DNA of 64,000 bases from a virus (lineage: Duplodnaviria > Caudoviricetes): IMG/VR virus record IMGVR_UViG_3300027971_000001; one strand, written 5' to 3'. The position numbers and the translations under genes are program-made. Below are positions 1 through 64,000 of the stretch, piece by piece. Positions within the stretch are counted from its first letter, which is position 1. Every line of letters begins with the position of its first letter. The notes beneath the pieces were generated by a model, which was given only the letters and a program-made list of their open reading frames with translations, was not told the DNA's origin and did not search any database.

Positions 1-152
1 GTTTTACCTTCACTCTTGCGGCCCCGACGGGTTTCAGTGGTTGATGTATTCATATTGTTTTCTTCTCCAGTATTATTCTTTTCAGAAATCTCCGGGACAG
101 CAGCATCTGCCGCTTTCTTCCCGGGAACTTCATCCAGATATGTAATAGTCAT
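1..152 (-). CDS. Hypothetical protein, runs off the left edge (MTITYLDEVPGKK...TETRRGRKSEGK)
   Basis: Manually translated open frame from ATG at 152, preceded by a TTGATA-N16-TATATA promoter-like motif. Confidence 0.5.
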   Translation of the reverse strand, partial: MTITYLDEVPGKKAADAAVPEISEKNNTGEENNMNTSTTETRRGRKSEGK

Positions 153-420
153 ATTTCTTATATAAATGAATTGTTTACATTATCAACCGTTATTTTTATA
201 AAATCTCTTAAATTGTTGATACTTAATGATATTATTTTTAAAAAGAATATATATTTTAATAAAATAATGCCATAGGGCCCAGTACATGTTCAATGGACAC
301 GCTTTTCTATTAGAATGGTCTTCCTGAATTTTGGTCCGGGCAAAAAATAATAACGCAGCTCCAGGGCCCTAGCCATATGTGGCATGCTGCGCAACCTGCA
401 GCCGGTGATCATCATGAACT

Positions 421-1206
421 CTACGTGATCTGCAGGTTATATTTCTTTTTATATATTTCTAATTTCTTTTTTATTTTGTACAGGGCACTCATCTCCAGTT
501 GACGAATGCGTTCCCGGGTAACATGCATTTGGCTGCCCAGCTCTTCCAGTGTGGGAATATGGTCCTGTTGATTGAAACCAAAACGGGCCAGCAATATTTC
601 TCGTTGCCTGGGATCCAAATCATTTATTAATTTGCGCAGCACACCGTACTCTTCATTCCCGTATATATTTTCAGGTTCAGATTGCGGCAGCTCCATGTAC
701 TCACCGTCGTCATTTGGTTTATCCAGGTCCACACGTTTGCATATCCTGCTGAAAGATCTGAGCGCTGCAGCACTGAGCCGCTCATCATCAAATTCTATGC
801 CGCATCCCAGTCTTTCCTCCAGTTCATGTTTCTCCCGGTATGCCCGGGCCACATCATCATTATGACGGTATGGCACACTGACCACATTGCTGTTCTTTTG
901 AATAAAACGCCGGATACCGTGCTTGATGTAATATGATGCGTAATTACCAAAGCTGGCTCCTTTAATCCTCTTCCACCGGCGGACCGCACTGTATAATCCA
1001 GGAGTTCCTGCCATGATCAGGTCCTCGTGGCTATAACCTGATGGGGGACGATACTGATAAGCCAGGTATATCACCAACTTCATGTTGTGAAGCACCAGTT
1101 TGTCCAGGAAATGGCGGCGGCCCTTTTTAATTGCTTTCTGGTACCGTTCTATGGTCTCATCACTGAGTACCGGAAGATCATCGATTTTTATTCCCTTCAA
1201 GCTCAT
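421..1206 (-). CDS. RNA polymerase sigma-70 family factor, RpoD-like (regions 2-4)
   Basis: Region 2 (HNMKLVIYLAYQY...EDLIMAG...GASFGNYASYYIKHGI) and region 4.2 HTH (TLEELGSQMHVTRERIRQLE). Confidence 0.92.
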   Translation of the reverse strand: MSLKGIKIDDLPVLSDETIERYQKAIKKGRRHFLDKLVLHNMKLVIYLAYQYRPPSGYSHEDLIMAGTPGLYSAVRRWKRIKGASFGNYASYYIKHGIRRFIQKNSNVVSVPYRHNDDVARAYREKHELEERLGCGIEFDDERLSAAALRSFSRICKRVDLDKPNDDGEYMELPQSEPENIYGNEEYGVLRKLINDLDPRQREILLARFGFNQQDHIPTLEELGSQMHVTRERIRQLEMSALYKIKKKLEIYKKKYNLQIT

Positions 1207-1380
1207 AAAGTTTTGACGGGAAAACGCAGCATATGTTCAAAAGGTTTTAACGGGCCCTGTCCCCGTTTATTATAAAATCTTTGATTTTGACAAAAACATA
1301 TGCAAGAAACAACGATCCCAGACCCAGTGTCCATATGAGCGCTACCAGCAACAGCTGCAGCAGCAGCGTGTAAACCAGGT

Positions 1381-1614
1381 TTACAACACTCCAAATACTT
1401 TTAAAAACACGCATAAACCTAGTATGGCATTGATTACGCTGCCAGCTGTGCGCAACACCTCCAGCTTGTGGTTGTGATGGTCCAGCCAGATCTCCAATGG
1501 ATCGCGCAACTTGGCCAGTTTATTCAGACGTTTCTTTTCCTTTTTACTCAGTTCTGGAACATTCCAATATTTGCTATATTTCATATTTTCACATGTGTTA
1601 TCATTGTGGAACAT
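1381..1614 (-). CDS. Small hypothetical protein with C-terminal hydrophobic helix
   Basis: ORF track; TM-like C-terminus GSVINAILGLCVFLKVFGVL. Confidence 0.55.
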   Translation of the reverse strand: MFHNDNTCENMKYSKYWNVPELSKKEKKRLNKLAKLRDPLEIWLDHHNHKLEVLRTAGSVINAILGLCVFLKVFGVL

Positions 1615-1766
1615 CCCAATGTGGTGCTAATTGTTTCACCATCCTTTTTGCTTTCACAACCATATGTCCGGTGAAAAGTGTCTAGTTGTTCTTTGAGTTG
1701 TTGATTTTGTTTCTCCAAATCACTTATCAAATGTTGCAACCGCTGCAATTCCTCCCCCATGTTCAT
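1581..1766 (-). CDS. Small coiled-coil hypothetical protein
   Basis: Heptad pattern LQRLQHLISDLEKQNQQLKEQL. Confidence 0.45.
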   Translation of the reverse strand: MNMGEELQRLQHLISDLEKQNQQLKEQLDTFHRTYGCESKKDGETISTTLGCSTMITHVKI

Positions 1767-1835
1767 ATTATTATCTTATCTTATTCATCATATTATTCAT
1801 CATATTATTATTATCAATCCATCCAGGAAAACGCA

Positions 1836-1916
1836 TCTATTAGGGAGAAACGCCCCCCATGGAAAGACCTTTCTAATAGAGAGGTTTGTCTAATAGAGCA
1901 ACGTTGCTCTAATAGA
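1836..1916. repeat. CTAATAGA octamer array with a 16-bp perfect palindrome
   Basis: CTAATAGA at 1873, 1890 and 1909; inverted copy TCTATTAG at 1836; AGAGCAACGTTGCTCT palindrome at 1895-1910. Confidence 0.7.
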
Positions 1917-1947
1917 AACGAAATTATTATTATTATCTTATTATTAT

Positions 1948-2019
1948 CTGCTGGGGCAGGGATCGAACCTGCGACCAATGCATTAACAGTGCACCGCTCT
2001 ACCTCTGAGCTACCCAGCA
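1948..2019 (-). tRNA. trnN: tRNA-Asn (GTT), CCA not encoded
   Basis: Cloverleaf: acceptor TGCTGGG/CCCAGCA, D-arm GCTC/GAGC, anticodon loop CT-GTT-AA, T-arm GCAGG-TTCGATC-CCTGC, discriminator G73. Confidence 0.95.
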
Positions 2020-2043
2020 AAGTACTGGGTACTTATAAACTTA

Positions 2044-2358
2044 TTATATAGCGCAAGCTTTAAACATTCCGGTACGTTTTAAAGGAATATCCAGGCTCAT
2101 TGGTTTTACAGTCATGTCATTATCAAATTGTTCAACAAATGATGTTCCTTTAACTGGCATCTTGGCACCATAAGATACCACCTTATTATTTTCAAAAACA
2201 TGTATGCACACATGACCAGGCAATACATTAACATCCATTAGTTCTTTCTTTTGATGTTTAGCGCGATATTGGCGCTTTATGCTACGCGCAACTGCGCAAT
2301 TTGCTGGATCATGTTGTTTGCCGTTTCTTATATCACTTTTGGTTATTTTGAGTTTCAT
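2044..2358 (-). CDS. Hypothetical protein
   Basis: ORF track; start moved to the ATG at 2358, which follows a TAAATA motif. Confidence 0.65.
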   Translation of the reverse strand: MKLKITKSDIRNGKQHDPANCAVARSIKRQYRAKHQKKELMDVNVLPGHVCIHVFENNKVVSYGAKMPVKGTSFVEQFDNDMTVKPMSLDIPLKRTGMFKACAI

Positions 2359-2493
2359 AAAAATATTTAACAATCTGAATATAATATTTTGGGAACAGGC
2401 AAAAACGCAAAAAGCAGGATTTTGATAAGAATTAATATAAAAAAAATATATGAAAAATATAATAAAAAAAGGATCTGGGGGTGCCGATGGGAC

Positions 2494-2757
2494 AGTACTT
2501 ATAATTTATTTTGACAATAATTCCCTATAATATATATTGTCTTATCCTTTATACCCTATCTTATCCCTCCCAATATTCCCTCGGTCCCAACAGAAAAAAA
2601 TGCCCTTGAGGGGGCTCTAGGAATCTTGTTAAAGTCGTAATTTTGAGTCTCATTCTTATGGTTGTTCTGTTATTTTAGTACTTATAATTTATTTTGACAA
2701 TAATTCCCTATAATATATCTTGTCTTATCCTTTATCTTATCCATCCCAATATTGCCC
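2494..2757. repeat. Direct repeat of about 60-85 bp (two copies) in a long AT-rich noncoding region
   Basis: AGTACTTATAATTTATTTTGACAATAATTCCCTATAATATAT(A/C)TTGTCTTATCCTTTAT at 2494 and 2677. Confidence 0.85.
2594..2615 (-). terminator. Possible intrinsic terminator
   Basis: GCCC-CCTCAA-GGGC hairpin followed by a T-run on the minus strand. Confidence 0.4.
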
Positions 2758-3298
2758 ACTTGGGCAAATGGGGTAATATATCCTCTTATACCCTATTATA
2801 CCCTCTTATATGGATATTTGCTTTTAAGATATATAAGGTTCCTTTTCCCCTATTAAACCTTTAAACAAACCATATCTTCTCTATAGGATACCTAGGATTA
2901 TCTTTTTTACCCTCTTTTTTCCCCTTTTATTCCTTTTTTATTGTAAAAAAAGCTTATTTTATCTTCTTTTTTATAAAATCATATGTTGCAAAACCTATCC
3001 ATAATAGTCCGAAACATATGAAGAAGAATGGTACTATACCTGCAAATAGTGTGTCTATGTTCATATCTATAATTACCTGTTTATATTGTTTTTACATGGA
3101 ATACCATTGTTCTGCCCTGTTTAATGGACCAGACTGGTTGGCATTTTCCGCCCTATTCATCTTCTTTTTCAGTTCTTTTTGGTAAACTTTGGGATGATGT
3201 TTTTTACAAAATCTCAAAAAAGGATCGTTATGCGCATCTTGTTTTATCCATTTTTTATGTTGTTTCATAATCCCATTTTAATATGAGGATATGCTTTT

Positions 3299-3499
3299 TC
3301 AATGTTTTTTGTTATTTTTATATATTTTAACAGGGGTTGAAGAAGGAGGAGAGGATTGTTTCATTTTTGGCAGTTGTACAGTGCATAACAATATCAGTTC
3401 CAGGGCTAATACACTAAAGAATCCGGTCAAGAACATCCTTACCCTTTTTGTTTTTCGACTGTTGCTTTTTTTAAGGCAATAATTATAGGCGTTGAGCAT
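3299..3499 (-). CDS. Small membrane protein
   Basis: Central hydrophobic helix; TTGACA-N16-TATCTT promoter ends 6 nt before the ATG. Confidence 0.55.
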   Translation of the reverse strand: MLNAYNYCLKKSNSRKTKRVRMFLTGFFSVLALELILLCTVQLPKMKQSSPPSSTPVKIYKNNKKH

Positions 3500-3572
3500 C
3501 GTCCCAAGATAAATGAAAATGTATTATTGTCAATATATTTTTTCAACCCTTTATAAATGATAAATAAATGAT

Positions 3573-4745
3573 ATGGATTGGCTAGACAACTATCTGGATG
3601 GTTTGGGACAATATAAAGTAACAGTTTCACCATCAGACACTCATGTTTGGGGAGTTAAACCCAAGCTTAATAATACACAACAAAAAATGCTGTTTGATGC
3701 GGCTGCACAAAGTGAATTGGAATACCGATTGATTGTGCAAGAATCAAGAGAAGCTGAAATAGATGCAGGCATGGGTGGAGGATATGATGCAGGCAGTGCA
3801 GCCCGGGAAGAAAGACCAACACCCTCACCCACTCCTGCACCAGATCCATATTCATATGCTTATATAAGCGATGAAACAGGTGTCACGGTTCTTTCTGCTT
3901 TGGGTAATATTCCTGACGAATGGTTATATCTCAAGGGATATATTGTGGAAGCAGTTACCTTTGGAACCAGTGTGAGCTCTATTGGAGATTTTGCAATTAA
4001 TGGTGCCTTCATACCCAACATCATTATTCCTGACAATGTAACATCCATAGGAAATGAATCATTCAGAAGCTGTCCTTTTTTAACAAGTGTGGTATTGAGC
4101 AACAACTTAACTAAATTGGGTGATAATGCTTTCATGCAGTGTGCAATATCAGAACTCACCATTCCAAATAGCTTAAGAAACATTGGAGCAGAGTCATTTG
4201 CAGGCAATAATATTCAAAATTTGACTCTGGGCACAGGACTCACAGCCATTGCACCAGGTGCTTTCGCTTATAATTATAATTTGACCACTCTGGTTGTGCC
4301 TGATCAAGTTAAGCGCATCGAAGGAGGTGGATCCCCATACCTAGGAGCATTTGCTAATTGCGGTCTGAACAATATAGTTTGGGGCTCTGGATTGACTTAC
4401 ATTGGTGAATTTGCATTCTACCAGAATGCATTAACTGAACTGGTGCTGCCCAGTGGTTTAAGAGACATTGCTAGTAATGCTTTTACAAACAATCAATTGA
4501 CTCATCTAATCATACCTGGCAGTGTGATTAATATTGAAAGACAGGTCTTTGCATTCAATTCTAATTTGGCTTCAGTGAGCTGTTTCAATACTTCTTCAAG
4601 CTTTACTGGGGCTATACCTGATGCTTTCCAGGGCACATCTGATCCTTTGATCATACATGCCAGAATTTCTGATGACTCATGGACTCCAGGTGCACAAAGC
4701 TTTCAAGGAAATGATAATGTGACTGTGATCAGGGATTTGAATTGA
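3573..4745 (+). CDS. BspA-type leucine-rich repeat (LRR_5) protein
   Basis: Repeats of the type IPDNVTSIGNESFRSC / LPSGLRDIASNAF / IPGSVINIERQVF; TAAATA 6 nt upstream. Confidence 0.9.
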   Translation: MDWLDNYLDGLGQYKVTVSPSDTHVWGVKPKLNNTQQKMLFDAAAQSELEYRLIVQESREAEIDAGMGGGYDAGSAAREERPTPSPTPAPDPYSYAYISDETGVTVLSALGNIPDEWLYLKGYIVEAVTFGTSVSSIGDFAINGAFIPNIIIPDNVTSIGNESFRSCPFLTSVVLSNNLTKLGDNAFMQCAISELTIPNSLRNIGAESFAGNNIQNLTLGTGLTAIAPGAFAYNYNLTTLVVPDQVKRIEGGGSPYLGAFANCGLNNIVWGSGLTYIGEFAFYQNALTELVLPSGLRDIASNAFTNNQLTHLIIPGSVINIERQVFAFNSNLASVSCFNTSSSFTGAIPDAFQGTSDPLIIHARISDDSWTPGAQSFQGNDNVTVIRDLN

Positions 4746-4940
4746 TGAATCAAAGCTTCACTTAAAAAAAGCAACAATCGTAAAATCAATCGCGCATACT
4801 TTTATTTATTAAAAAGCGTTTATCACAAGTGTTTGTTCTTTTTCAAAACCGTCCATAAAGTTATTTATATAATAACCAAAACGTTAATAACCAAATCGGG
4901 CTTTGTATGTTGCATGCAATGATTATTTGACTTACAGTGC

Positions 4941-5999
4941 TTAACTCATCACCGAGTATGCCACCTTGTTGGTGGAAACAGTAGTATTCCGAGTAAGAAC
5001 TCCAGCGGCATTCACGAAATTCACATTGTCAAACAAAACCAGTGAATATGGAAAGGTATATAGATTTGCTGAAACCACCCCATTGATGGCTTTGGCACCA
5101 GATCCAGTGAGAATGTTGAGCCCACAGGTGCCAATGGATGCAAGAGAACCTGCAGACAAAGTTATTCCATGTCCAGTGGAGCGATTGTTGGTTAACAGAG
5201 TTTGAGCCACAGTGATATTAAAACCAGAAGCGCCATAATCACCCCCTGAACATTTGATCATGTGTGTTGCATCGCCCTCCAGCTGACACCGAATAAAGTT
5301 TAATTTGCCTCCACTAGCTGCAGCAAACATGCTGTCACAGGAAGCAGAACCTCCTGTGGAATCACAATCCACCATGTTGCAAGTGCCATTAATTGCCACA
5401 ATTCCCCCACCAGTAGCAAAAGGACTAAATTGACACAGTTGCCCATTAACTACACTTGATGCTCCTGTGTTATTAATATTTACCCCAAAAGAACTGGGGC
5501 TTCCATTTTGTAACCAAACAGATTCCAGGAATACTCTCAGGGGTACAGCACCTCCCAGCACATCAATGCAATTGCCACTGGTCACTTCAGGTTTGAGAAT
5601 AGCCAAATTTGTTATGCCAAAAAAATTGTCAGTTATTGTGCCTGCAGTAGGAGCAATGGTGATGGTACCATTCAAATACAAGGGAGCTCTTACACCAGAA
5701 TTGGTGAATCCTTGCAATCCCACATAACCTGTGTCCATGGTTAAATTTTCTGTGATGCTGCTGAGCAAGTTGATGTACTTGGGATTGAGTCTGGTGGCTC
5801 CAATTTTTGCAGCTGCATATGCAGCACTCAATGTTTTGAATGGTGTTAATAGGTTGCCATCTTGTGTGTAAACATCAGTTCTGTTGGCATCCACATAGTA
5901 TTGAGATGTCAAAGGCATGCCCAGAGGAGCAGCACTCAATGCATTTCTTATACCATTAATTGTCTGAGCATCTGCCGTCGTTATCTCTATGTTGGCCAT
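4941..5999 (-). CDS. Putative virion protein with pectin-lyase-like right-handed beta-helix
   Basis: YYVDANRTD...DGNLLTPFKTLSAA cap motif; G/N/T/S-rich beta repeats; TAAATA upstream. Confidence 0.55.
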   Translation of the reverse strand: MANIEITTADAQTINGIRNALSAAPLGMPLTSQYYVDANRTDVYTQDGNLLTPFKTLSAAYAAAKIGATRLNPKYINLLSSITENLTMDTGYVGLQGFTNSGVRAPLYLNGTITIAPTAGTITDNFFGITNLAILKPEVTSGNCIDVLGGAVPLRVFLESVWLQNGSPSSFGVNINNTGASSVVNGQLCQFSPFATGGGIVAINGTCNMVDCDSTGGSASCDSMFAAASGGKLNFIRCQLEGDATHMIKCSGGDYGASGFNITVAQTLLTNNRSTGHGITLSAGSLASIGTCGLNILTGSGAKAINGVVSANLYTFPYSLVLFDNVNFVNAAGVLTRNTTVSTNKVAYSVMS

Positions 6000-6061
6000 T
6001 ATTATTATTTAAGGATTATAATGAATATTATTATTCAAATAATCCTTAAATAACCAAAATA

Positions 6062-6496
6062 TTACTGATATTTATTTTTATAAGATTCCAACAAAACTTG
6101 TGCTTTTTTCATGTCTTCCTGGTTTATTTTGAGAAAATTCATGATTTGATCATCATTCATGTTCAGATTGTCTTTTTCAATACGATAAAGTATTCGGCTG
6201 GCCATTTGTTGCTTGTATTTCTTTACAAAATTATCACTGCTTTCATTCAGTACATTTTCAAAGCTTTCAAAATAATCCTCGTCTTTGCCCTCTTTTGTTT
6301 TGTTTTCAATGTGGGATTTGACGGCAAGTTCCAGATCATTTTTAAAATTTTCAACATTTTGTTTATCTTCATATATTGCAGCCAGTTTAACAAAAGCGGC
6401 ATGAATGGTCATGCGTCGGAGCGGATCCTGAAACAGGTTGAGTGTTTTGGGATAATCAATGCTTAACATTTTGCTGAATATGCTGTTGTCGATCAT
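6062..6496 (-). CDS. Hypothetical protein
   Basis: ORF track; chained to neighbouring genes. Confidence 0.65.
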   Translation of the reverse strand: MIDNSIFSKMLSIDYPKTLNLFQDPLRRMTIHAAFVKLAAIYEDKQNVENFKNDLELAVKSHIENKTKEGKDEDYFESFENVLNESSDNFVKKYKQQMASRILYRIEKDNLNMNDDQIMNFLKINQEDMKKAQVLLESYKNKYQ

Positions 6497-6693
6497 TTTT
6501 TCTTTTTCCTTTCTTTGCTGTATTTTTCCAACATCTTAATGAAGCTGACGCTATAAAGATGATGTTTAAGTTCCCTTATCTCTTTTTGCAGGCTGATGTT
6601 TTCATTTGTCATTCGAATCATATCCTTTTGCAGTTTATTGTTCTGCTCTTTTAATTTGCGAAAAGATTCCAGGAGGCTCATGATTAGTCCCAA
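6493..6693 (-). CDS. Small coiled-coil hypothetical protein
   Basis: ORF track; overlaps both neighbours. Confidence 0.55.
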   Translation of the reverse strand: MGLIMSLLESFRKLKEQNNKLQKDMIRMTNENISLQKEIRELKHHLYSVSFIKMLEKYSKERKKKK

Positions 6694-7163
6694 AGATTAT
6701 TATAGTAAATGGCGAACAATTTCAATCCCCGCTTTTGACGTTTCCTGGATTTTTTGTCGGCATCCTCTTTTAGTTGATATTCAAAAGCAAATATGATGTC
6801 ATCCAACACACTTCGCCATTCCTGTTCAGTTAATGATTCTGTATCTGGTCCGAAAATTACATCTGTTAATTCAGAAACAGTTCCATCCTTTCCATCTTTG
6901 TGAAATCGAATGCTGGTGCCATGAAAGTTGTTTCGCATCTTTTTCAAAGGAGGTAATATTTTACGGGCAATATACCATGCCACATTCCAAGGATCAGTTT
7001 CATTATACCCCCATACAATTTCCTGGATAAAATATTTTATACGGTGAAAAAAGGGTTTCACATACCAATTCCACAAACGGTTAAGAAATCCTATCTCAAC
7101 AATCTTGATGTTGTTCCGGTCCAGCATGTCTTTTATTTTTTGTTCGATTTCTGCCTGGTTCAT
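6684..7163 (-). CDS. Phage hypothetical protein
   Basis: ORF track; start moved to MNQAE, an ATGA overlap with the upstream ORF. Confidence 0.7.
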   Translation of the reverse strand: MNQAEIEQKIKDMLDRNNIKIVEIGFLNRLWNWYVKPFFHRIKYFIQEIVWGYNETDPWNVAWYIARKILPPLKKMRNNFHGTSIRFHKDGKDGTVSELTDVIFGPDTESLTEQEWRSVLDDIIFAFEYQLKEDADKKSRKRQKRGLKLFAIYYNNLWD

Positions 7164-7336
7164 TTTCTTTTGCGATGTTTGACCTTTTTCCAAATCTTTC
7201 CGTGCTTATCCAAATCAACGCTCCAAAGCATAAGTTTATTATAAATTGGATAACCAAAACCATCCCCCCAACGCATGATGGTACGGCTGATCATATCTCC
7301 TATGTGATACAGGATCGTGCTAACAACCAACTTCAT
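7160..7336 (-). CDS. Small hypothetical protein, 58 aa (not in ORF track)
   Basis: Manual translation MKLVVSTILYHIGD...KHRKRK; stop overlaps the next ATG. Confidence 0.5.
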   Translation of the reverse strand: MKLVVSTILYHIGDMISRTIMRWGDGFGYPIYNKLMLWSVDLDKHGKIWKKVKHRKRK

Positions 7337-7366
7337 TTTTATTTCCAGATGATACTGGAAAGAAGA

Positions 7367-7582
7367 TTATTTGTTAAAAACACTGACCAGCTTGGTCTTG
7401 ATGTCGTTGGTGTACTTGTGCAGGAACTTGTCGATTGCTGCATTGGCTGCATCAACTCCCTGTGTCTTTTCAATCGTCACTATTTGATCATGATCCAAGG
7501 TGACGCTGATTGAATCAGTTTTTGTTCCGTCTTTGATAAATCCAGTATCCAATGTTATTTTCATAATATTACTTACAAACAA
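7367..7582 (-). CDS. Hypothetical protein
   Basis: ORF track. Confidence 0.55.
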   Translation of the reverse strand: MFVSNIMKITLDTGFIKDGTKTDSISVTLDHDQIVTIEKTQGVDAANAAIDKFLHKYTNDIKTKLVSVFNK

Positions 7583-7691
7583 CTTTTAAAAAGCTAGTCT
7601 ATTTAATATATAATATTATGAGTTGTAAATGTTGCCATGGAATCAAGCTTAAGTGGTTGATTCCGTTTGTTTTACTAATTGCTGCAGTTTA

Positions 7692-7967
7692 TTATTTTGC
7701 CAAGTAATTGGCATGATCTTGCAGGGCATACTGAGCATCCCTTATCATTTCTGGTAGGGGATTCACTATCTCGTTATTCTCTTCATCCAATATGAGATAT
7801 AGTTTCACCTCGGCTTCATTTAATCCAACCTTAACATCTCCGTATGCGAAATAATTTTCATCATTGAATTTGAAAGAAGCTTTCAGTTCTTCAAAACTTT
7901 TGGGTTCTTTTGTTTCAACCTCATTCACCAACATTTGCCAATTCATCAGTTGTCTTGGTCTTCCCAA
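7692..7967 (-). CDS. Hypothetical protein
   Basis: ORF track. Confidence 0.55.
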   Translation of the reverse strand: MGRPRQLMNWQMLVNEVETKEPKSFEELKASFKFNDENYFAYGDVKVGLNEAEVKLYLILDEENNEIVNPLPEMIRDAQYALQDHANYLAK

Positions 7968-8299
7968 TTGAATTCTTTTTCCGGTCTGCCTTTTTCAAAA
8001 TGTCCAGCTTCTATTCCTCTTTCATTAGCGTCATCCCGAAGTGCTTCCTTGGCTTTAGTGATGATACCTTCATCCGGATATTCTATTTTTTGACCTATAT
8101 TTTTAGGTTTGGTTTCATCTCGGTCATAAATGTCCCATATTTCCACATCCCAATTATCCCAGTTCGTATCCTCTGTATCATAATCAACACTACCCACAAC
8201 AATGTAACGAAATCCCAAATAACGAAAAGGAACGGTTAAACCATCATGATGATAATCACTTTCATTCAGAATGTGTTTTACCAAATCATCAAACTTCAT
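7946..8299 (-). CDS. Hypothetical protein, possible internal head protein
   Basis: N-terminus MKFDDLVKHILNE. Confidence 0.65.
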   Translation of the reverse strand: MKFDDLVKHILNESDYHHDGLTVPFRYLGFRYIVVGSVDYDTEDTNWDNWDVEIWDIYDRDETKPKNIGQKIEYPDEGIITKAKEALRDDANERGIEAGHFEKGRPEKEFNWEDQDN

Positions 8300-8457
8300 T
8301 TTTTATCAAACTCCTTTTGCGCAACAAGTTTGTTGTATTGATTCATAACTTGTTGCAGATACTGACATTCCAACTGACCACCCAATCTTTTAATCACTTC
8401 TTCACACTCTTTCAAGTTCATGACATTAACTTTTTTCTTTTTTTTCTTTTCGGCCAT
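8296..8457 (-). CDS. Small basic hypothetical protein, 53 aa (not in ORF track)
   Basis: Manual translation MAEKRKKKKVNVMNL...; ATGA overlap with the next gene. Confidence 0.5.
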   Translation of the reverse strand: MAEKKKKKKVNVMNLKECEEVIKRLGGQLECQYLQQVMNQYNKLVAQKEFDKK

Positions 8458-8719
8458 ATAGTTATTTAATCTTTCTTGTCAAAATAAATACATCGCAACC
8501 GAACATGATATGGTCTGTGATCACATTCACAGAAATATTTATATATTATTTTTCTCGTTCCGTAAGCATCTGATCTGCAATCTTATATGCTTCAGCACAA
8601 GCACCTTCCGCATAACCCTTGTTAATGATAAGGGCATGTAAACTTAATATTGCAAATATATCCCGCAAATCACTATCATTACTCATACAGCTATCTATTA
8701 CTACCAACTAAGATATCAA

Positions 8720-8995
8720 TTATTTTTGTTCGGGGGATTCTATCGGAGCTTGTGGAGCAAGTTGCTTGGCAGTATTGATTGCATCCTGCAGATTCTTTAT
8801 GGATTGATTTATTTCACCGCTGTTCAGTTCCACCTGCGCTCCTTTTAAACGACCCAGTTCAACAAGAACAGCCCCTTCCAAGTGACCCAGAGCTTTGCCA
8901 AACTGAAGCATCTTTTGTGCTATTGCATCTGATTCATTCAGTACTCTACGACTGGATTCATATTTTGAAAACATATCCCGATCAGCTGTTCGCAT
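8720..8995 (-). CDS. Hypothetical late protein
   Basis: TATAAATA 5 nt upstream of the ATG. Confidence 0.65.
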   Translation of the reverse strand: MRTADRDMFSKYESSRRVLNESDAIAQKMLQFGKALGHLEGAVLVELGRLKGAQVELNSGEINQSIKNLQDAINTAKQLAPQAPIESPEQK

Positions 8996-9012
8996 ACTGT
9001 TATTTATACAAA

Positions 9013-9342
9013 TTACAAAGTAATATTCAATTTCACATTCAATACATAAACCTTGTTGGCTTGCACCTCATCTGGATCATTCAAGGTTACCCGCTTCTTT
9101 TCACTGAAATTGTAACTTTTTCCATCAGTAAGATCCACAATGTCGTGATCAAAACTGTTTTTTCCAGGCGTATACATTTTCATATAAATGGCGTGATTGC
9201 CTCTTTGTAAGCTTTCATGATCAAAAAAACTAAAAACTTCCCCGGTTTTCACCTTGCTGAATTCCACCATGCTTTCCTTTTCTTTGGTCTGGATTGTGTA
9301 TTTCATGAATGAATACCTTATATTATCCAAAACCTTTTTCAA
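9013..9342 (-). CDS. Hypothetical protein
   Basis: ORF track. Confidence 0.6.
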   Translation of the reverse strand: MKKVLDNIRYSFMKYTIQTKEKESMVEFSKVKTGEVFSFFDHESLQRGNHAIYMKMYTPGKNSFDHDIVDLTDGKSYNFSEKKRVTLNDPDEVQANKVYVLNVKLNITL

Positions 9343-9582
9343 CTATTTTGCTTCAACTTGTTTTAATTTTATATAATAATCAGGCCGTTCCCAAAGATGA
9401 TCCATTGCGATAAGTCGGGCAGTCTTGGGACATTTGGTATGTTCCATTTCAACAAGTTTGCCTCGTTCCAATTCTTTCATTATCTGTTGCACACTCACGC
9501 CATGTTTGTCAGCAACCTGCTGTTCTGTTTTTCCAGAAGCTAAACCACTCAATAAACCTTCAATCAATTGATTGTATCGCAT
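9343..9582 (-). CDS. DUF5661-like protein
   Basis: Motif VEMEHT...ARLIAMDHLWERPDYYIKL. Confidence 0.75.
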   Translation of the reverse strand: MRYNQLIEGLLSGLASGKTEQQVADKHGVSVQQIMKELERGKLVEMEHTKCPKTARLIAMDHLWERPDYYIKLKQVEAK

Positions 9583-9670
9583 ATTGTTATTTATTAAATA
9601 AATTTATGGATCTGGTGACTTTTCTGCTTTGCACCTGTGTTTTATTTTATATATTAAGTGTGGTTGTTCG

Positions 9671-9949
9671 TTACTGATTGTTCAGATACTTTTCAATCTT
9701 TGTTTTCAGTTCTGCATTTTCCTTTAACCGTTTGCGCCGTTCCAAACTTGTAATGAACAAACCCACACTGATAGGAAAGAATATTCTCAAGAAGAATTGA
9801 AGATGATCTTCTGATGTAAGCATATTAAAGTAAGTGGTGTATAATTCAGCCATTCCCCATATTGTATAAAGTATGGCTGGTATGAACAGCATACAAAAAG
9901 CTTTGTTCCAGCTTTTCATATTTTTAAAATATTCAATTAACCTGTTCAT
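9671..9949 (-). CDS. Two-TM membrane protein
   Basis: Two hydrophobic segments and a basic C-terminus. Confidence 0.6.
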   Translation of the reverse strand: MNRLIEYFKNMKSWNKAFCMLFIPAILYTIWGMAELYTTYFNMLTSEDHLQFFLRIFFPISVGLFITSLERRKRLKENAELKTKIEKYLNNQ

Positions 9950-10002
9950 TCCAAATTATTTAACAAATGTTGATTTTGATGATTATGTTTTAAATAAAAA
10001 AT

Positions 10003-10167
10003 ATGAAGAAACTTGTGTTTTGTTTAGTTTTGACTGGATGTGCAGGCAACAACAGTTATGTGGTTCATGACCCTGAAAAGAATACCAGTGAATATAATCT
10101 AATGGACAGCCCAGATGGTATGCAGGATCCTAATCTAAGAGCAAAGACTGTTATTTTTAAATATTAA
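10003..10167 (+). CDS. Small lipoprotein, 54 aa (not in ORF track)
   Basis: MKKLVFCLVLTGC lipobox; TAAATA 6 nt upstream. Confidence 0.6.
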   Translation: MKKLVFCLVLTGCAGNNSYVVHDPEKNTSEYNLMDSPDGMQDPNLRAKTVIFKY

Positions 10168-10184
10168 TTTATATAAAATATATT

Positions 10185-10367
10185 ATGCCATTCAATTTTT
10201 TAAACAAAGATAAATGCACAAGAGATTACTATTATCAAGTAACTGGTATTTGGCACAGATTAGGTAATGATCATCCTATAAAACAAGTACTTACGTCTTT
10301 AATATTTCTGGGAACACTTGGATTGATAATTCATTTGATTATAAAACTTTTTGTTAATGATTTGTAG
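10185..10367 (+). CDS. Small membrane protein
   Basis: C-terminal TM helix. Confidence 0.5.
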   Translation: MPFNFLNKDKCTRDYYYQVTGIWHRLGNDHPIKQVLTSLIFLGTLGLIIHLIIKLFVNDL

Positions 10368-10419
10368 TAGGAATAGGCTAAATTATTGTATTGAAATTTA
10401 AGGGCATGCCATCGTTTTT

Positions 10420-11292
10420 ATGAAAATAGATTACGTGTTTTCGTTTGCTAATCATTTTTATAAAGAACTTTATAAGCAGTACTTTGATTGCGTTCTTATT
10501 AATCCACGCAACGTTTATGAGTTACAGTCTGTGGATGTGACAAAGAATATTATATTTTTATTTGGAGATCCATTCACTCTCAACTATATCAATAGGAGCA
10601 ATCTATCTGGCAAGAATATAATGTTTCTAAGACGGCATGAGTTCTATGAAAATAATTTTGAACTGCTTCAAAAAAACCGTCTTAAGATTCAGCATTTCTT
10701 TACTTTAAATTCTTTTTTTCAAAAGATATTAAGAGACTTACATGGCATTGAGTCCATCATAGAGAAAAATTATCTGGACGAAGAGCTGTGGACATACAAA
10801 GAAAGAGGTCATGGCAAAGAGATTGCTTGGGTGGGTGAATTTCAGCAACGCAAATCACCGGATTATCTGAGTGAATTATTATCTTGTTTTCCAGATTATA
10901 ATATCCATTGTGCCGTTTCACCAGGCCCATCTAAACAACTATATATAGATTTTCTACAAAACTATAATTATAAGAATCTATTTCTGTATAATGATATTAA
11001 TACCCAAGAGAAAATGAACAAATGGCTAGATAATAAAAATTATCTGGTAACCACATCCATATCAGAGGGGTTGCCTAATAATGTCCTGGAGGCTTTGGCA
11101 AAAGGTATTAAGCCCATAGTGAGAGATTATCCTGGAAATATATTTAATAAATTCGCATATAAAAGTATTTCTGAATTTAATATGCATTTGTCAGACGAAT
11201 ATAATTCTCAAGAATACAGACAAATGATAGAAAAAAATTATGGATTAAAACAGTTTTGTCAATTTAGAGATAAAATTATTAATATTAAATAA
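10420..11292 (+). CDS. GT-B glycosyltransferase, GT4-like
   Basis: EX7E motif SISEGLPNNVLEALAKG. Confidence 0.8.
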   Translation: MKIDYVFSFANHFYKELYKQYFDCVLINPRNVYELQSVDVTKNIIFLFGDPFTLNYINRSNLSGKNIMFLRRHEFYENNFELLQKNRLKIQHFFTLNSFFQKILRDLHGIESIIEKNYLDEELWTYKERGHGKEIAWVGEFQQRKSPDYLSELLSCFPDYNIHCAVSPGPSKQLYIDFLQNYNYKNLFLYNDINTQEKMNKWLDNKNYLVTTSISEGLPNNVLEALAKGIKPIVRDYPGNIFNKFAYKSISEFNMHLSDEYNSQEYRQMIEKNYGLKQFCQFRDKIINIK

Positions 11293-12241
11293 AAGACTTC
11301 TGTATTTTCATATCAAATAAACATGTACATGTATTTTTTTGACAAATAGCTGGTATATCAAATAGTTTTATTCTAAGATTTTTATCTTGTTGCAAATTAC
11401 CGAAATAACGAGTACGGCATTGAGATCCCCACACTGAGCCATCTTGTTTAATTACCAAACTATTCATGCCAGTGTAACATTTTGATCCAAAAAAATTAAA
11501 GTAATTATTTGAAATAATTTTTTGACCATCAAATGCTGTTTGTTCCCCATTAAAATATTCTACAGTAATTTTATCATTATTTGTATTATAAATTTCATTC
11601 GAAGGATTTTCTTGAATATATTTTATTTGATGTTCTGTATATAAAGGAGTGAATCGTTTTTTGTAATCATTTACATCCAAGATACCTTTGTTGTTTACAA
11701 TAACTCCATCTGTTTTCATAAATTCTTTTGATGCTTTTACTGCAATATCCCAGTATTCTGGATCCATTAACACATGTATTTCAACATGTTTTTTTCTATC
11801 AAGAAAAATATTACACAACTTTTTGAAGTGATCTATTTTTGCATATCTGGGATGAAAGCTACAATACAAAATATCCATGTCATCAATTATACGATTCCAA
11901 AAATCTAAATTATTTCCAAGATTTGTAACCATAGCAATATTAAAATTTATTGATTTAAAAAATTTAATCATATCTTCAACTCCATTGTAGAAGCTAGGCT
12001 CACCCCCCGTGATAGTGACTTTTCTTTGAAGCCTGTTTGTTATAATTGGATTATCTTTAATCAGATTATCAAAAAACTTTATGTAGGTTTCTACAACTAT
12101 GTGAGGATACATTCCTTTATTAAGATAAGGCGGACAATAGCTACACCGTTGATTACACCAGCTATTAATTACAAAATTAATACTAAAACAATCATTTGTA
12201 ATGCTTTTTATGGCAGGTTTAAAGTGGTTTTGCATGTTCAC
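11285..12241 (-). CDS. Radical SAM protein with C-terminal SPASM/twitch-like cysteines
   Basis: CNQRCSYC motif, TITGGEP, C-terminal Cys cluster. Confidence 0.85.
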   Translation of the reverse strand: MNMQNHFKPAIKSITNDCFSINFVINSWCNQRCSYCPPYLNKGMYPHIVVETYIKFFDNLIKDNPIITNRLQRKVTITGGEPSFYNGVEDMIKFFKSINFNIAMVTNLGNNLDFWNRIIDDMDILYCSFHPRYAKIDHFKKLCNIFLDRKKHVEIHVLMDPEYWDIAVKASKEFMKTDGVIVNNKGILDVNDYKKRFTPLYTEHQIKYIQENPSNEIYNTNNDKITVEYFNGEQTAFDGQKIISNNYFNFFGSKCYTGMNSLVIKQDGSVWGSQCRTRYFGNLQQDKNLRIKLFDIPAICQKNTCTCLFDMKIQKSFI

Positions 12242-13025
12242 ACCTCCAGCATAATGTATTAGATTTATTGTTGGTTAGCGAATCTACAATGTGTTTGTAT
12301 GTTTTAGAATTGGTAATTTCTTCATAGGACTGTTCTATAAGATTACCCAATTTATGCTCCATACTCCAATCCATACAACAAAGATACACGTCACCATTCG
12401 GTAATAAGACATGTTGTTTTATTTTATTTGTAGAGCATTTTATGGCTATATTACAAGTGTTGTCTATTTTCTTAAATGCACTAACATTTCCAGCTCTGCT
12501 ATTCCATCGAAAATAATCAGGAGTTAAAAAAGAAATTTTTGCCCGAGTTTTTGATAATAAGGATTGTATTGAAGAGTGTGGCTCGCTTCCAAAGAAAACT
12601 ATTGCATCGCTATTCTCTAGGCTTTGCAGGCATTTTTCAACATTATGAATATAATTATTATCTATTATTAAGTTCATTGAATTATCGTTAACCGGCAAAT
12701 GTAGAATAATATTATTATACTTTCGATTTAGAATTGTATTAATATTATCTTGCGATGCTCTATAAAGAGTTGTAGATATTCGTATATAATGTCCCCTATC
12801 CTTAGAAAGCTCAACCATCTTAAAACAATCTTTATGAAAAAAAGGTTCAGAGAATCCTGTAAAATGTATTCTTGTGGAATTTGGTAATTTATTTAAAATA
12901 TAATTAAAATTTTCTAAAGATAATTTTTTTATATCTGAATCGTATTTGGATACAAAAGAGTCTTGTGGACAGTAGGAACATTTTATTCCACACCCCGCCA
13001 CAGTGGTTATTTCTAATGCATCCAT
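12219..13025 (-). CDS. Radical SAM/SPASM protein
   Basis: CGIKCSYC motif; LLPNGDVYLCCMDW...CWRC. Confidence 0.88.
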   Translation of the reverse strand: MDALEITTVAGCGIKCSYCPQDSFVSKYDSDIKKLSLENFNYILNKLPNSTRIHFTGFSEPFFHKDCFKMVELSKDRGHYIRISTTLYRASQDNINTILNRKYNNIILHLPVNDNSMNLIIDNNYIHNVEKCLQSLENSDAIVFFGSEPHSSIQSLLSKTRAKISFLTPDYFRWNSRAGNVSAFKKIDNTCNIAIKCSTNKIKQHVLLPNGDVYLCCMDWSMEHKLGNLIEQSYEEITNSKTYKHIVDSLTNNKSNTLCWRCEHAKPL

Positions 13026-13041
13026 ATATAGTATATAGTAT

Positions 13042-13737
13042 ATGCTTAATATTGTTCTACTAGCAATTAGTTATCGCTCTGGTTCTAATTGTCTTAGATC
13101 AATATTAGACCAGAATAAAGAAATATCTGCCAAGGGTGAAATATTCAGACCCTATTTTAAATTAAACAATGTTAATCGTGACTGTCTTCTAAATGAGATT
13201 GACACACGTTTGAATAGATTTAGGGAAAGAAGTGATAAGAATAAAGTTTTTTTATATACTAGTGTTGTAGATGAAATATTAAAGCTAGAAGAGTATGATT
13301 TGATCCGTAGCATTTTACCCAATAAATCAATCTTTCTATATCGGGAAGATCTCTTGGAACAGTACTGTTCAGTTAAGGTAGGAAAAGTAGCGGGTATCTA
13401 TCAAGATACAGAGCAATCCAAAAAAGAGAAACAAAAAATAAGAATAGAGTTTAATCTTAATGAATATTTAAATTTTGTTGCTAGAATGAATCGGCATAGA
13501 GACTTCTTTTTTGCGTTTTATAAGAAATATAAGATAAATTATATTATTGTAGAATACAAAAGCATAATAAAACGGATAGAAGAAATATTTAAATTTTTAG
13601 ATTTAGAATATAAAGGCGAGCTACCAATTACTATTAAATCTGAAAGTCGTCCATTGCACGAAATTATAATTAATTACTCAGATATACCGAATAACATAGA
13701 TCATAGATTAGTAGTTGATGACATTATTTCTGCTTAA
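13042..13737 (+). CDS. Sulfotransferase, Stf0-like
   Basis: YRSGSNCL PAPS-binding loop, KGEIF, LYREDLLEQYCS. Confidence 0.75.
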   Translation: MLNIVLLAISYRSGSNCLRSILDQNKEISAKGEIFRPYFKLNNVNRDCLLNEIDTRLNRFRERSDKNKVFLYTSVVDEILKLEEYDLIRSILPNKSIFLYREDLLEQYCSVKVGKVAGIYQDTEQSKKEKQKIRIEFNLNEYLNFVARMNRHRDFFFAFYKKYKINYIIVEYKSIIKRIEEIFKFLDLEYKGELPITIKSESRPLHEIIINYSDIPNNIDHRLVVDDIISA

Positions 13738-14616
13738 TGTTCTCCTATCAATCGGACAGACCTTACAGATATCATTTTGCTTTCTATTTGCTAGAATTTT
13801 AGCAAAAAAATCTTTTGATTTCTCTGAATTAAATATCTCGCTAATAGTTTGCTTGTTTGCGTCGCCTATTATTACTTCTCCCTGATAATCATGACAACAA
13901 GGATTACATTCCCCGTTCCAATTTATAACAAATGAACCGGAGAAAATCGAGCAACTGTTGGGTATTGCTTCGGTAACTTTTTGCTGTGTCTGTTTATTAA
14001 TTTGCTCTGTTTCAGTATATTCTGCCATATTAAAATTAGGCAGCTTGTAATATATGTTATCGTATAACCCTGAGAATTTATTTTTAATATTGACCAGATC
14101 TTGTGTATTGTAAGAAAATAAGACTGTTTGTATCTTTATTTTAGGTCGAGAAGGCATGCTACCATATTTGTCAAAATAGTATTTTATTCCCTCATGTATC
14201 TTGTCTAAATCCACACCCTTTCTATATGTTGCATTTAATTCTTTTGTTGATCCATCAATACTAACAACACACTCATTCAGTTTGCTCTTGGCTAGTAAAT
14301 CTATATCTTCTTGTTTGTAGAAGACTAATCCGTTTGTAGATGTCCTGTGGTACACATTCTCTGGTATCATTTGATAGAGCTGGGACCACCTGGGGTGCAG
14401 AAAAGGCTCTCCATAATTGAAAGAGACTATTTGCACTTTGTGATTCAATTCTCTTACCTCATTCATTATTTTTTGAAATAATTCATTGGAAATGAACCCT
14501 TTTTTTCTATCCAAAGAATCAGAACCTGTTGGACATAGAGGGCATTTGGCATTACACGTGTTGGTAAGCTCTATCATGATGGAGCTAAGATGTCTATTCA
14601 TATATGGGATGAACAA
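13708..14616 (-). CDS. Radical SAM/SPASM protein
   Basis: CNAKCPLC motif, NYGEPFLHP, INWNGECNPCCHD...CKVC. Confidence 0.9.
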   Translation of the reverse strand: MFIPYMNRHLSSIMIELTNTCNAKCPLCPTGSDSLDRKKGFISNELFQKIMNEVRELNHKVQIVSFNYGEPFLHPRWSQLYQMIPENVYHRTSTNGLVFYKQEDIDLLAKSKLNECVVSIDGSTKELNATYRKGVDLDKIHEGIKYYFDKYGSMPSRPKIKIQTVLFSYNTQDLVNIKNKFSGLYDNIYYKLPNFNMAEYTETEQINKQTQQKVTEAIPNSCSIFSGSFVINWNGECNPCCHDYQGEVIIGDANKQTISEIFNSEKSKDFFAKILANRKQNDICKVCPIDRRTLSRNNVINY

Positions 14617-15325
14617 ATTTATGTTCTTTTAATTTTAATTTTGCTTCTTTTTCATCTATAAATTCATCATAAAAATAACGGGCCCTTCCTTTCATATAAA
14701 TTATAGAATAAAATTCAGCGTGATCATATAACTCTATATTTAGATCTTGGCAAGCTATGCCCATGAGTAATTCTGTTGAGAGAATGTATTCACCAGGTAA
14801 TCCTCTTGCCAGGAAACTGTTTATTCTACTTGTTAAAAATTTATCATCTTCAAAATACTTTTCTTTTTTGAATGTTTGAATTACATCAGATCCAATTCCA
14901 AAGATTCCATTTTGTATAAATCTGGGTCTTATCAGATTTATAAGTTTATTTCCATCGTATATCTTTTTATCAAGAGTAGATTCAAACATTGTTCCAAACA
15001 CAGTATTCTTTAACTCATTACCCAGCTCTATAGTACCCTGCACTCTTGAATCTGGATCTGCCTTTATTACAACATCTGTGTTGAGATCATCATACACATT
15101 GATTATATTGCGAAAGAAAGCACCTGGTGTTGCATTGGTATGTGATCTATCAAATAGATAATATATAAGATTATTATCGTGGCAGTATTTTCTTATATCT
15201 GGATCATCATTTCCATCGCTCATAACAGATATGGGACTATTAGGATAATATTTTTGTATCTGTAGAGCACTTGTTTTTAACAAATCAAAATCCTTATACA
15301 CGGGTACTATGAAACCTATATTCAT
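14594..15325 (-). CDS. GT-A glycosyltransferase-like, GT2-type N-terminus
   Basis: FIVPVYKD N-terminus; KADPD DxD motif. Confidence 0.6.
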   Translation of the reverse strand: MNIGFIVPVYKDFDLLKTSALQIQKYYPNSPISVMSDGNDDPDIRKYCHDNNLIYYLFDRSHTNATPGAFFRNIINVYDDLNTDVVIKADPDSRVQGTIELGNELKNTVFGTMFESTLDKKIYDGNKLINLIRPRFIQNGIFGIGSDVIQTFKKEKYFEDDKFLTSRINSFLARGLPGEYILSTELLMGIACQDLNIELYDHAEFYSIIYMKGRARYFYDEFIDEKEAKLKLKEHKFVHPIYE

Positions 15326-16233
15326 ATTTGTAATACTTTCTTAAATATATTATTATTGTAGTTTCTTGCATTATTTTGAAATGCTGCCAACTCTTCTGTC
15401 AGTATACTGTACTTATTTTCATTATTCAAAATATCCATAATGTTACAATCGGCAGAATCAATTTGCTTCAAGCTATTATATTCTAGGAATTTCTTATTGG
15501 CAATTAGAGGTATTTTATTGGCTATACTATGTGTGAGAGATTCTGATGTCTTGATGCTAGTATAATCCACTTTGGAGCTATCGTAAGGTATGAGTAAAAA
15601 CTTGAACCCTGCAATTTGTTTGTAAAAATCTGCATGGCTGCACAGGTCTATTGTTTTTGCGTTGCTTGAATGTATTTGCTTAATAGTCTCTTTGGATCCT
15701 TCACCTAGTAGCTTTATGCTGCAATTATTTTTTTGCATAAAAGAACTTATATATTCTATAGATATCTTATTTTCAAAAAAACGAGAGGTTACTCCAATCA
15801 TATTTTCCTTGCATGCATTTAAATTTAGCGGTGTTTCTGTTTGAAAGAAGTAGTTTTCGCTAAATGACTTTTCATATACTCCGTTGGCTATATTTTTAGA
15901 GAGTGGAAAATACTTTTTAATTATGCTCTCACCATGGCTCAATGGTCTATGATGTACAAATATAAAATTATTTGTCTCTCGAAAAACAGGATTAGTATAA
16001 AACTCAGGAATTTTATTGTTAGATTCAAGTGCAGTTATTACTATAGAAACATCAAAGCACGGCACCTGTGTCAGAGGTAATTTATATAAATTACACAGTT
16101 CTTTGAAATTATATTTGTCACACGGATTATGATGGTAGAACATGGGCGATAATCCCAAACACTGTAAAGATTTGTATATCGATAGTGCTGTGGCATGGTG
16201 GTATTCTGTATTAACAATGATCCCTATTCTCAT
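15322..16233 (-). CDS. Putative glycosyltransferase-like protein
   Basis: GT-B-like C-terminal segment (LLIPY...SESLTHSIANKIPLIA); operon context. Confidence 0.45.
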   Translation of the reverse strand: MRIGIIVNTEYHHATALSIYKSLQCLGLSPMFYHHNPCDKYNFKELCNLYKLPLTQVPCFDVSIVITALESNNKIPEFYTNPVFRETNNFIFVHHRPLSHGESIIKKYFPLSKNIANGVYEKSFSENYFFQTETPLNLNACKENMIGVTSRFFENKISIEYISSFMQKNNCSIKLLGEGSKETIKQIHSSNAKTIDLCSHADFYKQIAGFKFLLIPYDSSKVDYTSIKTSESLTHSIANKIPLIANKKFLEYNSLKQIDSADCNIMDILNNENKYSILTEELAAFQNNARNYNNNIFKKVLQI

Positions 16234-17009
16234 TTATATTTCTCGTATAAGTTTTTTAACGTAGATGTTATCTCATTTGGATCTTCCCCCGCTTTCGATA
16301 GCAAAGAGAATACAAATGAACTAAAACATTTTTTTGATTCAGAATATATCCACGGTTTACTATTACCGTGAAAATGTAGTATAGCTATATCTTTTATTGT
16401 ATCTTTTGTTACTTGGCTTGTTACTGTGTTATATTTTTGAGGTAGAAGGGTCACAGTATCGCGAAAATATAGATTAAATGGGGACTGATCATTATACCAT
16501 CTTCTTTTTTTAGCAAGATTTATCAAATTGTCTTTATGTTTTTTATCTATTATCTTTCGAGATAAGATCATGAGACCACAATTAAAGAAATTCTTTTCAA
16601 GATAATTTAAATCCAGAAGCATGTCGGGGTATTTTCTACAAGCTGCAAAATCACCAGAAAAAAGTAATAGATCTTTTATATCCTGTAATACAAGCATGTC
16701 TGAATCTATCATAACGATTTTGTCGTAGTTAAGATAAGACAACTCGAAAACATCAAATCTATAATACAGATTATAATTGTATTCTTCTTGTATGCCCTTG
16801 CATTGGTTATAATCTTCTTTTTTAACATGAATTATTTTAATTCTACTATATATTTTGGATAGTTCAGAAATAGATTTATCTGATAGATTTCCATCAGAAA
16901 GAATTAGATAATCCAGGTCAAACCATGGATTATTAGTTAGTAAGCTATTGAGCAAAGCTCTCATTGCAGGCATGAAATCATCATTTAGAGCAGTAAAAAA
17001 AGCTGTCAT
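16230..17009 (-). CDS. Glycosyltransferase family 8
   Basis: YRF, IDSDMLV, FNCG, NDQ, HFHGNSKPW motifs. Confidence 0.9.
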   Translation of the reverse strand: MTAFFTALNDDFMPAMRALLNSLLTNNPWFDLDYLILSDGNLSDKSISELSKIYSRIKIIHVKKEDYNQCKGIQEEYNYNLYYRFDVFELSYLNYDKIVMIDSDMLVLQDIKDLLLFSGDFAACRKYPDMLLDLNYLEKNFFNCGLMILSRKIIDKKHKDNLINLAKKRRWYNDQSPFNLYFRDTVTLLPQKYNTVTSQVTKDTIKDIAILHFHGNSKPWIYSESKKCFSSFVFSLLSKAGEDPNEITSTLKNLYEKYK

Positions 17010-17851
17010 ATGCTATCTTTATAATGCAAGAATTGCTCAATATCAATCTTTAGCTGCTTGTATTCCTGTTTTATTTGTATAATCCCGTTGTCTCGTTTCA
17101 ACATTAACAAAGGATCAAAACGATTATTTTCATATATTTTATATCTGTTTATATAATTGCGTTTCTCAAGTTCTCCATGATAATTATGATAAACTACTCC
17201 TTGTAAATATCCTGTTTTTAAATTTTTACATTTATTATAATATTCTTGGATGGTGTGGTAATGATTTTCTGAATAAGGGTAATATGCAAATTTTTCCTTA
17301 GCAAAGCAGCTTTGGGGGTAAGGTATCATTTTTTCTTGAATAAAAGACCGGGCCATGATCGCATCACCGGTGCCTGCTATATTCATATCATACAATCCTC
17401 CAAGATGCAGAAAAACACTTTTTTTCATGGCCCAAGCAAATCCACAATGGCCGTGTCGGTTATTCACTTGCTTGGCGTAAACAAAACCGGCTACAGGATT
17501 TAATGGTTTGTTGTTTTTGTCCAGATGATAACAAGAATGAAACAATTGAAGCACATCATATCCTTCTTCAAATTTTTCCAAAGCTTTTGAATACCAATCA
17601 AGATCCTGAAAACAAACATCATTATCTATCCAAAAAACATGTTCTGTATCCTGAATATGATTCAGGATGGCCAGATTCAATAAATTTTCTTTTAAAAAGA
17701 TTTTATCCTCGCTTTTGAATGTGTGATCAAAAGATATACCATCCTCCTGTATGCCGGAAACAATTGAAAAAGGGTATTTTTTCTTAAAAGTTTCTATCGA
17801 CTCCTTCCTGTTTTTATTATTGAAGAAGTTGAAGTAGCTTGTAAAAATCAT
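17006..17851 (-). CDS. GT-A glycosyltransferase-like protein
   Basis: WIDND DxD motif; start moved to MIFTS, a TAATG overlap with the fibre gene stop. Confidence 0.65.
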   Translation of the reverse strand: MIFTSYFNFFNNKNRKESIETFKKKYPFSIVSGIQEDGISFDHTFKSEDKIFLKENLLNLAILNHIQDTEHVFWIDNDVCFQDLDWYSKALEKFEEGYDVLQLFHSCYHLDKNNKPLNPVAGFVYAKQVNNRHGHCGFAWAMKKSVFLHLGGLYDMNIAGTGDAIMARSFIQEKMIPYPQSCFAKEKFAYYPYSENHYHTIQEYYNKCKNLKTGYLQGVVYHNYHGELEKRNYINRYKIYENNRFDPLLMLKRDNGIIQIKQEYKQLKIDIEQFLHYKDSI

Positions 17852-20800
17852 TATCCCTGGGCTTCTGTCCAAGAAACTTTACACAATGCTTGATTGGTGG
17901 GAGAAGATGATACAGGACGAACAAACACTGTTAAAATATCAGGTCCATTTGGATACACATTGTTACCGCCCAATATGGAATTGCCCAGATTTCTTATCAA
18001 ATCGATAGGATAATTTGTAACTTGATTTCTTCCTGCATCTTGTTCGGCTGCCAAGAAACCCCCTATAACAACCCCAGCACTTACCGGCACTGTTCTAAGA
18101 CTGGGGGTGCTATGATCAAGATATTGTGAAATGCTACCATTGCCTGCGTTAATCCAATTGCCTGAAACTGTCCACAAACTGCTTTCACAATTGAGTCTTA
18201 TAAACACATTCAGTGCCTGACGTGTGACAATCTGCACGTCATTCAATACTAATATGGAACGATTAATTAGATTTCGAATTCCCACAAAACTTCCTATTCC
18301 ATAATCTACGGCAGGCGCAAGACGAATAGAAATAAGGGGATAATCTCGGTTATCCAATAATGGAAGAGCTGCAGCAGATGTGCCTGCCGTGAACAAATAT
18401 GATTTGTCCGGGGTGAATCCCCCGTCCATGATCACGGATGTGCCCCAATGTGAAAGAGCCGGAGAACAATTTTGATTGAATGAAAATAAATTGTTATAAG
18501 GATAAAATTGATGATAAGGAACACTCACAAGATTGCCAGCATTTCTTTGTTTTATTGTTAAAACCTGTTCACCGGTGCTGGTGGTTCTTATTTTATTGTA
18601 GCGCAAATATTCATAATCATATATTAATGTGCCGCTATTCGGTATGAAAAACGTTGCGCTGGATGGCACAGAAATTGTGGAGGCCAGCGGGGAAATGGTT
18701 TGGGTTGTAGCAATTTCTTTTCCTGTTAACAAATCGTATGCTTTATAGAATGCATTGTTTGTTTCAAGATTGTTTATTATATCAAAACTTGCTGTTGTTG
18801 CTTGACCGCTTTCTGTTAAAGGGGTTGTAGGCGGGGTAAAATTACCGTTTCTGTATTGGGCAAATCCGCTTGTTACGCGAATATCATCAAAATAACAATC
18901 AGCTGCATTTCCATAATACACACCGCCTAAATATAGATTTTCATATCCAAAACTATTAAAATTAGTTGCTGAAAGAACAGATATGCCATCCACGAACAGA
19001 TCGCAACGTCCATTCAATCTTTGCAACACCATATGATGCCATCTGTTAGCAGAAAGAACATTGGTTGTGGAGGGACCAATAATATTTACACTATATGCAT
19101 CAGCCAATCCCATGGATACAGTGGTGGCACTTGTGGTGCTTGTGGCAGTTTTATCTGCAAATATACCTAAACCAGCTCTGCCATAATATGCAGGTGCTCC
19201 CACAGTAAAAATTGTGTTTGTGTCTGAGTAGGCTTGACTAACTGGAAAAATAAATCTATTAAAGTAAACAAAACATTCAATTGTAAAATCTGACCCAAAT
19301 CCCGTATAATTTCCATATATATATGATCCATAGTAATAGGGGTTTGCTTTAACACTATGAGTGCCAAATTTTACTGGAGATGTGTAATATGTGTAACCAC
19401 TCCCACCGCCGAAACTACTCCATTTGTTGCTGGAAGTTGCTGAGTTAGCATTTGTGTTATCACAGTTATACAATGCTATCACTGCATTAGCTGAATTGGA
19501 ATACCGGAACAAACTTGCACTCAATCTGGGTGTTGTAACAACATAAGGTCCATTTATGTTACTAGACTTTCTCACTTCTACTGTTCTTGGTTCAGACAAG
19601 TCGTTCAATGTGTTATAAGCAGTGAGATTGATTCGATCTGCTTGCAGAATATATCCTATTTTGGGTTTGTTTATGATCTCAAACCTTCCTGGCAAATTGC
19701 CGGAACGCATGTATGCTTCCAGATTAACATTGTTATTTTTCATTTGATGACAGAAAATAATGCTGCCATCCTTGGATCGAACACCCCAGCGTATTCTACC
19801 TGCACCATACCAACTGTAATCAAAATACAACATCTGCATTTTGTTTAAATCTATGGTGTATCCAGAAGCACCTGTGCCATCTATTTTATCCAGATTAAAT
19901 TGATCCTGTGAAATGCGCATTTCCTCTGTTTTTGCATAACGAATAGCATTAACAGTAGAACCTATATATTTTGGAACTATTGTTAAAGTTGTATCACTGT
20001 TGATATCACTCACATAATAACTCATGCCTCGAATAACAATATAATCGCCTGTCCGGATTTGAGATAAAAATTTGGTATTGGTGCCTGTCACAACAGTGCT
20101 ACCGGCCACAACACTTACAGTTCCTGTCATGTTGTTTGTGCTGGTTTTTCTTCCTACATAAAGTTTGTTTCCATCATATTCAAAAAAGATTCCGTTTTGC
20201 TCATCAAACAATCCTGTTCGAACTGATGCATCATTCCAATCCATAACATCTACTTTTCCAAGACCATCCGGATTCAAGTCTGTTGGTGCTGTAAGAGTGT
20301 TAAATTGTGTGGTTAAACTGCTGGATACAGGCAACAAAACTGTGAATGTATTTTGATCACCAACAGAAGCAACTGTGAATGTTGTATTATATCGATTAAT
20401 TCCTCCTTTAACTGTAAGATCCCTGAGACGCACTGATGCACCTTGCAAATAGGTTGAAGGATTGGCAAAACCATGAGGTTGTTCTGTTGCAATTGTAATC
20501 ACATAATATGATGATAAATTTTGATTAAAAGATGTTGCATCAACTGATATGCTGCGCATGTCATAGCTGGGTTTGAACAATAACCCTGTGCTAAACAATA
20601 TGCTTTTTCCTGATTGATAACGGAAATAATTTCTTGTTTGACGAATAATTTGGGAATATGGAGAGTTATTAGCAGTTGTTATTTGCACTCCACCATCTGT
20701 TGCCCTGTGCAAAGCGTAACCTTCAGGTCGCACATACAAACGAGTGTTAGTAATATTCAGGCTTGTATTGCTTGCCGGAAACAAACCTGCAGTCAAATCA

Positions 20801-21477
20801 GATTGATATGTGAATGTTGTAGGTGAAATAATATTTTTTACTGTAAATGTTCCTGTGGTATAATCATTTGTGCGGGTAGAATCAACAACCCATATGGGTT
20901 GATTCAAAAAGAAATTATTAGGATTTGTGGTTGTTACCTGAACATCTGCAATTCCAGAAAGAGACACCATGCTAGTAAAAGGTATGGAAGCAGTATCATA
21001 AAATCCTCCGTTATAAACTGTTGTTTCAGCCGTTGCATAATTAACGTTGGGACGAATAACCAATCTTTTTCGAGGAGACATGGTGTATTGTCGAGCATTT
21101 TGGGCTGCTGTAATCAGGGCAACACCATCTGCCAAACCATTTAGAGTGTTAACAAACACAAGAGGTGTTCCCACTGTAAAAGAAAGACTGGGGGTAAATG
21201 TGCTGACCAAGTTTAATGTGAGACCACCTGCGGCTGAAGTGGCTGATAAGCTTTGAATTTGATCTGCCATTAAAACAGTATCATCTGTTTTAAGAAATAC
21301 TGAAGGAGTATTATTCATCAATTCCAACGTTTCCCACTTGGGAGATTGAAGACTATATTCAAAATCCGTATCAATCAAAGACTGAGGATTGCTTGTACGG
21401 ATTCTTTCTACTGCATCATTCTGTACTGGCTTTATTATTCGGTTGCCAATATTTGCACTATTATATGGAAAGCTCAT
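17851..21477 (-). CDS. Large tail fibre/structural protein, paralog 2, with ConA-like/LamG insert
   Basis: Shared SLIDTDFEY...RYQSGK...WYGAG...SHWG...SWTEAQ scaffold; FTIECFVYF...WHHMVLQR...FDDIRVT LamG signature; start moved to 21477 (ATGA overlap). Confidence 0.75.
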   Translation of the reverse strand: MSFPYNSANIGNRIIKPVQNDAVERIRTSNPQSLIDTDFEYSLQSPKWETLELMNNTPSVFLKTDDTVLMADQIQSLSATSAAGGLTLNLVSTFTPSLSFTVGTPLVFVNTLNGLADGVALITAAQNARQYTMSPRKRLVIRPNVNYATAETTVYNGGFYDTASIPFTSMVSLSGIADVQVTTTNPNNFFLNQPIWVVDSTRTNDYTTGTFTVKNIISPTTFTYQSDLTAGLFPASNTSLNITNTRLYVRPEGYALHRATDGGVQITTANNSPYSQIIRQTRNYFRYQSGKSILFSTGLLFKPSYDMRSISVDATSFNQNLSSYYVITIATEQPHGFANPSTYLQGASVRLRDLTVKGGINRYNTTFTVASVGDQNTFTVLLPVSSSLTTQFNTLTAPTDLNPDGLGKVDVMDWNDASVRTGLFDEQNGIFFEYDGNKLYVGRKTSTNNMTGTVSVVAGSTVVTGTNTKFLSQIRTGDYIVIRGMSYYVSDINSDTTLTIVPKYIGSTVNAIRYAKTEEMRISQDQFNLDKIDGTGASGYTIDLNKMQMLYFDYSWYGAGRIRWGVRSKDGSIIFCHQMKNNNVNLEAYMRSGNLPGRFEIINKPKIGYILQADRINLTAYNTLNDLSEPRTVEVRKSSNINGPYVVTTPRLSASLFRYSNSANAVIALYNCDNTNANSATSSNKWSSFGGGSGYTYYTSPVKFGTHSVKANPYYYGSYIYGNYTGFGSDFTIECFVYFNRFIFPVSQAYSDTNTIFTVGAPAYYGRAGLGIFADKTATSTTSATTVSMGLADAYSVNIIGPSTTNVLSANRWHHMVLQRLNGRCDLFVDGISVLSATNFNSFGYENLYLGGVYYGNAADCYFDDIRVTSGFAQYRNGNFTPPTTPLTESGQATTASFDIINNLETNNAFYKAYDLLTGKEIATTQTISPLASTISVPSSATFFIPNSGTLIYDYEYLRYNKIRTTSTGEQVLTIKQRNAGNLVSVPYHQFYPYNNLFSFNQNCSPALSHWGTSVIMDGGFTPDKSYLFTAGTSAAALPLLDNRDYPLISIRLAPAVDYGIGSFVGIRNLINRSILVLNDVQIVTRQALNVFIRLNCESSLWTVSGNWINAGNGSISQYLDHSTPSLRTVPVSAGVVIGGFLAAEQDAGRNQVTNYPIDLIRNLGNSILGGNNVYPNGPDILTVFVRPVSSSPTNQALCKVSWTEAQG

Positions 21478-24400
21478 CCTTGCGCCTCGGTCCATGAAAC
21501 CCGGCACCTGACAGTCGATGAACCGGCTGTGTTGCATCTGGCATAAACAGTTAGAATATCCGGTCCATCCGGAAATGTAAGATTGCCGCCTAGAATACTG
21601 TTGCTTAATTCACGAATTGCATCAATTTCTGTGGTGGTAACTTGCAAACGACCCGTGCCTTGTTCGCTGGCAAAATACCCTAAGATAGTATCTCCGCCTG
21701 TTGGCAACGGACTTGTTCCTCGAACTGAATGATCAATATATTGGGCCAAGCTACCTGTACCCACATTAGTCCAATTGGATAAAGAATCAAACAAAGTTGA
21801 ACTGCTGTTGAGTTTGACTGTTACATTTAATGTTTGACCTGTCACAATGCCTATTTGTTTTAAAGTCAAGAATGAACGATTGATAAGACTTCTTGTACCC
21901 ACGGTTGCAGCAACAACACCTGTGTCAACAGAAGGTGCCAATTTCACGGATATAAGAGGAATATCATTCGCAGAAACAGCACTTAAATTAGATTGATTGA
22001 TGGCTGTGAACAAATATGATTTGTCTTCGTCGAATCCACCATCCATGATCACGGATGTGCCCCAATGTGAGAGAGCCGGAGAACAATTTTGATTAATAGA
22101 ATAAATGGATGATCTGTTAAGAATGAATTGTGGAATGCTTAATAATCCTCCTGTATTTCGGGTTGTGTTGATTAATATGCTTGAAACAGGAGCTGAAACA
22201 GTATCGTTTAATTTTGTATATGTTAAATTTTCATTTCCTATAACAAGATTTCCTGACGCAGGAATGCTTATGGTGGATAATAATCGGAAAACTGTGGCCC
22301 CGGACAATGCATAAAATGTTGCAGGCACTTCATTGTAATCCCTGTAAACTTTGTAATCACGATATGTGGTGGTCGGATCATTTGAAGCGGTCAATGTGGC
22401 TGTGGCACTGCTCAGAATAATTGCAGAAACAGCAGGTGAAAGTGAATAGTATGTTATATTATTTGAAGATTGCTTCAATTCATATATTCCACTTGTGGGT
22501 TGTGTGTTGGTAACTGAAACACCAAACAAATTGGTTTGAAGTGCGGTTGTTTTTTGGCTTTTGTTTATGATCTCAAATCGTCCTGGCAAATTTCCGGAAC
22601 GCATGTATGCTTCAGTGTTAAAATTATTATTAATTAGTTCATGGCAATATATTATGCTTCCGTCCTCGCCTCGAACACCCCAACGTATTCTACCGGCACC
22701 ATACCAACTGTAATCAAAATACACCATCTGCATTTTATTCAGATTGATGATATAACCGCTGGGTCCTGTTCCATCCAGTTTGTCTATATTAAATGATGTT
22801 TGAGGTACCCGTATTTCATCTGTTCTTGTTATGCGTATAAGGGAAATTGTGGGTCCTCGATATGCAGGAGACATATACAAAGATGTGTCACTATTAATTT
22901 TTGTAACCTGATAGCTCATTCCTTGAATAACAATATCATTTCCTTCTTGAAGTTGTGAGATGAATTTGGTGTTGGTTCCCGTCAAAATCGTGCTTCCGTT
23001 TACTGCAGAAACAGAACCTGTCATGTTTGCGGTGCTGGAACGTTTTACAGCAAAAAGTTGATTCCCATCGCACTCAAAAAATATTCCGTTTTGTTCATCA
23101 AACAATCCGCTTCGAACAACACTGTCATACCATCTAACCACTTCGACTTTTCCTATTCCACCCGGAGAAAGATCGCTGGGTCCATTATATATGCTTCCTG
23201 ATACTGGAAGTTGTAATGTGAATGTCTTGCTGTCTGTAACAGTATTTACAAAATATGTTTGATTGTATGTGTTGGGTTCCAGTGTTGTTGTTAAATTTGT
23301 CAGTTTTACCAATGTTCCTTCTGTATATAAGTTTTTTCCAACAAATCCGTGATCCTGTTCTGTGACCACAGTAAGATTAAAGAAAGGATAAGATGTAACG
23401 TTATAATTTGCTGTGCTGACAGTCAGATTCTGAATATCATAACTGGGTTTAAATAACAAACCAGTGCTAAACAATATGCTTTTTCCTGATTGATAACGGA
23501 AATATTTTCGTGTTTGTCTTATGATTTGTGTGTAAGGAGTGCTGGTTCCTGGGTTAATTTGCACACCTCCATCTGTGGCACGGTGAAGTGCAACTCCAGT
23601 GGGTCGAACATAAAGAGCCGCACTGGTTGTGAACAAATTTGTATTGGTTGGGCTACCGGATATTGCATTCACTGATGAATATCTGAACACAGTATCAGAA
23701 CGTATGGAAGTTATGTTAAATGGTCCGGTATGGGCGGATGATGCAGCTGCACTTGGATCAATCAAATATATGGGTTGATTCAGGAAAAACTGTTGAGGAA
23801 ATTGTGTTTGTACTTGAAATTCAGTTGTTCCGCCTATGCCTGAAAGTGCAACAATAGGAATTCTTGCATTGCTGAAAAATCCGCCTGTGTATATGGTGGT
23901 GTTATCTGTTTTATAGTTGGCCACTGCCGGGTTGGGTTGTGTGCGAATGCTAACAAGCACATCGCTGGGTGTGCTGGATCCTGCTGTTCCTTGAGAAAAT
24001 ACTCCTTTGACCAATGCGCTGCCATCCACATTTGCCAGATCTGATGTTTCACGCAGAACCAATGGCATGCCTCCAAAAAATGCAGGGGTGGGTGTGTTTG
24101 ATGTTTGCAGTCTGACCAAATTTCGGAACCCTGCAGTGTATAGGTCATACTGTACTCCAGCTCGAAATGGCAATTGTGTATCGATGGAAAAGCCATTGTT
24201 TCCAAGAGTTGCACCATCATTTGCAACAATAACTTTACTGGCCATGAAGAAATTTTTGAGAGGGCAAATAGTGATTCTGTTATTGTTTGGATAAAAAATA
24301 TACATGGTGGCTACCCCTTCAGTGCCCCAGTTATTATAATAATCTACAGATTGTTTGTTATCCATAAATCCCAGTGTGAGCACAAGAAATCTTTCATTAG

Positions 24401-25277
24401 CAGCTCCAATGTTTTCCCGTTTTGAATAAACCCGTTTTGACTGGTAAGAGTTATTATAACCATATCCATTACCTGCATCATTTACATAGTAGCCATATAA
24501 ATTACCTGGCCAATAATTGGTAATATATAATCCTGGAATGCTTGTAGTATTACCAGTTGTCCCGATGGCTCCAAAACTTGATCCTCTGTACAAGCCTGCA
24601 ACACCACTTCGATCTAGATTGAAGGTGTTTACAGTCTGACCATAAAATAAAATATTAAAAGGCAGAGTGATTGATGCGTTAATATTATACTGGTCATAAG
24701 TGTATTGATAGTTGCCATACTGATCATACACATCAACAAGTGTGCCAGCAGCCACCTCTGTCCAACCTGAACTGATGGGACCATTTCGAGTGCTTCGAGG
24801 ATCTGTTATGAATACCTCAGAACTTACTGCACTGAGCAATGTGGTAAAGCTGCTCAAATAAGGAGTTATGCTGGTGATTTGTTGATTGGTGAAGCTGGGT
24901 TCGTTTGCCCTTATATAAATGCTGGGAACATTGTTTGTTAGGGGTAGTGTTTCCCACTTGGAAGATTGAAGAGAGTATTCAAAATCTGTATCAATCAATG
25001 ATTCAGGGTTGGATGCTCGAATGCGTTCCACTGCATCATTTTGAATAGGACGTATGAAATTGTTTGGATTCAGAATGCTGGCATCCACGATCAAATCATT
25101 ATCTATCAAATAAGATGTTAAAGTGGGAAGTGTGGTGGTTGTTATACTTGTTGCAAGTGTTTGACCATCAATCTTTTTATTAACATTTGTAGGAGAAGAT
25201 ACAATTGGAACAATATCATATGGACCTAAGGCAGAAGCAGATGGTAACTCTGTAAATTTACGTTGAACTAACGCCAT
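21474..25277 (-). CDS. Large tail fibre/structural protein, paralog 1
   Basis: Same scaffold with a different insert; TAAATA 6 nt upstream. Confidence 0.75.
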   Translation of the reverse strand: MALVQRKFTELPSASALGPYDIVPIVSSPTNVNKKIDGQTLATSITTTTLPTLTSYLIDNDLIVDASILNPNNFIRPIQNDAVERIRASNPESLIDTDFEYSLQSSKWETLPLTNNVPSIYIRANEPSFTNQQITSITPYLSSFTTLLSAVSSEVFITDPRSTRNGPISSGWTEVAAGTLVDVYDQYGNYQYTYDQYNINASITLPFNILFYGQTVNTFNLDRSGVAGLYRGSSFGAIGTTGNTTSIPGLYITNYWPGNLYGYYVNDAGNGYGYNNSYQSKRVYSKRENIGAANERFLVLTLGFMDNKQSVDYYNNWGTEGVATMYIFYPNNNRITICPLKNFFMASKVIVANDGATLGNNGFSIDTQLPFRAGVQYDLYTAGFRNLVRLQTSNTPTPAFFGGMPLVLRETSDLANVDGSALVKGVFSQGTAGSSTPSDVLVSIRTQPNPAVANYKTDNTTIYTGGFFSNARIPIVALSGIGGTTEFQVQTQFPQQFFLNQPIYLIDPSAAASSAHTGPFNITSIRSDTVFRYSSVNAISGSPTNTNLFTTSAALYVRPTGVALHRATDGGVQINPGTSTPYTQIIRQTRKYFRYQSGKSILFSTGLLFKPSYDIQNLTVSTANYNVTSYPFFNLTVVTEQDHGFVGKNLYTEGTLVKLTNLTTTLEPNTYNQTYFVNTVTDSKTFTLQLPVSGSIYNGPSDLSPGGIGKVEVVRWYDSVVRSGLFDEQNGIFFECDGNQLFAVKRSSTANMTGSVSAVNGSTILTGTNTKFISQLQEGNDIVIQGMSYQVTKINSDTSLYMSPAYRGPTISLIRITRTDEIRVPQTSFNIDKLDGTGPSGYIINLNKMQMVYFDYSWYGAGRIRWGVRGEDGSIIYCHELINNNFNTEAYMRSGNLPGRFEIINKSQKTTALQTNLFGVSVTNTQPTSGIYELKQSSNNITYYSLSPAVSAIILSSATATLTASNDPTTTYRDYKVYRDYNEVPATFYALSGATVFRLLSTISIPASGNLVIGNENLTYTKLNDTVSAPVSSILINTTRNTGGLLSIPQFILNRSSIYSINQNCSPALSHWGTSVIMDGGFDEDKSYLFTAINQSNLSAVSANDIPLISVKLAPSVDTGVVAATVGTRSLINRSFLTLKQIGIVTGQTLNVTVKLNSSSTLFDSLSNWTNVGTGSLAQYIDHSVRGTSPLPTGGDTILGYFASEQGTGRLQVTTTEIDAIRELSNSILGGNLTFPDGPDILTVYARCNTAGSSTVRCRVSWTEAQG

Positions 25278-25360
25278 ATATGTTATTTATTCATATAATA
25301 ATATATTCTACATATAAAGAAGATATGAAAATAAAAGAATATTATATATTATATATAATA

Positions 25361-27052
25361 TCAAGGCACATAGCTAAACGAAAAATCAGTTACCAATACT
25401 TGAAAATCACTCAGATATGAATATGCAGTGCTATGATTTCTGATGATACAAGCTGCTGTTGGCGCTACAGTGGCAGTGCATAATTTGCGGTATGTTTTGG
25501 TCAAATATCCCCCAATGCTTCTGGTCACTGTTTGACCGGCTCCTACGGTAAATGCACACAATCGAAACACCATGCTGGTGTTATCCAAAGAAAATCCATC
25601 GTGCAATCGGTACTGAATATAATTTAAAAAACTGTTGTAGGTGGCAGAAGTCATGTTGGTAACTGTGGAAGGAAACAAATTGTAGTCATCACTTTCACAC
25701 CACAATTCTATGTTGAATGCAGATAGGGATCCAGCCCGGGCACTCACCGGGCTATTGCTATACAAGGACAACATGTCTGATCCATTGATGCCACTCAATC
25801 CCACATAAATCAAAGGTGGAGGTATTTGCGTATCTGTTAAATTTCTACTCAATCTCATTCTGCCTCGGTCCAATGGGGATATCATGGGCAACATTCTGCT
25901 GCCACACAATTTCCTCAATTGCATGTTAAATTCAACCAGGTTGTTGGTGCCACGGAATCCAAAATTAGTCTTTTTGGAAAAAAAGAACAAAAACATGGGA
26001 TTGCCACCATTGGTTCCAACAGCAGTTCCGGCATATCTATTCGCTAGTATAATTAAATTGGGACTGGTTACTGTGCCAGCAACGGTAGCATTAAGAGCAA
26101 ATCCTTGAAACGGTGTGTTGTTGGGGTCGTATATTGGTCTTTGTGTGCTGTTCCAACCAGATTCATAATTACCATAGGTATTTCCACGGCTGAATGTACG
26201 GGGGCGAGGTATCGTGGCACTATAAGCAGTAGCAAGTGTACTATAAGCAATATATTGATATGCACTCAATACATTGCCATGGCTGGTGTTGGCGCCTAAT
26301 GTGTTATCTGCATTCAAATACCAACCAGTAAACGTTGCAGTTGGGTCTGTGGCAAAAAAAATGGGTTGATCATACAGAACACCTTGACTTGCTATGAAAC
26401 CAGTTCTTACACCTCGGGTGGAAGGAAATTGCGCTTGAAATTGGCGACTGTAAAACTGAAATGTGGGGGCGATAGAATTACCAGAACCTCCAGTGGTAAA
26501 TTCATATATTAATCCATTACTTGATGAGTCAGGGTATTTTTGTTCTTGTGTGCCTACGGCAAAACCTGGATCAATACTGTTAACAGCTCTGTAATCAAGA
26601 GTCCAGAATTCAGGTTCATCAATATAAACACCTGCAACACATCCCAGCGGTTCACCATTGCCGAAGTTGGTATCACCAAAAACGCCTGCCACCGGGTATG
26701 TGCCACTCAACACAGCATACTGTGTGCGTGTTGCATTAATAAAGATGTGTGGTCCTTTTGTTGTTTGTGTTTGACCTGATTCAGAAAAACCTGCCATGTT
26801 CAGATTCACTGTGCCTTTCAGGTCATAGAATGTGCCTGTGGTAGAACCTGCAGGTACTCCGCTGTGCTCTGGTAAAAATAACCAGCCTTGGGTACAATTG
26901 TCCCATATGTTCAATCGTTTCATGGTAACAATCAAATCATTGATCTGAACTTTGGCAGCATCTGTAATGGGTGTGCCTAGCTTGTTAAAATATGTCAGAG
27001 CTTCTGGTTCATAAACAATTCCGGTGTAGTATGTGGTGACTGGTGTTATCAT
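25361..27052 (-). CDS. Putative virion structural/tail protein
   Basis: T/G/N-rich composition; position among fibre genes. Confidence 0.55.
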   Translation of the reverse strand: MITPVTTYYTGIVYEPEALTYFNKLGTPITDAAKVQINDLIVTMKRLNIWDNCTQGWLFLPEHSGVPAGSTTGTFYDLKGTVNLNMAGFSESGQTQTTKGPHIFINATRTQYAVLSGTYPVAGVFGDTNFGNGEPLGCVAGVYIDEPEFWTLDYRAVNSIDPGFAVGTQEQKYPDSSSNGLIYEFTTGGSGNSIAPTFQFYSRQFQAQFPSTRGVRTGFIASQGVLYDQPIFFATDPTATFTGWYLNADNTLGANTSHGNVLSAYQYIAYSTLATAYSATIPRPRTFSRGNTYGNYESGWNSTQRPIYDPNNTPFQGFALNATVAGTVTSPNLIILANRYAGTAVGTNGGNPMFLFFFSKKTNFGFRGTNNLVEFNMQLRKLCGSRMLPMISPLDRGRMRLSRNLTDTQIPPPLIYVGLSGINGSDMLSLYSNSPVSARAGSLSAFNIELWCESDDYNLFPSTVTNMTSATYNSFLNYIQYRLHDGFSLDNTSMVFRLCAFTVGAGQTVTRSIGGYLTKTYRKLCTATVAPTAACIIRNHSTAYSYLSDFQVLVTDFSFSYVP

Positions 27053-28032
27053 GCCAAGCTACCTAATCCCCATACAAAATTATTATATTTGTATAGTAAT
27101 GTGGAGGAGAAAGGTAATCGTACTTTTGATCCTGTTGCACACAATATTGGTACTTGTGTGGAAGATATGTGCAGGGTGTTAGTACCCAGAGTAACAAGAG
27201 TCACATTGAAATTATTGGAGAGGTTACTAGGAACAAGTACGCTAACAGAAGAGGTGGTGGTATCTACATGATATATGTTTCCATTGTCAGCGTCGGAAAA
27301 AGTATAACCATTTGGAAATTCAGCTAAAGTAATAGTTTTAGATATTCTGAATGTGACAAATGCACTAATAGCACAAAGAGTGGTGTAAGCTGAAGACCAA
27401 TTGGCACTATTTGCACAAACGCTGGTATATGTGCTTCTCCACTTTATTGCATCAGCAGAAGCTGCTTGGCTATTCGTCCAACCTATAGATGTTAAGATAT
27501 TTCCTGTATTTTCCCATCTTGCACTAAGATTATAAACAGTATCTGTTGTTGAATTCCATGCAGGGTAACCATCAATATTGCTATTCACCATTAGCAAATT
27601 GTCTTGTGTTATAAAGTCGTCTCCTGTTTCAGTTATTAAATAAGTAAACAATTCATTAACAGTTGCATCATAGAAACTGCTGTTTGCATTAAAAGAAGTA
27701 TATGCTCCAGACCAATTGGCACTATTAGAATTCGTAGTAGTCCAATTGCTATTCCATTGATTGCTATTACCTCCATCTGCGTGGATAACACCTCTTGCAC
27801 TCAAAGTAGCTGTTAATGTATCGGTTACGGTGAGCAGTATTCCTCTGTTACCTGCAACAGAAAAACGGGTAAGTGCGCTTGCGGCTTGAGCTAGGCTTGA
27901 AACTACCAGACCACCTGCGCCATCATATTGTATTTGTGAAGCGCTAGAGAGATTGGGAACAGATGAACTTCCTGCACTATCATTACTAAATGATATAACT
28001 CCAGACGCTGGAACTATTAATGTATTTGGCAT
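27049..28032 (-). CDS. Putative tail fibre-associated protein with NSANW repeats
   Basis: Repeated NSANWSxAYT motifs. Confidence 0.6.
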   Translation of the reverse strand: MPNTLIVPASGVISFSNDSAGSSSVPNLSSASQIQYDGAGGLVVSSLAQAASALTRFSVAGNRGILLTVTDTLTATLSARGVIHADGGNSNQWNSNWTTTNSNSANWSGAYTSFNANSSFYDATVNELFTYLITETGDDFITQDNLLMVNSNIDGYPAWNSTTDTVYNLSARWENTGNILTSIGWTNSQAASADAIKWRSTYTSVCANSANWSSAYTTLCAISAFVTFRISKTITLAEFPNGYTFSDADNGNIYHVDTTTSSVSVLVPSNLSNNFNVTLVTLGTNTLHISSTQVPILCATGSKVRLPFSSTLLYKYNNFVWGLGSLA

Positions 28033-28033
28033 A

Positions 28034-31000
28034 TTATATTTCTGTCTGCAATTGAGGTATATCTTTTCTTATGGCTGTAAATGACCAGAAGAATTTATAT
28101 TCACTTTTGTCAAACAGTTTCTTCTCACACTTGACTGTGAATGTGTTGTTATTCACATCTATATCATCCACAAACAATGTTTTGTTATGTTGATAATTAG
28201 TTAATTGAATATTTACACCCTCTTGATGTACAAGGCTGAAAATATAATCAGGAAGCGGGACTACAACTGAGTCACCGCATTTCACAGATCCATTGCCGGT
28301 TAATCGAATACCATGGTAAGGAGATTCCAAGCTTCCATATTGCAAATGCATGTCAGGTTTGGTGGGATGTGGAATATAGAATGACTTGGTTGCTGCTGCC
28401 ACGTGATTGAAATATCCAATAGCTGAAGCACTGATATTACCAGTTACAGTTAAACCACTGCTGTTTACTCTTACACGCTCTGTACCTGCAATAGAAATTC
28501 CAATGTTGTTAGCGGCAGGTCTAAATAGACCTGAGTTGGTTTCATATCCAACATATACACTGGGAAATGCAGCACTACCATCAGCTGTTGTACCTATGAC
28601 CCTGTCTGAAAGTACTCCCAGACTGGAAATATCCAGATTAGTATAGTTGTTTCTGGTATTGATACGGATACCATCACCGTCGCCAGTCAGGTATATGCCG
28701 CTATTGAAGTTAGTACCACTCAAAATAATGGCTGGGCTAGATGAAGAACCAGCTGTAGTTAGCACTATTTTTGGAGTGCTTAGTGTACCAGTCATGGTAT
28801 CACCAGACAGTTTTACAAAGTTTGTGTTTACATAAGAAGTGCTGGCCCCGGATAGATAATTGGCACTATTATTAACAAGATTGGTATACGCAGTATTCCA
28901 TTGATTGCTATTACCGCCAGAAGCAAACATAGTACCAGAAGCACTAAGACTACCGGTTACAGTTAGACTATTATTATTAACTTCTAAAACATTAACACGA
29001 TTTGTATCGCCGCCTCCTGCACCAACCACAAACAATGCATTATTGTTTGGGTTATTATATTTTCCTACAACTGCTTGATAAGGTGTGCTGCTGAGTGAAA
29101 TCAATCCTTCTCCACCCAAAGCCACCGAGTTGTCGCTGTAAACTGCATTATAATCACCCGCAAACGTACCAGACTTTTTGCCAAGTACAGCTCCGCGATA
29201 TCCCAAACCATATGAGAAATCACCATATACTTCAGAGTTACCCAAGCCAACACATTTAACCATTCCACCGCTCAAGAAATTAGTACCATCAAAGTACCAA
29301 GGTTCCCGTTCAAAGTAAAATCCGGTGGTACCAAATGTGGGGCGGTGCACTGTGTCTTGAGTGCCACCATATAACAACCATCCAGCATTTCCTGCAGCAC
29401 TTATGGGCCAGAATCTATTTTCAAATCCATATGAATCCATCAGATTGCACAATGCAAACTCCATGTCTGCTCCACTCACATTGATGACATAAGCATCAAA
29501 GTAACCAGTACGAACACCAGTAGGAAATGTGCCTTGTGCAAATGTATAAATTTTATCAGATGTGATGAAACCTGTACCTATTGGAGATGTGGATGGCATG
29601 GCAGTGGGTATCCACAGTGTCAGTGGTGAACCAGGTTTGAATCCGGAAAGAATAGATGATGTTGAGAAGCGAGCCAATGCATGCTTGGTCATGTTCCGAT
29701 AACATCCAGTAATACCCACATATTGTGTGCTGGGATTGCTTCCTACCTGACTGGTAATTAGACTAACACCTGGATTACCACCATTAGTTCGTGATTGCAG
29801 ATTTACAGCTTGAATACCTTTTTGAGCCGGTACCCAGTTACTACCTGAGCCAATAAAGAAATCAAACTGAAATGCGGAAAGACTTCCGCCATTTGATGAA
29901 ACTTGAGTACATTGTGAATTGTAAATAACAGCTACAAGACCGACAAGACCTGGATTCAATGTTACACCCACAACAGAACCGGGAGTTATCAAATTATAAT
30001 TACCTGCACCGAAAGTAGTATCCAATAAAATAACAACACCAGATACTCTGTCTGTGTTGGTTACAAGGCTGGCATTTCTGGTATCAAAATAACCACTTGT
30101 TGCAGCAATTGTAGTGCTGATTTGATATTGAGGAAGAGTGTGAACTAAAAATCTTTGAGTGTATGTGTTGCTACCATAATTATATACATTAAGACTTCCA
30201 CCATTTGTCATTTGCCATGATTGTGTACTGTTGCTGGGTGCTCCTTGCCATTGAACGTGATTATGATCAGACCCTGCTGTGAAGTTGTTAATACCAGCAC
30301 GGAATGACATGGCATGGGTTACTGCAGCGCGTCCATCACTCACAAAAGTGGTACCTGGATCCATTTGATCAACACCTTGGAGCCACATTCCATAGGTACC
30401 AAACCCAGGTAAGTTTCTTATGATATTATCATATGTTGGTGCGTGACCTTTGATAATAAAGCCACCCGGAGATGCAAACGTACCCAAAGAATCAAAATAC
30501 AAAGAATTGTCAGTAAGTGTGGAACTTAATGCTACATAAGATGAATTTTTTACAAATGTGGCAAAGCTGGGTGAAAAGAGATTACCACCAGAACCTACAC
30601 TCAAAGTACCCGTCATGGTATCGCCAGATATCTTTACAAAGTTTGTGTTTACATATGAAACGCTTGCTCCACTAAGATAATTGGCACTGTTATTAACAAG
30701 ATTGGTATAAGCAGTGTTCCAGTTGGCACTGTTCTGAGTTATTGCTGTGCTGTTAAAACCACTTAAATACGCAGCACTGTTATAAATCAGATTTGTATAA
30801 GCAACGTTCCAGTTAGCACTGTTACTATGAACCAATAAATTTACCGCTGCATCACCACCACCGCCACCGCCACCTGAAAAAATATCCAAAAGATCAATAC
30901 CACCAGATAAGATATGGCCATTGACATTCAGATTTCCGTTCATGGTACCGCCATTAGCATATTGAGTAGCTACCGATCCTCCTCCCCCTCCAAGATCCAG

Positions 31001-32443
31001 TATACGTTTGGCATAACCCATGGTGTCTTCTGCCACCCGTTTAACTTGAGAATCTGTATATTTTTTGCTTAAAGAAAGAATATCATTCTTTGCCTCCATC
31101 AACAATTGACCATCCTTGGGCAATTGATCCAATTTTTCCTGAACAAGTTTTATTTTTTCATCAAGAGAAGGTGTTCTTTCATTCAATTCACTTACGGTTT
31201 TTTCCAGTAATTCCTTTAAATCCTGTACATTTTTATTGAAATCTTTTTGAAGAGAGGATCTTTCTTTGGATATGAATTTGTTGATTTCATCACCAACATC
31301 TGTTTTCTTTTTTTCCAAATATTCATTTACAATATTTTCATTGGTGCTGTTTATTTCTTGAATTAGTTTTTCTTTGTATTGTTGAAGATCCACAACAAAC
31401 TTTTCATCAAACAGTTTTTTAAGTTCATCAGATTTATCAACAATTTTGGATACAAAGTCCTCTCCTTTGTTTTCTAATAACTCAATCAATTCAGTCTTGC
31501 GTTCATCAATTCGTTCTTCAATAAAAATTTTTAGTTTTTCAATGCTATCATTTTCTATATTTTTAATTTTTGTATTGAAGTCTTTTTTAATTTCGTTTGT
31601 TTGTTCAACAAATACACTTTGTATAGAATCGTTGTAATCTTGAATTTTTTCGTCAATTATATCTTGTTTGGTTTTTAAATTTGTATCGAGAATTTTTTGT
31701 AATTTTTCAAGATTTTTTCTGTTAAAATCTTCCAATACTATTTTGATATCCTTACCATGAATTTGTTTTTGCTCATCCAATTCATTTTCAAAATTCTTTA
31801 GATTTATACTAAGCTTTTCTTTGATTGTATTTTCTTGTTTTTCTGAAACATTTAAAAATTCTTGAAGAAGACTTTGCTTATAATCATTAATCTTCTCTTC
31901 TATGATTCTTTCATTTTTTACAATCTGTTTTTGCTCTTCCAGTTCTTTTCTTTCCTTAACAAGTCTTGCTTTTTCCTCTATCAGACTCTGCTCAAGTTGT
32001 TTTGCTTTCCGGATATATTCCTGATCCTGTTTTATTTTGTTTATGCTTTCAGAAACATCCAAGGGTTTTGCAGGTTTGACCTGTGCTTTACTAGTTTCAA
32101 CTATCAGTTGTTTCTTTTCAGGAAGCTTGAATGAATCCGCAACAGATGTTTCACCTTTTGGATTAAAGGTTGAAAATGGAGTTTCTCCTTTTTCATTTAA
32201 AATTACCTGAAACTTTACATTTTTGTATGTTTGACCATCCGGAGTAGTAACATCCGTAATAATATATTTTTTATTATTTTCAGTTACGTATTTATGTACA
32301 AAATCTTTATCCTTTGTGCTAAAATTGCCTGTTTCAAACAGTTCATCTCTAAAGCTTTTACAAAATATAACATTTTGACCATTAACATCTTGTATAAGAT
32401 TAATGGGTATTCGTTTATCTAAAACTACCTTGATATGATCCAC
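28034..32443 (-). CDS. Coiled-coil / tail fibre fusion protein
   Basis: About 400 aa K/E-rich coiled coil, poly-Gly hinges, fibre repeats, C-terminal KSFYIPHP...YGSLESP domain; GTG start 5 nt after TAAATA. Confidence 0.75.
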   Translation of the reverse strand: MDHIKVVLDKRIPINLIQDVNGQNVIFCKSFRDELFETGNFSTKDKDFVHKYVTENNKKYIITDVTTPDGQTYKNVKFQVILNEKGETPFSTFNPKGETSVADSFKLPEKKQLIVETSKAQVKPAKPLDVSESINKIKQDQEYIRKAKQLEQSLIEEKARLVKERKELEEQKQIVKNERIIEEKINDYKQSLLQEFLNVSEKQENTIKEKLSINLKNFENELDEQKQIHGKDIKIVLEDFNRKNLEKLQKILDTNLKTKQDIIDEKIQDYNDSIQSVFVEQTNEIKKDFNTKIKNIENDSIEKLKIFIEERIDERKTELIELLENKGEDFVSKIVDKSDELKKLFDEKFVVDLQQYKEKLIQEINSTNENIVNEYLEKKKTDVGDEINKFISKERSSLQKDFNKNVQDLKELLEKTVSELNERTPSLDEKIKLVQEKLDQLPKDGQLLMEAKNDILSLSKKYTDSQVKRVAEDTMGYAKRILDLGGGGGSVATQYANGGTMNGNLNVNGHILSGGIDLLDIFSGGGGGGGDAAVNLLVHSNSANWNVAYTNLIYNSAAYLSGFNSTAITQNSANWNTAYTNLVNNSANYLSGASVSYVNTNFVKISGDTMTGTLSVGSGGNLFSPSFATFVKNSSYVALSSTLTDNSLYFDSLGTFASPGGFIIKGHAPTYDNIIRNLPGFGTYGMWLQGVDQMDPGTTFVSDGRAAVTHAMSFRAGINNFTAGSDHNHVQWQGAPSNSTQSWQMTNGGSLNVYNYGSNTYTQRFLVHTLPQYQISTTIAATSGYFDTRNASLVTNTDRVSGVVILLDTTFGAGNYNLITPGSVVGVTLNPGLVGLVAVIYNSQCTQVSSNGGSLSAFQFDFFIGSGSNWVPAQKGIQAVNLQSRTNGGNPGVSLITSQVGSNPSTQYVGITGCYRNMTKHALARFSTSSILSGFKPGSPLTLWIPTAMPSTSPIGTGFITSDKIYTFAQGTFPTGVRTGYFDAYVINVSGADMEFALCNLMDSYGFENRFWPISAAGNAGWLLYGGTQDTVHRPTFGTTGFYFEREPWYFDGTNFLSGGMVKCVGLGNSEVYGDFSYGLGYRGAVLGKKSGTFAGDYNAVYSDNSVALGGEGLISLSSTPYQAVVGKYNNPNNNALFVVGAGGGDTNRVNVLEVNNNSLTVTGSLSASGTMFASGGNSNQWNTAYTNLVNNSANYLSGASTSYVNTNFVKLSGDTMTGTLSTPKIVLTTAGSSSSPAIILSGTNFNSGIYLTGDGDGIRINTRNNYTNLDISSLGVLSDRVIGTTADGSAAFPSVYVGYETNSGLFRPAANNIGISIAGTERVRVNSSGLTVTGNISASAIGYFNHVAAATKSFYIPHPTKPDMHLQYGSLESPYHGIRLTGNGSVKCGDSVVVPLPDYIFSLVHQEGVNIQLTNYQHNKTLFVDDIDVNNNTFTVKCEKKLFDKSEYKFFWSFTAIRKDIPQLQTEI
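28785..30721. repeat. 116-bp direct repeats (28785-28900 and 30606-30721) within the fibre gene
   Basis: 17 mismatches over 116 bp by manual alignment; offset 1821 bp = 607 codons. Confidence 0.85.
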
Positions 32444-32480
32444 TTGGTTATTTATATATTTTATTCATGTTTCAAGGCTA

Positions 32481-32508
32481 TTGACATTATATCTTAATAG
32501 TTTATAAA
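32481..32508 (+). promoter_or_regulatory. Sigma70-type promoter
   Basis: TTGACA-N16-TATAAA, with the ATG at 32515. Confidence 0.6.
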
Positions 32509-32514
32509 AGAATC

Positions 32515-32670
32515 ATGAGTGAAACATTTAAGGTAAAAAAACACAAAGATGGTGGTTGGGAAATCTTTGGAATAGATTCCAAAACCAAAACAGAAATGCA
32601 AATTGGTTATATCGGAGAAAATCTTCCTGTGGAAGCTTATGCGCCTCCTGGTTCTCAAATTCAAAAATGA
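32515..32670 (+). pseudogene. Small ORF interrupted by an apparent single-base frameshift near the start
   Basis: ATG AGT GAA then another frame reads NIKVKKHKDGGWEIF...QIQK*; its stop overlaps the next ATG. Confidence 0.4.
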
Positions 32671-32798
32671 GATGGATGGTGCTGGCTTTGACTTTTGCAT
32701 TGGCTGGCTGTTCTACAACCGCTAATTCCAAAAAAAGAATGGGTCCGGGAATGCATGAAGATTCCCAGGATTTACGGGTGGGTGGATATGTTAACTGA
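32667..32798 (+). CDS. Small lipoprotein
   Basis: MRWMVLALTFALAGC lipobox. Confidence 0.55.
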   Translation: MRWMVLALTFALAGCSTTANSKKRMGPGMHEDSQDLRVGGYVN

Positions 32799-32799
32799 T

Positions 32800-32825
32800 A
32801 TCCTTATATAATTTCTTATAAGGAT
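32800..32825. terminator. Hairpin between convergent genes
   Basis: ATCCTTATA-8 nt-TATAAGGAT, 9-bp stem. Confidence 0.35.
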
Positions 32826-32887
32826 TATCGCCAAAATAATCGTTCAGATCTTCAGCATATTCATCATTATCAAATGATGATAACGGT

Positions 32888-33325
32888 TCATTTACTGTTG
32901 TCATAATCATCCCAGTTTTGTTTTTTGTCGCCGTAATATTCCCGGGCATATTTGTTTTCCAATAGTAGTTGTCGAAGACTTTTACCGTCCATTATAACAT
33001 CGCCCAGCAATCTTCCTCCATACTTGTCCCAGGATAACACTTTAATTTTAATATCTTTGGCATTTTGCAAAAGATTCTTTGTGAAAGAACTGGCCTGTTC
33101 CCCCATCTTTCTTTCATGATCATCTTGCGCCCTCCATCCTTTTTCAGGTGTATCCACACCATATACCCTGATATATAAATGATTACTCAGTTCAACTGGT
33201 AAAAAGTCTACCTGCACTTCCACAGTATCGCCATCCACGGCTTTTATCACTTTCCATGAGTAAAGATTGTCTGGTTCAGCATGACATAAGCATGCAAAAC
33301 CTATTATTAACAAAAACTTTTTCAT
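32888..33325 (-). CDS. Thermonuclease (SNase family) with signal peptide
   Basis: VDGDTV, RVYGVDTPE, DKYGGRLLG motifs. Confidence 0.92.
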   Translation of the reverse strand: MKKFLLIIGFACLCHAEPDNLYSWKVIKAVDGDTVEVQVDFLPVELSNHLYIRVYGVDTPEKGWRAQDDHERKMGEQASSFTKNLLQNAKDIKIKVLSWDKYGGRLLGDVIMDGKSLRQLLLENKYAREYYGDKKQNWDDYDNSK

Positions 33326-33358
33326 TATTAATTATTTACAAAATAACTAAATAATAGA

Positions 33359-34198
33359 GTGAGGTTCGAACAATTATTATATAAAAATTATTTGGCTATT
33401 AATGAGGATACATTCTCGTCTGAGAACGATTGTACACTACTCAGCATTTCTAAACCGAATAGCAAAATACCGTTTTATAACCTAAATCTTCCGGCTGGTT
33501 ATACTTGTCCGTTTGCTGACAAATGCTTGAGCAAAGCAGATCGGGAAACAGGTAAAATCAAAGAAGGTGAAAAAGGTGAAGATGAGTACCGTTGCTATGC
33601 AGCTTCACAAGAAGCTGTTTATTCCAACACAAGAAATCAACGCCACAATAATTTTGATCTGCTTCTTTCCAAAAAAACATCAGATGAAATGGCAGATTTG
33701 ATCGTAGATTCTATTCAAGCTGAAATACCTATGCGGGAAAAGATTTTCCGTATTCATAGCAGTGGAGACTTTTTTAACCTGCAATATCTACAAGCTTGGA
33801 TCAAAGTGGCGGAACGCATGCCCAATATAAAATTTTATGCTTATACCAAAAGCATTCCGTATTGGGTTGCTTTAAAAGATCAAATACCAAACAATCTTAT
33901 CCTGACAGCATCTTTAGGAAGCAAACATGACAAATTGATCATGGATAATAATTTAAAATATTCAGTAGTTGTGTTTAGTAATGAAGAAGCTGAAAATTAT
34001 GTGTTGCCCAAATATTGGCAGGAAAAGCTTGGTCGAGAAAAAGGTTTGGTGGTTGATCATGATGACCATATGGCATATGAAAACAACGAACCGTTTGCAT
34101 TGTTGATACATGGTGTTCAACCCAAAGGGACGGTGGCAGCTGCAGCTTTAAAGAAATTGGGTGGTATTGGTGGTATCAGCAGTTACAGCAAGAAATAA
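33359..34198 (+). CDS. GP88-like protein (radical-SAM-like Fe-S candidate)
   Basis: LNLPAGYTCPFADKC...CYA, FRIHSSGDF, FYAYTK motifs. Confidence 0.7.
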   Translation: MRFEQLLYKNYLAINEDTFSSENDCTLLSISKPNSKIPFYNLNLPAGYTCPFADKCLSKADRETGKIKEGEKGEDEYRCYAASQEAVYSNTRNQRHNNFDLLLSKKTSDEMADLIVDSIQAEIPMREKIFRIHSSGDFFNLQYLQAWIKVAERMPNIKFYAYTKSIPYWVALKDQIPNNLILTASLGSKHDKLIMDNNLKYSVVVFSNEEAENYVLPKYWQEKLGREKGLVVDHDDHMAYENNEPFALLIHGVQPKGTVAAAALKKLGGIGGISSYSKK

Positions 34199-34211
34199 TA
34201 TAAATATTAAT

Positions 34212-34436
34212 ATGGGCTGGGAATACTTTTTAATCGGTATTGGAATACTTGGATGTGTATTTTTGGCTGTTTGTAAGTTTCTTTTTTCAAAAGACAATGA
34301 AAATCTTGATGTGTATTACACCAAAGAAGTACAGGAAACTGAGGAATTTTTACAAGCCAAACAAGTGTTTGTCAGGGATCCTAGTGAATATCACGACAAG
34401 GATAAAGATGGTGTGGATGATATTTTGGAAAACTAA
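34212..34436 (+). CDS. Small membrane-anchored protein
   Basis: Likely start MGWEYFLIGIGILG; N-terminal TM. Confidence 0.5.
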   Translation: MGWEYFLIGIGILGCVFLAVCKFLFSKDNENLDVYYTKEVQETEEFLQAKQVFVRDPSEYHDKDKDGVDDILEN

Positions 34437-34748
34437 CTATTGCTTTTCAAAACAATCTTTACCGGCTTGATGCTCAAAAGTCAATAATCCGCAACGGGCA
34501 GATTTGATATTGGTACAAACTCCATAATCGCAGTCAATCTGTGTTTTTATATTATATAAAGGTCTGAAATGTTTGCATCCACAACTGCAATCAGGATAAT
34601 CTTCTTTTTCGTTTTCCCAACGTTTCACCTTTCCCCACGGCAAATAATCAGTTGCCCGTTTGCAAAGAACGGTTTGAAGGTTTAATTCTGGTTTGTTTAT
34701 ATTATTTGGTTTCAGAATTTCCAGAATCTTCTTCATCCGTATCCTCAT
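34437..34748 (-). CDS. Cys-rich phage hypothetical protein
   Basis: DCSCGCKHF...GVC...GLLTFEH. Confidence 0.6.
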   Translation of the reverse strand: MRIRMKKILEILKPNNINKPELNLQTVLCKRATDYLPWGKVKRWENEKEDYPDCSCGCKHFRPLYNIKTQIDCDYGVCTNIKSARCGLLTFEHQAGKDCFEKQ

Positions 34749-34908
34749 CGTTATAATCCTCTACTGCATCATGTAATATGATTTGAATAAGAAAAAATAC
34801 TGCCAATGCCCACCACCAACCGCTTACAGGATTTTCTTTAATGAAAGTCACATAAGCAAAAAGTCCCATGACAAAACAAGCCAGAAATGTTGCACTCCAT
34901 GTTCTCAT
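34702..34908 (-). CDS. Two-TM small membrane protein
   Basis: Two hydrophobic helices and an acidic tail. Confidence 0.6.
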   Translation of the reverse strand: MRTWSATFLACFVMGLFAYVTFIKENPVSGWWWALAVFFLIQIILHDAVEDYNDEDTDEEDSGNSETK

Positions 34909-35243
34909 AGTTTTTTTCTCCTTTTAACATGGATATGGTTGATCATAGTATTTGCCATGTCAATCACACCATTAACATAACCAGAGTTTACATTATTATA
35001 CATACACAACAAACCAAACTTTTCTTTCACCTGAGTAAATTCCACTTGAGGGTATTTGTCAGAAATATGTTTATTATTGTCAGTCATGGTTTGAATACAT
35101 TGACAAGCAGCATATATCACATCAAACCATTCATCCGGACATTCAATGCCCCAACACATGCAGGTCACACTCATGTCTTCATCTTTTTGAGCAAACAACT
35201 TGGGAAAATCTTTAAACAGTTTGTCTTGTAATTCTTGTTTCAT
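34905..35243 (-). CDS. Phage hypothetical protein
   Basis: WGIECPDEW...QVKEKFG motif. Confidence 0.7.
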   Translation of the reverse strand: MKQELQDKLFKDFPKLFAQKDEDMSVTCMCWGIECPDEWFDVIYAACQCIQTMTDNNKHISDKYPQVEFTQVKEKFGLLCMYNNVNSGYVNGVIDMANTMINHIHVKRRKKL

Positions 35244-35548
35244 AATGCTTCCACAAGTTCTTCTTCATTCACATTTTCAAATTCCACCTCTTCAAGAGGA
35301 GCAAATCGTTCACTGTTGAAACCCAGTTCCTGGGGTCCACTTTTACAGGTGGGATCAATTGGATTTTTTACTTCATTCAAAATAATACCCACGCTTCCTC
35401 CGTCTTTGTCTTTAAGATCTTCTTTTCCTATATAAACATCTCGAACAGTGTATGTGATATCCTTTTTAGGCAATTGAGCATACAATTTATAAACCCAAGC
35501 TTCAAAAGCATCGTTTATGCATACAACCTGTTGACCTTTCATAAACAT
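35240..35548 (-). CDS. Hypothetical protein
   Basis: TTGACA-N16-TACTAT promoter ends 6 nt before the ATG. Confidence 0.7.
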   Translation of the reverse strand: MFMKGQQVVCINDAFEAWVYKLYAQLPKKDITYTVRDVYIGKEDLKDKDGGSVGIILNEVKNPIDPTCKSGPQELGFNSERFAPLEEVEFENVNEEELVEAL

Positions 35549-35618
35549 GAAAGGATAGTATCAAAATGTTTTATTTTGTCAACAGATTGAATTAATAAAA
35601 AGAATGATAAGATAAATC

Positions 35619-36602
35619 ATGATTAAACACGTAGACATAGTATTTGGACTTTGTTGGGGAGATGAAGGTAAAGGAAAGATAACTTACAATCTCTCAAAGA
35701 ATTATGATTATGTCTGCAGATGGAATGGGGGAAGCAATGCAGGTCACACCATTTATAAAGATGGTAAAATGTATAAAACCCATCTTGTACCTTCTGGTAT
35801 TTTCAATGAAAAGAAATGTATTATTGGTCCCAACTGTATTGTGCATCCTGAATCATTTTACAAGGAAATCGAATATCTTAAAGATGTGGGTGTGGATACA
35901 CATCTCATCAAGATTGCGCCAAATGCCCATGTTATCACAGACAAGCATATTGAATATGACAACAAACATTTAAAGGAAAAGCTTGGAACAACCGGTAAAG
36001 GTATTGCTCCATGTTATTCTGATAAAATGCTTCGTTGCGGAACTCTTGCCAAAGATGCAATTGATGCAAAATATATCTGGGATGGTGAATTGAAAGGGAA
36101 CGTTCTTTGTGAAGGTGCCCAATCATTCTGGCTAGACATTAACTTTGGTGTTTATCCTTATGTTACCAGCAGTGAAACCCTTCCTTATGCTGCTTGTAGT
36201 CTTGGATTTTCACCTCGCAAGATCCGGGATATCATAGGCGTTTGTAAGGCATATGATACCAAGAGTGGTTTGGATCCAAGATTCCCGGAAGATTCAGTCA
36301 AGGATCCAATGTTCAGCAAAATCATTGAAATCGGACATGAATATGGAACAACCACGAACCGCAAGCGCAAGGTGAATTGGCTGAATCTTACTCTTCTTAA
36401 TTATGCGATTGAGAAATCAGGCTGTGACATCATTTACAGCAACAAATGGGATGTGCTGGATAAGGTTAAAATGTATAAAATTATTCACAATCACACTGTG
36501 ATTGAATTAGAGAACAAGGAAAAAATGATTCAATTCTTCCAGGAGAATTTATCTAAAGAAATTAAGAAGATTCATTATTCGGCGGATCCTGAAAATATCT
36601 GA
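35619..36602 (+). CDS. purA: Adenylosuccinate synthetase, short form
   Basis: WGDEGKGK, NGGSNAGHT, GTTGKGIAPCY, EGAQ, EYGTTTNRKR motifs. Confidence 0.95.
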   Translation: MIKHVDIVFGLCWGDEGKGKITYNLSKNYDYVCRWNGGSNAGHTIYKDGKMYKTHLVPSGIFNEKKCIIGPNCIVHPESFYKEIEYLKDVGVDTHLIKIAPNAHVITDKHIEYDNKHLKEKLGTTGKGIAPCYSDKMLRCGTLAKDAIDAKYIWDGELKGNVLCEGAQSFWLDINFGVYPYVTSSETLPYAACSLGFSPRKIRDIIGVCKAYDTKSGLDPRFPEDSVKDPMFSKIIEIGHEYGTTTNRKRKVNWLNLTLLNYAIEKSGCDIIYSNKWDVLDKVKMYKIIHNHTVIELENKEKMIQFFQENLSKEIKKIHYSADPENI

Positions 36603-36770
36603 TTTGTTTTTTCTGCGATTAATCTCATCAAGAATTATTACCTGTACTTCACATAGATAACTCTTGGGTATGCAACTGCCATCCCCATTTTCAATTTTTT
36701 GATCTTGCCATGCTTGGGCAATACCTAACCCAAAATATATTGTCTCAAGTTGTTCTGTTGTAACCTTCAT
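36549..36770 (-). CDS. Hypothetical protein
   Basis: ORF track; TTGACA...TATCCT promoter 6 nt before the ATG. Confidence 0.5.
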   Translation of the reverse strand: MKVTTEQLETIYFGLGIAQAWQDQKIENGDGSCIPKSYLCEVQVIILDEINRRKNKSDIFRIRRIMNLLNFFR

Positions 36771-36791
36771 CCCTACAGGATACCAGAACTA

Positions 36792-37016
36792 TTATTTTGT
36801 CAATCTATCTATCCACTTAGTCCTATGATTACAAACCCAATCCAAAAGAGCCCGTTCAAACCCTACATCCCTTCCTTCCCGTTCACTCATATACCATTTA
36901 TTTTTTAAAATCTCTTCCCTTTCTTCTGAGAATCTTTTATATAAATCAGAGTTTTTAATCATTTCTGAAATTCCACCTATCACACCAGCACCGCCACTTT
37001 GATTGCTTATATACAT
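36792..37016 (-). CDS. DUF4032-like small protein
   Basis: SDLYKRFSEEREEILKNKWYMSEREGRDVGFERALLDW. Confidence 0.7.
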   Translation of the reverse strand: MYISNQSGGAGVIGGISEMIKNSDLYKRFSEEREEILKNKWYMSEREGRDVGFERALLDWVCNHRTKWIDRLTK

Positions 37017-37186
37017 ATTTACTCACTTTTTCTTCAAAATTATACCTTTGCAGTCTATTTTTGTAAATTTATTGGGTTGACCGATATAATATAAAAGTTT
37101 CACAACATCTTTCAGCTCTTCCACTTCTTTTTCAAGCTTGGTAATTCGTTCCAGAATCTTTTCTTTCTTTAGATTCACTTTAAGAT

Positions 37187-37816
37187 TTAATATAAAATCT
37201 TTTGTTCCAGTTTAAACAATAAACTGGGAATTCTTTGGCTATATTTATGGGCCAATCTTAAAGCTAATTTTACAGGCTTGTTATAAACATTATTCAAGAT
37301 TTTATAAGATAGTTTGCTTACCTTTTCGCTATGAAGTCGCATTTCTTCTGCCCACTTATGTTCCACCATTAATCTTTCAGAGTAAGTCGTATCATCTTCT
37401 CGTTTAGCATTTACCAATTTTATGCTTTTAACTTTTCCTTTGATTACATTGGCTTTATAATCAATGCTGTAATAACGACCATCTTGCTTTGCTTTTTCAT
37501 AAGCATAAAACTCCACATCACCCGTATGATTTGTTTTTTCCCATATTCTGCTGTTTACTTTTAATCGAAAAGATCCGAATTGTTTACCATATGTTTTAAT
37601 ATCCTGCTTTTTTTCTTCAGGAGTGCTGTCCCGGTATTCAATACGTTCCACAAACAAATCTCCGTTCTTTTTAATTGTATAGGTAAGAAGTGCATTTTCC
37701 AAATCTTTGGTTTGATATTCCAATCGTGTCAGATCGAAATCCTTTCCCAGAAATTTTTCAATCAGCTTGTTTGTAGGCAACTTGGTTTCTACTTTGATGG
37801 TGTCGAACATTCCCAT
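37187..37816 (-). CDS. Phage hypothetical protein
   Basis: MGMFDTI...YQTKD motif. Confidence 0.7.
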   Translation of the reverse strand: MGMFDTIKVETKLPTNKLIEKFLGKDFDLTRLEYQTKDLENALLTYTIKKNGDLFVERIEYRDSTPEEKKQDIKTYGKQFGSFRLKVNSRIWEKTNHTGDVEFYAYEKAKQDGRYYSIDYKANVIKGKVKSIKLVNAKREDDTTYSERLMVEHKWAEEMRLHSEKVSKLSYKILNNVYNKPVKLALRLAHKYSQRIPSLLFKLEQKILY

Positions 37817-38790
37817 GGTATTTCTCCTTTTTGTTTATTTAGCGGTAAAATATAACTTTCAACTGTCTGTTTCAAATATTGTAAAAATCTTTGCTCATCA
37901 TATTTTGGTAAATTAACAATACTACGTGTTTTTGCACTATTCAGTTTATAACAAATATCATGACCAAGCCGATCCTCCACAAAACTGATAAGACTTTCTG
38001 GTTTGTTTAATATTTTTAAAATATGTTTAGCCAAAGAAATGTTATCTAATCTATAGGCAGAACCAATATTATATATTTCTCCAATTTTACCCTTTTCACT
38101 GAGATCAATAATGGCATTGGCATGATCATCCACATATATCCATTCCCTCACATTCATTCCATTACCATAAACCGGTATGTTTCTGTCATTCAAAGCACTG
38201 TTTAAAACAACCGGTATGAATTTTTCAGAATGTTGTCCAGGCCCATAGTTGTTGCAACACCGAGTAACTATCACTGGAAATTTGTTGGTGTGATAAGAAG
38301 CCAGAACAATAAGATCTGAACTTGCCTTCGTCGAGCTGTATATGCTACTAGGTTTGAGATGGTCTGTTTCCTTGCTTGGATCTGAATCAATATTCAACGA
38401 TCCGTACACCTCATCAGTGCTGACATGCATAAACTTTTTATATTTGTTTTGAAGACCAAAAAGAATATTGAATGTACCTGTTACATTTGAATCTACAAAA
38501 CCATTAGGAGAAGTGATGCTTCGATCCACATGACTTTCAGCTGCAAGATGAAACACACAATCTATCGGTTCAGAAACAGTAGCACAAAACACACCTAGCC
38601 ATTTTCTATCGGATAGATCCAGTTCAATAAATTCAACATCATAGGATCTAAGACTTTTTTTGTCAGACCCTATTCCAAGCTTGTCCAAAACAATAATATG
38701 AGAATCTGGATACCTGTTGCGCAGATTCTTGACCAGATGTCGGCCAATGAATCCTGCTCCTCCTGTTACAATAAATGTCATTTTAGCCAT
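37789..38790 (-). CDS. rfbB: dTDP-glucose 4,6-dehydratase
   Basis: VTGGAGFIG, HLAAESHVDRSI, STDEVYG, YSSTK, NNYGP, REWIYVDDHA. Confidence 0.93.
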   Translation of the reverse strand: MAKMTFIVTGGAGFIGRHLVKNLRNRYPDSHIIVLDKLGIGSDKKSLRSYDVEFIELDLSDRKWLGVFCATVSEPIDCVFHLAAESHVDRSITSPNGFVDSNVTGTFNILFGLQNKYKKFMHVSTDEVYGSLNIDSDPSKETDHLKPSSIYSSTKASSDLIVLASYHTNKFPVIVTRCCNNYGPGQHSEKFIPVVLNSALNDRNIPVYGNGMNVREWIYVDDHANAIIDLSEKGKIGEIYNIGSAYRLDNISLAKHILKILNKPESLISFVEDRLGHDICYKLNSAKTRSIVNLPKYDEQRFLQYLKQTVESYILPLNKQKGEIPWECSTPSK

Positions 38791-39389
38791 ATGCTTGTTG
38801 GATCAAAAGTTTGTGTATCTAGGAAATCCCATACTTTCCATTTATTCGTTCCTTTCATACTTTCAATAACATTATTAATTAATGCACAAATATCTTCCAA
38901 ATGCCATACATCATCCATCAGTTTTTTTCCATGATATCGGCTACGATGAGCTACATGATCTGCATAACTGTATGCAAAACCACAGAAAGGAGGAATTACA
39001 CAACCCAAACCGCAAAGAACACCTTGAATTCTGCTTGCAACTTCTTGACCTCCCACAGAGTGCATTGTCACAATTGCTCCTGCAGGTTTTCCTAAAAGAT
39101 GTTTCTTTCCTTCCAATTCAGTCATTTTTTCAAAAAGACTTTGCATGGGACTTCCCCAGCTTTGCCAGTATGTTCCTGTACAAAAAACAAACGCATCACT
39201 GGTTTTTATGTATTTTCTCACAAGGAGCCAATTAAAACTGGGTGTGAGATGAATAACCCGTACTTTTATTTCTGGATCGATTTTATTAATGGTTTTACGT
39301 AATTTCTTAATAAGATTATGTGTATTTCCAGTCCGACCTCCAAGAGATCCATTAATGATTGAAATGGTATATTTCTTTCCTTCGGTCAT
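38778..39389 (-). CDS. NAD(P)H-dependent FMN reductase / flavodoxin-fold protein
   Basis: INGSLGGRTGNT, DAFVFCTGTYW, GKPAGAIVT. Confidence 0.8.
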   Translation of the reverse strand: MTEGKKYTISIINGSLGGRTGNTHNLIKKLRKTINKIDPEIKVRVIHLTPSFNWLLVRKYIKTSDAFVFCTGTYWQSWGSPMQSLFEKMTELEGKKHLLGKPAGAIVTMHSVGGQEVASRIQGVLCGLGCVIPPFCGFAYSYADHVAHRSRYHGKKLMDDVWHLEDICALINNVIESMKGTNKWKVWDFLDTQTFDPTSIWLK

Positions 39390-39525
39390 GCTTCTTTTAT
39401 AGCAATATGGTTTACATAAGCAACATTTTTATAAATAATAAAATGGTACAAGCATGGTTATGGGGTTTATTGCTAAAAATTGAAGAAACTGCTGAAAAAT
39501 TTGTATCAATTGTTATAAAAATAAA

Positions 39526-39750
39526 ATGATTAAAAATAAAGCAGATTTCATTATGGGTATTGGTTATGTCTATCACGATGACAAAGGCAGGCGGTATGTT
39601 TTTGACACAAAACATGAAATGAATAAATTTATACAAGAATTAAGGAATAAGAAAGAAAAGCCCAAGCCCAAAGATGATTATGATAAAATACGAATTGCCA
39701 ACTTTAAACCTCAAATAGAATTGTTGCACCGCAGGGGTATTGGAATTTAA
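39526..39750 (+). CDS. Hypothetical protein
   Basis: ORF track. Confidence 0.5.
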   Translation: MIKNKADFIMGIGYVYHDDKGRRYVFDTKHEMNKFIQELRNKKEKPKPKDDYDKIRIANFKPQIELLHRRGIGI

Positions 39751-39784
39751 TTGACACAACATTCATTGTCTGTATAACAAAAGA

Positions 39785-40684
39785 ATGCGTCGAGGCATTT
39801 GTTGTATTGTTCTTAGCTTGCAGGATATGGTTGAACCTAAAAAGTTCAAAACCATGACTTATAAAAAGTTCAGCAGCATGAACCGCAAAGATGGTTTGCA
39901 AGATCTGGGTAATCGCATTCTTAACAATATGATGGTGACAGGTGAAGCCATCAAATTCTGTTATCAAAACAATTACACTTATCGTCTGAGCAGTGATTTG
40001 TTTCCGCTTATCACATATGACAAAGCCAAAATACGATTGGAAGATTTGCCTAATTATATGGAAATATCTGATACCATTCTGCTTATTCGGGATTATCTAA
40101 AAGAGCATCCTGTTCGCTTATCATCCCATCCCAGTGAATTTAATGTGTTGGCCACCGAGAACAAAGATGCATTGAATCGCACCATTAATGAACTGAACTT
40201 CACTGGTTGGTTTCTTACCCAATTGGGTTGTCCTTTGGATTACAACAGCCCCATCAACATTCACATCAACAACAGTAGGGGCAACTTTGATGATATTGCT
40301 AAACGGTTTGTGGATAATCTAGGATCATTAACAGAGGATGCTCGTAAACGATTGGTTGTGGAAAATGATGATAAAGGCAAATGCTGGAGTGTACGCAAAC
40401 TTACCCGTCATCTTTATCCTGTGTTTCAAATGCCTTTGACGTTTGATTATCTGCATCACAAATGCCATCCGGATGACATGATTGAAAAAGATGCATTTGG
40501 TTTGTGCAAGGACACTTGGCGGGGATATCGTCCTTTATTTCATTATAGCGAAAGCAGGGAAGGCAAAAATCCTCGGGCTCATGCTGATTATGTGAAACAA
40601 CTTCCTGATACCTACGGACTGGATGATATTGATATTGATTTTGAATTTAAAATGAAAGACAAAGCTTTTATTAATATAAATTAA
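39785..40684 (+). CDS. uvsE: UV-damage endonuclease (UvsE/UVDE)
   Basis: YRLSSDLFP, RLSSHPSEF, LVVENDD, FDYLHH, LFHYSE, RAHADY. Confidence 0.92.
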   Translation: MRRGICCIVLSLQDMVEPKKFKTMTYKKFSSMNRKDGLQDLGNRILNNMMVTGEAIKFCYQNNYTYRLSSDLFPLITYDKAKIRLEDLPNYMEISDTILLIRDYLKEHPVRLSSHPSEFNVLATENKDALNRTINELNFTGWFLTQLGCPLDYNSPINIHINNSRGNFDDIAKRFVDNLGSLTEDARKRLVVENDDKGKCWSVRKLTRHLYPVFQMPLTFDYLHHKCHPDDMIEKDAFGLCKDTWRGYRPLFHYSESREGKNPRAHADYVKQLPDTYGLDDIDIDFEFKMKDKAFININ

Positions 40685-40709
40685 ATCGCTTCAATAATAT
40701 TCATTGATG

Positions 40710-41600
40710 CTAAAAAATGCCTATTGTCATCGCTGTCCATAAATCTAATTTAGTTGCGCTATCCAATCTTTGAACACACATAGTTAAAGTTTTTCCATTT
40801 GCAGACAATGGTATGTTGCTTAATGTACTCTCAGCTTCTGAGTTCTTACCAATCACAATGCCACTATGTCTTTTTGTTCCACCTGTAAAACCGTTGGGAG
40901 TATTGCTTCCAAATGCATCAGTATAGAATCGGTATTCAGCATCTGTATTTACAGAAGAAAAAGCTGGTACTGTGCCCGTTATTGTTGCATCCTCATACCA
41001 CACATACCCTATAGTGCTTGAATTGGCATTATTGTTGCCTAATTCATATTCTAATATTTTTACAATTTTAGATGCAGTGTTTTTAGCTCTTATTGTAATC
41101 ATAGGAATTAAATCATCAGACATGGTCCAACCACGATGAGTAAAAATACCGAAATTATGAAATGTATAAATTTCTGGTACTTGTTCTAATATAGTGGCAG
41201 TTACATTTCCAGACACCGGAGACACACCATATGTTTTTACTGCAACAGCACCTACTCTCGTTATTCCTATCGTGTCGATTTGTGTTACCTGTGCATAAAC
41301 ATCATTTCCTGTGCTATGATCAATGATGCCTACATCCCCGATGTTTACATTGCTTGCACTAAGTGTTATGTTGAAATCCTCTGGATTAGCAATATAACTT
41401 AAAACTGCATATTTTGGAAATACATCAACTGAAGAAATTGGAGGATACGAACAACCTGGAGGAAAAAGGGTACTATCAAGATATCTTAACTTTGTTACAG
41501 AAATTGCAGGATACCGAGTGTCACCCGGACTGTATTGTACAAATTTACCATACTCAGCCGTCTGATAATTAGACACTACATTGGTGGTGTAACTCACCAA
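40710..41600 (-). CDS. Putative virion structural protein
   Basis: TAAATA upstream; C-terminal PMITIRAK...LTMCV segment resembling the fibre paralog C-termini. Confidence 0.55.
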   Translation of the reverse strand: MVSYTTNVVSNYQTAEYGKFVQYSPGDTRYPAISVTKLRYLDSTLFPPGCSYPPISSVDVFPKYAVLSYIANPEDFNITLSASNVNIGDVGIIDHSTGNDVYAQVTQIDTIGITRVGAVAVKTYGVSPVSGNVTATILEQVPEIYTFHNFGIFTHRGWTMSDDLIPMITIRAKNTASKIVKILEYELGNNNANSSTIGYVWYEDATITGTVPAFSSVNTDAEYRFYTDAFGSNTPNGFTGGTKRHSGIVIGKNSEAESTLSNIPLSANGKTLTMCVQRLDSATKLDLWTAMTIGIF

Positions 41601-41625
41601 AATATTTAATAAATTAAATTATTAA

Positions 41626-42057
41626 TTACTGAATTTCGCCAGGATTATAACCCAGCTCTTTGGACACATCAATCTCATCTTCACCAGTATCTTCATCGCT
41701 GTCTAGAGTTTCTACTTCCTTGGGTTCTTCAGTTTCAGGAGCGGCTTCGCCTTTTTTGGTTAATATGCCAAAAGCTACAAGATCATCCAATATGGCTTTT
41801 TCTTGCTTTCCGGCAGGAACATCTGGAAGTTGTTTGGTTTGAGAATCTTCCCTATAATTCTGAAGGGAGCGAACAATATCACCCAAAGATTCTGATCCAG
41901 GAATTTCATCCGGAAGATATTTTGCAAAACTGCGATAAAACTTTTGAAGACCAACTGGGATTTTAGCAAAATTAACGTTTAGATTCTTTTCAAAATCCGA
42001 TACGGCCAGCTTTTTGCTGATATAAGCTTCAAAAATAAGTTTGCTGTCATTGTTCAT
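41626..42057 (-). CDS. Hypothetical protein, possible internal head protein
   Basis: MNNDSKLIFEAY N-terminus; acidic tail. Confidence 0.65.
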   Translation of the reverse strand: MNNDSKLIFEAYISKKLAVSDFEKNLNVNFAKIPVGLQKFYRSFAKYLPDEIPGSESLGDIVRSLQNYREDSQTKQLPDVPAGKQEKAILDDLVAFGILTKKGEAAPETEEPKEVETLDSDEDTGEDEIDVSKELGYNPGEIQ

Positions 42058-42071
42058 TTCTTATAATATAT

Positions 42072-43211
42072 TTAGTCTTGTTCCGCATCAGAAGCTGTTT
42101 TTTTGGATTTAAGAATTAATCCCTGAACAATACGTTCTCCTTCTTTATCTCCTTTGAATACCTTTTTGATATCTTCAATAGGAAGGGCAAGAACGCTTTG
42201 ATACACAAAAGGAATATACTTTTGATCTTCAGTGCCTACCAATTCAAATATTTTGTTCCAAAGTTCAGGTCCAGCAATCGTATCTGTAACTTCCTGTTCA
42301 ATCACATCCTTCTTGAGTTTACGTTCCACTGCAGCTTCTGGAACACTCTTGTCCGGATCAATTGCCAAATATTCATAAATTCCTTTAACAATCTCATGAA
42401 CCAAATAAGGAAATGTTTTGGCTAATGCTTTGATTGTATAAATGTCACCTTCTGGAACAACTTCTTCACTTCCTTGGGCAGCAGCTTCAATCATGGGCAA
42501 GCTGAAATTTTCAATTGGAGGTGCAACAAAATAAAACAATTGAGCAACAGTTGTTATTAATCCATAATTGTAAATTAAACTTTTGTCCATTTCGTCCAGT
42601 TGATTTTTAACAAGATTAAAAAGATAAAGTTTGCTGACAGCATTTCCCTGCATGAGTGTGTTGGCCAAACGACGACGCAATTTGGTTTCAGTATCATCAA
42701 AAAGATTTTCTGCCACAATTTGATTCAGTTCTTCCAAATCAGAAAGTCCTTCCACATCTGGAAGCAGTTTGTCTTGGGCTTCTTGTTCAGATTGTGTGAC
42801 TGCATTTTTGAGATCAGGTGTTCCCAGTTTGGCAACAATCTTGAGACGGTTAGAATCCACCAGCTTTTTAACAAATTCAAATTCAGGAAGATCCAGCACA
42901 ACTTGAACAGCCATCTTTTCCAACTTGGCTTTGTTTGCACTTTCCACTTCACTGATTTTATTGAATGCAGCAAAAACCTTGGATACCAATTGAGGAAAAT
43001 TTTGTTGTGTTACCGGAGCTTTGGTATAATGCTGTATTCTCTCTAGCAATTTCTGATAAGCATCTGAAACAATCAATTCATAATAATCCTGTGCTTTTTC
43101 CGGAAGCACACCCAATATTTCTTCGGTTCCAGCTTCAAGCTGTTTGCGTTTCTCTGGATCGATCAGATCAGGTTGTTCACCTGTTTCAATTGCTTCCCGG
43201 AAGTTTTTCAT
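42072..43211 (-). CDS. Hypothetical protein, 379 aa
   Basis: Long ORF; N-terminus MKNFREAIE. Confidence 0.8.
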   Translation of the reverse strand: MKNFREAIETGEQPDLIDPEKRKQLEAGTEEILGVLPEKAQDYYELIVSDAYQKLLERIQHYTKAPVTQQNFPQLVSKVFAAFNKISEVESANKAKLEKMAVQVVLDLPEFEFVKKLVDSNRLKIVAKLGTPDLKNAVTQSEQEAQDKLLPDVEGLSDLEELNQIVAENLFDDTETKLRRRLANTLMQGNAVSKLYLFNLVKNQLDEMDKSLIYNYGLITTVAQLFYFVAPPIENFSLPMIEAAAQGSEEVVPEGDIYTIKALAKTFPYLVHEIVKGIYEYLAIDPDKSVPEAAVERKLKKDVIEQEVTDTIAGPELWNKIFELVGTEDQKYIPFVYQSVLALPIEDIKKVFKGDKEGERIVQGLILKSKKTASDAEQD

Positions 43212-43213
43212 TA

Positions 43214-43492
43214 TCAGGATAGGTTTTTGCGATATTTGAAAAACAGATTAACGTCAGGATTGCGTTTCTTTTCTTCAGCTTCTTCCTCTTCTTCGCTTCC
43301 TTTTGGAACAAGACCTTTTGGACGAGGTTGAAAACCAGGACGCGGTTCAAGAGGGTTGCGACGAGGCGGAGATTTGGGTTCAGTGCTGGGCTTTTCAGTA
43401 TCAGGCTTCACATCCGGCTTTTCAGTAGGAGGTGCTGCCGGAGCAGGTTGCTCTGTTAAATATTTTGTAAATAAATCCTTGAAGCTTTTCAT
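43214..43492 (-). CDS. Pro-rich hypothetical protein, possible internal head protein
   Basis: MKSFKDLFTKYLTE; TAAATA 6 nt upstream. Confidence 0.65.
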   Translation of the reverse strand: MKSFKDLFTKYLTEQPAPAAPPTEKPDVKPDTEKPSTEPKSPPRRNPLEPRPGFQPRPKGLVPKGSEEEEEAEEKKRNPDVNLFFKYRKNLS

Positions 43493-43526
43493 TAATATTA
43501 TTTAATCTTTTTAAACTAAAATAAGG

Positions 43527-43946
43527 TCAATTAACCTTATCAATTACCTTATCAACAATGCTATCGGCAGGTTTACCTTCTTTACGCCAACTGTTAAGAA
43601 TTGCATAATACACCAAGTATTGAGGATCCATGATATACAGCTTGTTTCCTTTTTTATCACTAAATTCTGTGACACCATCATTTTCTTTCAATTCCACACC
43701 TTTATAACTCTTGAATTTAACGTGATATGCTTTGACAAGAGTATTGTATCGCAAAACACCAAAGGCGGTTAATATTCCTTTACCATCATCAGTAAATCCG
43801 ATAAAACCGCTGTTTTGCACATCATAACCTGTGGGTGTACTGGCATCATAACTGGCCACTTCATCCTTGATCTTGTCAGGTGTCACAGTGCTACACCCTG
43901 CAATCAAAAGACTACTCAGAGAGAAGATTGCGAATTTCTTTAACAT
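43527..43946 (-). CDS. Lipoprotein, o-spanin candidate
   Basis: SLLIAGC lipobox; overlaps the upstream ORF. Confidence 0.6.
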   Translation of the reverse strand: MLKKFAIFSLSSLLIAGCSTVTPDKIKDEVASYDASTPTGYDVQNSGFIGFTDDGKGILTAFGVLRYNTLVKAYHVKFKSYKGVELKENDGVTEFSDKKGNKLYIMDPQYLVYYAILNSWRKEGKPADSIVDKVIDKVN

Positions 43947-44112
43947 CCTTTTCCTTTATGGCTTTTTCTGTTTTGCTTGTGTAATCCACTTCTTTTTGTT
44001 TTTCGTGACGATCCTTCATTTCAGGAGTGTTCTTGGCATTAAACAAATTATTGATTGCACTGAATACTTGGGTTATGGCCGTAAGCACTGCGGTTACTAT
44101 GTTTGTGGGCAT
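43912..44112 (-). CDS. Small protein, i-spanin candidate
   Basis: Amphipathic/hydrophobic N-terminus and charged helical C-terminus. Confidence 0.4.
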   Translation of the reverse strand: MPTNIVTAVLTAITQVFSAINNLFNAKNTPEMKDRHEKQKEVDYTSKTEKAIKEKDVKEIRNLLSE

Positions 44113-44116
44113 ATTG

Positions 44117-44380
44117 TTACTTATCGCTTATTTTAGGCAAATCAACTTTAGGTTCTTCATCTCTTTTAACATCACTGATGGTTTGATCAATAAATGCCCG
44201 CCATGCTATGAATCCTTGTAAAAAAAAGTTTATAATTATTTGTGCATATATTACGGGGCTTATTTCATTAAATTGCTTAAAACCGCTCAGATCTGACATA
44301 AGGGCTGTCAGAGATGCTATGCTTATGTAAAGAAAACCCCTTAAGAATATTTTTTTAATTTTGAATCTCTTTGCCATCAA
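44117..44380 (-). CDS. Holin-like two-TM protein
   Basis: Two TM segments and a charged C-terminus. Confidence 0.45.
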   Translation of the reverse strand: MMAKRFKIKKIFLRGFLYISIASLTALMSDLSGFKQFNEISPVIYAQIIINFFLQGFIAWRAFIDQTISDVKRDEEPKVDLPKISDK

Positions 44381-45098
44381 TAGTATTTAGCAAAGAAATT
44401 ACCTCATCTTCAAGAAATGGCATGCCTATTTTTTTCCAAATTCCTTCAAAGCTTTCATAATTTTTTATATTTTTTCTTTTGAGCCAATACACTGTTAAAC
44501 GACTGGGTTTCTTTCCGGTCATTTTGGAAAATATATGAGCATATAAACTCAACTGAAGAGCATATGTGAAATATTCGTTGCAAGGCAAATGACTAATAGG
44601 ATCCATGAAATGACTGCTTTCCCACTGACTTGTTGAATATGAAAACTTTTTGTTTGTTTTATAATCAATCACTTCAAAGAAATTATTATCGATATATTCT
44701 GCAATAAGATCTGCTGTTCCTGCAATATGATGATCCATGTCATAAATCATGGTTTCACTCAATACTTTTTTATCCTGAAGCCGATGATCCAGGTTCATTT
44801 TTTTCACAAAAGGTTTCAGGCTGTCATCACATTCTTTTCCTTCCAAATGATTTTGGATGTTGTTATGAATACGGGTGCCAAAACTTGTTCCTTTGTTTTT
44901 AATTTCTTCCCATTCATTCAAAACTTCCTGTTTTACAACTCCTCGTCGCAAGGCTATGCGTTCCGCTATTTTCTCAAAATCAGTTTTTGGTTTAAATTCT
45001 CCAATAAAAGTTGTTACACTTTTAAACAATTGACCATCTGATATTCTTGTATATGAATGTTTCTCTGCATCAAAAATAATTGGACAAGAAATTGACAT
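44355..45098 (-). CDS. PD-(D/E)XK exonuclease
   Basis: GTRIH, AGTADL, VIDYKT, YALQLSLY. Confidence 0.85.
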   Translation of the reverse strand: MSISCPIIFDAEKHSYTRISDGQLFKSVTTFIGEFKPKTDFEKIAERIALRRGVVKQEVLNEWEEIKNKGTSFGTRIHNNIQNHLEGKECDDSLKPFVKKMNLDHRLQDKKVLSETMIYDMDHHIAGTADLIAEYIDNNFFEVIDYKTNKKFSYSTSQWESSHFMDPISHLPCNEYFTYALQLSLYAHIFSKMTGKKPSRLTVYWLKRKNIKNYESFEGIWKKIGMPFLEDEVISLLNTIDGKEIQN

Positions 45099-45138
45099 CC
45101 ATCGTTTATAACATAAGATAATTTAAATTCAATGGCAC

Positions 45139-45465
45139 ATGGCACATCGTATACCAAAAACATCAAAAAATTTAAAGGTTGCAAAATCGGCACCTTCAAC
45201 AGAACAAGTCTCAAAACTCGCTTACTCCTTGGTAAAGCATGTAATGACCGCATGCCTGGATTCAGAAAAGCATTATTCTGGGGAGTGGTATGCAGAGGGA
45301 TACAAATGGCACCTGACACGCTCCATCAGGCATGCAACAAACTCGTTGATGCTGGTAGAGAATTTGGACAAAGACTGCAGCAACGAAACCGCCCTTGATC
45401 ATGCCAAAGGTGCTGCCATACGAGCATTGATGGCAGTTGTTTGTTTACAAAACAAGATCAAATAA
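45139..45465 (+). CDS. Hypothetical protein
   Basis: ORF track. Confidence 0.55.
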   Translation: MAHRIPKTSKNLKVAKSAPSTEQVSKLAYSLVKHVMTACLDSEKHYSGEWYAEGYKWHLTRSIRHATNSLMLVENLDKDCSNETALDHAKGAAIRALMAVVCLQNKIK

Positions 45466-45865
45466 TTTTACGGACTTTCACGCCGTAAAAATCAAATATC
45501 TCCAAACCTTCTGGATCTGTTATATAATCCTCACCATATATCACTTCTGGAACACCCCACGCACATATCATACGGGCACAATAATTGCAGGGTAAAAGTG
45601 TGCTGGCTATTAATCGGCATTCACCCCGTTCAAAAAGACTAAGAAGATTTGTTTCGGCATGTATCATGTATTTTCTTCGTTCATCTCGATCATTCCAAAA
45701 ATTTTCATCCACATTTTTTCCGGATGCAAGACCATTATAAGCCACACCCAGAACACGATTGTCGAAAGAAAGAGCACATGCTCCTACTTTTTTGTGAGGA
45801 TCCTCACTTCTTTTGCTTGCTTCGATTGCAAGATTCAGAGCATATTTATCCCAACTTAAACGCAT
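45458..45865 (-). CDS. dCMP/cytidine deaminase family protein
   Basis: RSEDPHKKVGA, YNG, IHAETN, PCNYCARMI. Confidence 0.9.
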   Translation of the reverse strand: MRLSWDKYALNLAIEASKRSEDPHKKVGACALSFDNRVLGVAYNGLASGKNVDENFWNDRDERRKYMIHAETNLLSLFERGECRLIASTLLPCNYCARMICAWGVPEVIYGEDYITDPEGLEIFDFYGVKVRKII

Positions 45866-45929
45866 GCTGAATTATAACATATAAAATATATTTTCAACAA
45901 ACACCACCAAAAGTTATCTAAATACTATT

Positions 45930-46136
45930 ATGGAATCGGTTGCAAAAATACTGACAGAAAACAACAAGCATCTTTCTGATGCACTATATGTTGGGTATGA
46001 TGATGAGAATGATACCGTTCTATTGGTATGTGAACATGCATTTATTGAAAAATTTCAAAAGATGTTCAGCAAATATGGCAATCAGAGTGTTTATTTCGAG
46101 GAAACTGAATCAGCAGGGATAATGGTTTATATATAA
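45930..46136 (+). CDS. Hypothetical late protein
   Basis: TAAATA 5 nt upstream; MESVAKILTE. Confidence 0.55.
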   Translation: MESVAKILTENNKHLSDALYVGYDDENDTVLLVCEHAFIEKFQKMFSKYGNQSVYFEETESAGIMVYI

Positions 46137-46321
46137 ATTATTCCAAGTCTTCCAAAAATTTTTCCCCTATACCAAAAGTTTTTTCTAGAATTTGTTTTTC
46201 TTCCTTGTTTAAAAACAATCTGCCCACATTGTTTCCTTCAATATACAAATCTGCATGTACTATCCCGTTGGATAGTTTGGAAATAATGTCTAATTTTACC
46301 GATTGGTTCAATTTAAAAACT

Positions 46322-49300
46322 TTATGCTTGAGCTTCAGTCCAAGATAATCGGGATTGTACAGGGATTGTTAAAGAAGTATTAAAACCACTGGAAAGTGGT
46401 GTTACTAATACGTGCAACACGTCAGGACCGTCTGGATATACGTCTTGTGCAGAGGATGAAACAAAATTGCTTATTCCACCTCCCAAAATACTGTTACCCA
46501 AATCTCTTACAACTGTAAGATCCTCAACCTGTCTGGGACCTGCTGCAAAAAATCCATAAATTGATTCACCACCGACTACTGAAACAGCAGCAGTTCCTGT
46601 ATAATAACTGATTTGTGCAAGGCTTGATCCTCCAATGGACTGCCAAGGATAATTGACAGGTCCTGCAGGAGTTAACAGTTTTCCATTCAAATTAAGTTCA
46701 ACACGAGCAATTGGATTATTGGATACATTATTAAACACAGGCAAACTAATATCCATGGATTGAAGTTTCAATTGCATTCTGTTGATCACTTCTTTAACTC
46801 CCAATGCACCAGTTCTTCCACTGTCAACACTAGGGGCAAGACGCAAACTCATAATAGCATTTCTTATTCCAGGAACTATAGATGTTGGAGCAGTATTTCC
46901 TGCATTAAATGAATAAGACAAATCATTATCAAATCTTCCATCCATGATAACACTGCTTCCCCAATGACTGATTACAGCTGCGGGTGTTCCTGAAATTGCA
47001 GGGGTTGTATTGTTAAGAGCTGCAAGTTCTATTACAACAGGAGCTGTTGGTGAATATGTGAATGTGGTTGCTACGGTTCCTCCAGCTTGTGCTCTGGTTA
47101 GTCCTGTGAATGTTGTGGCCGTTTTTCCTGTGTATGCAATATATTCAATTGCAGCGGATCCACTTGGGAATGTTGTAGCATCTGTTACACGCAATAATCC
47201 TGTTGATGGGAAATTGCTAGCATCGGCAACATTCATTGTGGTTGTTTCAGAACTGGCAAGTGTAGAAGCCAATGATGTTGAATTAAGGAAAGAATTTACT
47301 TCATATCGGGCCGGTAAATTTCCAGAACGGAAATATGCCTCGGTATTAACATTGTTATTAACCATTTTATGGCAATAACTGACATTTCCATTTGCAGATC
47401 TCATTCCCCATCTTATGAATCCTGCTCCATACCATGAGTAGTCAATATAAAGCATCTGCATTTTTGATAAGTCAACAGTATAACCACTTGGACCTGTTCC
47501 GTTAAATTTGTCAATGTTCCAAGCACTTTGAGGAACTTTAGTATCTATAGTTTTACTAACAACCGCAAACGATGGAGATACAATTGAAGGACCTCTGTAT
47601 TCAGGACTAATCAATAATTGCGTTTGACTTATAATGCTTGTTACGCGATAGCTGATTCCTTTTATTACAATAAAATCTCCGAACTTCAATTGATCAGCAA
47701 ATCTTGTATTTGTTCCGGTAACAATATTTTGTCCGCTTAATACGCTTACATTTCCTTGAATTTGATATGTACTGTTTCTACGAACAACATAAAGATTTTG
47801 TCCGTCAAATTCAAAAAATGCACCGTTTTGATTATCAAACATTCCAACACGAACAGTTCCATTATACCAAGAATTTGCTCCTGCAATTATAAAATTATTT
47901 CCGGATGCTGAAGCAGGAGAAGTTGGTGTTCCAGCAATAGTATATGTAAATGAAAGATCATTCGGAACCGAAGCAACTGTGAATATTCCGTTATAATCGG
48001 ATTGAGCAGCACCAGAAAGATAAATTTGAGATCCTGGAACCATTCCGTGAAGATTTTTTGTATTCACAGTTACCACCCCACCTGAATATGTGACTTGATC
48101 TAAATTGAAATTGGGCTTTAAAAGGGTTCCTGTGCTGAATTGAATTCCTTTTCCGGATTGATAACGGAAATATCTACGGGTTTGACGAATGTGTTGTGCA
48201 TTCGGTGTATAAGCTCCATTTGAAAATTGTATTCCACCATCATATGCACGATGAAGAGAGAACCCTGCAGGACGAGAATACACGCAATTTGCTGGTGAAG
48301 TTGTAACTGCGGTGCCTGTTCCAATTGCAACTGTAGGTGTATCATTTGCACTAAATGTGAATGATCTGGTATTTGGTGTTGTTAATACAACGTGAGAACC
48401 AGATGGTCCAGGTGAAGTTGCACAGTAAACGTTTGAAACGAAAATTAAATCGCCAACATACAAATTATGTGCTGAAACTGTAGTACAAGTGATTATACGA
48501 GGATCTGCCGGTGCTGCACCTGCATTAAAAGTAAAAGCTGTGCTATTTCCAGTATTCACCGGAATAGAAGCGCCAGAATAAAAACTACAAGGGAATGTTA
48601 AAGTTTTTGTGTAATCATAAATCGTTCCAGGTGCTATTGAATTTTTAACTGTATATTTGTATGCCGATGTATATCCAGGTCCTACCGTATAATATTCAGA
48701 TAGATAAAAACCGTTTGCATTATAATCTGTGGCATCCTGAACATAAATTACAACAGGATAATTATTTGTTCCGTATGATACTCCTCCTGTAGGAATGCTT
48801 CTATCAAAAAAACCACCAAAAACGGGTTGACCTGTTAACGATACAGACCTTGAACCGTTTGCGGAAAGTGACCAAGTATTGTTTGGTATAATAAACGGAG
48901 TTGTTGAATCATAAAAAACTGTTGGTTTATTATTCAGAAGTTGAACAAATTCCCATTTGGTGCTTTGTAACCCATATTCAAAATCGGTATCAATCAAAGA
49001 TTGTGGTTGGCTAACTCTGCTTTTGTTGACTGGATCAAAATATTCCTCTTGAGGAACAATTGCCATGGTAGGTGTATCGTAAATTACTTGAAGTTGATCC
49101 GCAGAATTATAACCTCCTGTTGTTGTATCCAATTGAAGTGTTAAAGTTTTTCCATTCGCATCCCATGTACCACCCAATCCCGATATGCTTTCTGCATAAA
49201 GAATATTGTTTGTTGTTTGATCTACAACAACCATCAACCTATTATTTGTAAAATTAGGAACAGCAGAGAAACTAAGTGTTTTTGTGCTGGGTGTAAAAAC

Positions 49301-49327
49301 CGGATTTGTTGTTAAAACAGATTTCAT
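46322..49327 (-). CDS. Large tail fibre/structural protein, paralog 3
   Basis: SLIDTDFEYG...RYQSGK...WYGAG...SHWG...SWTEAQ scaffold. Confidence 0.75.
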   Translation of the reverse strand: MKSVLTTNPVFTPSTKTLSFSAVPNFTNNRLMVVVDQTTNNILYAESISGLGGTWDANGKTLTLQLDTTTGGYNSADQLQVIYDTPTMAIVPQEEYFDPVNKSRVSQPQSLIDTDFEYGLQSTKWEFVQLLNNKPTVFYDSTTPFIIPNNTWSLSANGSRSVSLTGQPVFGGFFDRSIPTGGVSYGTNNYPVVIYVQDATDYNANGFYLSEYYTVGPGYTSAYKYTVKNSIAPGTIYDYTKTLTFPCSFYSGASIPVNTGNSTAFTFNAGAAPADPRIITCTTVSAHNLYVGDLIFVSNVYCATSPGPSGSHVVLTTPNTRSFTFSANDTPTVAIGTGTAVTTSPANCVYSRPAGFSLHRAYDGGIQFSNGAYTPNAQHIRQTRRYFRYQSGKGIQFSTGTLLKPNFNLDQVTYSGGVVTVNTKNLHGMVPGSQIYLSGAAQSDYNGIFTVASVPNDLSFTYTIAGTPTSPASASGNNFIIAGANSWYNGTVRVGMFDNQNGAFFEFDGQNLYVVRRNSTYQIQGNVSVLSGQNIVTGTNTRFADQLKFGDFIVIKGISYRVTSIISQTQLLISPEYRGPSIVSPSFAVVSKTIDTKVPQSAWNIDKFNGTGPSGYTVDLSKMQMLYIDYSWYGAGFIRWGMRSANGNVSYCHKMVNNNVNTEAYFRSGNLPARYEVNSFLNSTSLASTLASSETTTMNVADASNFPSTGLLRVTDATTFPSGSAAIEYIAYTGKTATTFTGLTRAQAGGTVATTFTYSPTAPVVIELAALNNTTPAISGTPAAVISHWGSSVIMDGRFDNDLSYSFNAGNTAPTSIVPGIRNAIMSLRLAPSVDSGRTGALGVKEVINRMQLKLQSMDISLPVFNNVSNNPIARVELNLNGKLLTPAGPVNYPWQSIGGSSLAQISYYTGTAAVSVVGGESIYGFFAAGPRQVEDLTVVRDLGNSILGGGISNFVSSSAQDVYPDGPDVLHVLVTPLSSGFNTSLTIPVQSRLSWTEAQA

Positions 49328-49347
49328 TTCTTATATTATTTATATAT

Positions 49348-49659
49348 TTAGCTGAATAAGACTGCGGATATAAATCCATATAAAGCACTATTGCTGTTTA
49401 AGTTAGTATATGCTGACTCATATTTGGAACTATTTGCATTAAGACTTGTATAAGCACTGTTTCCGCCCTGCCAGCTTGCACTATTAGCATTAACTGTGGT
49501 GTATGTTCCTGCTGAAAAGCTGCTTAATCCTGATGCCAAAGTGGTGGTTAAGTCATTATAACCTATCCTTGTTTCACTTATATTTCTATAACCAACAAGG
49601 AAATCTGTAGCTCCCAGACCGCTTATTTGCTGAAATGTTGCGAAAGTATCGTTGGCCAT
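49348..49659 (-). CDS. Small virion protein with NSA(S/N)W-type repeats
   Basis: VNANSASW...LNANSSKY...LNSNSALY. Confidence 0.55.
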   Translation of the reverse strand: MANDTFATFQQISGLGATDFLVGYRNISETRIGYNDLTTTLASGLSSFSAGTYTTVNANSASWQGGNSAYTSLNANSSKYESAYTNLNSNSALYGFISAVLFS

Positions 49660-49660
49660 A

Positions 49661-50614
49661 TTACATTCCCATTCCTCTTTGTTGTTGTTCCTTGTATATC
49701 ACCTTTTCTTTTTCTATAATCTTGGGTTTTTCAACAATATGGTGTTTTTCAATAATTTTAGGTTCAACAAAGGTTTCAACAATATTTAGCTTAGTTTTTT
49801 CCAAATATTGATATAAAAGAACCAATGACAATGCCATAGGATCAAAAACAAAGATTAATACCAAAATAAAATAACGCACTGTTCGGTCCAAATCCAATCC
49901 CAATCCATCTGCAATAAACTTGAATGTCAAAATATCACTCTTTTTGGCTTGAGTTTGACGACTGTTTAATATCTGATTTTCCAAATCCAATATCTCTTTT
50001 TGAATAATATCATATTGTTGCATCAAATTTGAATATTCAGTATTTGCATTTTGAATTGCATCTGATGAAATCTGGATCATTTTGTCTTTTGTTTGTTGGG
50101 CTTTTTTATCGTTATAAACAATCTTTTCACCATCCCGATCTTTTCCTTCTACCATTGTGGTGCTTTTTACAGCATCATTCAAACGCAGTTCTTGTTCTTT
50201 TTTGCTATCATTTAATTTTTTAAGACGATCATCGTATTGAACAAGCATTTCCTTTTTCTTGCTTTTGATACTTTCCAGATTTATTATTTTTCCTTCATCA
50301 ATACTATATTCTGCTTTACTGACAGTATAAGCTGAACTAAGAAATCCATAAATTCCAAGACTTGTAATAATTGAAAGAGCAACCACTCCTGCAAACAAGT
50401 ACGTTTTTAAGAATTTGTTAAGATTTCCCCAAAGATTATGAAGTCCTACAGTTGCTGTAAACTTAGCTGCTTCAAGACCTAATCCCAAAATAATAATGCT
50501 TATAAACTGGCTTTTGAAAAGATGTGCCATTCCATAAACAGAAAAGAATGCAGCACTACCTGCAAGAATGAATATGCTTCCAAGAAGCGAAGGCTTGAAC
50601 CAATTCTGCTTCAC
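49661..50614 (-). CDS. Membrane protein with long coiled coil
   Basis: Three N-terminal TMs, coiled coil, C-terminal TM. Confidence 0.7.
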   Translation of the reverse strand: MKQNWFKPSLLGSIFILAGSAAFFSVYGMAHLFKSQFISIIILGLGLEAAKFTATVGLHNLWGNLNKFLKTYLFAGVVALSIITSLGIYGFLSSAYTVSKAEYSIDEGKIINLESIKSKKKEMLVQYDDRLKKLNDSKKEQELRLNDAVKSTTMVEGKDRDGEKIVYNDKKAQQTKDKMIQISSDAIQNANTEYSNLMQQYDIIQKEILDLENQILNSRQTQAKKSDILTFKFIADGLGLDLDRTVRYFILVLIFVFDPMALSLVLLYQYLEKTKLNIVETFVEPKIIEKHHIVEKPKIIEKEKVIYKEQQQRGMGM

Positions 50615-51054
50615 GAAAGGAATGTAATATCACCAGAAGAAGGAGCAGCTCCACCTGCTGTTACTCTTGCACCATTTGCATTGATGGGAAGAATACCAAC
50701 AGGAACTGTTCCGAAACTTATCCATTGTCCTCCTATATAAAAATCATAAGCTTTGCTGGCTCCAACAAAAACATTGGCTCCTGCTGAAACCGGATCCAGA
50801 ACAGTGTTTACAGTGATGGGAATAGCTTTTGTGAATCCCGCTGGAGTTGTTACAACGGCATATCGATTATAAACATATGGCTGAATGTCTATAAATGCAG
50901 GATTGGCACAAACGCTGGGGTTTAGTGACGAATTTAGTATATTTTGCTTGTAAGATGTTACAGGAGGAAAAGCAGTGCTACTTGCTAGCTCTTTAAACTT
51001 TCCTTCTTCAAACGTTTGGTAATATCTGACTACATTTGCTGGTAAATATGCCAT
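50611..51054 (-). CDS. Hypothetical, possibly structural protein
   Basis: TAAATA upstream. Confidence 0.6.
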   Translation of the reverse strand: MAYLPANVVRYYQTFEEGKFKELASSTAFPPVTSYKQNILNSSLNPSVCANPAFIDIQPYVYNRYAVVTTPAGFTKAIPITVNTVLDPVSAGANVFVGASKAYDFYIGGQWISFGTVPVGILPINANGARVTAGGAAPSSGDITFLS

Positions 51055-51303
51055 GCAAATATTTAGTAAAAATGGCTTTAATTAATAAAACCATTTTTCA
51101 AATTATATACACTATTTCCTTCTTGGTCTGTTATTTCCAGGATTTCATCCGTATAACAATTTATTTTTTCAAAAATACTTTTGTGGGCTTCATGAGCATC
51201 CAACGCACTCACGTCTTGAGTATGAATCTGTTTCTTTTCATTGTTAATGATCTTTACAGTGTACTTTTCATTCATAAAACTATTTACAACCTTGTTTGAA
51301 TTT

Positions 51304-51519
51304 TTAAAGCTGGGAAGGACGCTTAATATGTAATGTAAAATTCTCACAGCCAACACAATCTTCAATATTAAAGCAACGAAATCTTCCGTCATTTAGCTGA
51401 ACAATAAACATAGGAGAATGGTCTAGACCATAATCAATCAATACTATTGCACGACCTTCACCATGTTCTTTGGCTTGAACCCATATTGGCGGTTCAAGCT
51501 GCAACAATGTTTGCCTCAT
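51304..51519 (-). CDS. Small phage hypothetical protein
   Basis: PPIWV...GEGRAIVLIDYG motif. Confidence 0.6.
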   Translation of the reverse strand: MRQTLLQLEPPIWVQAKEHGEGRAIVLIDYGLDHSPMFIVQLNDGRFRCFNIEDCVGCENFTLHIKRPSQL

Positions 51520-51878
51520 TAGAAACTACCCAGATGTTCAATACCTGTTTTTTTATTTAATATATTATTTTCTGTCAGAATAAAATTGCCATATACATTT
51601 GTTTGCAAAATATTTTTATTTTGCAAATTAATACTGCGTCCCATGTTTTTATCAGCTATTGCTTCAATTATCAAACAAGGAGAAAAGCCATTTAAAAACA
51701 TGCTATTACTTTTCCATTCATAAACATACCGATTTCCATGTACTTGCTTAAGGAAAAGAACAGGTCTTTTTTCACAAAATAGGCTTAAATAAGCATCAAT
51801 TTTTGCAAAATTCTCTTGAATATGCCTATTTCCTGTATACAATGATGCAATATTTTTATAGTCCTGTGCAAGCTTCAT
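51519..51878 (-). CDS. Hypothetical protein
   Basis: TAAATA 6 nt upstream. Confidence 0.55.
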   Translation of the reverse strand: MKLAQDYKNIASLYTGNRHIQENFAKIDAYLSLFCEKRPVLFLKQVHGNRYVYEWKSNSMFLNGFSPCLIIEAIADKNMGRSINLQNKNILQTNVYGNFILTENNILNKKTGIEHLGSF

Positions 51879-51911
51879 CCTTATTATTTAGTAATATAAA
51901 TATTATATAAA

Positions 51912-52352
51912 ATGAGTTTAAAACTTTGTTTTACTCGTAGGTTCAACAGGTTACTAAGCGAACTTAAGATTGATGATGGTTTTTTAAGAAAAGAGATATT
52001 AAACCTTTTCAAAGGTATAAAGAAAAAAATACGTTCTAAACGATTATTTTTCGATACTCATGGCAACCTTAAGAATTCGTGTTATGTGCATTGTTTGATA
52101 CGCATTCAAACATATTCAATTGATAATTGTCACTTTAATAAAAAGCGACGTAATTTTTTACGAGATCTACTGCATGAATTAAGGCATTTCCAACAACACA
52201 TAATTTACCAAATGGATATGAATGAGTATAGCTTAAAAGACATGAATGAAATAACAAAAGAGTATTACAACAGCAAAATTGAAATCGATGCCAGAAAATA
52301 CGAAAAACGTTACGTCAAAATTTATAAACGTCTCAGAAAACTTTACGGTTGA
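51912..52352 (+). CDS. HExxH-motif protein, zincin-like candidate
   Basis: LLHELRHFQQ. Confidence 0.55.
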   Translation: MSLKLCFTRRFNRLLSELKIDDGFLRKEILNLFKGIKKKIRSKRLFFDTHGNLKNSCYVHCLIRIQTYSIDNCHFNKKRRNFLRDLLHELRHFQQHIIYQMDMNEYSLKDMNEITKEYYNSKIEIDARKYEKRYVKIYKRLRKLYG

Positions 52353-52623
52353 TAAGGTAAAGAGTTCCAGGGATGCAAAAAAATAACCATCCCAGATCAA
52401 AAAGAAATCCGGCAATAAACAAACTCAACCAAAAACTAATGCATATATGGCAACCGTTTAGTTTTGCCAGCAATGGATATTTTAATGAAAGATAATCTTG
52501 CAAAGGAATTTTTGTAAAAATTTGAAAATGTTCCTGAATAGGACTTTTAAACCATATAACCAAAAGGGTTTCAACAATCAAACCCGCAAGAAAAATTGAT
52601 TCAAGCAGCATTTTCCAAAACAA
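52333..52623 (-). CDS. DUF1360-like membrane protein
   Basis: LNGCHICISFW motif between TM helices. Confidence 0.55.
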   Translation of the reverse strand: MFWKMLLESIFLAGLIVETLLVIWFKSPIQEHFQIFTKIPLQDYLSLKYPLLAKLNGCHICISFWLSLFIAGFLFDLGWLFFCIPGTLYLINRKVF

Positions 52624-52846
52624 GATTTTTTTTGATTGCTTGAATAGTGTTGGTTCTTAAATTATTATGCATGCAAGGATAACATCCACCTTGCTTTTTC
52701 AAATTGGCATTGGCCGTGATATAATTGTTTCTTAACGATTGGCAATTCTGAATTTCACTTGGACAAGGTTCTTCCATAATGAAAAACTGGTTTATTATAT
52801 TATATTCCCGAACAATATCCATAAACTTATAATCCAAAAGTGGCAC
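52601..52846 (-). CDS. Small Cys-containing protein
   Basis: CPSEIQNC...GGCYPC. Confidence 0.55.
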   Translation of the reverse strand: MPLLDYKFMDIVREYNIINQFFIMEEPCPSEIQNCQSLRNNYITANANLKKQGGCYPCMHNNLRTNTIQAIKKNLVLENAA

Positions 52847-53912
52847 TAAATGCGCTAGTCAAAGTGGTAAATGTCTGAGTTACTGGATTATATTTTTTAA
52901 ATGCTATTGTATCAACATAAGCATCATACCCGTCATCCACATTGATAAATGTACCCGCATGTACAAATACATCTTTGCTATTTTCTCCTTGGAAAAATGC
53001 ATTATATGAAATGGGCAAGATGGTTTCCACTGCACTCAAAGCAGCCACAAGAATAGCATCTGTAGCTATCTTCATTCTTGAAGCATATGTCCCACCTTGA
53101 GTAGGAGATGCGGCAGTTAATGCATTTCTTGTGGTTCGGTTTGAATATAATGTATTAACAAGTGTATATTGTTGAAAATCATTAATAGTAAATTCTGCAC
53201 TAGGGAATGTTGGTGCGGTTGCACTCAAAGGACCAACGATTCGAGCTTGAGCTGCATTTACAGCTCCACATGTTTGGCTAAGATTTCCACCTTGACCTCG
53301 ACGCTTCATGAAACCTACTTGACCACTCTTTGTAATTCCAATATGAGGATGCACATATATGAACAATGCACCCGTTTCAGTTACGTGACTCATCCATGCG
53401 AAAAGACCAACTATTCCTGGGAAAGGATATCCACCAATTCCTCCTGCAAAGAATGGACCACTGAATTGTTGCAGAGATTCTGGATATTGCCCAAACGTGT
53501 TATTGGGGAATATGGGTGCATTTTTATCATCAGAACAAATACAAGCCGCCGTGATCACATCATCTGGGGTATAACCACAAAGAGTTTGTATAAATGTGGC
53601 ACATCTACTTCCAAATGTTTCTGCCAAAACAGCATTAGGATATGTAATTCTTACAGTGCTCGTATAAGCACTTTGATCGGCAGTAGCAGGTGATGTTTGG
53701 GTAGTATTGAATAAAGGAATATAATATGTTGCTCCATTGATCAAAACAGGCAATCCGGTAGAACCTTGGCTAATAGTTAGCCCAGTTGTGTAATTAGAAG
53801 CACTTGTCGGAAAACCGTATGTGCTATCAATTAAATTTTTAAAATCATTAGAAGAAGGTGTATGACCTGCTGAAAACGAATCGTATAGTGCATCTTTGCT
53901 TACAATTGACAT
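52827..53912 (-). CDS. LCIB/LCIC-family beta-carbonic anhydrase with N-terminal extension
   Basis: CICSDD...GPFFAGGIGGYPFPG...HPHIGI...RRGQ...TCGA; Cys/His/Cys zinc ligands. Confidence 0.78.
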   Translation of the reverse strand: MSIVSKDALYDSFSAGHTPSSNDFKNLIDSTYGFPTSASNYTTGLTISQGSTGLPVLINGATYYIPLFNTTQTSPATADQSAYTSTVRITYPNAVLAETFGSRCATFIQTLCGYTPDDVITAACICSDDKNAPIFPNNTFGQYPESLQQFSGPFFAGGIGGYPFPGIVGLFAWMSHVTETGALFIYVHPHIGITKSGQVGFMKRRGQGGNLSQTCGAVNAAQARIVGPLSATAPTFPSAEFTINDFQQYTLVNTLYSNRTTRNALTAASPTQGGTYASRMKIATDAILVAALSAVETILPISYNAFFQGENSKDVFVHAGTFINVDDGYDAYVDTIAFKKYNPVTQTFTTLTSAFSATFGL

Positions 53913-53920
53913 AATATTAT

Positions 53921-55717
53921 TTATGCAGGGGTTGGTGTTTCTCCACCTGTTGTTTCAGGTGTTTCTGGAGCTTCAGGTGCTTCTGGAGGAGCTTCCCCAC
54001 CGGCTTCAGGGGCTTCAGGGGCTGGTGTGGGTCCTCCTGGTGTTGGGCCAAATTCAGGAGGGGTTTCCGCTCCTCCACCTGCTTTTGGCTGCTTTTCACC
54101 ACTTTCAAACTGTTTACGCCAATCTGGACCTGCTCCTGAGATTTGATCAATCTCCCACTTGAGTTCGGCATCTTTACGAAGGAATTCACGATTGGCAAGA
54201 ACCATACGGTCAGTCCATCCCAAAATCTTCTTTTGCATGTAAATCTTGCTAATACTGTCATTATTAGTGATATTATTGAATCCTTCTGTACGCATCTGCA
54301 TTTTTTGCAATTCACGCATTTCATAAAAATTAGAGGGAACATTAAAAGTAAGATCAATATGATTCTCTTTCAAACCATACTCACTCCACATTCTTTTTAG
54401 TTTAAGATTTGTGATAAATCCATTCTTAAGACCATCAGCAAAACGAAGCTGTTGACGAATGATAAATTTGGAAAATTTAAGTTCTTCCCGAAGAATTTCT
54501 GTTCCATCCTTATATGTGTCTTCTGGATTCAAACGAGAAGAAGGAACTTTCAAACTTCTGTACAACTTTTTCATGAAGTACATTAAGTCATTCAATTCAC
54601 CCAGATTCTGACCACCTTGTAGTTGTGTTACATTGGTTCCTTCTTGACCAGTGCGCTTGGCAAACCAAAAACTATCTAACATGCTTTGTGGATTGAATTT
54701 CTGTACTGTTGCATCTTGACTGGAATCAAACGTTTTGCGATTCCAATACTGTTGCATGAGACGACGCATGTATCCTTCTGCTTTGGCCGGACTCATGTTT
54801 CCAACATCCACATTAAAAACAAGCTTTTCTGGAGCACGAACCAAACGATAAATTACAATACTATCTTCAATCAATGAAAGCTGGCGATAAGCTCGACGTG
54901 CATTTTCAAGAAAAGGAAGACGAACTGTTTTGTTTTCATTCCATATTCCGCTATTAATATAAGTTACCTGATTCTTATCCAAAGGAACGATTTGATAATC
55001 CACAACCTTAGTTGGATTTGTTTTATCAAAAATAGGTTTTCTTAAAACGAAACCTTTAACCAAAAGATTCTGCACATTTCCAAAAACAGGATCTATCAAC
55101 TCCGGAGGAATACTGACAACACCAAGAATACCTTCTTGGGGATAATCTCTATGAATGATATGCTCGAAATAAATTTCTGCATCCACAAGCAAATGACGGA
55201 AATATTCCCATCCCCTATGCTCTAATTCAAAAAGATTAATATAACGACGAAATTCCTTTTCAATTTCTTCTCTCTGAATATCTGTCAATTCAGAATCATG
55301 AAAACGCAGCTTTACAATTCTTCCTTCTTCATCGACATTTATAACTTCATCACAAATTTCATCCAATGCATCTGCAACTTCTGAAAAAGCTGCCATCGTT
55401 CTATAATCTCGGATTCTTGCTGCTTTATCTGATTGTATATTTGCATACAAATAAGTTGATAAACTGTTATCACTTGCAATTGCTCCAATGCTAGTTTCAT
55501 TTACGCTTGTGCTACTGCTTATACTATGTTTGGCAATTGCTTCTGTACGACGACTTCCAGTATCTTGAAAAAGAGAGAACTTAGGATTTAGTTGGGACAA
55601 AACATCAACAACAGAATAATTGTTGTATGGAAGACGTTCACTTATAAACTTTTGCAACCCACGACCAAAAGTTGTTGATCCACGATCATTTGTGGATGAG
55701 TAATCCGGTTGAGCCAT
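53921..55717 (-). CDS. gp20: Portal protein, T4 gp20-like
   Basis: EVADALDEICDE, LSLIEDSIVIYRLVRAPEKLVFNVDVGN, DSFWFAKR, LYRSLKVPSSRL, REELKFSKFI. Confidence 0.95.
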   Translation of the reverse strand: MAQPDYSSTNDRGSTTFGRGLQKFISERLPYNNYSVVDVLSQLNPKFSLFQDTGSRRTEAIAKHSISSSTSVNETSIGAIASDNSLSTYLYANIQSDKAARIRDYRTMAAFSEVADALDEICDEVINVDEEGRIVKLRFHDSELTDIQREEIEKEFRRYINLFELEHRGWEYFRHLLVDAEIYFEHIIHRDYPQEGILGVVSIPPELIDPVFGNVQNLLVKGFVLRKPIFDKTNPTKVVDYQIVPLDKNQVTYINSGIWNENKTVRLPFLENARRAYRQLSLIEDSIVIYRLVRAPEKLVFNVDVGNMSPAKAEGYMRRLMQQYWNRKTFDSSQDATVQKFNPQSMLDSFWFAKRTGQEGTNVTQLQGGQNLGELNDLMYFMKKLYRSLKVPSSRLNPEDTYKDGTEILREELKFSKFIIRQQLRFADGLKNGFITNLKLKRMWSEYGLKENHIDLTFNVPSNFYEMRELQKMQMRTEGFNNITNNDSISKIYMQKKILGWTDRMVLANREFLRKDAELKWEIDQISGAGPDWRKQFESGEKQPKAGGGAETPPEFGPTPGGPTPAPEAPEAGGEAPPEAPEAPETPETTGGETPTPA

Positions 55718-55783
55718 ATTATTTATTTATAAAATCAGGTAAATTTTCAATGCTAAATATTATTTTACAAATATTTGTATAAA

Positions 55784-56245
55784 CTAAGGATTATAAGCCA
55801 GATTACTGCCTGTATATGTTAGATAATTAAACAAATAGGTTAAAACAGAAACATTCTCACCTGCAGATATCATTTGCACATATGTAAATCGGCTGCTTTG
55901 ACTAGCCAGTGCGTAACCTGCGTCATTTGCAAAAACAAAATCAATTTTACAATTTCCCAGATAAACACTAGGCATTCTGAATCTTAATATATTATTATTT
56001 AAAACCTCATAACTGGTTATTGGATATCCTTTGAATGCCGGGAATTTTGCACTAATACTTTTTATATTTGAATAAAAATTATAACTAGAAAGTATAGGGT
56101 TTGTTACATTTGCTGAAAGATAAAGCCCATTTCCTGTTATGTAATCAAACATGTCTCCCTGAAATGTAAAAATAGCGGCGCTGGAACCTTGTACTATTGT
56201 AAGTGTAGGTTCCTGATTTAATTCGGGATAAAATCTTTTAATCAT
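55784..56245 (-). CDS. Hypothetical, possibly structural protein
   Basis: ORF between the gp15-like gene and the portal. Confidence 0.6.
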   Translation of the reverse strand: MIKRFYPELNQEPTLTIVQGSSAAIFTFQGDMFDYITGNGLYLSANVTNPILSSYNFYSNIKSISAKFPAFKGYPITSYEVLNNNILRFRMPSVYLGNCKIDFVFANDAGYALASQSSRFTYVQMISAGENVSVLTYLFNYLTYTGSNLAYNP

Positions 56246-56248
56246 ATA

Positions 56249-57064
56249 TTAATCAATCGTTACACTTACCGGTCCAACAAATTTCGGATTTGCACTTAGA
56301 CTGATTACGTCAGTGTTATAGAATGCACTTTGAGGTGAATTTAATGTATATGCCTCGGATTTTAGAGCATAATAATTATCATATTCAAGCAATGCTTTGG
56401 AAGAAGAAGCTGTAATATACGTATTGATGTAAAATATATTTTTGACTGGATCTGTTTCTTGTGGAAAGATCCAACCTTTTATTGTGAAGCTTGTGTCCGC
56501 CACAATTAATGCTTTTGCTGTGGGGTCTTGTTCTACAGGATATTGAAGATTAACATTACCACTCCACAATACTTCGCTTCTTATTTCCTGAATAACACCC
56601 AAATCATATGAAGATGGTATCTGCCAAGAAAGAATGATATAAGGATTGTTAAAAGGAATAAAATTACTCAAAATCTGATCCATATCGCTTTGATATCTTG
56701 TAAGAATTGACATATTAATTCCAATATCAATCGGAACAGGAGTTCTGAAAAAAGTTGTTTTCTCTTTTCGTTTACTATCCGCATCACCTTGTGGAACATA
56801 AAAACCTGCAATTTTATTAAAAACTCTGCTTTCATCCCGATTAAGACCTGTGATTGTTACGGATACAACAGGAAGTGTAAGATTTTGACCAGGAGTTACA
56901 ATATCAAACAATACCCTTTGTTTTGGGGCATAAAGATAACGAACCTTGACTTCTTTTTCAGCATCCCGATTTTGATTGAATCTTTTGATAACTGTGCCAT
57001 CAAAAGCATCTATAAAGGATGCTATAAGGTCTTTTACTTCAAAGTGATACGATTGTTGCAGCAT
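56249..57064 (-). CDS. gp15: Tail sheath stabilizer/completion protein, T4 gp15-like
   Basis: YAPKQRV, LTLPVVS, PVPIDIGINMSI...DMDQILSNFIPFNNP. Confidence 0.75.
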   Translation of the reverse strand: MLQQSYHFEVKDLIASFIDAFDGTVIKRFNQNRDAEKEVKVRYLYAPKQRVLFDIVTPGQNLTLPVVSVTITGLNRDESRVFNKIAGFYVPQGDADSKRKEKTTFFRTPVPIDIGINMSILTRYQSDMDQILSNFIPFNNPYIILSWQIPSSYDLGVIQEIRSEVLWSGNVNLQYPVEQDPTAKALIVADTSFTIKGWIFPQETDPVKNIFYINTYITASSSKALLEYDNYYALKSEAYTLNSPQSAFYNTDVISLSANPKFVGPVSVTID

Positions 57065-57087
57065 AAGTGTACCTTAAAGTATTTACT

Positions 57088-57432
57088 TTAAGATAAAGCA
57101 CTTAGAACCATATTTATATTATAATATTTTTTCTTCTTTGGAATCGGTAGTGTTTTCAAAACAGATGAAATGCTATGCATACCTTTAGAAAGGTTGTTTA
57201 AATGAAAATCAAATTCCAAATGATTCTTTTTAACACGAAATTCAAAAGGATAAGGTATTTCAAAAATCTTACGTTCTTTTCTGTCACAGGTTATAGTGAA
57301 GTTTAGGTAAAAGTCTTTTACCGAAAAAAGAAGCAGTCTTCCCTCCCGATATTGTTTATTCTCCGAAATAAAAACAACTTTTTTCTGAAGATAATCCAAA
57401 ATAGTTTTTTCGATATCTTCAGGAAGTTTCAT
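57088..57432 (-). CDS. Hypothetical protein
   Basis: ORF track; ATGA overlap. Confidence 0.65.
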   Translation of the reverse strand: MKLPEDIEKTILDYLQKKVVFISENKQYREGRLLLFSVKDFYLNFTITCDRKERKIFEIPYPFEFRVKKNHLEFDFHLNNLSKGMHSISSVLKTLPIPKKKKYYNINMVLSALS

Positions 57433-57836
57433 GTATCCATATACCTCATTTTTTCACCCGCCGAAAGAACTGCTAGCTTCTTCTCAAAGAAATCCCAAAA
57501 CTTGTCAGAAGGAATAATTTGAATCAGATCACAATCATCCATACTAATGTTTCGATAATCCTGCATGATGATATCCCAAACATTTAAAATGTTTTTTGCA
57601 GTTCGGTTAAAATATGGAACAGGCTTGCTTACGCTTATAGGTCTGAAATTAAGTGTGATTCTTCCGGCTGGACTATTCAGAAACCTTTTATCGTTGCTGC
57701 AAATCATTCTTCGTTCTGCGGGATGACCGGCTTTTGGCCGTCTCCGTGCAAATCGGATTTCAGCGACGTTGTTTTCTAGAATTGTTTTTAGAGCTTGTAA
57801 TGCTATTTTCATTTTTTCGGGGTTGGCATACGCCAA
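57429..57836 (-). CDS. Hypothetical protein, DUF2693/SH3-like candidate
   Basis: LENNVAEIRF...ERRMICS...VWDIIMQDYR pattern. Confidence 0.5.
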   Translation of the reverse strand: MAYANPEKMKIALQALKTILENNVAEIRFARRRPKAGHPAERRMICSNDKRFLNSPAGRITLNFRPISVSKPVPYFNRTAKNILNVWDIIMQDYRNISMDDCDLIQIIPSDKFWDFFEKKLAVLSAGEKMRYMDT

Positions 57837-58206
57837 AAATTCTTTGTTCGTTTATGAAAAGACCATGCTTAACCAAGCCGTGATCAACCACATCAATTTT
57901 ATTTATTTGTACGCCCATGTTATTTGGGAACATGATAATATCATTCTTTTTAACAAGCTTACAATTAGGACCAAGAAGAATGACTTTTGCCAAACGCCAA
58001 GCATTTGTCATGGCATTTGTTTTTACAATAATACCATTTCTTACAATTTCATCCTTTTCACCAGCCAAATCTGTAAATTCTGCTAAAATCACATCATCCA
58101 ATATTTTTTCAAGATTGTATCCTGTAAAAATACTATCAAATGAACTTCCGGAATGACTGCTTAAATCAATTATGCTTTTGCTTACTGGAATTTTATCTAT
58201 ATTCAC
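57760..58206 (-). CDS. GroES/gp31-like co-chaperonin candidate
   Basis: ILDDVIL...NGIIV...AKVILLGP...VKKNDIIMF pattern. Confidence 0.5.
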   Translation of the reverse strand: MNIDKIPVSKSIIDLSSHSGSSFDSIFTGYNLEKILDDVILAEFTDLAGEKDEIVRNGIIVKTNAMTNAWRLAKVILLGPNCKLVKKNDIIMFPNNMGVQINKIDVVDHGLVKHGLFINEQRIFGVCQPRKNENSITSSKNNSRKQRR

Positions 58207-58214
58207 AGTAGTAA

Positions 58215-58616
58215 TTATGAATCAGAATAAATTTGCAATAGATTTTCTAAATCTTTTGAATTTACTGTTTTCAGTATAAGTTCGGCATCTCGTGTGCCCA
58301 TTTCCATATTTTTTGTCAAAATTTTAATAGGATTTTGCTTTTTCTCCTTGTCTTTGCTTTTGCTTAGATAGTTGATTTTTCTATAAGATTTTTTTGGCAA
58401 AAATACAAATAATATTTTTGATAATAAATCAAAGTCTTCAGTTAAATGTTGTTTATTGGTTATTTTATTAACAATTTGACATGCTTCTTTATCATAAAAA
58501 CTAATCCATCTATTGAGCATAAAGCTGCCCAAATTATCACTACAATGTTCCTTCCCAACATTATTTTTGTTTTTACTAAAAAGAATGTTGTTAATGTACT
58601 GAAAGAAATTTAACAT
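58215..58616 (-). CDS. Possible clamp-loader small subunit, T4 gp62-like
   Basis: FMLNRWISF...LPKK pattern; size fits. Confidence 0.4.
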   Translation of the reverse strand: MLNFFQYINNILFSKNKNNVGKEHCSDNLGSFMLNRWISFYDKEACQIVNKITNKQHLTEDFDLLSKILFVFLPKKSYRKINYLSKSKDKEKKQNPIKILTKNMEMGTRDAELILKTVNSKDLENLLQIYSDS

Positions 58617-59176
58617 GCTGTGGATTTTAAAAATACAGAATCTGTTATCTTATAGAACATATCCACAATTGTTTGGGACAGCTTATTCATCTGTTCTTCA
58701 TTTAAATTCATTTCATATGTATATGCAGGAGAATTTTCCCCAGCAATATTACACAATGCTATATGACCCAAACCACAACCATTCAAAATTCTGTATCTTG
58801 CAATATTCAAAACACCTTGATTTTGAATAAGCCCTTTTCGTTTGAATTCCCGATTCACAATAATGTTATCCATATTCACGGCTAAAGGAATCTTTAGAAA
58901 TTCCTGGGAAAGCACGTTGGCTATTGAACTGACCAAGAAATGTGAAAATAACGCACCAGATACCGAATCATGAACAAGAGGATTCTCATAAACAATATTC
59001 AATGCTTCCTGCATTTCATCAATTCCAAATTGAGAAAAGTCATATCCTTTACCTGGATTTACAGTACCTGTGAAAACAATAACATTTCCACTAGGAAGTG
59101 CTTTGTCTCTGAAATAGGAATGCACAAACCTTTTGTTGATTATTTCGACATTAAAATTTTGTTTTGGTAGTATCAT
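58610..59176 (-). CDS. DUF366-like protein (class II aaRS/biotin-lipoate ligase-like fold)
   Basis: GNVIVFTGTV, LNIVYENP, MDNIIVN, GLGHIALCN pattern. Confidence 0.55.
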   Translation of the reverse strand: MILPKQNFNVEIINKRFVHSYFRDKALPSGNVIVFTGTVNPGKGYDFSQFGIDEMQEALNIVYENPLVHDSVSGALFSHFLVSSIANVLSQEFLKIPLAVNMDNIIVNREFKRKGLIQNQGVLNIARYRILNGCGLGHIALCNIAGENSPAYTYEMNLNEEQMNKLSQTIVDMFYKITDSVFLKSTAC

Positions 59177-60171
59177 ATGATTCTATAGTTTGTATGGGAC
59201 AGGTCAGTAATATTATACCCTCCTGAATAGGAAATGCTACTCTGCAAATCCTGTTCTATTTCTGAAAGCATTTGCAGATACGTTTTTCCATTTTCTTCAA
59301 CTAAAATGGTTGTGCCTTCTATGTTTTCAACAGAAAGATTATTGATAACTTTATTCTCATAACTGGCAGAACCGAAATATTTTTTATATATATTAAATTT
59401 TTTGAATTCTGGATCACTTTTTGAATCTGTAACAGGATATTCAACAATTGTATCGGCTGGACTATCTGAGCATGCAGCAAACATGCTTCCTATCATATTG
59501 ATAGTCGAACCTGCCACAATACTTTTGGCAATGTCTCCATGACAACGAACACCACCATCCGCCATAATTGGAATATCTATTTCTGCGCATTCCTGTATAC
59601 AAGTGAAAACAGGAAGAGTAAATCCTGTTTTATCTTTGGTTATACAAGCTTTTCCTGTTCCAATCGCAACCTTTACCATATCCGCACCCCAATCTTTAAG
59701 ATCTTGTGTTCCTTCTTTTGTTGTTACGTTTCCTGCAATAACGAATGTATCAGGAAAATCTCTTTTAATCTTTTTTATAGCTTCTTTTACTAGCAGATGA
59801 TGTCCATGGGCCACATCAATAAGAATAGAATCCACTTTAAGATTCTGTTCTTTTAACTGATCAAGAATTTTATCACACTTTTCCCTTACACCTACCGAAA
59901 TAGAGATGAACTTCCAATTTTCCTCATTTGCCCTTTTCACAAAACCAAGAGTATCACCAAATCTGTGCATCACATAAAAATACATATTTTCAGACAGTAG
60001 CTTTCCCAAGTCTTCATTGATGGTGCAAACCATATTTGAAGGGCTTACCGGCAACTTAAAAACATTATTTCCAATACAAACCTTTGTATCTGCACCTTTT
60101 CGGGTTTCCAATTCACTATACTTTGGAATTAAAACCACATCTTCAAACCCTAATGCTTTTTCAGTTTTCAT
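59173..60171 (-). CDS. guaC: GMP reductase
   Basis: FEDVVLIP, LPVSPSNM, VMHRF, IDVAHGH, IAGNV, GTGKACITK.KTGF, ADGG, LQSSISYSG; no CBS domains. Confidence 0.88.
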   Translation of the reverse strand: MKTEKALGFEDVVLIPKYSELETRKGADTKVCIGNNVFKLPVSPSNMVCTINEDLGKLLSENMYFYVMHRFGDTLGFVKRANEENWKFISISVGVREKCDKILDQLKEQNLKVDSILIDVAHGHHLLVKEAIKKIKRDFPDTFVIAGNVTTKEGTQDLKDWGADMVKVAIGTGKACITKDKTGFTLPVFTCIQECAEIDIPIMADGGVRCHGDIAKSIVAGSTINMIGSMFAACSDSPADTIVEYPVTDSKSDPEFKKFNIYKKYFGSASYENKVINNLSVENIEGTTILVEENGKTYLQMLSEIEQDLQSSISYSGGYNITDLSHTNYRII

Positions 60172-60947
60172 CGACGGCTATTATAATAATCAGTTAGCAA
60201 TTGTAAAGAGTTATCTGATATTTTAACTTTATCTTTCAAGCGTTCTAAGTTTCTGGCTTCTGTATTTCTTCCCAAAATGTTATAATTTATAAAAAAAGAA
60301 GTGTCTGTTATGTATCGGCTTGCTCTATTATTTTCAAATTTATGTTTAAGATAATGTTCAGCATTCCATATGTCAGGATAATTGAAATAATTGCTATCAA
60401 AAATTTCACGCAATCTTTGATGGGAACAAACAAAACAGGAATCATCAAAACCCCAAAGTCCACTGTCCCGAAAGTCAAAGGTGTCTGTATCATAAAGTTT
60501 AAATGATTCTGTTTTATATAACACATTTCTATGCTTCTCGGTCCATTTACCCTTTTCCACAAGATATTCGATTTTGTATGAAAGATTGATCATTTCATAA
60601 TCGGTATTGAAAACCATATTTTTCAAATCATCCCGGTTTTGTTCTGTTGCTTCATAAGAAAAAGTATCGTCCTGATAAAAGAAAAATTTGTTAATTTGTT
60701 TGCTTTCCAGAAAATTCATCAGGTAACGAATACAATCGCAATAGGTATTATTACTAAAAACAAATAAAGTGGAATTCTTTAGTATCTTGTTGTTCAAAAC
60801 ATAATTTTTAACCTCATCAGAAGGATTATGAAGCGATATGATGTTCATATCAAAATTAGAAATGAAGTCCTGAAAATACCTATCCTCTGCCCTTATCTTA
60901 AGCAAAGGCAAACGATCACCGTATGTTTGAAAAAAAGATACGTTCAC
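60168..60947 (-). CDS. Putative glycosyltransferase-like protein
   Basis: FFFYQDD motif; sugar-cluster context. Confidence 0.45.
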   Translation of the reverse strand: MNVSFFQTYGDRLPLLKIRAEDRYFQDFISNFDMNIISLHNPSDEVKNYVLNNKILKNSTLFVFSNNTYCDCIRYLMNFLESKQINKFFFYQDDTFSYEATEQNRDDLKNMVFNTDYEMINLSYKIEYLVEKGKWTEKHRNVLYKTESFKLYDTDTFDFRDSGLWGFDDSCFVCSHQRLREIFDSNYFNYPDIWNAEHYLKHKFENNRASRYITDTSFFINYNILGRNTEARNLERLKDKVKISDNSLQLLTDYYNSRR

Positions 60948-61870
60948 CCTGCGCTTTTTTTAATATTATCTGCTGCTGCTATTGCCACGTTGCTGTCATT
61001 CTGTTCCAAGTGTCGCATGTTTGTTGGATTGAATCCTCGTTCCATGGGATAATCCCCAGGATATTCCAGCATGAATGTGGCATCAATATTATGCAAAGGA
61101 ATGTCTCTCATGGTATTTCTTACATGATGATCTACATAAAACTCGGTGGATTCATCATTTCCTGCTAGCTTTGCATAGTCCTCTACCAAATTAAACATTT
61201 CACAATAACGACGCATCACTTCATGATTACCCATGGCAAATCGGTCATTTAATTTTCCATCCCGAGATACCGTAGAAAGATAATGTTGAGGTGTTAATAA
61301 TACATTCTGTTTTGCTACAAACTCCAAATCAGCATCCTGAAGACAATCAAACCAAAATTCATCTGGTCTTCCTCGCACAATCACATCATACTGAAAACCA
61401 TTCTTCTTTTCATATTCTTCAATAAGATCATAACATCCTTTTATATTATAAAGTTGTCCCAAAACATGATCGGCCACTTCCATTCCCCAACCATGACTTA
61501 CATGAACTGGATACTTGTGGTGCATCACTTCCGGAACCGGTATCTTGATTTTGCTACGATCCTGAATGTTAAATGCTCTAATATTGTGATATCCCATGAC
61601 AGTTTCTGAATCTTTTTCAATACCATCTTTGCTACACCATCCATGAACAAAAACATCTGCTTTGATTGGATCGATCATGAATTTGTTGGCCCATTCCTGA
61701 GTTATCGCAAAATTCCGTAGTCCACCCGATAAAAGAACTGCAATTTTAAGGTTGGTTTTGGTTTCTGGAACATTTATTTTAAAAAACTCCCTATTAACAA
61801 ATTGATAAACATATCGCATTCTGCTTCGGGTTGCATGCCGGACTTGATCCTGCATTTGTTCGGGTGTCAT
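60944..61870 (-). CDS. Putative glycan-related protein
   Basis: LLSGGLRNF...DVFVHGW...YDVIVRGRPD...NDRFAMG pattern seen in capsule-locus hypotheticals. Confidence 0.55.
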   Translation of the reverse strand: MTPEQMQDQVRHATRSRMRYVYQFVNREFFKINVPETKTNLKIAVLLSGGLRNFAITQEWANKFMIDPIKADVFVHGWCSKDGIEKDSETVMGYHNIRAFNIQDRSKIKIPVPEVMHHKYPVHVSHGWGMEVADHVLGQLYNIKGCYDLIEEYEKKNGFQYDVIVRGRPDEFWFDCLQDADLEFVAKQNVLLTPQHYLSTVSRDGKLNDRFAMGNHEVMRRYCEMFNLVEDYAKLAGNDESTEFYVDHHVRNTMRDIPLHNIDATFMLEYPGDYPMERGFNPTNMRHLEQNDSNVAIAAADNIKKSAG

Positions 61871-61942
61871 ATGCTTATCTTACGATGAAAGATAATTTTT
61901 CAACAATAGTTGAATTATAAAAACAAATGATTAATTAGATTC

Positions 61943-62578
61943 ATGGATGTAAACTTTATTGTTACTTGCTATAATCGGGAAAATTATTGGCCATATTTGA
62001 AAGAAATCATTAATTCTTACAAAATAATCAAACCCCATATCGCTTATTGTTATAATGGAGTAAACCAGGATGAGGTTTGTGATTTTCGTTGTGGAAATCG
62101 GGGACATATTGAAGGGGACACCGACATGATGATTGGAGGATACAATCTTTTAAAAGATAATGGAGTTAAGAATTGGATCAAATTGAGTGTAGATAGCTGG
62201 CTTCTTGATGAAGAAAAGGTTTTGGATATTCTTAAATTGATGGAAGAAAAGGATTATGTTTATGCGGGATGTCGTTGGACTGGTGATCCGTGGTTCAGTA
62301 CTGATGTTTTCTTTGCCAGAGAAAACGATTTTCATTTCATGCATAAATTCACAAAATGGGCCATTCATTATATTGAAAAGGTTGATTACTCAATCGAAAG
62401 GTGTATTGCCGATCTTGCAAAACAAAGCGGAAAGTATTACATGATTCCAGAACGTGATCCAGTTCCAGGAAATCATGGTACCCGTTATGTTGTGGAAAAG
62501 CTAGGATGGGCCATGTACCACGAACTTGATAAGAATCTGAAGATGTGGGAAGATTACAAGAAATCTAAAGTTTTGTAA
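61943..62578 (+). CDS. Hypothetical, GT-A-like protein
   Basis: FIVTCYNR N-terminus; LSVDSW. Confidence 0.5.
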   Translation: MDVNFIVTCYNRENYWPYLKEIINSYKIIKPHIAYCYNGVNQDEVCDFRCGNRGHIEGDTDMMIGGYNLLKDNGVKNWIKLSVDSWLLDEEKVLDILKLMEEKDYVYAGCRWTGDPWFSTDVFFARENDFHFMHKFTKWAIHYIEKVDYSIERCIADLAKQSGKYYMIPERDPVPGNHGTRYVVEKLGWAMYHELDKNLKMWEDYKKSKVL

Positions 62579-63003
62579 TTTTCTATAATATCTGAACAGA
62601 TACCAGCGCATCCTGAAACAAAATCATTATTAAGCTCGGGCATTACTGAAATACTGTTTTTAACAGGTTGTTTTCCGGGATAAACCCAAATATATCCATG
62701 GCTTGTAAGAGTCATGGTATCATTTTCATGCCAAAAATAATTAAGCTCTTTGTGTTTCTGCATTAATTCTATTGAAGCAACGTCTTTGCAATGCACCCAA
62801 ACATGTTCTTTTCTTTCTTTAAGCCAATTTAATCCCACAGGATAAACCGGATTGTCATGGCCAAGATGAACGATTCCTTCTATTGTATGAACGTCTATTT
62901 CACAATCATATCCATTTTTTAATACATTATCGATAACATGCGGATTGTTTTCCGTTTCGGAATTCTTTCCGTTTAGATTACCTCGATGCGATATAAGAAT
63001 CAT
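62554..63003 (-). CDS. Truncated glycerophosphodiester-phosphodiesterase-like protein
   Basis: ISHRGN...EN...CEIDV...LGHD...VHCK. Confidence 0.65.
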   Translation of the reverse strand: MILISHRGNLNGKNSETENNPHVIDNVLKNGYDCEIDVHTIEGIVHLGHDNPVYPVGLNWLKERKEHVWVHCKDVASIELMQKHKELNYFWHENDTMTLTSHGYIWVYPGKQPVKNSISVMPELNNDFVSGCAGICSDIIENYKTLDFL

Positions 63004-64000
63004 TCTGGACGATTTTTAAGATAATAATCCAAATCTTCAGGTGTGCCCAATCCCCACATCTTTTCAATATTGAATACTTTTATCTTTTTATTGTCTTCTA
63101 TTGCCTGGTTGAATACTGGACAAACATAAAATTCATTATTGACCCGGATATTTTTATGTATCATTTGTTCTGCATATTTGACATAATCAGAACCTTTTTT
63201 CCAATAATAAACACCCACAGTTGCAATATTACTGATTGGATTTTTCTCGGCCACTTCACAAACAAATCCATCATCATTCACCTTGGCATAACTCCATTTA
63301 GGATGGGTAGAATTAAAAGTCAGTATTCCTGCATCAATATCATCTGCAATCATAGAATACATGAATTCGTTGCTGTCCCATTCAATAAACTGATCAGAAT
63401 TGGCTATAATGAGGCTTTTATCATCGTTAAAATACTCTTTAGCGAGAAGAGTGGTACAAGCAGCACCCTCAGTGATTCCTTCTGTTTGTACAATCTTACA
63501 ATTAGGAGATATTATATTTAAAAGATTTTTTAAATTATATTTTTCATAATGTTCCTTTTGTACTATGAAAACATGTTCTGCATCAATATTCAAGTTTTCA
63601 ATAACAACCTGAATCATGGGCTTTCCTCGCACCTCAATAAGAGGTTTCGGGAATGTATAGCCTGCTTTTTCAAATCTGGATCCTGCTCCTGCCATTGGAA
63701 TCAGAACCCTAACATCTCCTCGACCTTGCCATTTTGGTTTAATCATATGTGTTTCCTTTCGGTTAATGAATTCTTTTAATTTATCATAATTGAGATCAGA
63801 ACTATTTTTTACTGGAAAAAGATATGCTCCAGATCTTTGTGCTGCTTTTCTTCCTATGTGTGAATCTTCAATGATAACAGTTTCATCCGGACTTGCATGA
63901 CACGCCAGCATAGCCCTTAGATACATTTCTGCACTAGGTTTTGGATTGTTTACGTCTTCATTTGAAAACAAATAATCAATATATTCAAAAAAACCTTTTC
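63000..64000 (-). CDS. HAD phosphatase / sugar-phosphate nucleotidyltransferase fusion, 5' end beyond the window
   Basis: HAD segment (SNEDV...KPSAEMY...IIEDS) followed by IPMAGAGSRF...PKPLI...IANSDQ; frame open to the edge. Confidence 0.85.
   Translation of the reverse strand, partial: KGFFEYIDYLFSNEDVNNPKPSAEMYLRAMLACHASPDETVIIEDSHIGRKAAQRSGAYLFPVKNSSDLNYDKLKEFINRKETHMIKPKWQGRGDVRVLIPMAGAGSRFEKAGYTFPKPLIEVRGKPMIQVVIENLNIDAEHVFIVQKEHYEKYNLKNLLNIISPNCKIVQTEGITEGAACTTLLAKEYFNDDKSLIIANSDQFIEWDSNEFMYSMIADDIDAGILTFNSTHPKWSYAKVNDDGFVCEVAEKNPISNIATVGVYYWKKGSDYVKYAEQMIHKNIRVNNEFYVCPVFNQAIEDNKKIKVFNIEKMWGLGTPEDLDYYLKNRPE

Follow-up and report, generated by a model that had tools for sequence, protein, structure and literature searches.

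The window analysed here, a 64,000-nucleotide stretch, belongs to an uncultured, freshwater, T4-like phage whose portal protein is approximately 32% identical to those of cyanomyoviruses, so that the phage is only distantly related to them. Directly behind two tail-fibre genes lie nine contiguous open reading frames (10420-17872, g1 to g9). These were re-found exactly where the initial annotation had placed them, and all nine are real genes under purifying selection (dN/dS 0.03-0.21). The G+C content of the cassette block is 0.29-0.32, against 0.38-0.39 for the fibre genes. Genes g1 and g4 lie on the plus strand, convergent or antisense to the remaining seven. The features of the locus are as follows.

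10391..10423 (approximate), plus strand: mini-DegT remnant of ten codons, ATGA-coupled to g1
10420..11292, plus strand: g1, short GT4/GT-B glycosyltransferase, convergent on g2 (PF00534, 7e-9; E-x7-E motif)
11285..12241, minus strand: g2, radical SAM protein of its own family, 318 aa, with one four-Cys C-terminal cluster
12219..13025, minus strand: g3, second putative BtrN-like twitch radical SAM enzyme, 268 aa
13042..13737, plus strand: g4, predicted PAPS-type sulfotransferase near NodH, 231 aa, antisense to the operon
13708..14601, minus strand: g5, putative BtrN-like twitch radical SAM enzyme, 297 aa from ATG
14594..15325, minus strand: g6, 243 aa, GT-A/GT2-like, a lead only
15322..16233, minus strand: g7, 303 aa, GT-B-like, a lead only
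16230..17009, minus strand: g8, GT8 retaining glycosyltransferase, 259 aa (PF01501, 2.5e-21)
17006..17851, minus strand: g9, 281 aa from ATG, unannotated viral family, GT-A-like, a lead only
17851..21477, minus strand: fibre 2, with a weak ConA/Laminin_G_3-like segment
21474..25277, minus strand: fibre 1, 1267 aa, paralog of fibre 2 (phrog_5838, 5e-173; tail-fibre phrog_1980)
25284..25289, minus strand: TAAATA late-promoter box, 6 nt before the fibre 1 start

The true start of fibre 2 is the ATG at 21477, which overlaps the fibre 1 stop codon as ATGA. The chain continues through TAATG between fibre 2 and g9, ATGA at the g9/g8, g8/g7 and g7/g6 junctions, and an 8-nt overlap between g6 and g5. 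TAAATA boxes stand 5-7 nt ahead of 12 of the 46 genes in the window; only the box before fibre 1 precedes the minus-strand chain, the cassette itself contains none, and neither g4 nor g1 has a recognisable late box. The proposal that fibres, glycosyltransferases and radical SAM genes form one late transcript is consistent with the overlaps from fibre 1 to g5 and the single box, but does not extend to g1 and g4 on the opposite strand. The overlapping chain stops at g5, and g3 and g2 come only beyond the antisense g4; in L007 and L008, related contigs without g4, a single strand carries g5, g3 and g2 one directly after another. The cassette is linked to the fibre genes physically and probably also in transcription, which its promoter context suggests to be late.

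Comparison of 14 IMG/VR contigs from two lineages identified a backbone, g9-g7-g3-g2-g1, that always lies directly behind fibre 2 and is conserved to 35-55% protein identity. The sulfotransferase, a mini-DegT aminotransferase and the triad of GT8, g6 and BtrN-like enzyme vary among these relatives, with g6 occurring only in the window phage's own lineage. The mini-DegT protein has 202 aa in most relatives and is cleanly deleted in the window phage, a form bridged by contigs from four runs. On the cassette's other flank, L008 and L023 carry the major capsid gene. Co-occurrence of the genes is conserved in both lineages and partly in unrelated phages, a 145-kb contig of an unrelated phage repeating the order g9-family, sulfotransferase, g2-like. 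Fibre synteny across two related lineages may be mere inheritance.

Six of the nine gene identities are established, and the GT4, GT8, sulfotransferase and BtrN-like radical SAM assignments bear out the view of the block as a glycan-type enzyme set. Two of the five genes originally read as glycosyltransferases or GT-like are secured by Pfam and motifs. The g1 product scores 35.9 bits against Glycos_transf_1 (cut-off 26.4) and has its E-x7-E motif at E216/E224, while g8 scores 76.8 bits against the GT8 profile (cut-off 24.3) with invariant DSD (102-104, DxD) and HFHGNSKPW (212-220, HxxGxxKPW) motifs. The other three, g6, g7 and g9, are unproven, and gave no sequence match in Pfam, NCBIfam, PHROG or PDB (the best PDB match of g7, streptococcal Gtf3/Nss, has E 0.066). 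They are leads only, GT-A-like or GT-B-like solely by language-model (Atlas) neighbours and DxD-type motifs. The neighbours of g9 are Glyco_transf_7C/GT2; its family has invariant WxDxD and HxxHG..R.Y..R motifs and 148 relatives in IMG/VR, giant-virus MAGs among them. Those of g7 are Glyco_trans_1_4 and AGT clusters, including the T4 alpha-glucosyltransferase cluster, and the N-terminus of g6 combines a beta-alpha-beta pattern with SDGNDD and DPD.

Each of the three radical SAM proteins, g2, g3 and g5, has the CxxxCxxC motif and C-terminal cysteines. Only four of the C-terminal cysteines are conserved per enzyme, which indicates one auxiliary cluster of the twitch type rather than the full SPASM domain first assigned; g3 and g5 have Pfam SPASM matches. 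The g5 family profile matches BtrN over both halves (4e-28) and BlsE at 8e-17, the best peptide-modifying enzyme reaching 3e-10. BtrN is the 2-deoxy-scyllo-inosamine dehydrogenase of the butirosin pathway (PDB 4M7T), where it has a DegT-family partner. Like BtrN, g5 has its conserved CxxxCxxC at C16/C20/C23 and one four-Cys auxiliary cluster of matching spacing (18/44/3), and a DegT-family aminotransferase belongs to the same cassette in relatives. Unlike BtrN, to which identity is approximately 25-30% at most, it is embedded among phage glycosyltransferases, and no 2-deoxy-scyllo-inosose synthase accompanies it. The g3 protein aligns with the g5 family over its full length (hhalign, 99% probability, E 2e-18), matches only BtrN in the PDB (0.005), and has auxiliary cysteines at 197, 216/217, 259 and 262. 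The profile matches support g3 and g5 as predicted BtrN-like radical SAM enzymes that act on sugars; NeoN/HygY-type epimerization or other chemistry is as possible for them as the BtrN-type reaction.

The cellular relatives of g5 adjoin GT2 genes in cyanobacteria and Patescibacteria; one comes after a pilin gene, one accompanies GT4 and a 1417-aa fn3/Laminin_G_3 surface protein, one lies inside a Wzm/Wzt glycan cluster, and in Chloroflexi they are paired with an ABC-2 transporter and a SPASM enzyme of larger size. In six viral contigs g3 relatives lie upstream of an SDR sugar epimerase/dehydratase. One g2 relative adjoins an ART-PolyVal gene and has no sugar genes around it, which counts against the glycan reading.

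The g4 product alone matches Pfam weakly (E 0.065), and 44 of 54 distant relatives match Sulfotransfer_3. Its family profile matches rhizobial NodH/LPS sulfotransferase (PDB 9VKI) over the full length at 5.7e-31, and Stf0 (PDB 1TEX) at 1e-7. The initial call of an Stf0-like sulfotransferase is thus right as to the sulfotransferase, on profile and fold, while NodH replaces Stf0 as the nearest solved relative. All three share the RSGS loop and R...S, the PAPS-binding motifs, and an invariant Glu; invariant residues in g4 are R12, G14, E33, R101 and S110. An AF2 model (pLDDT 91) matches sulfotransferase folds, with protein-tyrosine sulfotransferases also among the structural neighbours. Compared with NodH and Stf0, g4 is a phage-borne outlier of 231 aa, and the evidence supports its prediction as a carbohydrate-type sulfotransferase.

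We infer the chemistry of the cassette, the order of its steps and its acceptor. The transferases (GT8 and GT4, with g6, g7 and g9 as putative members) would join nucleotide sugars into a short oligosaccharide, from which g3 and g5 would abstract a sugar C-H, so that a secondary alcohol becomes a ketone or is epimerized, independently of NAD or O2. In most relatives the mini-DegT enzyme would convert the keto group to an amine, a step deleted in the window phage; such oxidation and amination would follow the BtrN/BtrS dehydrogenase-plus-transaminase logic of 2-deoxystreptamine synthesis. The NodH-type enzyme g4 would then transfer sulfate from host PAPS. The most likely product is a short, sulfated oligosaccharide, probably carried by the phage particle. 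Membrane-helix-like stretches are missing from all nine proteins, and the cassette has no flippase (Wzx), polymerase (Wzy), ABC exporter or priming transferase, which argues for cytoplasmic action. Our tentative preference is for a late cassette that acts wholly in the cytoplasm to assemble and tailor a glycan on virion proteins; among these the fibres, probably co-transcribed with the cassette, are the likeliest acceptors. If so, gain and loss of tailoring genes would give relatives differing virion glycan types.

The main rival target is the host envelope, where the same enzymes would, late in infection, remodel a glycan of the LPS core or O-chain, the capsule, the S-layer or a pilin and could block adsorption of progeny or competing phage to infected cells and debris. 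GT8, GT4 and NodH-type enzymes are classic LPS-core and LPS-sulfation families that act at the cytoplasmic face, themselves without membrane helices, so that a set of wholly soluble proteins is also compatible with a host LPS target. Cellular g5 relatives in polysaccharide clusters with Wzx or Wzm/Wzt point the same way, as does the published reading of similar pelagimyophage genes as O-chain modification (PMC7029224). Against this, the cassette has no Gtr-type, Wzx/Wzy, exporter or membrane-protein gene and late timing leaves little time for a surface change, and we consider an envelope target rather unlikely. It is improbable that the twitch enzymes cross-link or epimerize fibre residues in a RiPP-like maturation while the transferases attach a simple glycan. 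Most SPASM/twitch enzymes do act on peptides, and the Pfam SPASM matches and the Chloroflexi pairing would fit, but the profile ranking of g5, the BtrN-only match of g3 and the GT, SDR and DegT neighbours indicate sugars, and no precursor-peptide gene was seen.

Aminocyclitol antibiotics are made by the same BtrN-plus-DegT logic, and a cyanomyovirus DegT-family/radical SAM pair has been read as 'antibiotic synthesis genes' (PMC12801897). A free small molecule as the product (a nucleotide sugar of unusual type, or a glycoside that is sulfated or aminoglycoside-like), with no macromolecule decorated, is nevertheless very improbable given five transferase-type genes, the tight linkage to fibre genes and a cassette with no cyclase, nucleotidyltransferase or exporter. 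Least probable is a role in DNA hypermodification, in which a tailored glycan would be added to the phage genome. Modified bases are glycosylated in T-even and other phages, the present phage is T4-like, and the T4 alpha-glucosyltransferase cluster is among the g7 neighbours; Pyle et al. 2024, as cited elsewhere in the literature, also counts in favour. The cassette, however, has no Pfam AGT/BGT match and lies in a late structural operon instead of among replication genes, and four relative fragments (only 10-39% complete) contain no hydroxymethylase.

A virion target has a precedent in mycobacteriophages, whose capsid and tail-tube proteins are glycosylated by phage enzymes (Freeman et al. 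2023, via PMC12619734). As summarized there, soluble glycosyltransferases adjoin structural genes, as here, and presumably modify virion proteins within the cytoplasm. That system, as outlined in the same source, has two or three glycosyltransferases and neither radical SAM enzyme nor sulfotransferase, and its sugars are attached to the C-terminal tails of the capsid and tail-tube proteins, whereas the present fibres carry no such Ser/Thr-rich tail.

The closest precedent in gene content is the host-recognition cluster of pelagimyophages and cyanomyophages, also T4-like aquatic phages whose close relatives differ by cassette gain and loss. In pelagimyophages the hypervariable tail-fibre region contains radical SAM cassettes and glycosyltransferases, most often GT8 (Zaragoza-Solas et al. 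2020, PMC7029224). The enzyme combination had been thought undescribed, which no longer holds for glycosyltransferases and radical SAM enzymes beside T4-like fibres; what the present set adds is the NodH-type sulfotransferase, the mini-DegT (in relatives) and radical SAM enzymes resolved as BtrN-like twitch proteins, a level of enzyme analysis that PMC7029224 does not include. No description of a sulfotransferase and BtrN-like twitch enzymes in such a cassette was found in the searchable literature.

Large phages also carry multi-radical-SAM clusters of the NCBIfam NF033640 N_Twi_rSAM type, such as those of Campylobacter phages CP220 and CPt10 (PMC2853527). Arrays of 4-9 genes, in which enzymes resembling g2 take turns with others resembling the g5 family, occur in more than 25 IMG/VR contigs, and the mini-DegT recurs alongside such arrays. 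The present locus resembles a small version of these clusters with three enzymes of the same kinds, and differs from them in being transferase-dominated and in having a sulfotransferase.

The nine contiguous genes reported in the initial annotation were borne out, as nine ORFs (g1 to g9) spanning 10420-17872 behind two paralogous tail-fibre genes. The phage is an uncultured, T4-like one from fresh water: its portal is of the T4 type (PF07230, 1e-104), a gp15 homologue is encoded in the window, and relatives encode gp23 and gp21. The window carries three large paralogous fibre-type genes, all assigned to phrog_5838, and the locus has the makeup of a T4-like host-recognition cluster, with a variable block of glycosyltransferase (GT) and radical SAM genes in the tail-fibre module. 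The portal shares only ~32% identity with cyanomyovirus portals, and a DNA similarity search with the cassette and 24 kb of structural genes returned no match among 50,697 phage records. From an 82-kb relative, which CheckV places at 39% completeness, the phage genome should measure ~200 kb. The window sequence recurs in freshwater metagenomes from many studies between 2017 and 2025, and dN/dS values of 0.03-0.21 in 10 of 10 genes indicate purifying selection. The features located individually in the text are as follows.

21474-25277, minus strand: fibre 1, tail-fibre gene
17851-21477, minus strand: fibre 2, tail-fibre gene paralogous to fibre 1
17006-17851, minus strand: g9, a lead for a GT-like protein
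16230-17009, minus strand: g8, predicted GT8 glycosyltransferase
11285-12241, minus strand: g2, predicted radical SAM enzyme
10420-11292, plus strand: g1, predicted short GT4/GT-B glycosyltransferase of 290 aa

Coupling between the fibre genes and the cassette is tight. Fibre 1 and fibre 2 overlap as ATGA, fibre 2 and g9 as TAATG, three further ATGA junctions follow, and g6 and g5 overlap by 8 nt. (The ORF called mechanically for fibre 2 begins at 21537, 60 nt before the true start; it is the ATG at 21477 that overlaps the fibre 1 stop codon.) The exact T4 late box, TATAAATA, occurs 10 times in the window against 8.2 expected, and this octamer is not enriched. The informative signal is instead TAAATA placed 5-7 nt before start codons, which was found at 12 of the 46 starts in the window, including fibre 1 and other structural genes; no such box lies within the cassette or before fibre 2. 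Since the genes overlap and the box precedes fibre 1 and is missing inside the cassette, the simplest reading is a single late transcript running from fibre 1 to g5. Among the sequencing runs listed for this region, and for g5 and g6, none was an RNA run. Antisense to these genes, g4 lies between g5 and g3. In two close relatives that lack g4 (L007 and L008), g5, g3 and g2 are contiguous, so g3 and g2 most likely belong to the same unit. The overlap-joined late chain from fibre to radical SAM gene that had been proposed is thus supported from fibre 1 to g5, and does not extend to g1 (convergent) and g4, which lie on the other strand. The start codons of g3 and g4 diverge across just 16 bp (13026-13041), a TATA-rich near-repeat (ATATAGTATATAGTAT), so any promoter that either has must lie inside the other gene.

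Two of the five genes originally described as GT or GT-like can be assigned to families. The g1 product matches PF00534 (Glycos_transf_1) at 35.9 bits (cut-off 26.4) through its C-terminal half alone, and both glutamates of its E-x7-E motif (E216 and E224) are invariant, as expected for a GT4 enzyme of the GT-B fold. The g8 product matches PF01501 at 76.8 bits (cut-off 24.3), and its DxD and HxxGxxKPW catalytic motifs are both invariant, which places it in CAZy family GT8 on sequence criteria. The other three, g6, g7 and g9, gave nothing in Pfam, NCBIfam, PHROG or PDB sequences, even when family profiles were used. The best PDB match to the g7 profile was streptococcal Gtf3/Nss (E 0.066), and a deep alignment of g9 (31 sequences) had no significant match in PDB, Pfam or PHROGs. 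By hhalign, neither g7 against g1 nor g6 or g9 against g8 gave a significant match, the alignments being shallow, and g6 bears no likeness to the GT2 that adjoins a cyanobacterial g5 relative. As their GT nature rests on language-model neighbours and DxD-type motifs, these three are kept as leads, possibly GT-A-like or GT-B-like. The g9 protein is a member of a large family of unannotated viral proteins (148 IMG/VR relatives, many of them in giant-virus MAGs), in which WxDxD and HxxHG..R.Y..R motifs are invariant.

The initial annotation was right that g2, g3 and g5 are radical SAM proteins, and its description of them as SPASM enzymes has to be revised. The CxxxCxxC motif is invariant in all three, and PF04055 scores of 52.2 bits for g5, 29.5 for g2 (the cut-off itself) and 28.6 for g3 (just under that cut-off of 29.5) argue for membership of the superfamily. 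PF13186 (SPASM) matches g3 and g5, yet just four C-terminal cysteines are conserved in each family; g2 has no SPASM match in Pfam. The SPASM type, with a seven-cysteine motif and two auxiliary clusters, is ruled out for all three by this four-cysteine pattern. In an alignment of 19 g5 relatives the four cysteines are the only C-terminal ones conserved, with a spacing of 18/44/3, and the family profile aligns with both domains of BtrN at 4e-28. The g3 protein shows the same four-cysteine pattern (19/42-43/3), aligns with the g5 family over its full length (hhalign 99%, 2e-18) and has BtrN as its only PDB matches (0.005). The four conserved cysteines of g2 are spaced differently from those of g3 and g5 (20/25/5), and only the core is shared with the other two. 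Because of these cysteine patterns and profile comparisons, we assign all three to the twitch type, with g3 and g5 predicted to be BtrN-like and g2 twitch-like with no BtrN likeness. BtrN itself, which uses Cys16/20/23 and a four-cysteine auxiliary cluster, oxidizes an aminocyclitol alcohol to a ketone (PMC9012708). Separately, g2 shares just 62-67% identity with its counterparts in every relative, against 85-98% to one close relative (L001) for the flanking genes, which looks like a single-gene allelic replacement within the cassette.

As a single sequence, the predicted sulfotransferase g4 reaches only E 0.065 against Sulfotransfer_3 (PF13469) and has no match to the Stf0 model (PF09037). 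A word-based search found near copies only; an exhaustive profile search recovered 125 distant relatives, and a final viral search returned relatives that were already known. Among 54 aligned relatives, Sulfotransfer_3 matches 44, Sulfotransfer_1 24 and the Stf0 model 18, and R12, G14, E33, R101 and S110 are invariant. These residues appear to correspond to the 5'-phosphosulfate loop for PAPS, a candidate catalytic Glu and the R...S motif for the 3'-phosphate. The profile aligned over its full length with "LPS sulfotransferase NodH" (9VKI, 5.7e-31) and more weakly with Stf0 (1TEX, 1e-7). An AlphaFold2 model reached a pLDDT of 91 with the 54-sequence alignment, against 50 with four near-identical sequences, and Foldseek matched it with probability 1.0 to tyrosylprotein sulfotransferases (TPST), the CurM-ST domain, Stf0 and heparan 3-O-sulfotransferases. 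From motifs, profile and modeled fold, g4 is predicted to be a PAPS-dependent sulfotransferase; the Stf0-like sulfotransferase first suggested holds as to fold, whereas in family it is NodH-like, its nearest solved relative by sequence being a NodH-type carbohydrate sulfotransferase. A P-loop kinase was considered and rejected, as kinases fell below sulfotransferases in the Foldseek ranking and the sequence profile was decisive.

The whole cassette occurs in the same order on eight IMG/VR contigs. A second lineage of six contigs (L023 and L031-L035) carries a shortened cassette, fibre 2 > g9 > g7 > [g4 antisense] > g3 > g2 < DegT < g1. All of these contigs keep the backbone genes g9, g7, g3, g2 and g1, without exception behind fibre 2, and in L008 and L023 the other flank is the major capsid gene. 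Six presence/absence genotypes were seen among the 14 contigs. The triad of GT8 (g8), g6 and g5 is confined to the lineage of the window; L007 and L008 have no sulfotransferase gene, and in L032 a remnant of 34 residues is left of it. A small aminotransferase gene, mini-DegT (202-208 aa, PF01041 6e-16, with the PLP lysine and aspartate retained), precedes g1 in eight of eight close relatives (for example at L001:14200-14805). The window has lost it through a clean deletion of ~580 bp flanked by TTAA(A/G)G microhomologies; the scar, at ~10391-10423, holds a ten-codon ORF that is still ATGA-coupled to g1. Since contigs from four runs of four studies bridge the deletion, this is a real circulating genotype.

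Relatives of the individual enzymes keep similar company. Cellular g5 relatives adjoin a GT2 in cyanobacteria and in Patescibacteria (the latter having Wzx and an SDR sugar enzyme there as well), and one comes after a pilin gene. A 58%-identical copy has a further enzyme of its kind, a GT4 and a surface protein of 1417 aa (fn3/Laminin_G_3) for neighbours, and several radical SAM genes share a Wzm/Wzt glycan cluster with a 38% copy. On six viral contigs g3 relatives lie upstream of an SDR epimerase/dehydratase. On >25 viral contigs (L190-L220), twitch genes resembling g2 take turns with ones resembling the g5 family, four to nine per array, and four array contigs also carry mini-DegT (E 2e-43). 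On an unrelated 145-kb viral contig (L188:198-11317), a 1264-aa ORF is followed by co-directional g9-family > sulfotransferase > g2-like radical SAM > g9-family > 192-aa ORF > second sulfotransferase, which we read as an independent repeat of the g9-family/sulfotransferase/g2-like trio. One g2 relative instead comes after an ART-PolyVal gene. Because neighbours of the g2, g3, g5, g9 and sulfotransferase families recur in this way, across relatives and family contexts alike, the concern that these genes would show no conserved co-occurrence can be set aside.

None of the nine proteins contains a 19-residue window with a Kyte-Doolittle mean >1.3, and in Pfam searches the cassette showed neither a flippase nor a polymerase, an exporter or a priming transferase. 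The chemistry should therefore be cytoplasmic, with an acceptor that is soluble or accessible peripherally. The membrane components of Gtr/Wzx/Wzy-dependent O-antigen modules are likewise absent from the cassette, and it is not a module of that type. In the mechanism we propose, the transferases would assemble a short oligosaccharide, in which the BtrN-like enzymes would abstract C-H hydrogens to give keto or epimerized sugars; where present, mini-DegT would then transaminate them, following the logic of BtrN/BtrS, and g4 would add sulfate with host PAPS as donor. Virion proteins are the favoured acceptor, for three reasons: the cassette is probably transcribed late together with the fibres, its place after fibre 2 never varies, and some cellular relatives have a pilin or surface-protein gene nearby. 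The composition of the fibres is not diagnostic, with no Ser/Thr-rich tail. More specifically, but tentatively, the phage may put a sulfated, radical-SAM-edited oligosaccharide on its own tail fibres, with gain and loss of the sulfotransferase, the mini-DegT and the GT8/g6/g5 triad giving rise to virion "glycotypes" among co-circulating lake phages, a proposal we regard as possible rather than probable.

Remodeling of the host envelope is a serious rival to a virion acceptor: GT8, GT4 and NodH are LPS-type families, and the published reading of the pelagimyophage cassettes points the same way. DNA modification is less likely, with no AGT/BGT match in Pfam and no thymidylate-synthase-type (hydroxymethylase) gene in four relative fragments, each of them just 10-39% complete. 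Also less likely are a free metabolite as the product and peptide radical chemistry by the radical SAM enzymes; the g5 family profile matches the sugar decarboxylase BlsE at 8e-17 and the best peptide-modifying enzyme at just 3e-10. The original interpretation is supported in part: the enzyme identities, the fibre coupling and the co-occurrence back glycan tailoring, and the chemistry and the acceptor are the parts that we infer.

Phage particles are usually regarded as bare protein. To our knowledge, proof of virion glycosylation is confined to a few mycobacteriophages and the giant viruses of algae and amoebae, and we know of no virion glycan with sulfate or radical-SAM-edited sugars. The cassette belongs, as a variant, to a known kind of fibre-linked GT/radical SAM cluster. 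Cassettes of glycosyltransferases, GT8 being commonest, and radical SAM genes within a tail-fibre hypervariable region were described in T4-like pelagimyophages by Zaragoza-Solas et al. 2020 (PMC7029224). In T4-like phages of Campylobacter, Timms et al. 2010 (PMC2853527) noted radical SAM modules that are interchangeable, and a 2025 cyanomyovirus paper listed a DegT-family gene and a radical SAM gene lying side by side as "antibiotic synthesis genes" (PMC12801897). Mycobacteriophage virion glycosylation is established, as cited in PMC12619734, and the present cassette shares with it only a position beside structural genes. The initial claim that the enzyme combination is undescribed in phages is therefore too broad, and stands for the sulfotransferase, which none of these works includes; they also lack enzyme-level resolution and a product test.

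If real, such virion glycotypes would be to viruses what O-antigen serotype variation is to bacteria, with effects on host range or on evading recognition by hosts or grazers. If such cassettes decorate fibres, abundant aquatic phages tune adsorption, stability or recognition through glycans, and a role emerges for the many radical SAM genes in large phages that have lacked an explanation. Relatives without DegT, sulfotransferase or triad are natural knock-outs, and this ready genetic series makes the system experimentally attractive. Being small and soluble, the enzymes are attractive for biochemistry and glyco-engineering (a predicted 297-aa BtrN-like dehydrogenase or epimerase, the 202-aa mini aminotransferase of relatives and the 231-aa sulfotransferase).

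The surroundings of the cassette offer some further observations. Its G+C content (0.29-0.32 across 10000-18000) is below both the window average and that of the adjoining fibre genes (0.38-0.39), consistent with a separate origin or different codon usage. Outside the cassette, the minus strand encodes an SDR NAD-dependent epimerase/dehydratase (37789-38790, 2e-56) and a HAD-nucleotidyltransferase fusion (63000-63971), so the phage itself may provide some sugar precursors; a DUF7796 gene (60944-61870) lies near the latter. Just upstream of the cassette, a plus-strand ORF of 65 aa (9873-10070) has an N-terminal lipoprotein signal with a lipobox (LVLTGC), and between it and the cassette lies another of 60 aa (10185-10367, plus strand) with one hydrophobic stretch; both would encode small proteins, perhaps of a spanin-like or exclusion type.

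Follow-up and report, generated by a model that had tools for sequence, protein, structure and literature searches.

The window, that is, the whole 64,000-nt stretch of DNA that was analyzed, comes from an uncultured freshwater T4-like phage and carries a 361-aa open reading frame (P0001) at positions 52827-53912, as seen from the list of open reading frames and the translation. The original prediction of an LCIB-type carbonic anhydrase (CA) gene at this position was confirmed with one correction, namely that the gene is encoded on the minus strand; a plus-strand reading of the same interval was rejected, as that frame is full of stops. The gene is located directly behind a portal gene, as had also been proposed, with a gap of 8 nt between the two, and the genes on either side of it are head genes.

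53921-55717, minus strand: upstream neighbor, T4 gp20-type portal gene (Pfam Portal_T4, 9.5e-105; phrog_213, 3.4e-108)
53918-53923, minus strand: TAAATA box of the late-promoter type, overlapping the portal stop codon and ending 5 nt before the ATG (sequence)
52827-53912, minus strand: whole LCIB-type gene, 361 aa, stop codon included (open reading frame list and translation; Pfam PF18599, 2.9e-25)

Between the end of the portal gene and the start of the LCIB gene the minus strand reads GCA-TAA-ATA-ATATT-ATG, and the TAAATA motif noticed earlier does overlap the portal stop codon (53923-53918). This motif occurs at gene starts well above chance, being found within 20 nt of the start in 19 of the 83 genes of the window, compared to 0.7 expected from its density; it also precedes the portal gene, the gene for a 1001-aa virion protein and the large fiber genes of the window. 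A (T)ATAAATA box precedes the LCIB genes of many other lineages as well, and in a sister group the order is the stop codon of the major capsid protein (MCP) gene, a GAGGCCC-GAAA-GGGCCTC-T7 hairpin, ATAAATA and LCIB. The MCP-LCIB hairpin in locus L021 was missed by a consensus terminator scan and was read directly from the sequence. No RNA-library match was listed for the 4-kb stretch around the gene. Four lake metatranscriptome libraries contain contigs of 156-210 nt that lie inside the LCIB gene with 96-100% identity; these contigs indicate presence in RNA libraries only and are not proof of transcription, its level, strand or start site.

The encoded protein is almost certainly a true member of the LCIB family with an intact site. 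The expected match to the Pfam family LCIB_C_CA (PF18599) was found over residues 111-263 with 89.3 bits (E 2.9e-25), well above the gathering threshold of 25, and the same family was found on 52 of 52 metagenome homologs. Solved chains of the LCIB family were matched by phmmer and by the family profile (6kfs, 4.9e-27; PtLCIB4, 5b5y, 1.3e-24). The core of the AF2 model has a pLDDT of 80-95, with low values at residues 130-139, and its best eight Foldseek matches in the PDB are all LCIB-family structures (TMt 0.69-0.84 over ~270 columns), among them PtLCIB4 (E 4e-13, TMt 0.80) and 6kfs (TMt 0.84), so that the fold agrees with the original prediction, too. Assignment to the canonical beta-CAs (PF00484 type) was rejected. 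Classic beta-CAs carry a CxDxR motif, whereas the residues here are C-S-D-D-K, with V or I replacing the K in relatives, and +4 is not an Arg; a Pfam search of the LCIB protein gave no PF00484 match, and Foldseek comparisons with classic beta-CAs gave E values above 0.02 (CcaA, Can2 and others, E 0.03-0.8, TM 0.3-0.5).

The three zinc ligands that had been predicted in the motifs CSDD, PHIG and TCGA correspond to C126, H190 and C215; their codons were confirmed in the DNA, and all three align with ligand positions of PtLCIB4. These and further conserved positions are listed below, with the counts referring to sequences of the phage clade described further on.

53535-53537, minus strand: Cys126 codon, predicted first Zn ligand (CSDD); aligns with PtLCIB4 C46, invariant in 53/53
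53529-53531, minus strand: Asp128 codon; aligns with PtLCIB4 D48, invariant in 53/53
53472-53516, minus strand: insertion specific to the phage clade, behind the first ligand motif, residues ~133-147 (alignment; low pLDDT at 130-139)
53385-53387, minus strand: His176 codon; corresponds to PtLCIB4 His88, which is mutated in PDB 5b5z (profile alignment, 5b5y vs 5b5z); invariant in 53/53
53343-53345, minus strand: His190 codon, predicted second Zn ligand (PHIG); aligns with PtLCIB4 H102, invariant in 53/53
53301-53303, minus strand: Arg204 codon (RRG motif), conserved active-site Arg; invariant in 53/53 phage and 89/89 cellular sequences
53268-53270, minus strand: Cys215 codon, predicted third Zn ligand (TCGA); aligns with PtLCIB4 C126, invariant in 53/53

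All six residues (C126, D128, H176, H190, R204 and C215) are therefore retained in 53 sequences that diverge to ~34% identity. At position 127, 45 of these sequences have Ser and the other 8 have Ala; the Arg that the S47R variant of PtLCIB4 has there occurs in none of them. The phage clade has A132 in place of the Arg of the cellular "VNRP/VTRP" motif, and within its insertion G141 is invariant (53/53) and Q142 nearly so (52/53), while the two positions are gapped in 86 and 85, respectively, of 89 cellular homologs. Residue roles were drawn from PDB mutant entries and two reviews; in Chlamydomonas LCIB (CrLCIB) and LCIC, the His and Arg that correspond to the active-site His and Arg have been named as important (PMC5876011). 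The domain may well be catalytically active on CO2 or a close analog, which we consider somewhat more probable than inactivity.

The original prediction set an N-terminal extension apart from the LCIB part, and this distinction was upheld as a build in three parts.

53709-53912, minus strand: N-terminal module, residues 1-68 (alignment; dN/dS 0.15-0.23; AF2 pLDDT ~55)
53667-53708, minus strand: Thr/Ser/Pro-rich linker, residues 69-82 (low pLDDT; 21-64% identity between relatives; dN/dS 0.25-1.3)
52830-53666, minus strand: LCIB/theta-CA-fold core, residues 83-361 (AF2 pLDDT 80-95; Foldseek; dN/dS 0.03-0.10)

Purifying selection acts on the N-terminal module (dN/dS 0.15-0.23) and strongly on the core (0.03-0.10), which is far more conserved than the N-terminal anchor, while the linker evolves freely. 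The module comprises two short helices and a beta-hairpin, with conserved positions M1, L9, F13, P19, D23, F24, L27, I28, D29, T62, Y63 and Y64 in the alignment. The further claim that the first ~80 residues look like a virion-protein N-terminus gained no direct support; the fold was of low confidence, and the module has no detectable relative in the window, in four related records or among the N-terminal modules of other lineages. Specifically, BLAST and phmmer searches with residues 1-85 within the window found only a weak match to the 1001-aa protein (E 0.007), a motif scan found no match, a word-based protein search returned close LCIB homologs only, and an HMM of the module matched no other protein in any of the fetched loci. 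The profile found one copy in each of the four related IMG/VR records, always in the LCIB gene, and hhalign comparisons with the shared modules of other lineages were not significant. AF2 modeling of the isolated module gave a pLDDT of 55 and was therefore too poor for a fold search, and ESM Atlas feature scores (0.76) were below the useful range. In the loci and records searched, the module is thus restricted to LCIB proteins of its own sub-lineage.

Relatives of the protein were found on at least 61 IMG/VR contigs, forming about 20 clusters at 50% identity; they are common in lakes and also occur in one Tara ocean sample. Phylogenetic analysis against cellular LCIB homologs, of the kind suggested with the original prediction, placed the phage sequences in one clade (support 100) whose stem is long (1.08 substitutions per site), with the cellular homologs, at no more than 41% identity, all outside it in both trees. 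P0001 had no match in PHROGs, a tblastn search of 50,697 phage records found no LCIB relative and no cultured phage with the gene, and a megablast search with the 8-kb region found no known viral relative. The best match of a BFVD fold search was a Pandoravirus beta-CA (E 0.04, not significant), with no LCIB-type viral protein, and no paper on a phage LCIB branch was found. A cyanophage host had been considered, since cyanomyoviruses gave the best matches to the portal and the 1001-aa virion protein; the absence of psbA (PF00124) from 10 phage records with an LCIB gene, of which three are complete, was counted against it.

Further analysis of the phage loci showed that single-copy LCIB genes are usually found in structural clusters. 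The gene follows the portal gene in 13 loci and the MCP gene in 8, and is no more than 2 kb from the MCP gene in 3; it follows gp15 in L007, is downstream of a major head protein gene in L041-46, follows a baseplate-wedge connector gene in L004, L030 and L032, and lies between collagen-like tail fiber genes in L047-58. Some neighbors of the LCIB gene are adhesin-like, namely BspA-type LRR proteins and fibers. Ten loci carry a tandem pair of a long and a short LCIB paralog, diverged from each other and 4-9 bp apart, in non-structural or mixed neighborhoods encoding an ATPase, HNH endonucleases, an RNA ligase and an FMN reductase. The short copies have no N-terminal extension, and the LCIB domain can therefore evidently work without an anchor. 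N-terminal modules have been exchanged between phage LCIB lineages and are sometimes common to fiber- or spike-like proteins. In group 1, the first 30-65 residues of the LCIB protein are common (63-90% identity) to mini-proteins of 67-73 aa and to a 776-aa protein, which resembles tail-spike proteins of Flavobacterium phages; in group 2, a 45-aa module is common to the LCIB protein and neighbors of 122 to 627 aa.

Taking these comparisons together, we consider a late, putatively virion-mounted enzyme domain the best reading of the gene, with a probability of roughly 50%; association of the protein with the virion, taken alone, has an even chance or slightly above. The protein would be expressed late and would consist of the lineage-specific N-terminal module, the flexible Thr/Ser/Pro linker and an LCIB/theta-type domain, which would bind zinc via C126, H190 and C215, probably as a dimer like other beta-CA folds. 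D128, R204 and H176 would be used as in PtLCIB4 for CO2 hydration or bicarbonate dehydration. The N-terminal module may dock the protein on the virion, which would happen at the periphery of the head or neck in the phage studied here and at the fiber or spike apparatus in others; the particle would thereby bear an enzyme domain, much as branched tail-spike systems attach various enzyme heads to one shared anchor. As candidate benefits, the domain could influence CO2, bicarbonate or pH where the particle meets the host surface or, once delivered, could act on the inorganic-carbon system of the host. Support for display on the virion is indirect and comes from other lineages, in which N-terminal modules are common to neighboring proteins, one of them tail-spike-like. 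Several observations were counted against a virion-mounted enzyme: the module of this lineage is on no other protein and is not similar to the shared modules of other lineages, ten tandem-pair loci lie among non-structural or mixed genes with short copies that have no extension, and LCIB and LCIC of Chlamydomonas have no CA activity in vitro although their ligands are the same (PMC5876011, PMC9614477). In addition, the phage clade has no Arg at position 132 and carries an insertion of its own, and its long stem leaves room for a change of function. The more specific proposal that the phage particle carries an active carbonic anhydrase is put forward as tentative and rather doubtful; the LCIB domain, either exposed on the virion or released from it, would alter CO2, bicarbonate or pH at the host envelope or within it when infection takes place, and it might act on, or mimic, a bestrophin-LCIB bicarbonate system of the host.

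Alternatively, the gene could encode a late auxiliary metabolic enzyme of the cytoplasm, a soluble CA that would speed CO2/bicarbonate interconversion in the infected cell; it could feed carbamoyl-phosphate synthesis, purine synthesis or anaplerotic carboxylation, buffer the pH or, in a CO2-concentrating host, dissipate the bicarbonate pool, and the variable N-termini would serve oligomerization or localization rather than virion attachment. An intact and strongly conserved active site is consistent with such a role, and the nearest named cellular relatives are cytoplasmic proteins encoded beside a bestrophin-type anion channel gene and, therefore, real inorganic-carbon genes. The tandem pairs among non-structural genes, with their short copies, point the same way, as does the fact that the gene behaves like an independent cassette, which brings along a promoter and, in group B, an upstream terminator too. 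However, the late box is identical to those of structural genes, insertion on the same strand has occurred repeatedly beside portal, MCP, gp15, baseplate and fiber genes, and two lineages share N-terminal modules with fiber- or spike-like neighbors. The anchor-linker-domain build with a constrained N-terminal module, together with the lack of a bestrophin or other transporter partner in any phage locus examined, also argues against a cytoplasmic enzyme, which we regard as unlikely, if a serious candidate.

A further reading is a co-opted fold on the virion without catalysis, a head whose role would be structural, adhesive or receptor-binding and whose zinc would be a structural ion. Heads that bind receptors usually change rapidly, and a core dN/dS of 0.03-0.10, far below that of the anchor, is unlike them. 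The original prediction had allowed for a CA fold serving as capsid decoration; this is less likely than was implied because the ligands and the catalytic Asp128, His176 and Arg204 are invariant throughout the clade, and Ser or Ala is kept at position 127, where Arg marks the S47R variant. On the other side, the long stem, the clade-specific insertion, the loss of the cellular Arg at 132 and the adhesin-like neighbors would fit co-option, and a non-catalytic role has been proposed for Chlamydomonas LCIB and LCIC, which keep the Zn site and are inactive in vitro (PMC5876011; PMC9614477). On this evidence co-option appears improbable. Even less probable is packaging as head cargo, in which the N-terminus would load the protein into the prohead and the protein would be ejected with the DNA to act in the host from the very start of infection. 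In T4, Alt and the internal proteins are packaged and ejected in this manner, and a late-expressed gene (by its late box) that adjoins the portal or MCP gene would suit such a function. T4-type cargo carries a short N-terminal leader (CTS) that ends in an L/I-x-E site for the prohead protease, whereas the LCIB protein has no T4-type leader and no Glu in residues 1-97, and thus no such site near its N-terminus; the earliest LAE, at 96-98, is already part of the folded core. With its 68 constrained residues and the linker behind them, the N-terminal module is a domain rather than a 10-residue tag, and the shared modules of group 1 belong to fiber- or spike-like proteins.

LCIB-type CAs are known from the CO2-concentrating mechanisms of algae and diatoms and from a few bacterial homologs. 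The sequences described here form a monophyletic, phage-only branch of this family in which the catalytic residues are kept and the genes, behind late promoters, are mostly found in virion gene clusters; the protein itself is small and soluble-looking. If active and located on the virion, it would add inorganic-carbon chemistry to what phage particles are able to do, and it would be the first inorganic-carbon enzyme to be a virion component, a head exchangeable between head-, neck- and fiber-type anchors in a widespread freshwater clade. If the protein is cytoplasmic, freshwater phages would have a carbon-related auxiliary gene of a new class.

Among characterized proteins, PtLCIB3 and PtLCIB4 (5b5y) of the diatom Phaeodactylum tricornutum have been reported to be constitutively active CAs (PMC9614477). 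The phage protein has the same fold and the same Cys-His-Cys positions, and shares with PtLCIB4 an Asp behind the first Cys, Ser at S47, His at H88 and the Arg of RRG. It differs from PtLCIB4 in its sequence (~19% identity), in the additional 68-aa N-terminal module and linker, in an insertion of 8-10 residues (including G141 and Q142), in DD for DE and in Ala for the Arg of "VTRP", and it is encoded by a phage gene under a late promoter rather than by an algal gene. LCIB-LCIC of Chlamydomonas belongs to the same family, and the ten phage loci with two diverged paralogs resemble the LCIB/LCIC hetero-oligomer, suggesting that phage tandem pairs might form hetero-oligomers as well. The Chlamydomonas proteins are inactive in vitro and have an Arg beside the first Cys, a position taken by Ser or Ala in the phage proteins, and the window carries a single copy.

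The nearest named cellular relatives found were Bacteroidota LCIB homologs (~245 aa, 23-41% identity) encoded directly after a bestrophin-type channel gene, with a taxonomic skew that is partly built in, as the motif patterns of the scan favor Bacteroidota-like sequences. They share CSDD-VN-S/A without Arg and the GG-x-GYP-x-TG motif with the phage proteins; by contrast, they have neither the N-terminal module nor the GQ insertion, their context is cytoplasmic and chromosomal with a transporter partner, and they are outside the phage clade in both trees. The bestrophin-LCIB gene pair of Bacteroidota mirrors the BST/LCIB pairing of Chlamydomonas and could provide a bacterial model for the BST/LCIB module. 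Viral alpha, beta and gamma CAs have been described from metagenomes and giant viruses and were treated as auxiliary metabolic genes (bioRxiv 10.64898/2026.01.21.700432). Including the Pandoravirus beta-CA, they are likewise virus-encoded CA-family genes, but of other CA classes.

With regard to architecture, the closest parallels are branched tail-spike and fiber systems, such as TSP1-4 of CBA120 and gp63.1/gp66 of G7C, in which a common N-terminal anchor carries exchangeable enzymatic heads, and the T4 decoration protein Hoc. The known heads in these systems are glycanases, lyases, esterases and Ig-like domains, and a tail-spike or decoration head with a carbonic anhydrase fold was not described in the literature searched. 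The phage LCIB proteins resemble these systems in their anchor-linker-head build, exchanged N-terminal modules, location in structural clusters and predicted late expression.

The gene directly behind the portal gene encodes P0001, which is almost certainly a genuine member of the LCIB family. It falls in a phage-only clade in which the catalytic residues are retained. The original prediction had placed an LCIB-type gene at this position without stating a strand; the position stands. The open frame lies on the minus strand, and the opposite strand of this interval is full of stops.

52827-53912, minus strand: LCIB-type gene (P0001), uninterrupted 361-codon ORF
53921-55717, minus strand: T4 gp20-type portal gene, 8 nt upstream of the P0001 gene

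The family assignment was borne out both by Pfam, where PF18599 (LCIB_C_CA) matched P0001 with 89.3 bits (cut-off 25; E 2.9e-25), and by structure comparison. An AlphaFold2 model based on 22 homologues had pLDDT values mostly of 80-95 at residues 80-361 and poor values at residues 1-77, and the eight best PDB matches found with Foldseek were all LCIB-family structures. Over about 270 columns, PtLCIB4 matched the model with TM 0.80 (E 4e-13) and 6kfs with TM 0.84; for classic beta-carbonic anhydrases, only matches with E > 0.02 were obtained. By sequence, P0001 matched the solved structures 6kfs, 9vzj, PtLCIB4 (5b5y), LCIC (5b5x) and LCIB (5k5w). Alignment of the family profile to PtLCIB4, together with the deposited PtLCIB4 variants, gave the following correspondences.

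Active-site residues of P0001 and their PtLCIB4 counterparts
C126 (PtLCIB4 C46): predicted Zn ligand
S127 (S47): altered in entry 5b60 (S47R)
D128 (D48): predicted catalytic Asp
H176 (H88): altered in entry 5b5z (H88A)
H190 (H102): predicted Zn ligand
R204 (R116): conserved Arg
C215 (C126): predicted Zn ligand

According to a review (PMC5876011), the His and Arg of CrLCIB/LCIC that correspond to H176 and R204 are important for the active site. Among 53 phage-clade sequences, C126, D128, H176, H190, R204 and C215 are invariant and position 127 is Ser or Ala. D129, also invariant in these sequences, is a feature of the clade's own, as is an insertion of 8-10 residues with an invariant G141 and a near-invariant Q142, columns that are gapped in 86 and 85 of 89 cellular sequences, respectively. 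At position 132 the phage clade has Ala or Gly, in place of the Arg, Ser or His found in many cellular sequences.

Word-based searching yielded 52 homologues from metagenomes, each with PF18599, and 1126 members of the family came from an exhaustive profile search. In the latter, about 20 clusters at 50% identity matched end to end (224-473 bits), followed by a clear score drop and then by long multi-domain proteins and proteins of 230-270 aa. Relatives in IMG/VR were found on 61 viral contigs at 34-96% identity. In a FastTree phylogeny with 142 sequences, a single clade (support 100; stem of 1.08 substitutions per site) united every one of the 37 viral-contig rows with 16 unlabelled representatives. 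The latter were counted as phage-type by clade position; those looked up sit on contigs too short for a classification. A single branch (SH-aLRT 100) also divided phage-type from cellular rows in an IQ-TREE analysis of 82 rows. No member of the phage clade was found in PHROGs, in 50,697 deposited phage genomes or in BFVD, and the papers searched held none on it; the phage-only LCIB clade is previously undescribed.

Homologues are alike from about residue 83 on and wholly different before it. Within the window's sub-lineage (74-96% identity), the first 68 residues are well conserved and are followed by a Thr/Ser/Pro-rich stretch.

Residues 1-68: N-module, dN/dS 0.15-0.23
Residues 69-82: linker, dN/dS 0.25-1.3
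Residues 83-361: core, dN/dS 0.03-0.10

P0001 is therefore built of two domains joined by a free linker: an N-terminal one under constraint and an enzyme-type one under strong constraint. The N-module, whose fold prediction was of low confidence, had no relatives outside the sub-lineage's LCIB proteins in the window, in all fetched loci or in four related viral records, and profile-profile comparison found no relation to the modules of other lineages.

The junction between the portal and LCIB genes reads GCA-TAA-ATA-ATATT-ATG on the coding strand; therefore, as originally predicted, TAAATA overlaps the portal stop codon, ending 5 nt before the LCIB start codon. Of the 83 window genes, 19 have TAAATA in the 20 nt before their start (0.7 expected), among them the LCIB gene, the portal gene, the two largest fibre genes and the gene for the 1001-aa virion protein; the box lies 2-11 nt from the start codon in these genes (e.g., starts at 25277, 32443, 49327, 51878, 53912 and 55717, minus strand). 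Only 7 of the 83 genes have Shine-Dalgarno-like motifs upstream, and window GC is 35.7%. (T)ATAAATA also precedes LCIB in many other lineages, with 4-6 nt between box and start codon. In the sister group, the stop codon of the major capsid protein (MCP) gene is followed by a hairpin (GAGGCCC-GAAA-GGGCCTC) with a T7 run, then by ATAAATA and LCIB.

L021, 7916-8002: perfect hairpin and T7, then ATAAATA and ATG, between the MCP and LCIB genes (read from the sequence)

The same layout occurs in loci L005, L019, L020, L022 and L025, and in these loci hairpin and box are a terminator plus a late promoter; a consensus terminator scan did not list the L021 hairpin. The LCIB gene, with its own TAAATA box and, in the sister group, an upstream terminator, thus forms a late cassette complete in itself. 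Four lake metatranscriptome libraries contain short contigs that are 96-100% identical to the gene, which indicates presence in RNA libraries only; the DNA was found in 18 freshwater runs from 16 studies.

Single-copy LCIB genes are always on the same strand as the adjacent structural gene. LCIB directly follows the portal gene in the window and 12 close relatives, directly follows the MCP gene in eight relatives (77-80% identity) and lies within 2 kb after it in three distant loci. In L041-46 it lies downstream of a major head protein; in L004, L030 and L032 it comes after a homologue of the baseplate-wedge connector, and in L047-58 it is flanked by collagen-like tail-fibre genes. On the Tara ocean contig L007, LCIB directly follows gp15 and precedes a BspA-type LRR protein. 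BspA-type LRR proteins (Pfam LRR_5, up to 8e-88) adjoin LCIB in several lineages (L007:26-3584, L001:9187-13944, L004) and may be virion adhesins. In the window, the LCIB stop codon is followed after 5 nt by an ORF of about 73 aa (52601-52822, minus strand). Its four Cys show a zinc-ribbon-like CPx6C...CxxC arrangement; it has no family match and is conserved at the same position in the closest relatives, L008-L010.

In ten loci (L002, L003, L033-L040), two diverged paralogues of LCIB lie side by side, separated by 4-9 bp (e.g., L035:7602-9668 and L037:6859-8921). The long copies (361-406 aa) have an N-terminal extension, the short copies (285-314 aa) lack it, the two form separate clades, and both retain all active-site residues; by analogy with LCIB/LCIC, they may form a hetero-oligomer. 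The genes around these pairs are of mixed or non-structural kinds (ATPase, HNH endonucleases, RNA ligase, FMN reductase).

In two groups of loci, the N-terminal module of LCIB recurs on other proteins. In group 1 (L051, L053, L055, L057, L068), LCIB residues 1 to 30-65 recur at 63-90% identity on module-only mini-proteins of 67-73 aa, on proteins of 120-211 aa and on a repeat-rich 776-aa protein, whose residues 391-772 are similar both to the annotated Flavobacterium-phage tail-spike protein and to a tail-fibre protein from a Verrucomicrobia phage. In group 2 (L047-54, L058), a 45-residue module, MKKRAFVRYSKQGKIVPGSLIL...CC, forms the N-terminal part of the LCIB protein and of neighbours 122-627 aa long; in one gene cluster, at least six unrelated proteins of this size have the N-terminal pattern KRAFVRYSKQGKIVPGSLIL...W.EV....CC, and one neighbour has two copies in tandem. 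These carriers had no PHROG or Pfam family match.

Module-only genes (67-73 aa) adjacent to LCIB: L051:6621-6830; L053:5678-5881; L055:158-367; L057:652-873
Group 2 module clusters: L052:7845-10569; L054:7842-9886; L058:4726-8819

The module of the module-only proteins ends in a hairpin-like motif, G-x-(I/M)-F-Y-S-S-S-G-x-F-Y, and these proteins may be anchor-only competitors or caps for LCIB's docking site. Read from sequence comparison, the shared modules look like a common virion anchor that can carry exchangeable heads.

Virion attachment is favoured mainly because of these modules shared with neighbours in groups 1 and 2, and by analogy we infer that the LCIB protein of the window's own lineage may be attached as well. 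That P0001 is an enzyme domain produced late and mounted on the virion by a lineage-specific anchor is given a probability of about 0.5. A late metabolic enzyme acting in the cytoplasm is a distinctly less probable reading, favoured by the short tandem copies without an anchor and by the non-structural context of the tandem pairs. A co-opted, non-catalytic fold seems unlikely. Head-packaged cargo is the most doubtful reading, and P0001 has no T4-type capsid-targeting leader, there being no Glu before residue 98.

The portal and the 1001-aa virion protein (phrog_5838; 46322-49327, minus strand) have their best matches in cyanomyoviruses, the latter with about 41% identity over 91% of its length to virion structural proteins of the marine Synechococcus myoviruses S-RSM4 and S-PM2. 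In ten phage records with LCIB, including three complete ones, psbA is missing; the lineage is related to cyanomyoviruses but probably not a cyanophage. The few Shine-Dalgarno motifs, the Bacteroidota relatives and the similarity to a Flavobacterium-phage spike do no more than hint at a Bacteroidota host.

Cellular relatives, found by scanning one genome of each prokaryotic species for motifs, lie outside the phage clade; they are 23-41% identical, almost all from Bacteroidota and Balneolota, and about 245 aa long, with no extension or signal peptide. In the tree, the phage clade lies nearest to a Chitinophagaceae MAG contig and to unnamed metagenome proteins, of which one is in a bacterial chromosome context, and CSDD-VN-S/A is common to phages and the closest cellular group. 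No phage LCIB locus contains a bestrophin gene. In eight Bacteroidota loci, a bestrophin-type channel gene (328-335 aa; Pfam Bestrophin_2, about 1e-44) directly precedes the LCIB homologue, its end meeting or overlapping the homologue's start.

Bestrophin-LCIB loci (about 6950-8750 in each): L071, L077, L079, L080, L081, L082, L083, L087

The genomes are those of Flectobacillus, Saprospiraceae, Sphingobacteriales, Flavobacterium caeni, Kapaibacterium, Aureispira, Chitinophagaceae and Chitinophaga. In Chlamydomonas, a bicarbonate route links LCIB to BST1-3 (PMC9614477), and the bestrophin-LCIB gene pair of Bacteroidota is a bacterial counterpart of this pairing.
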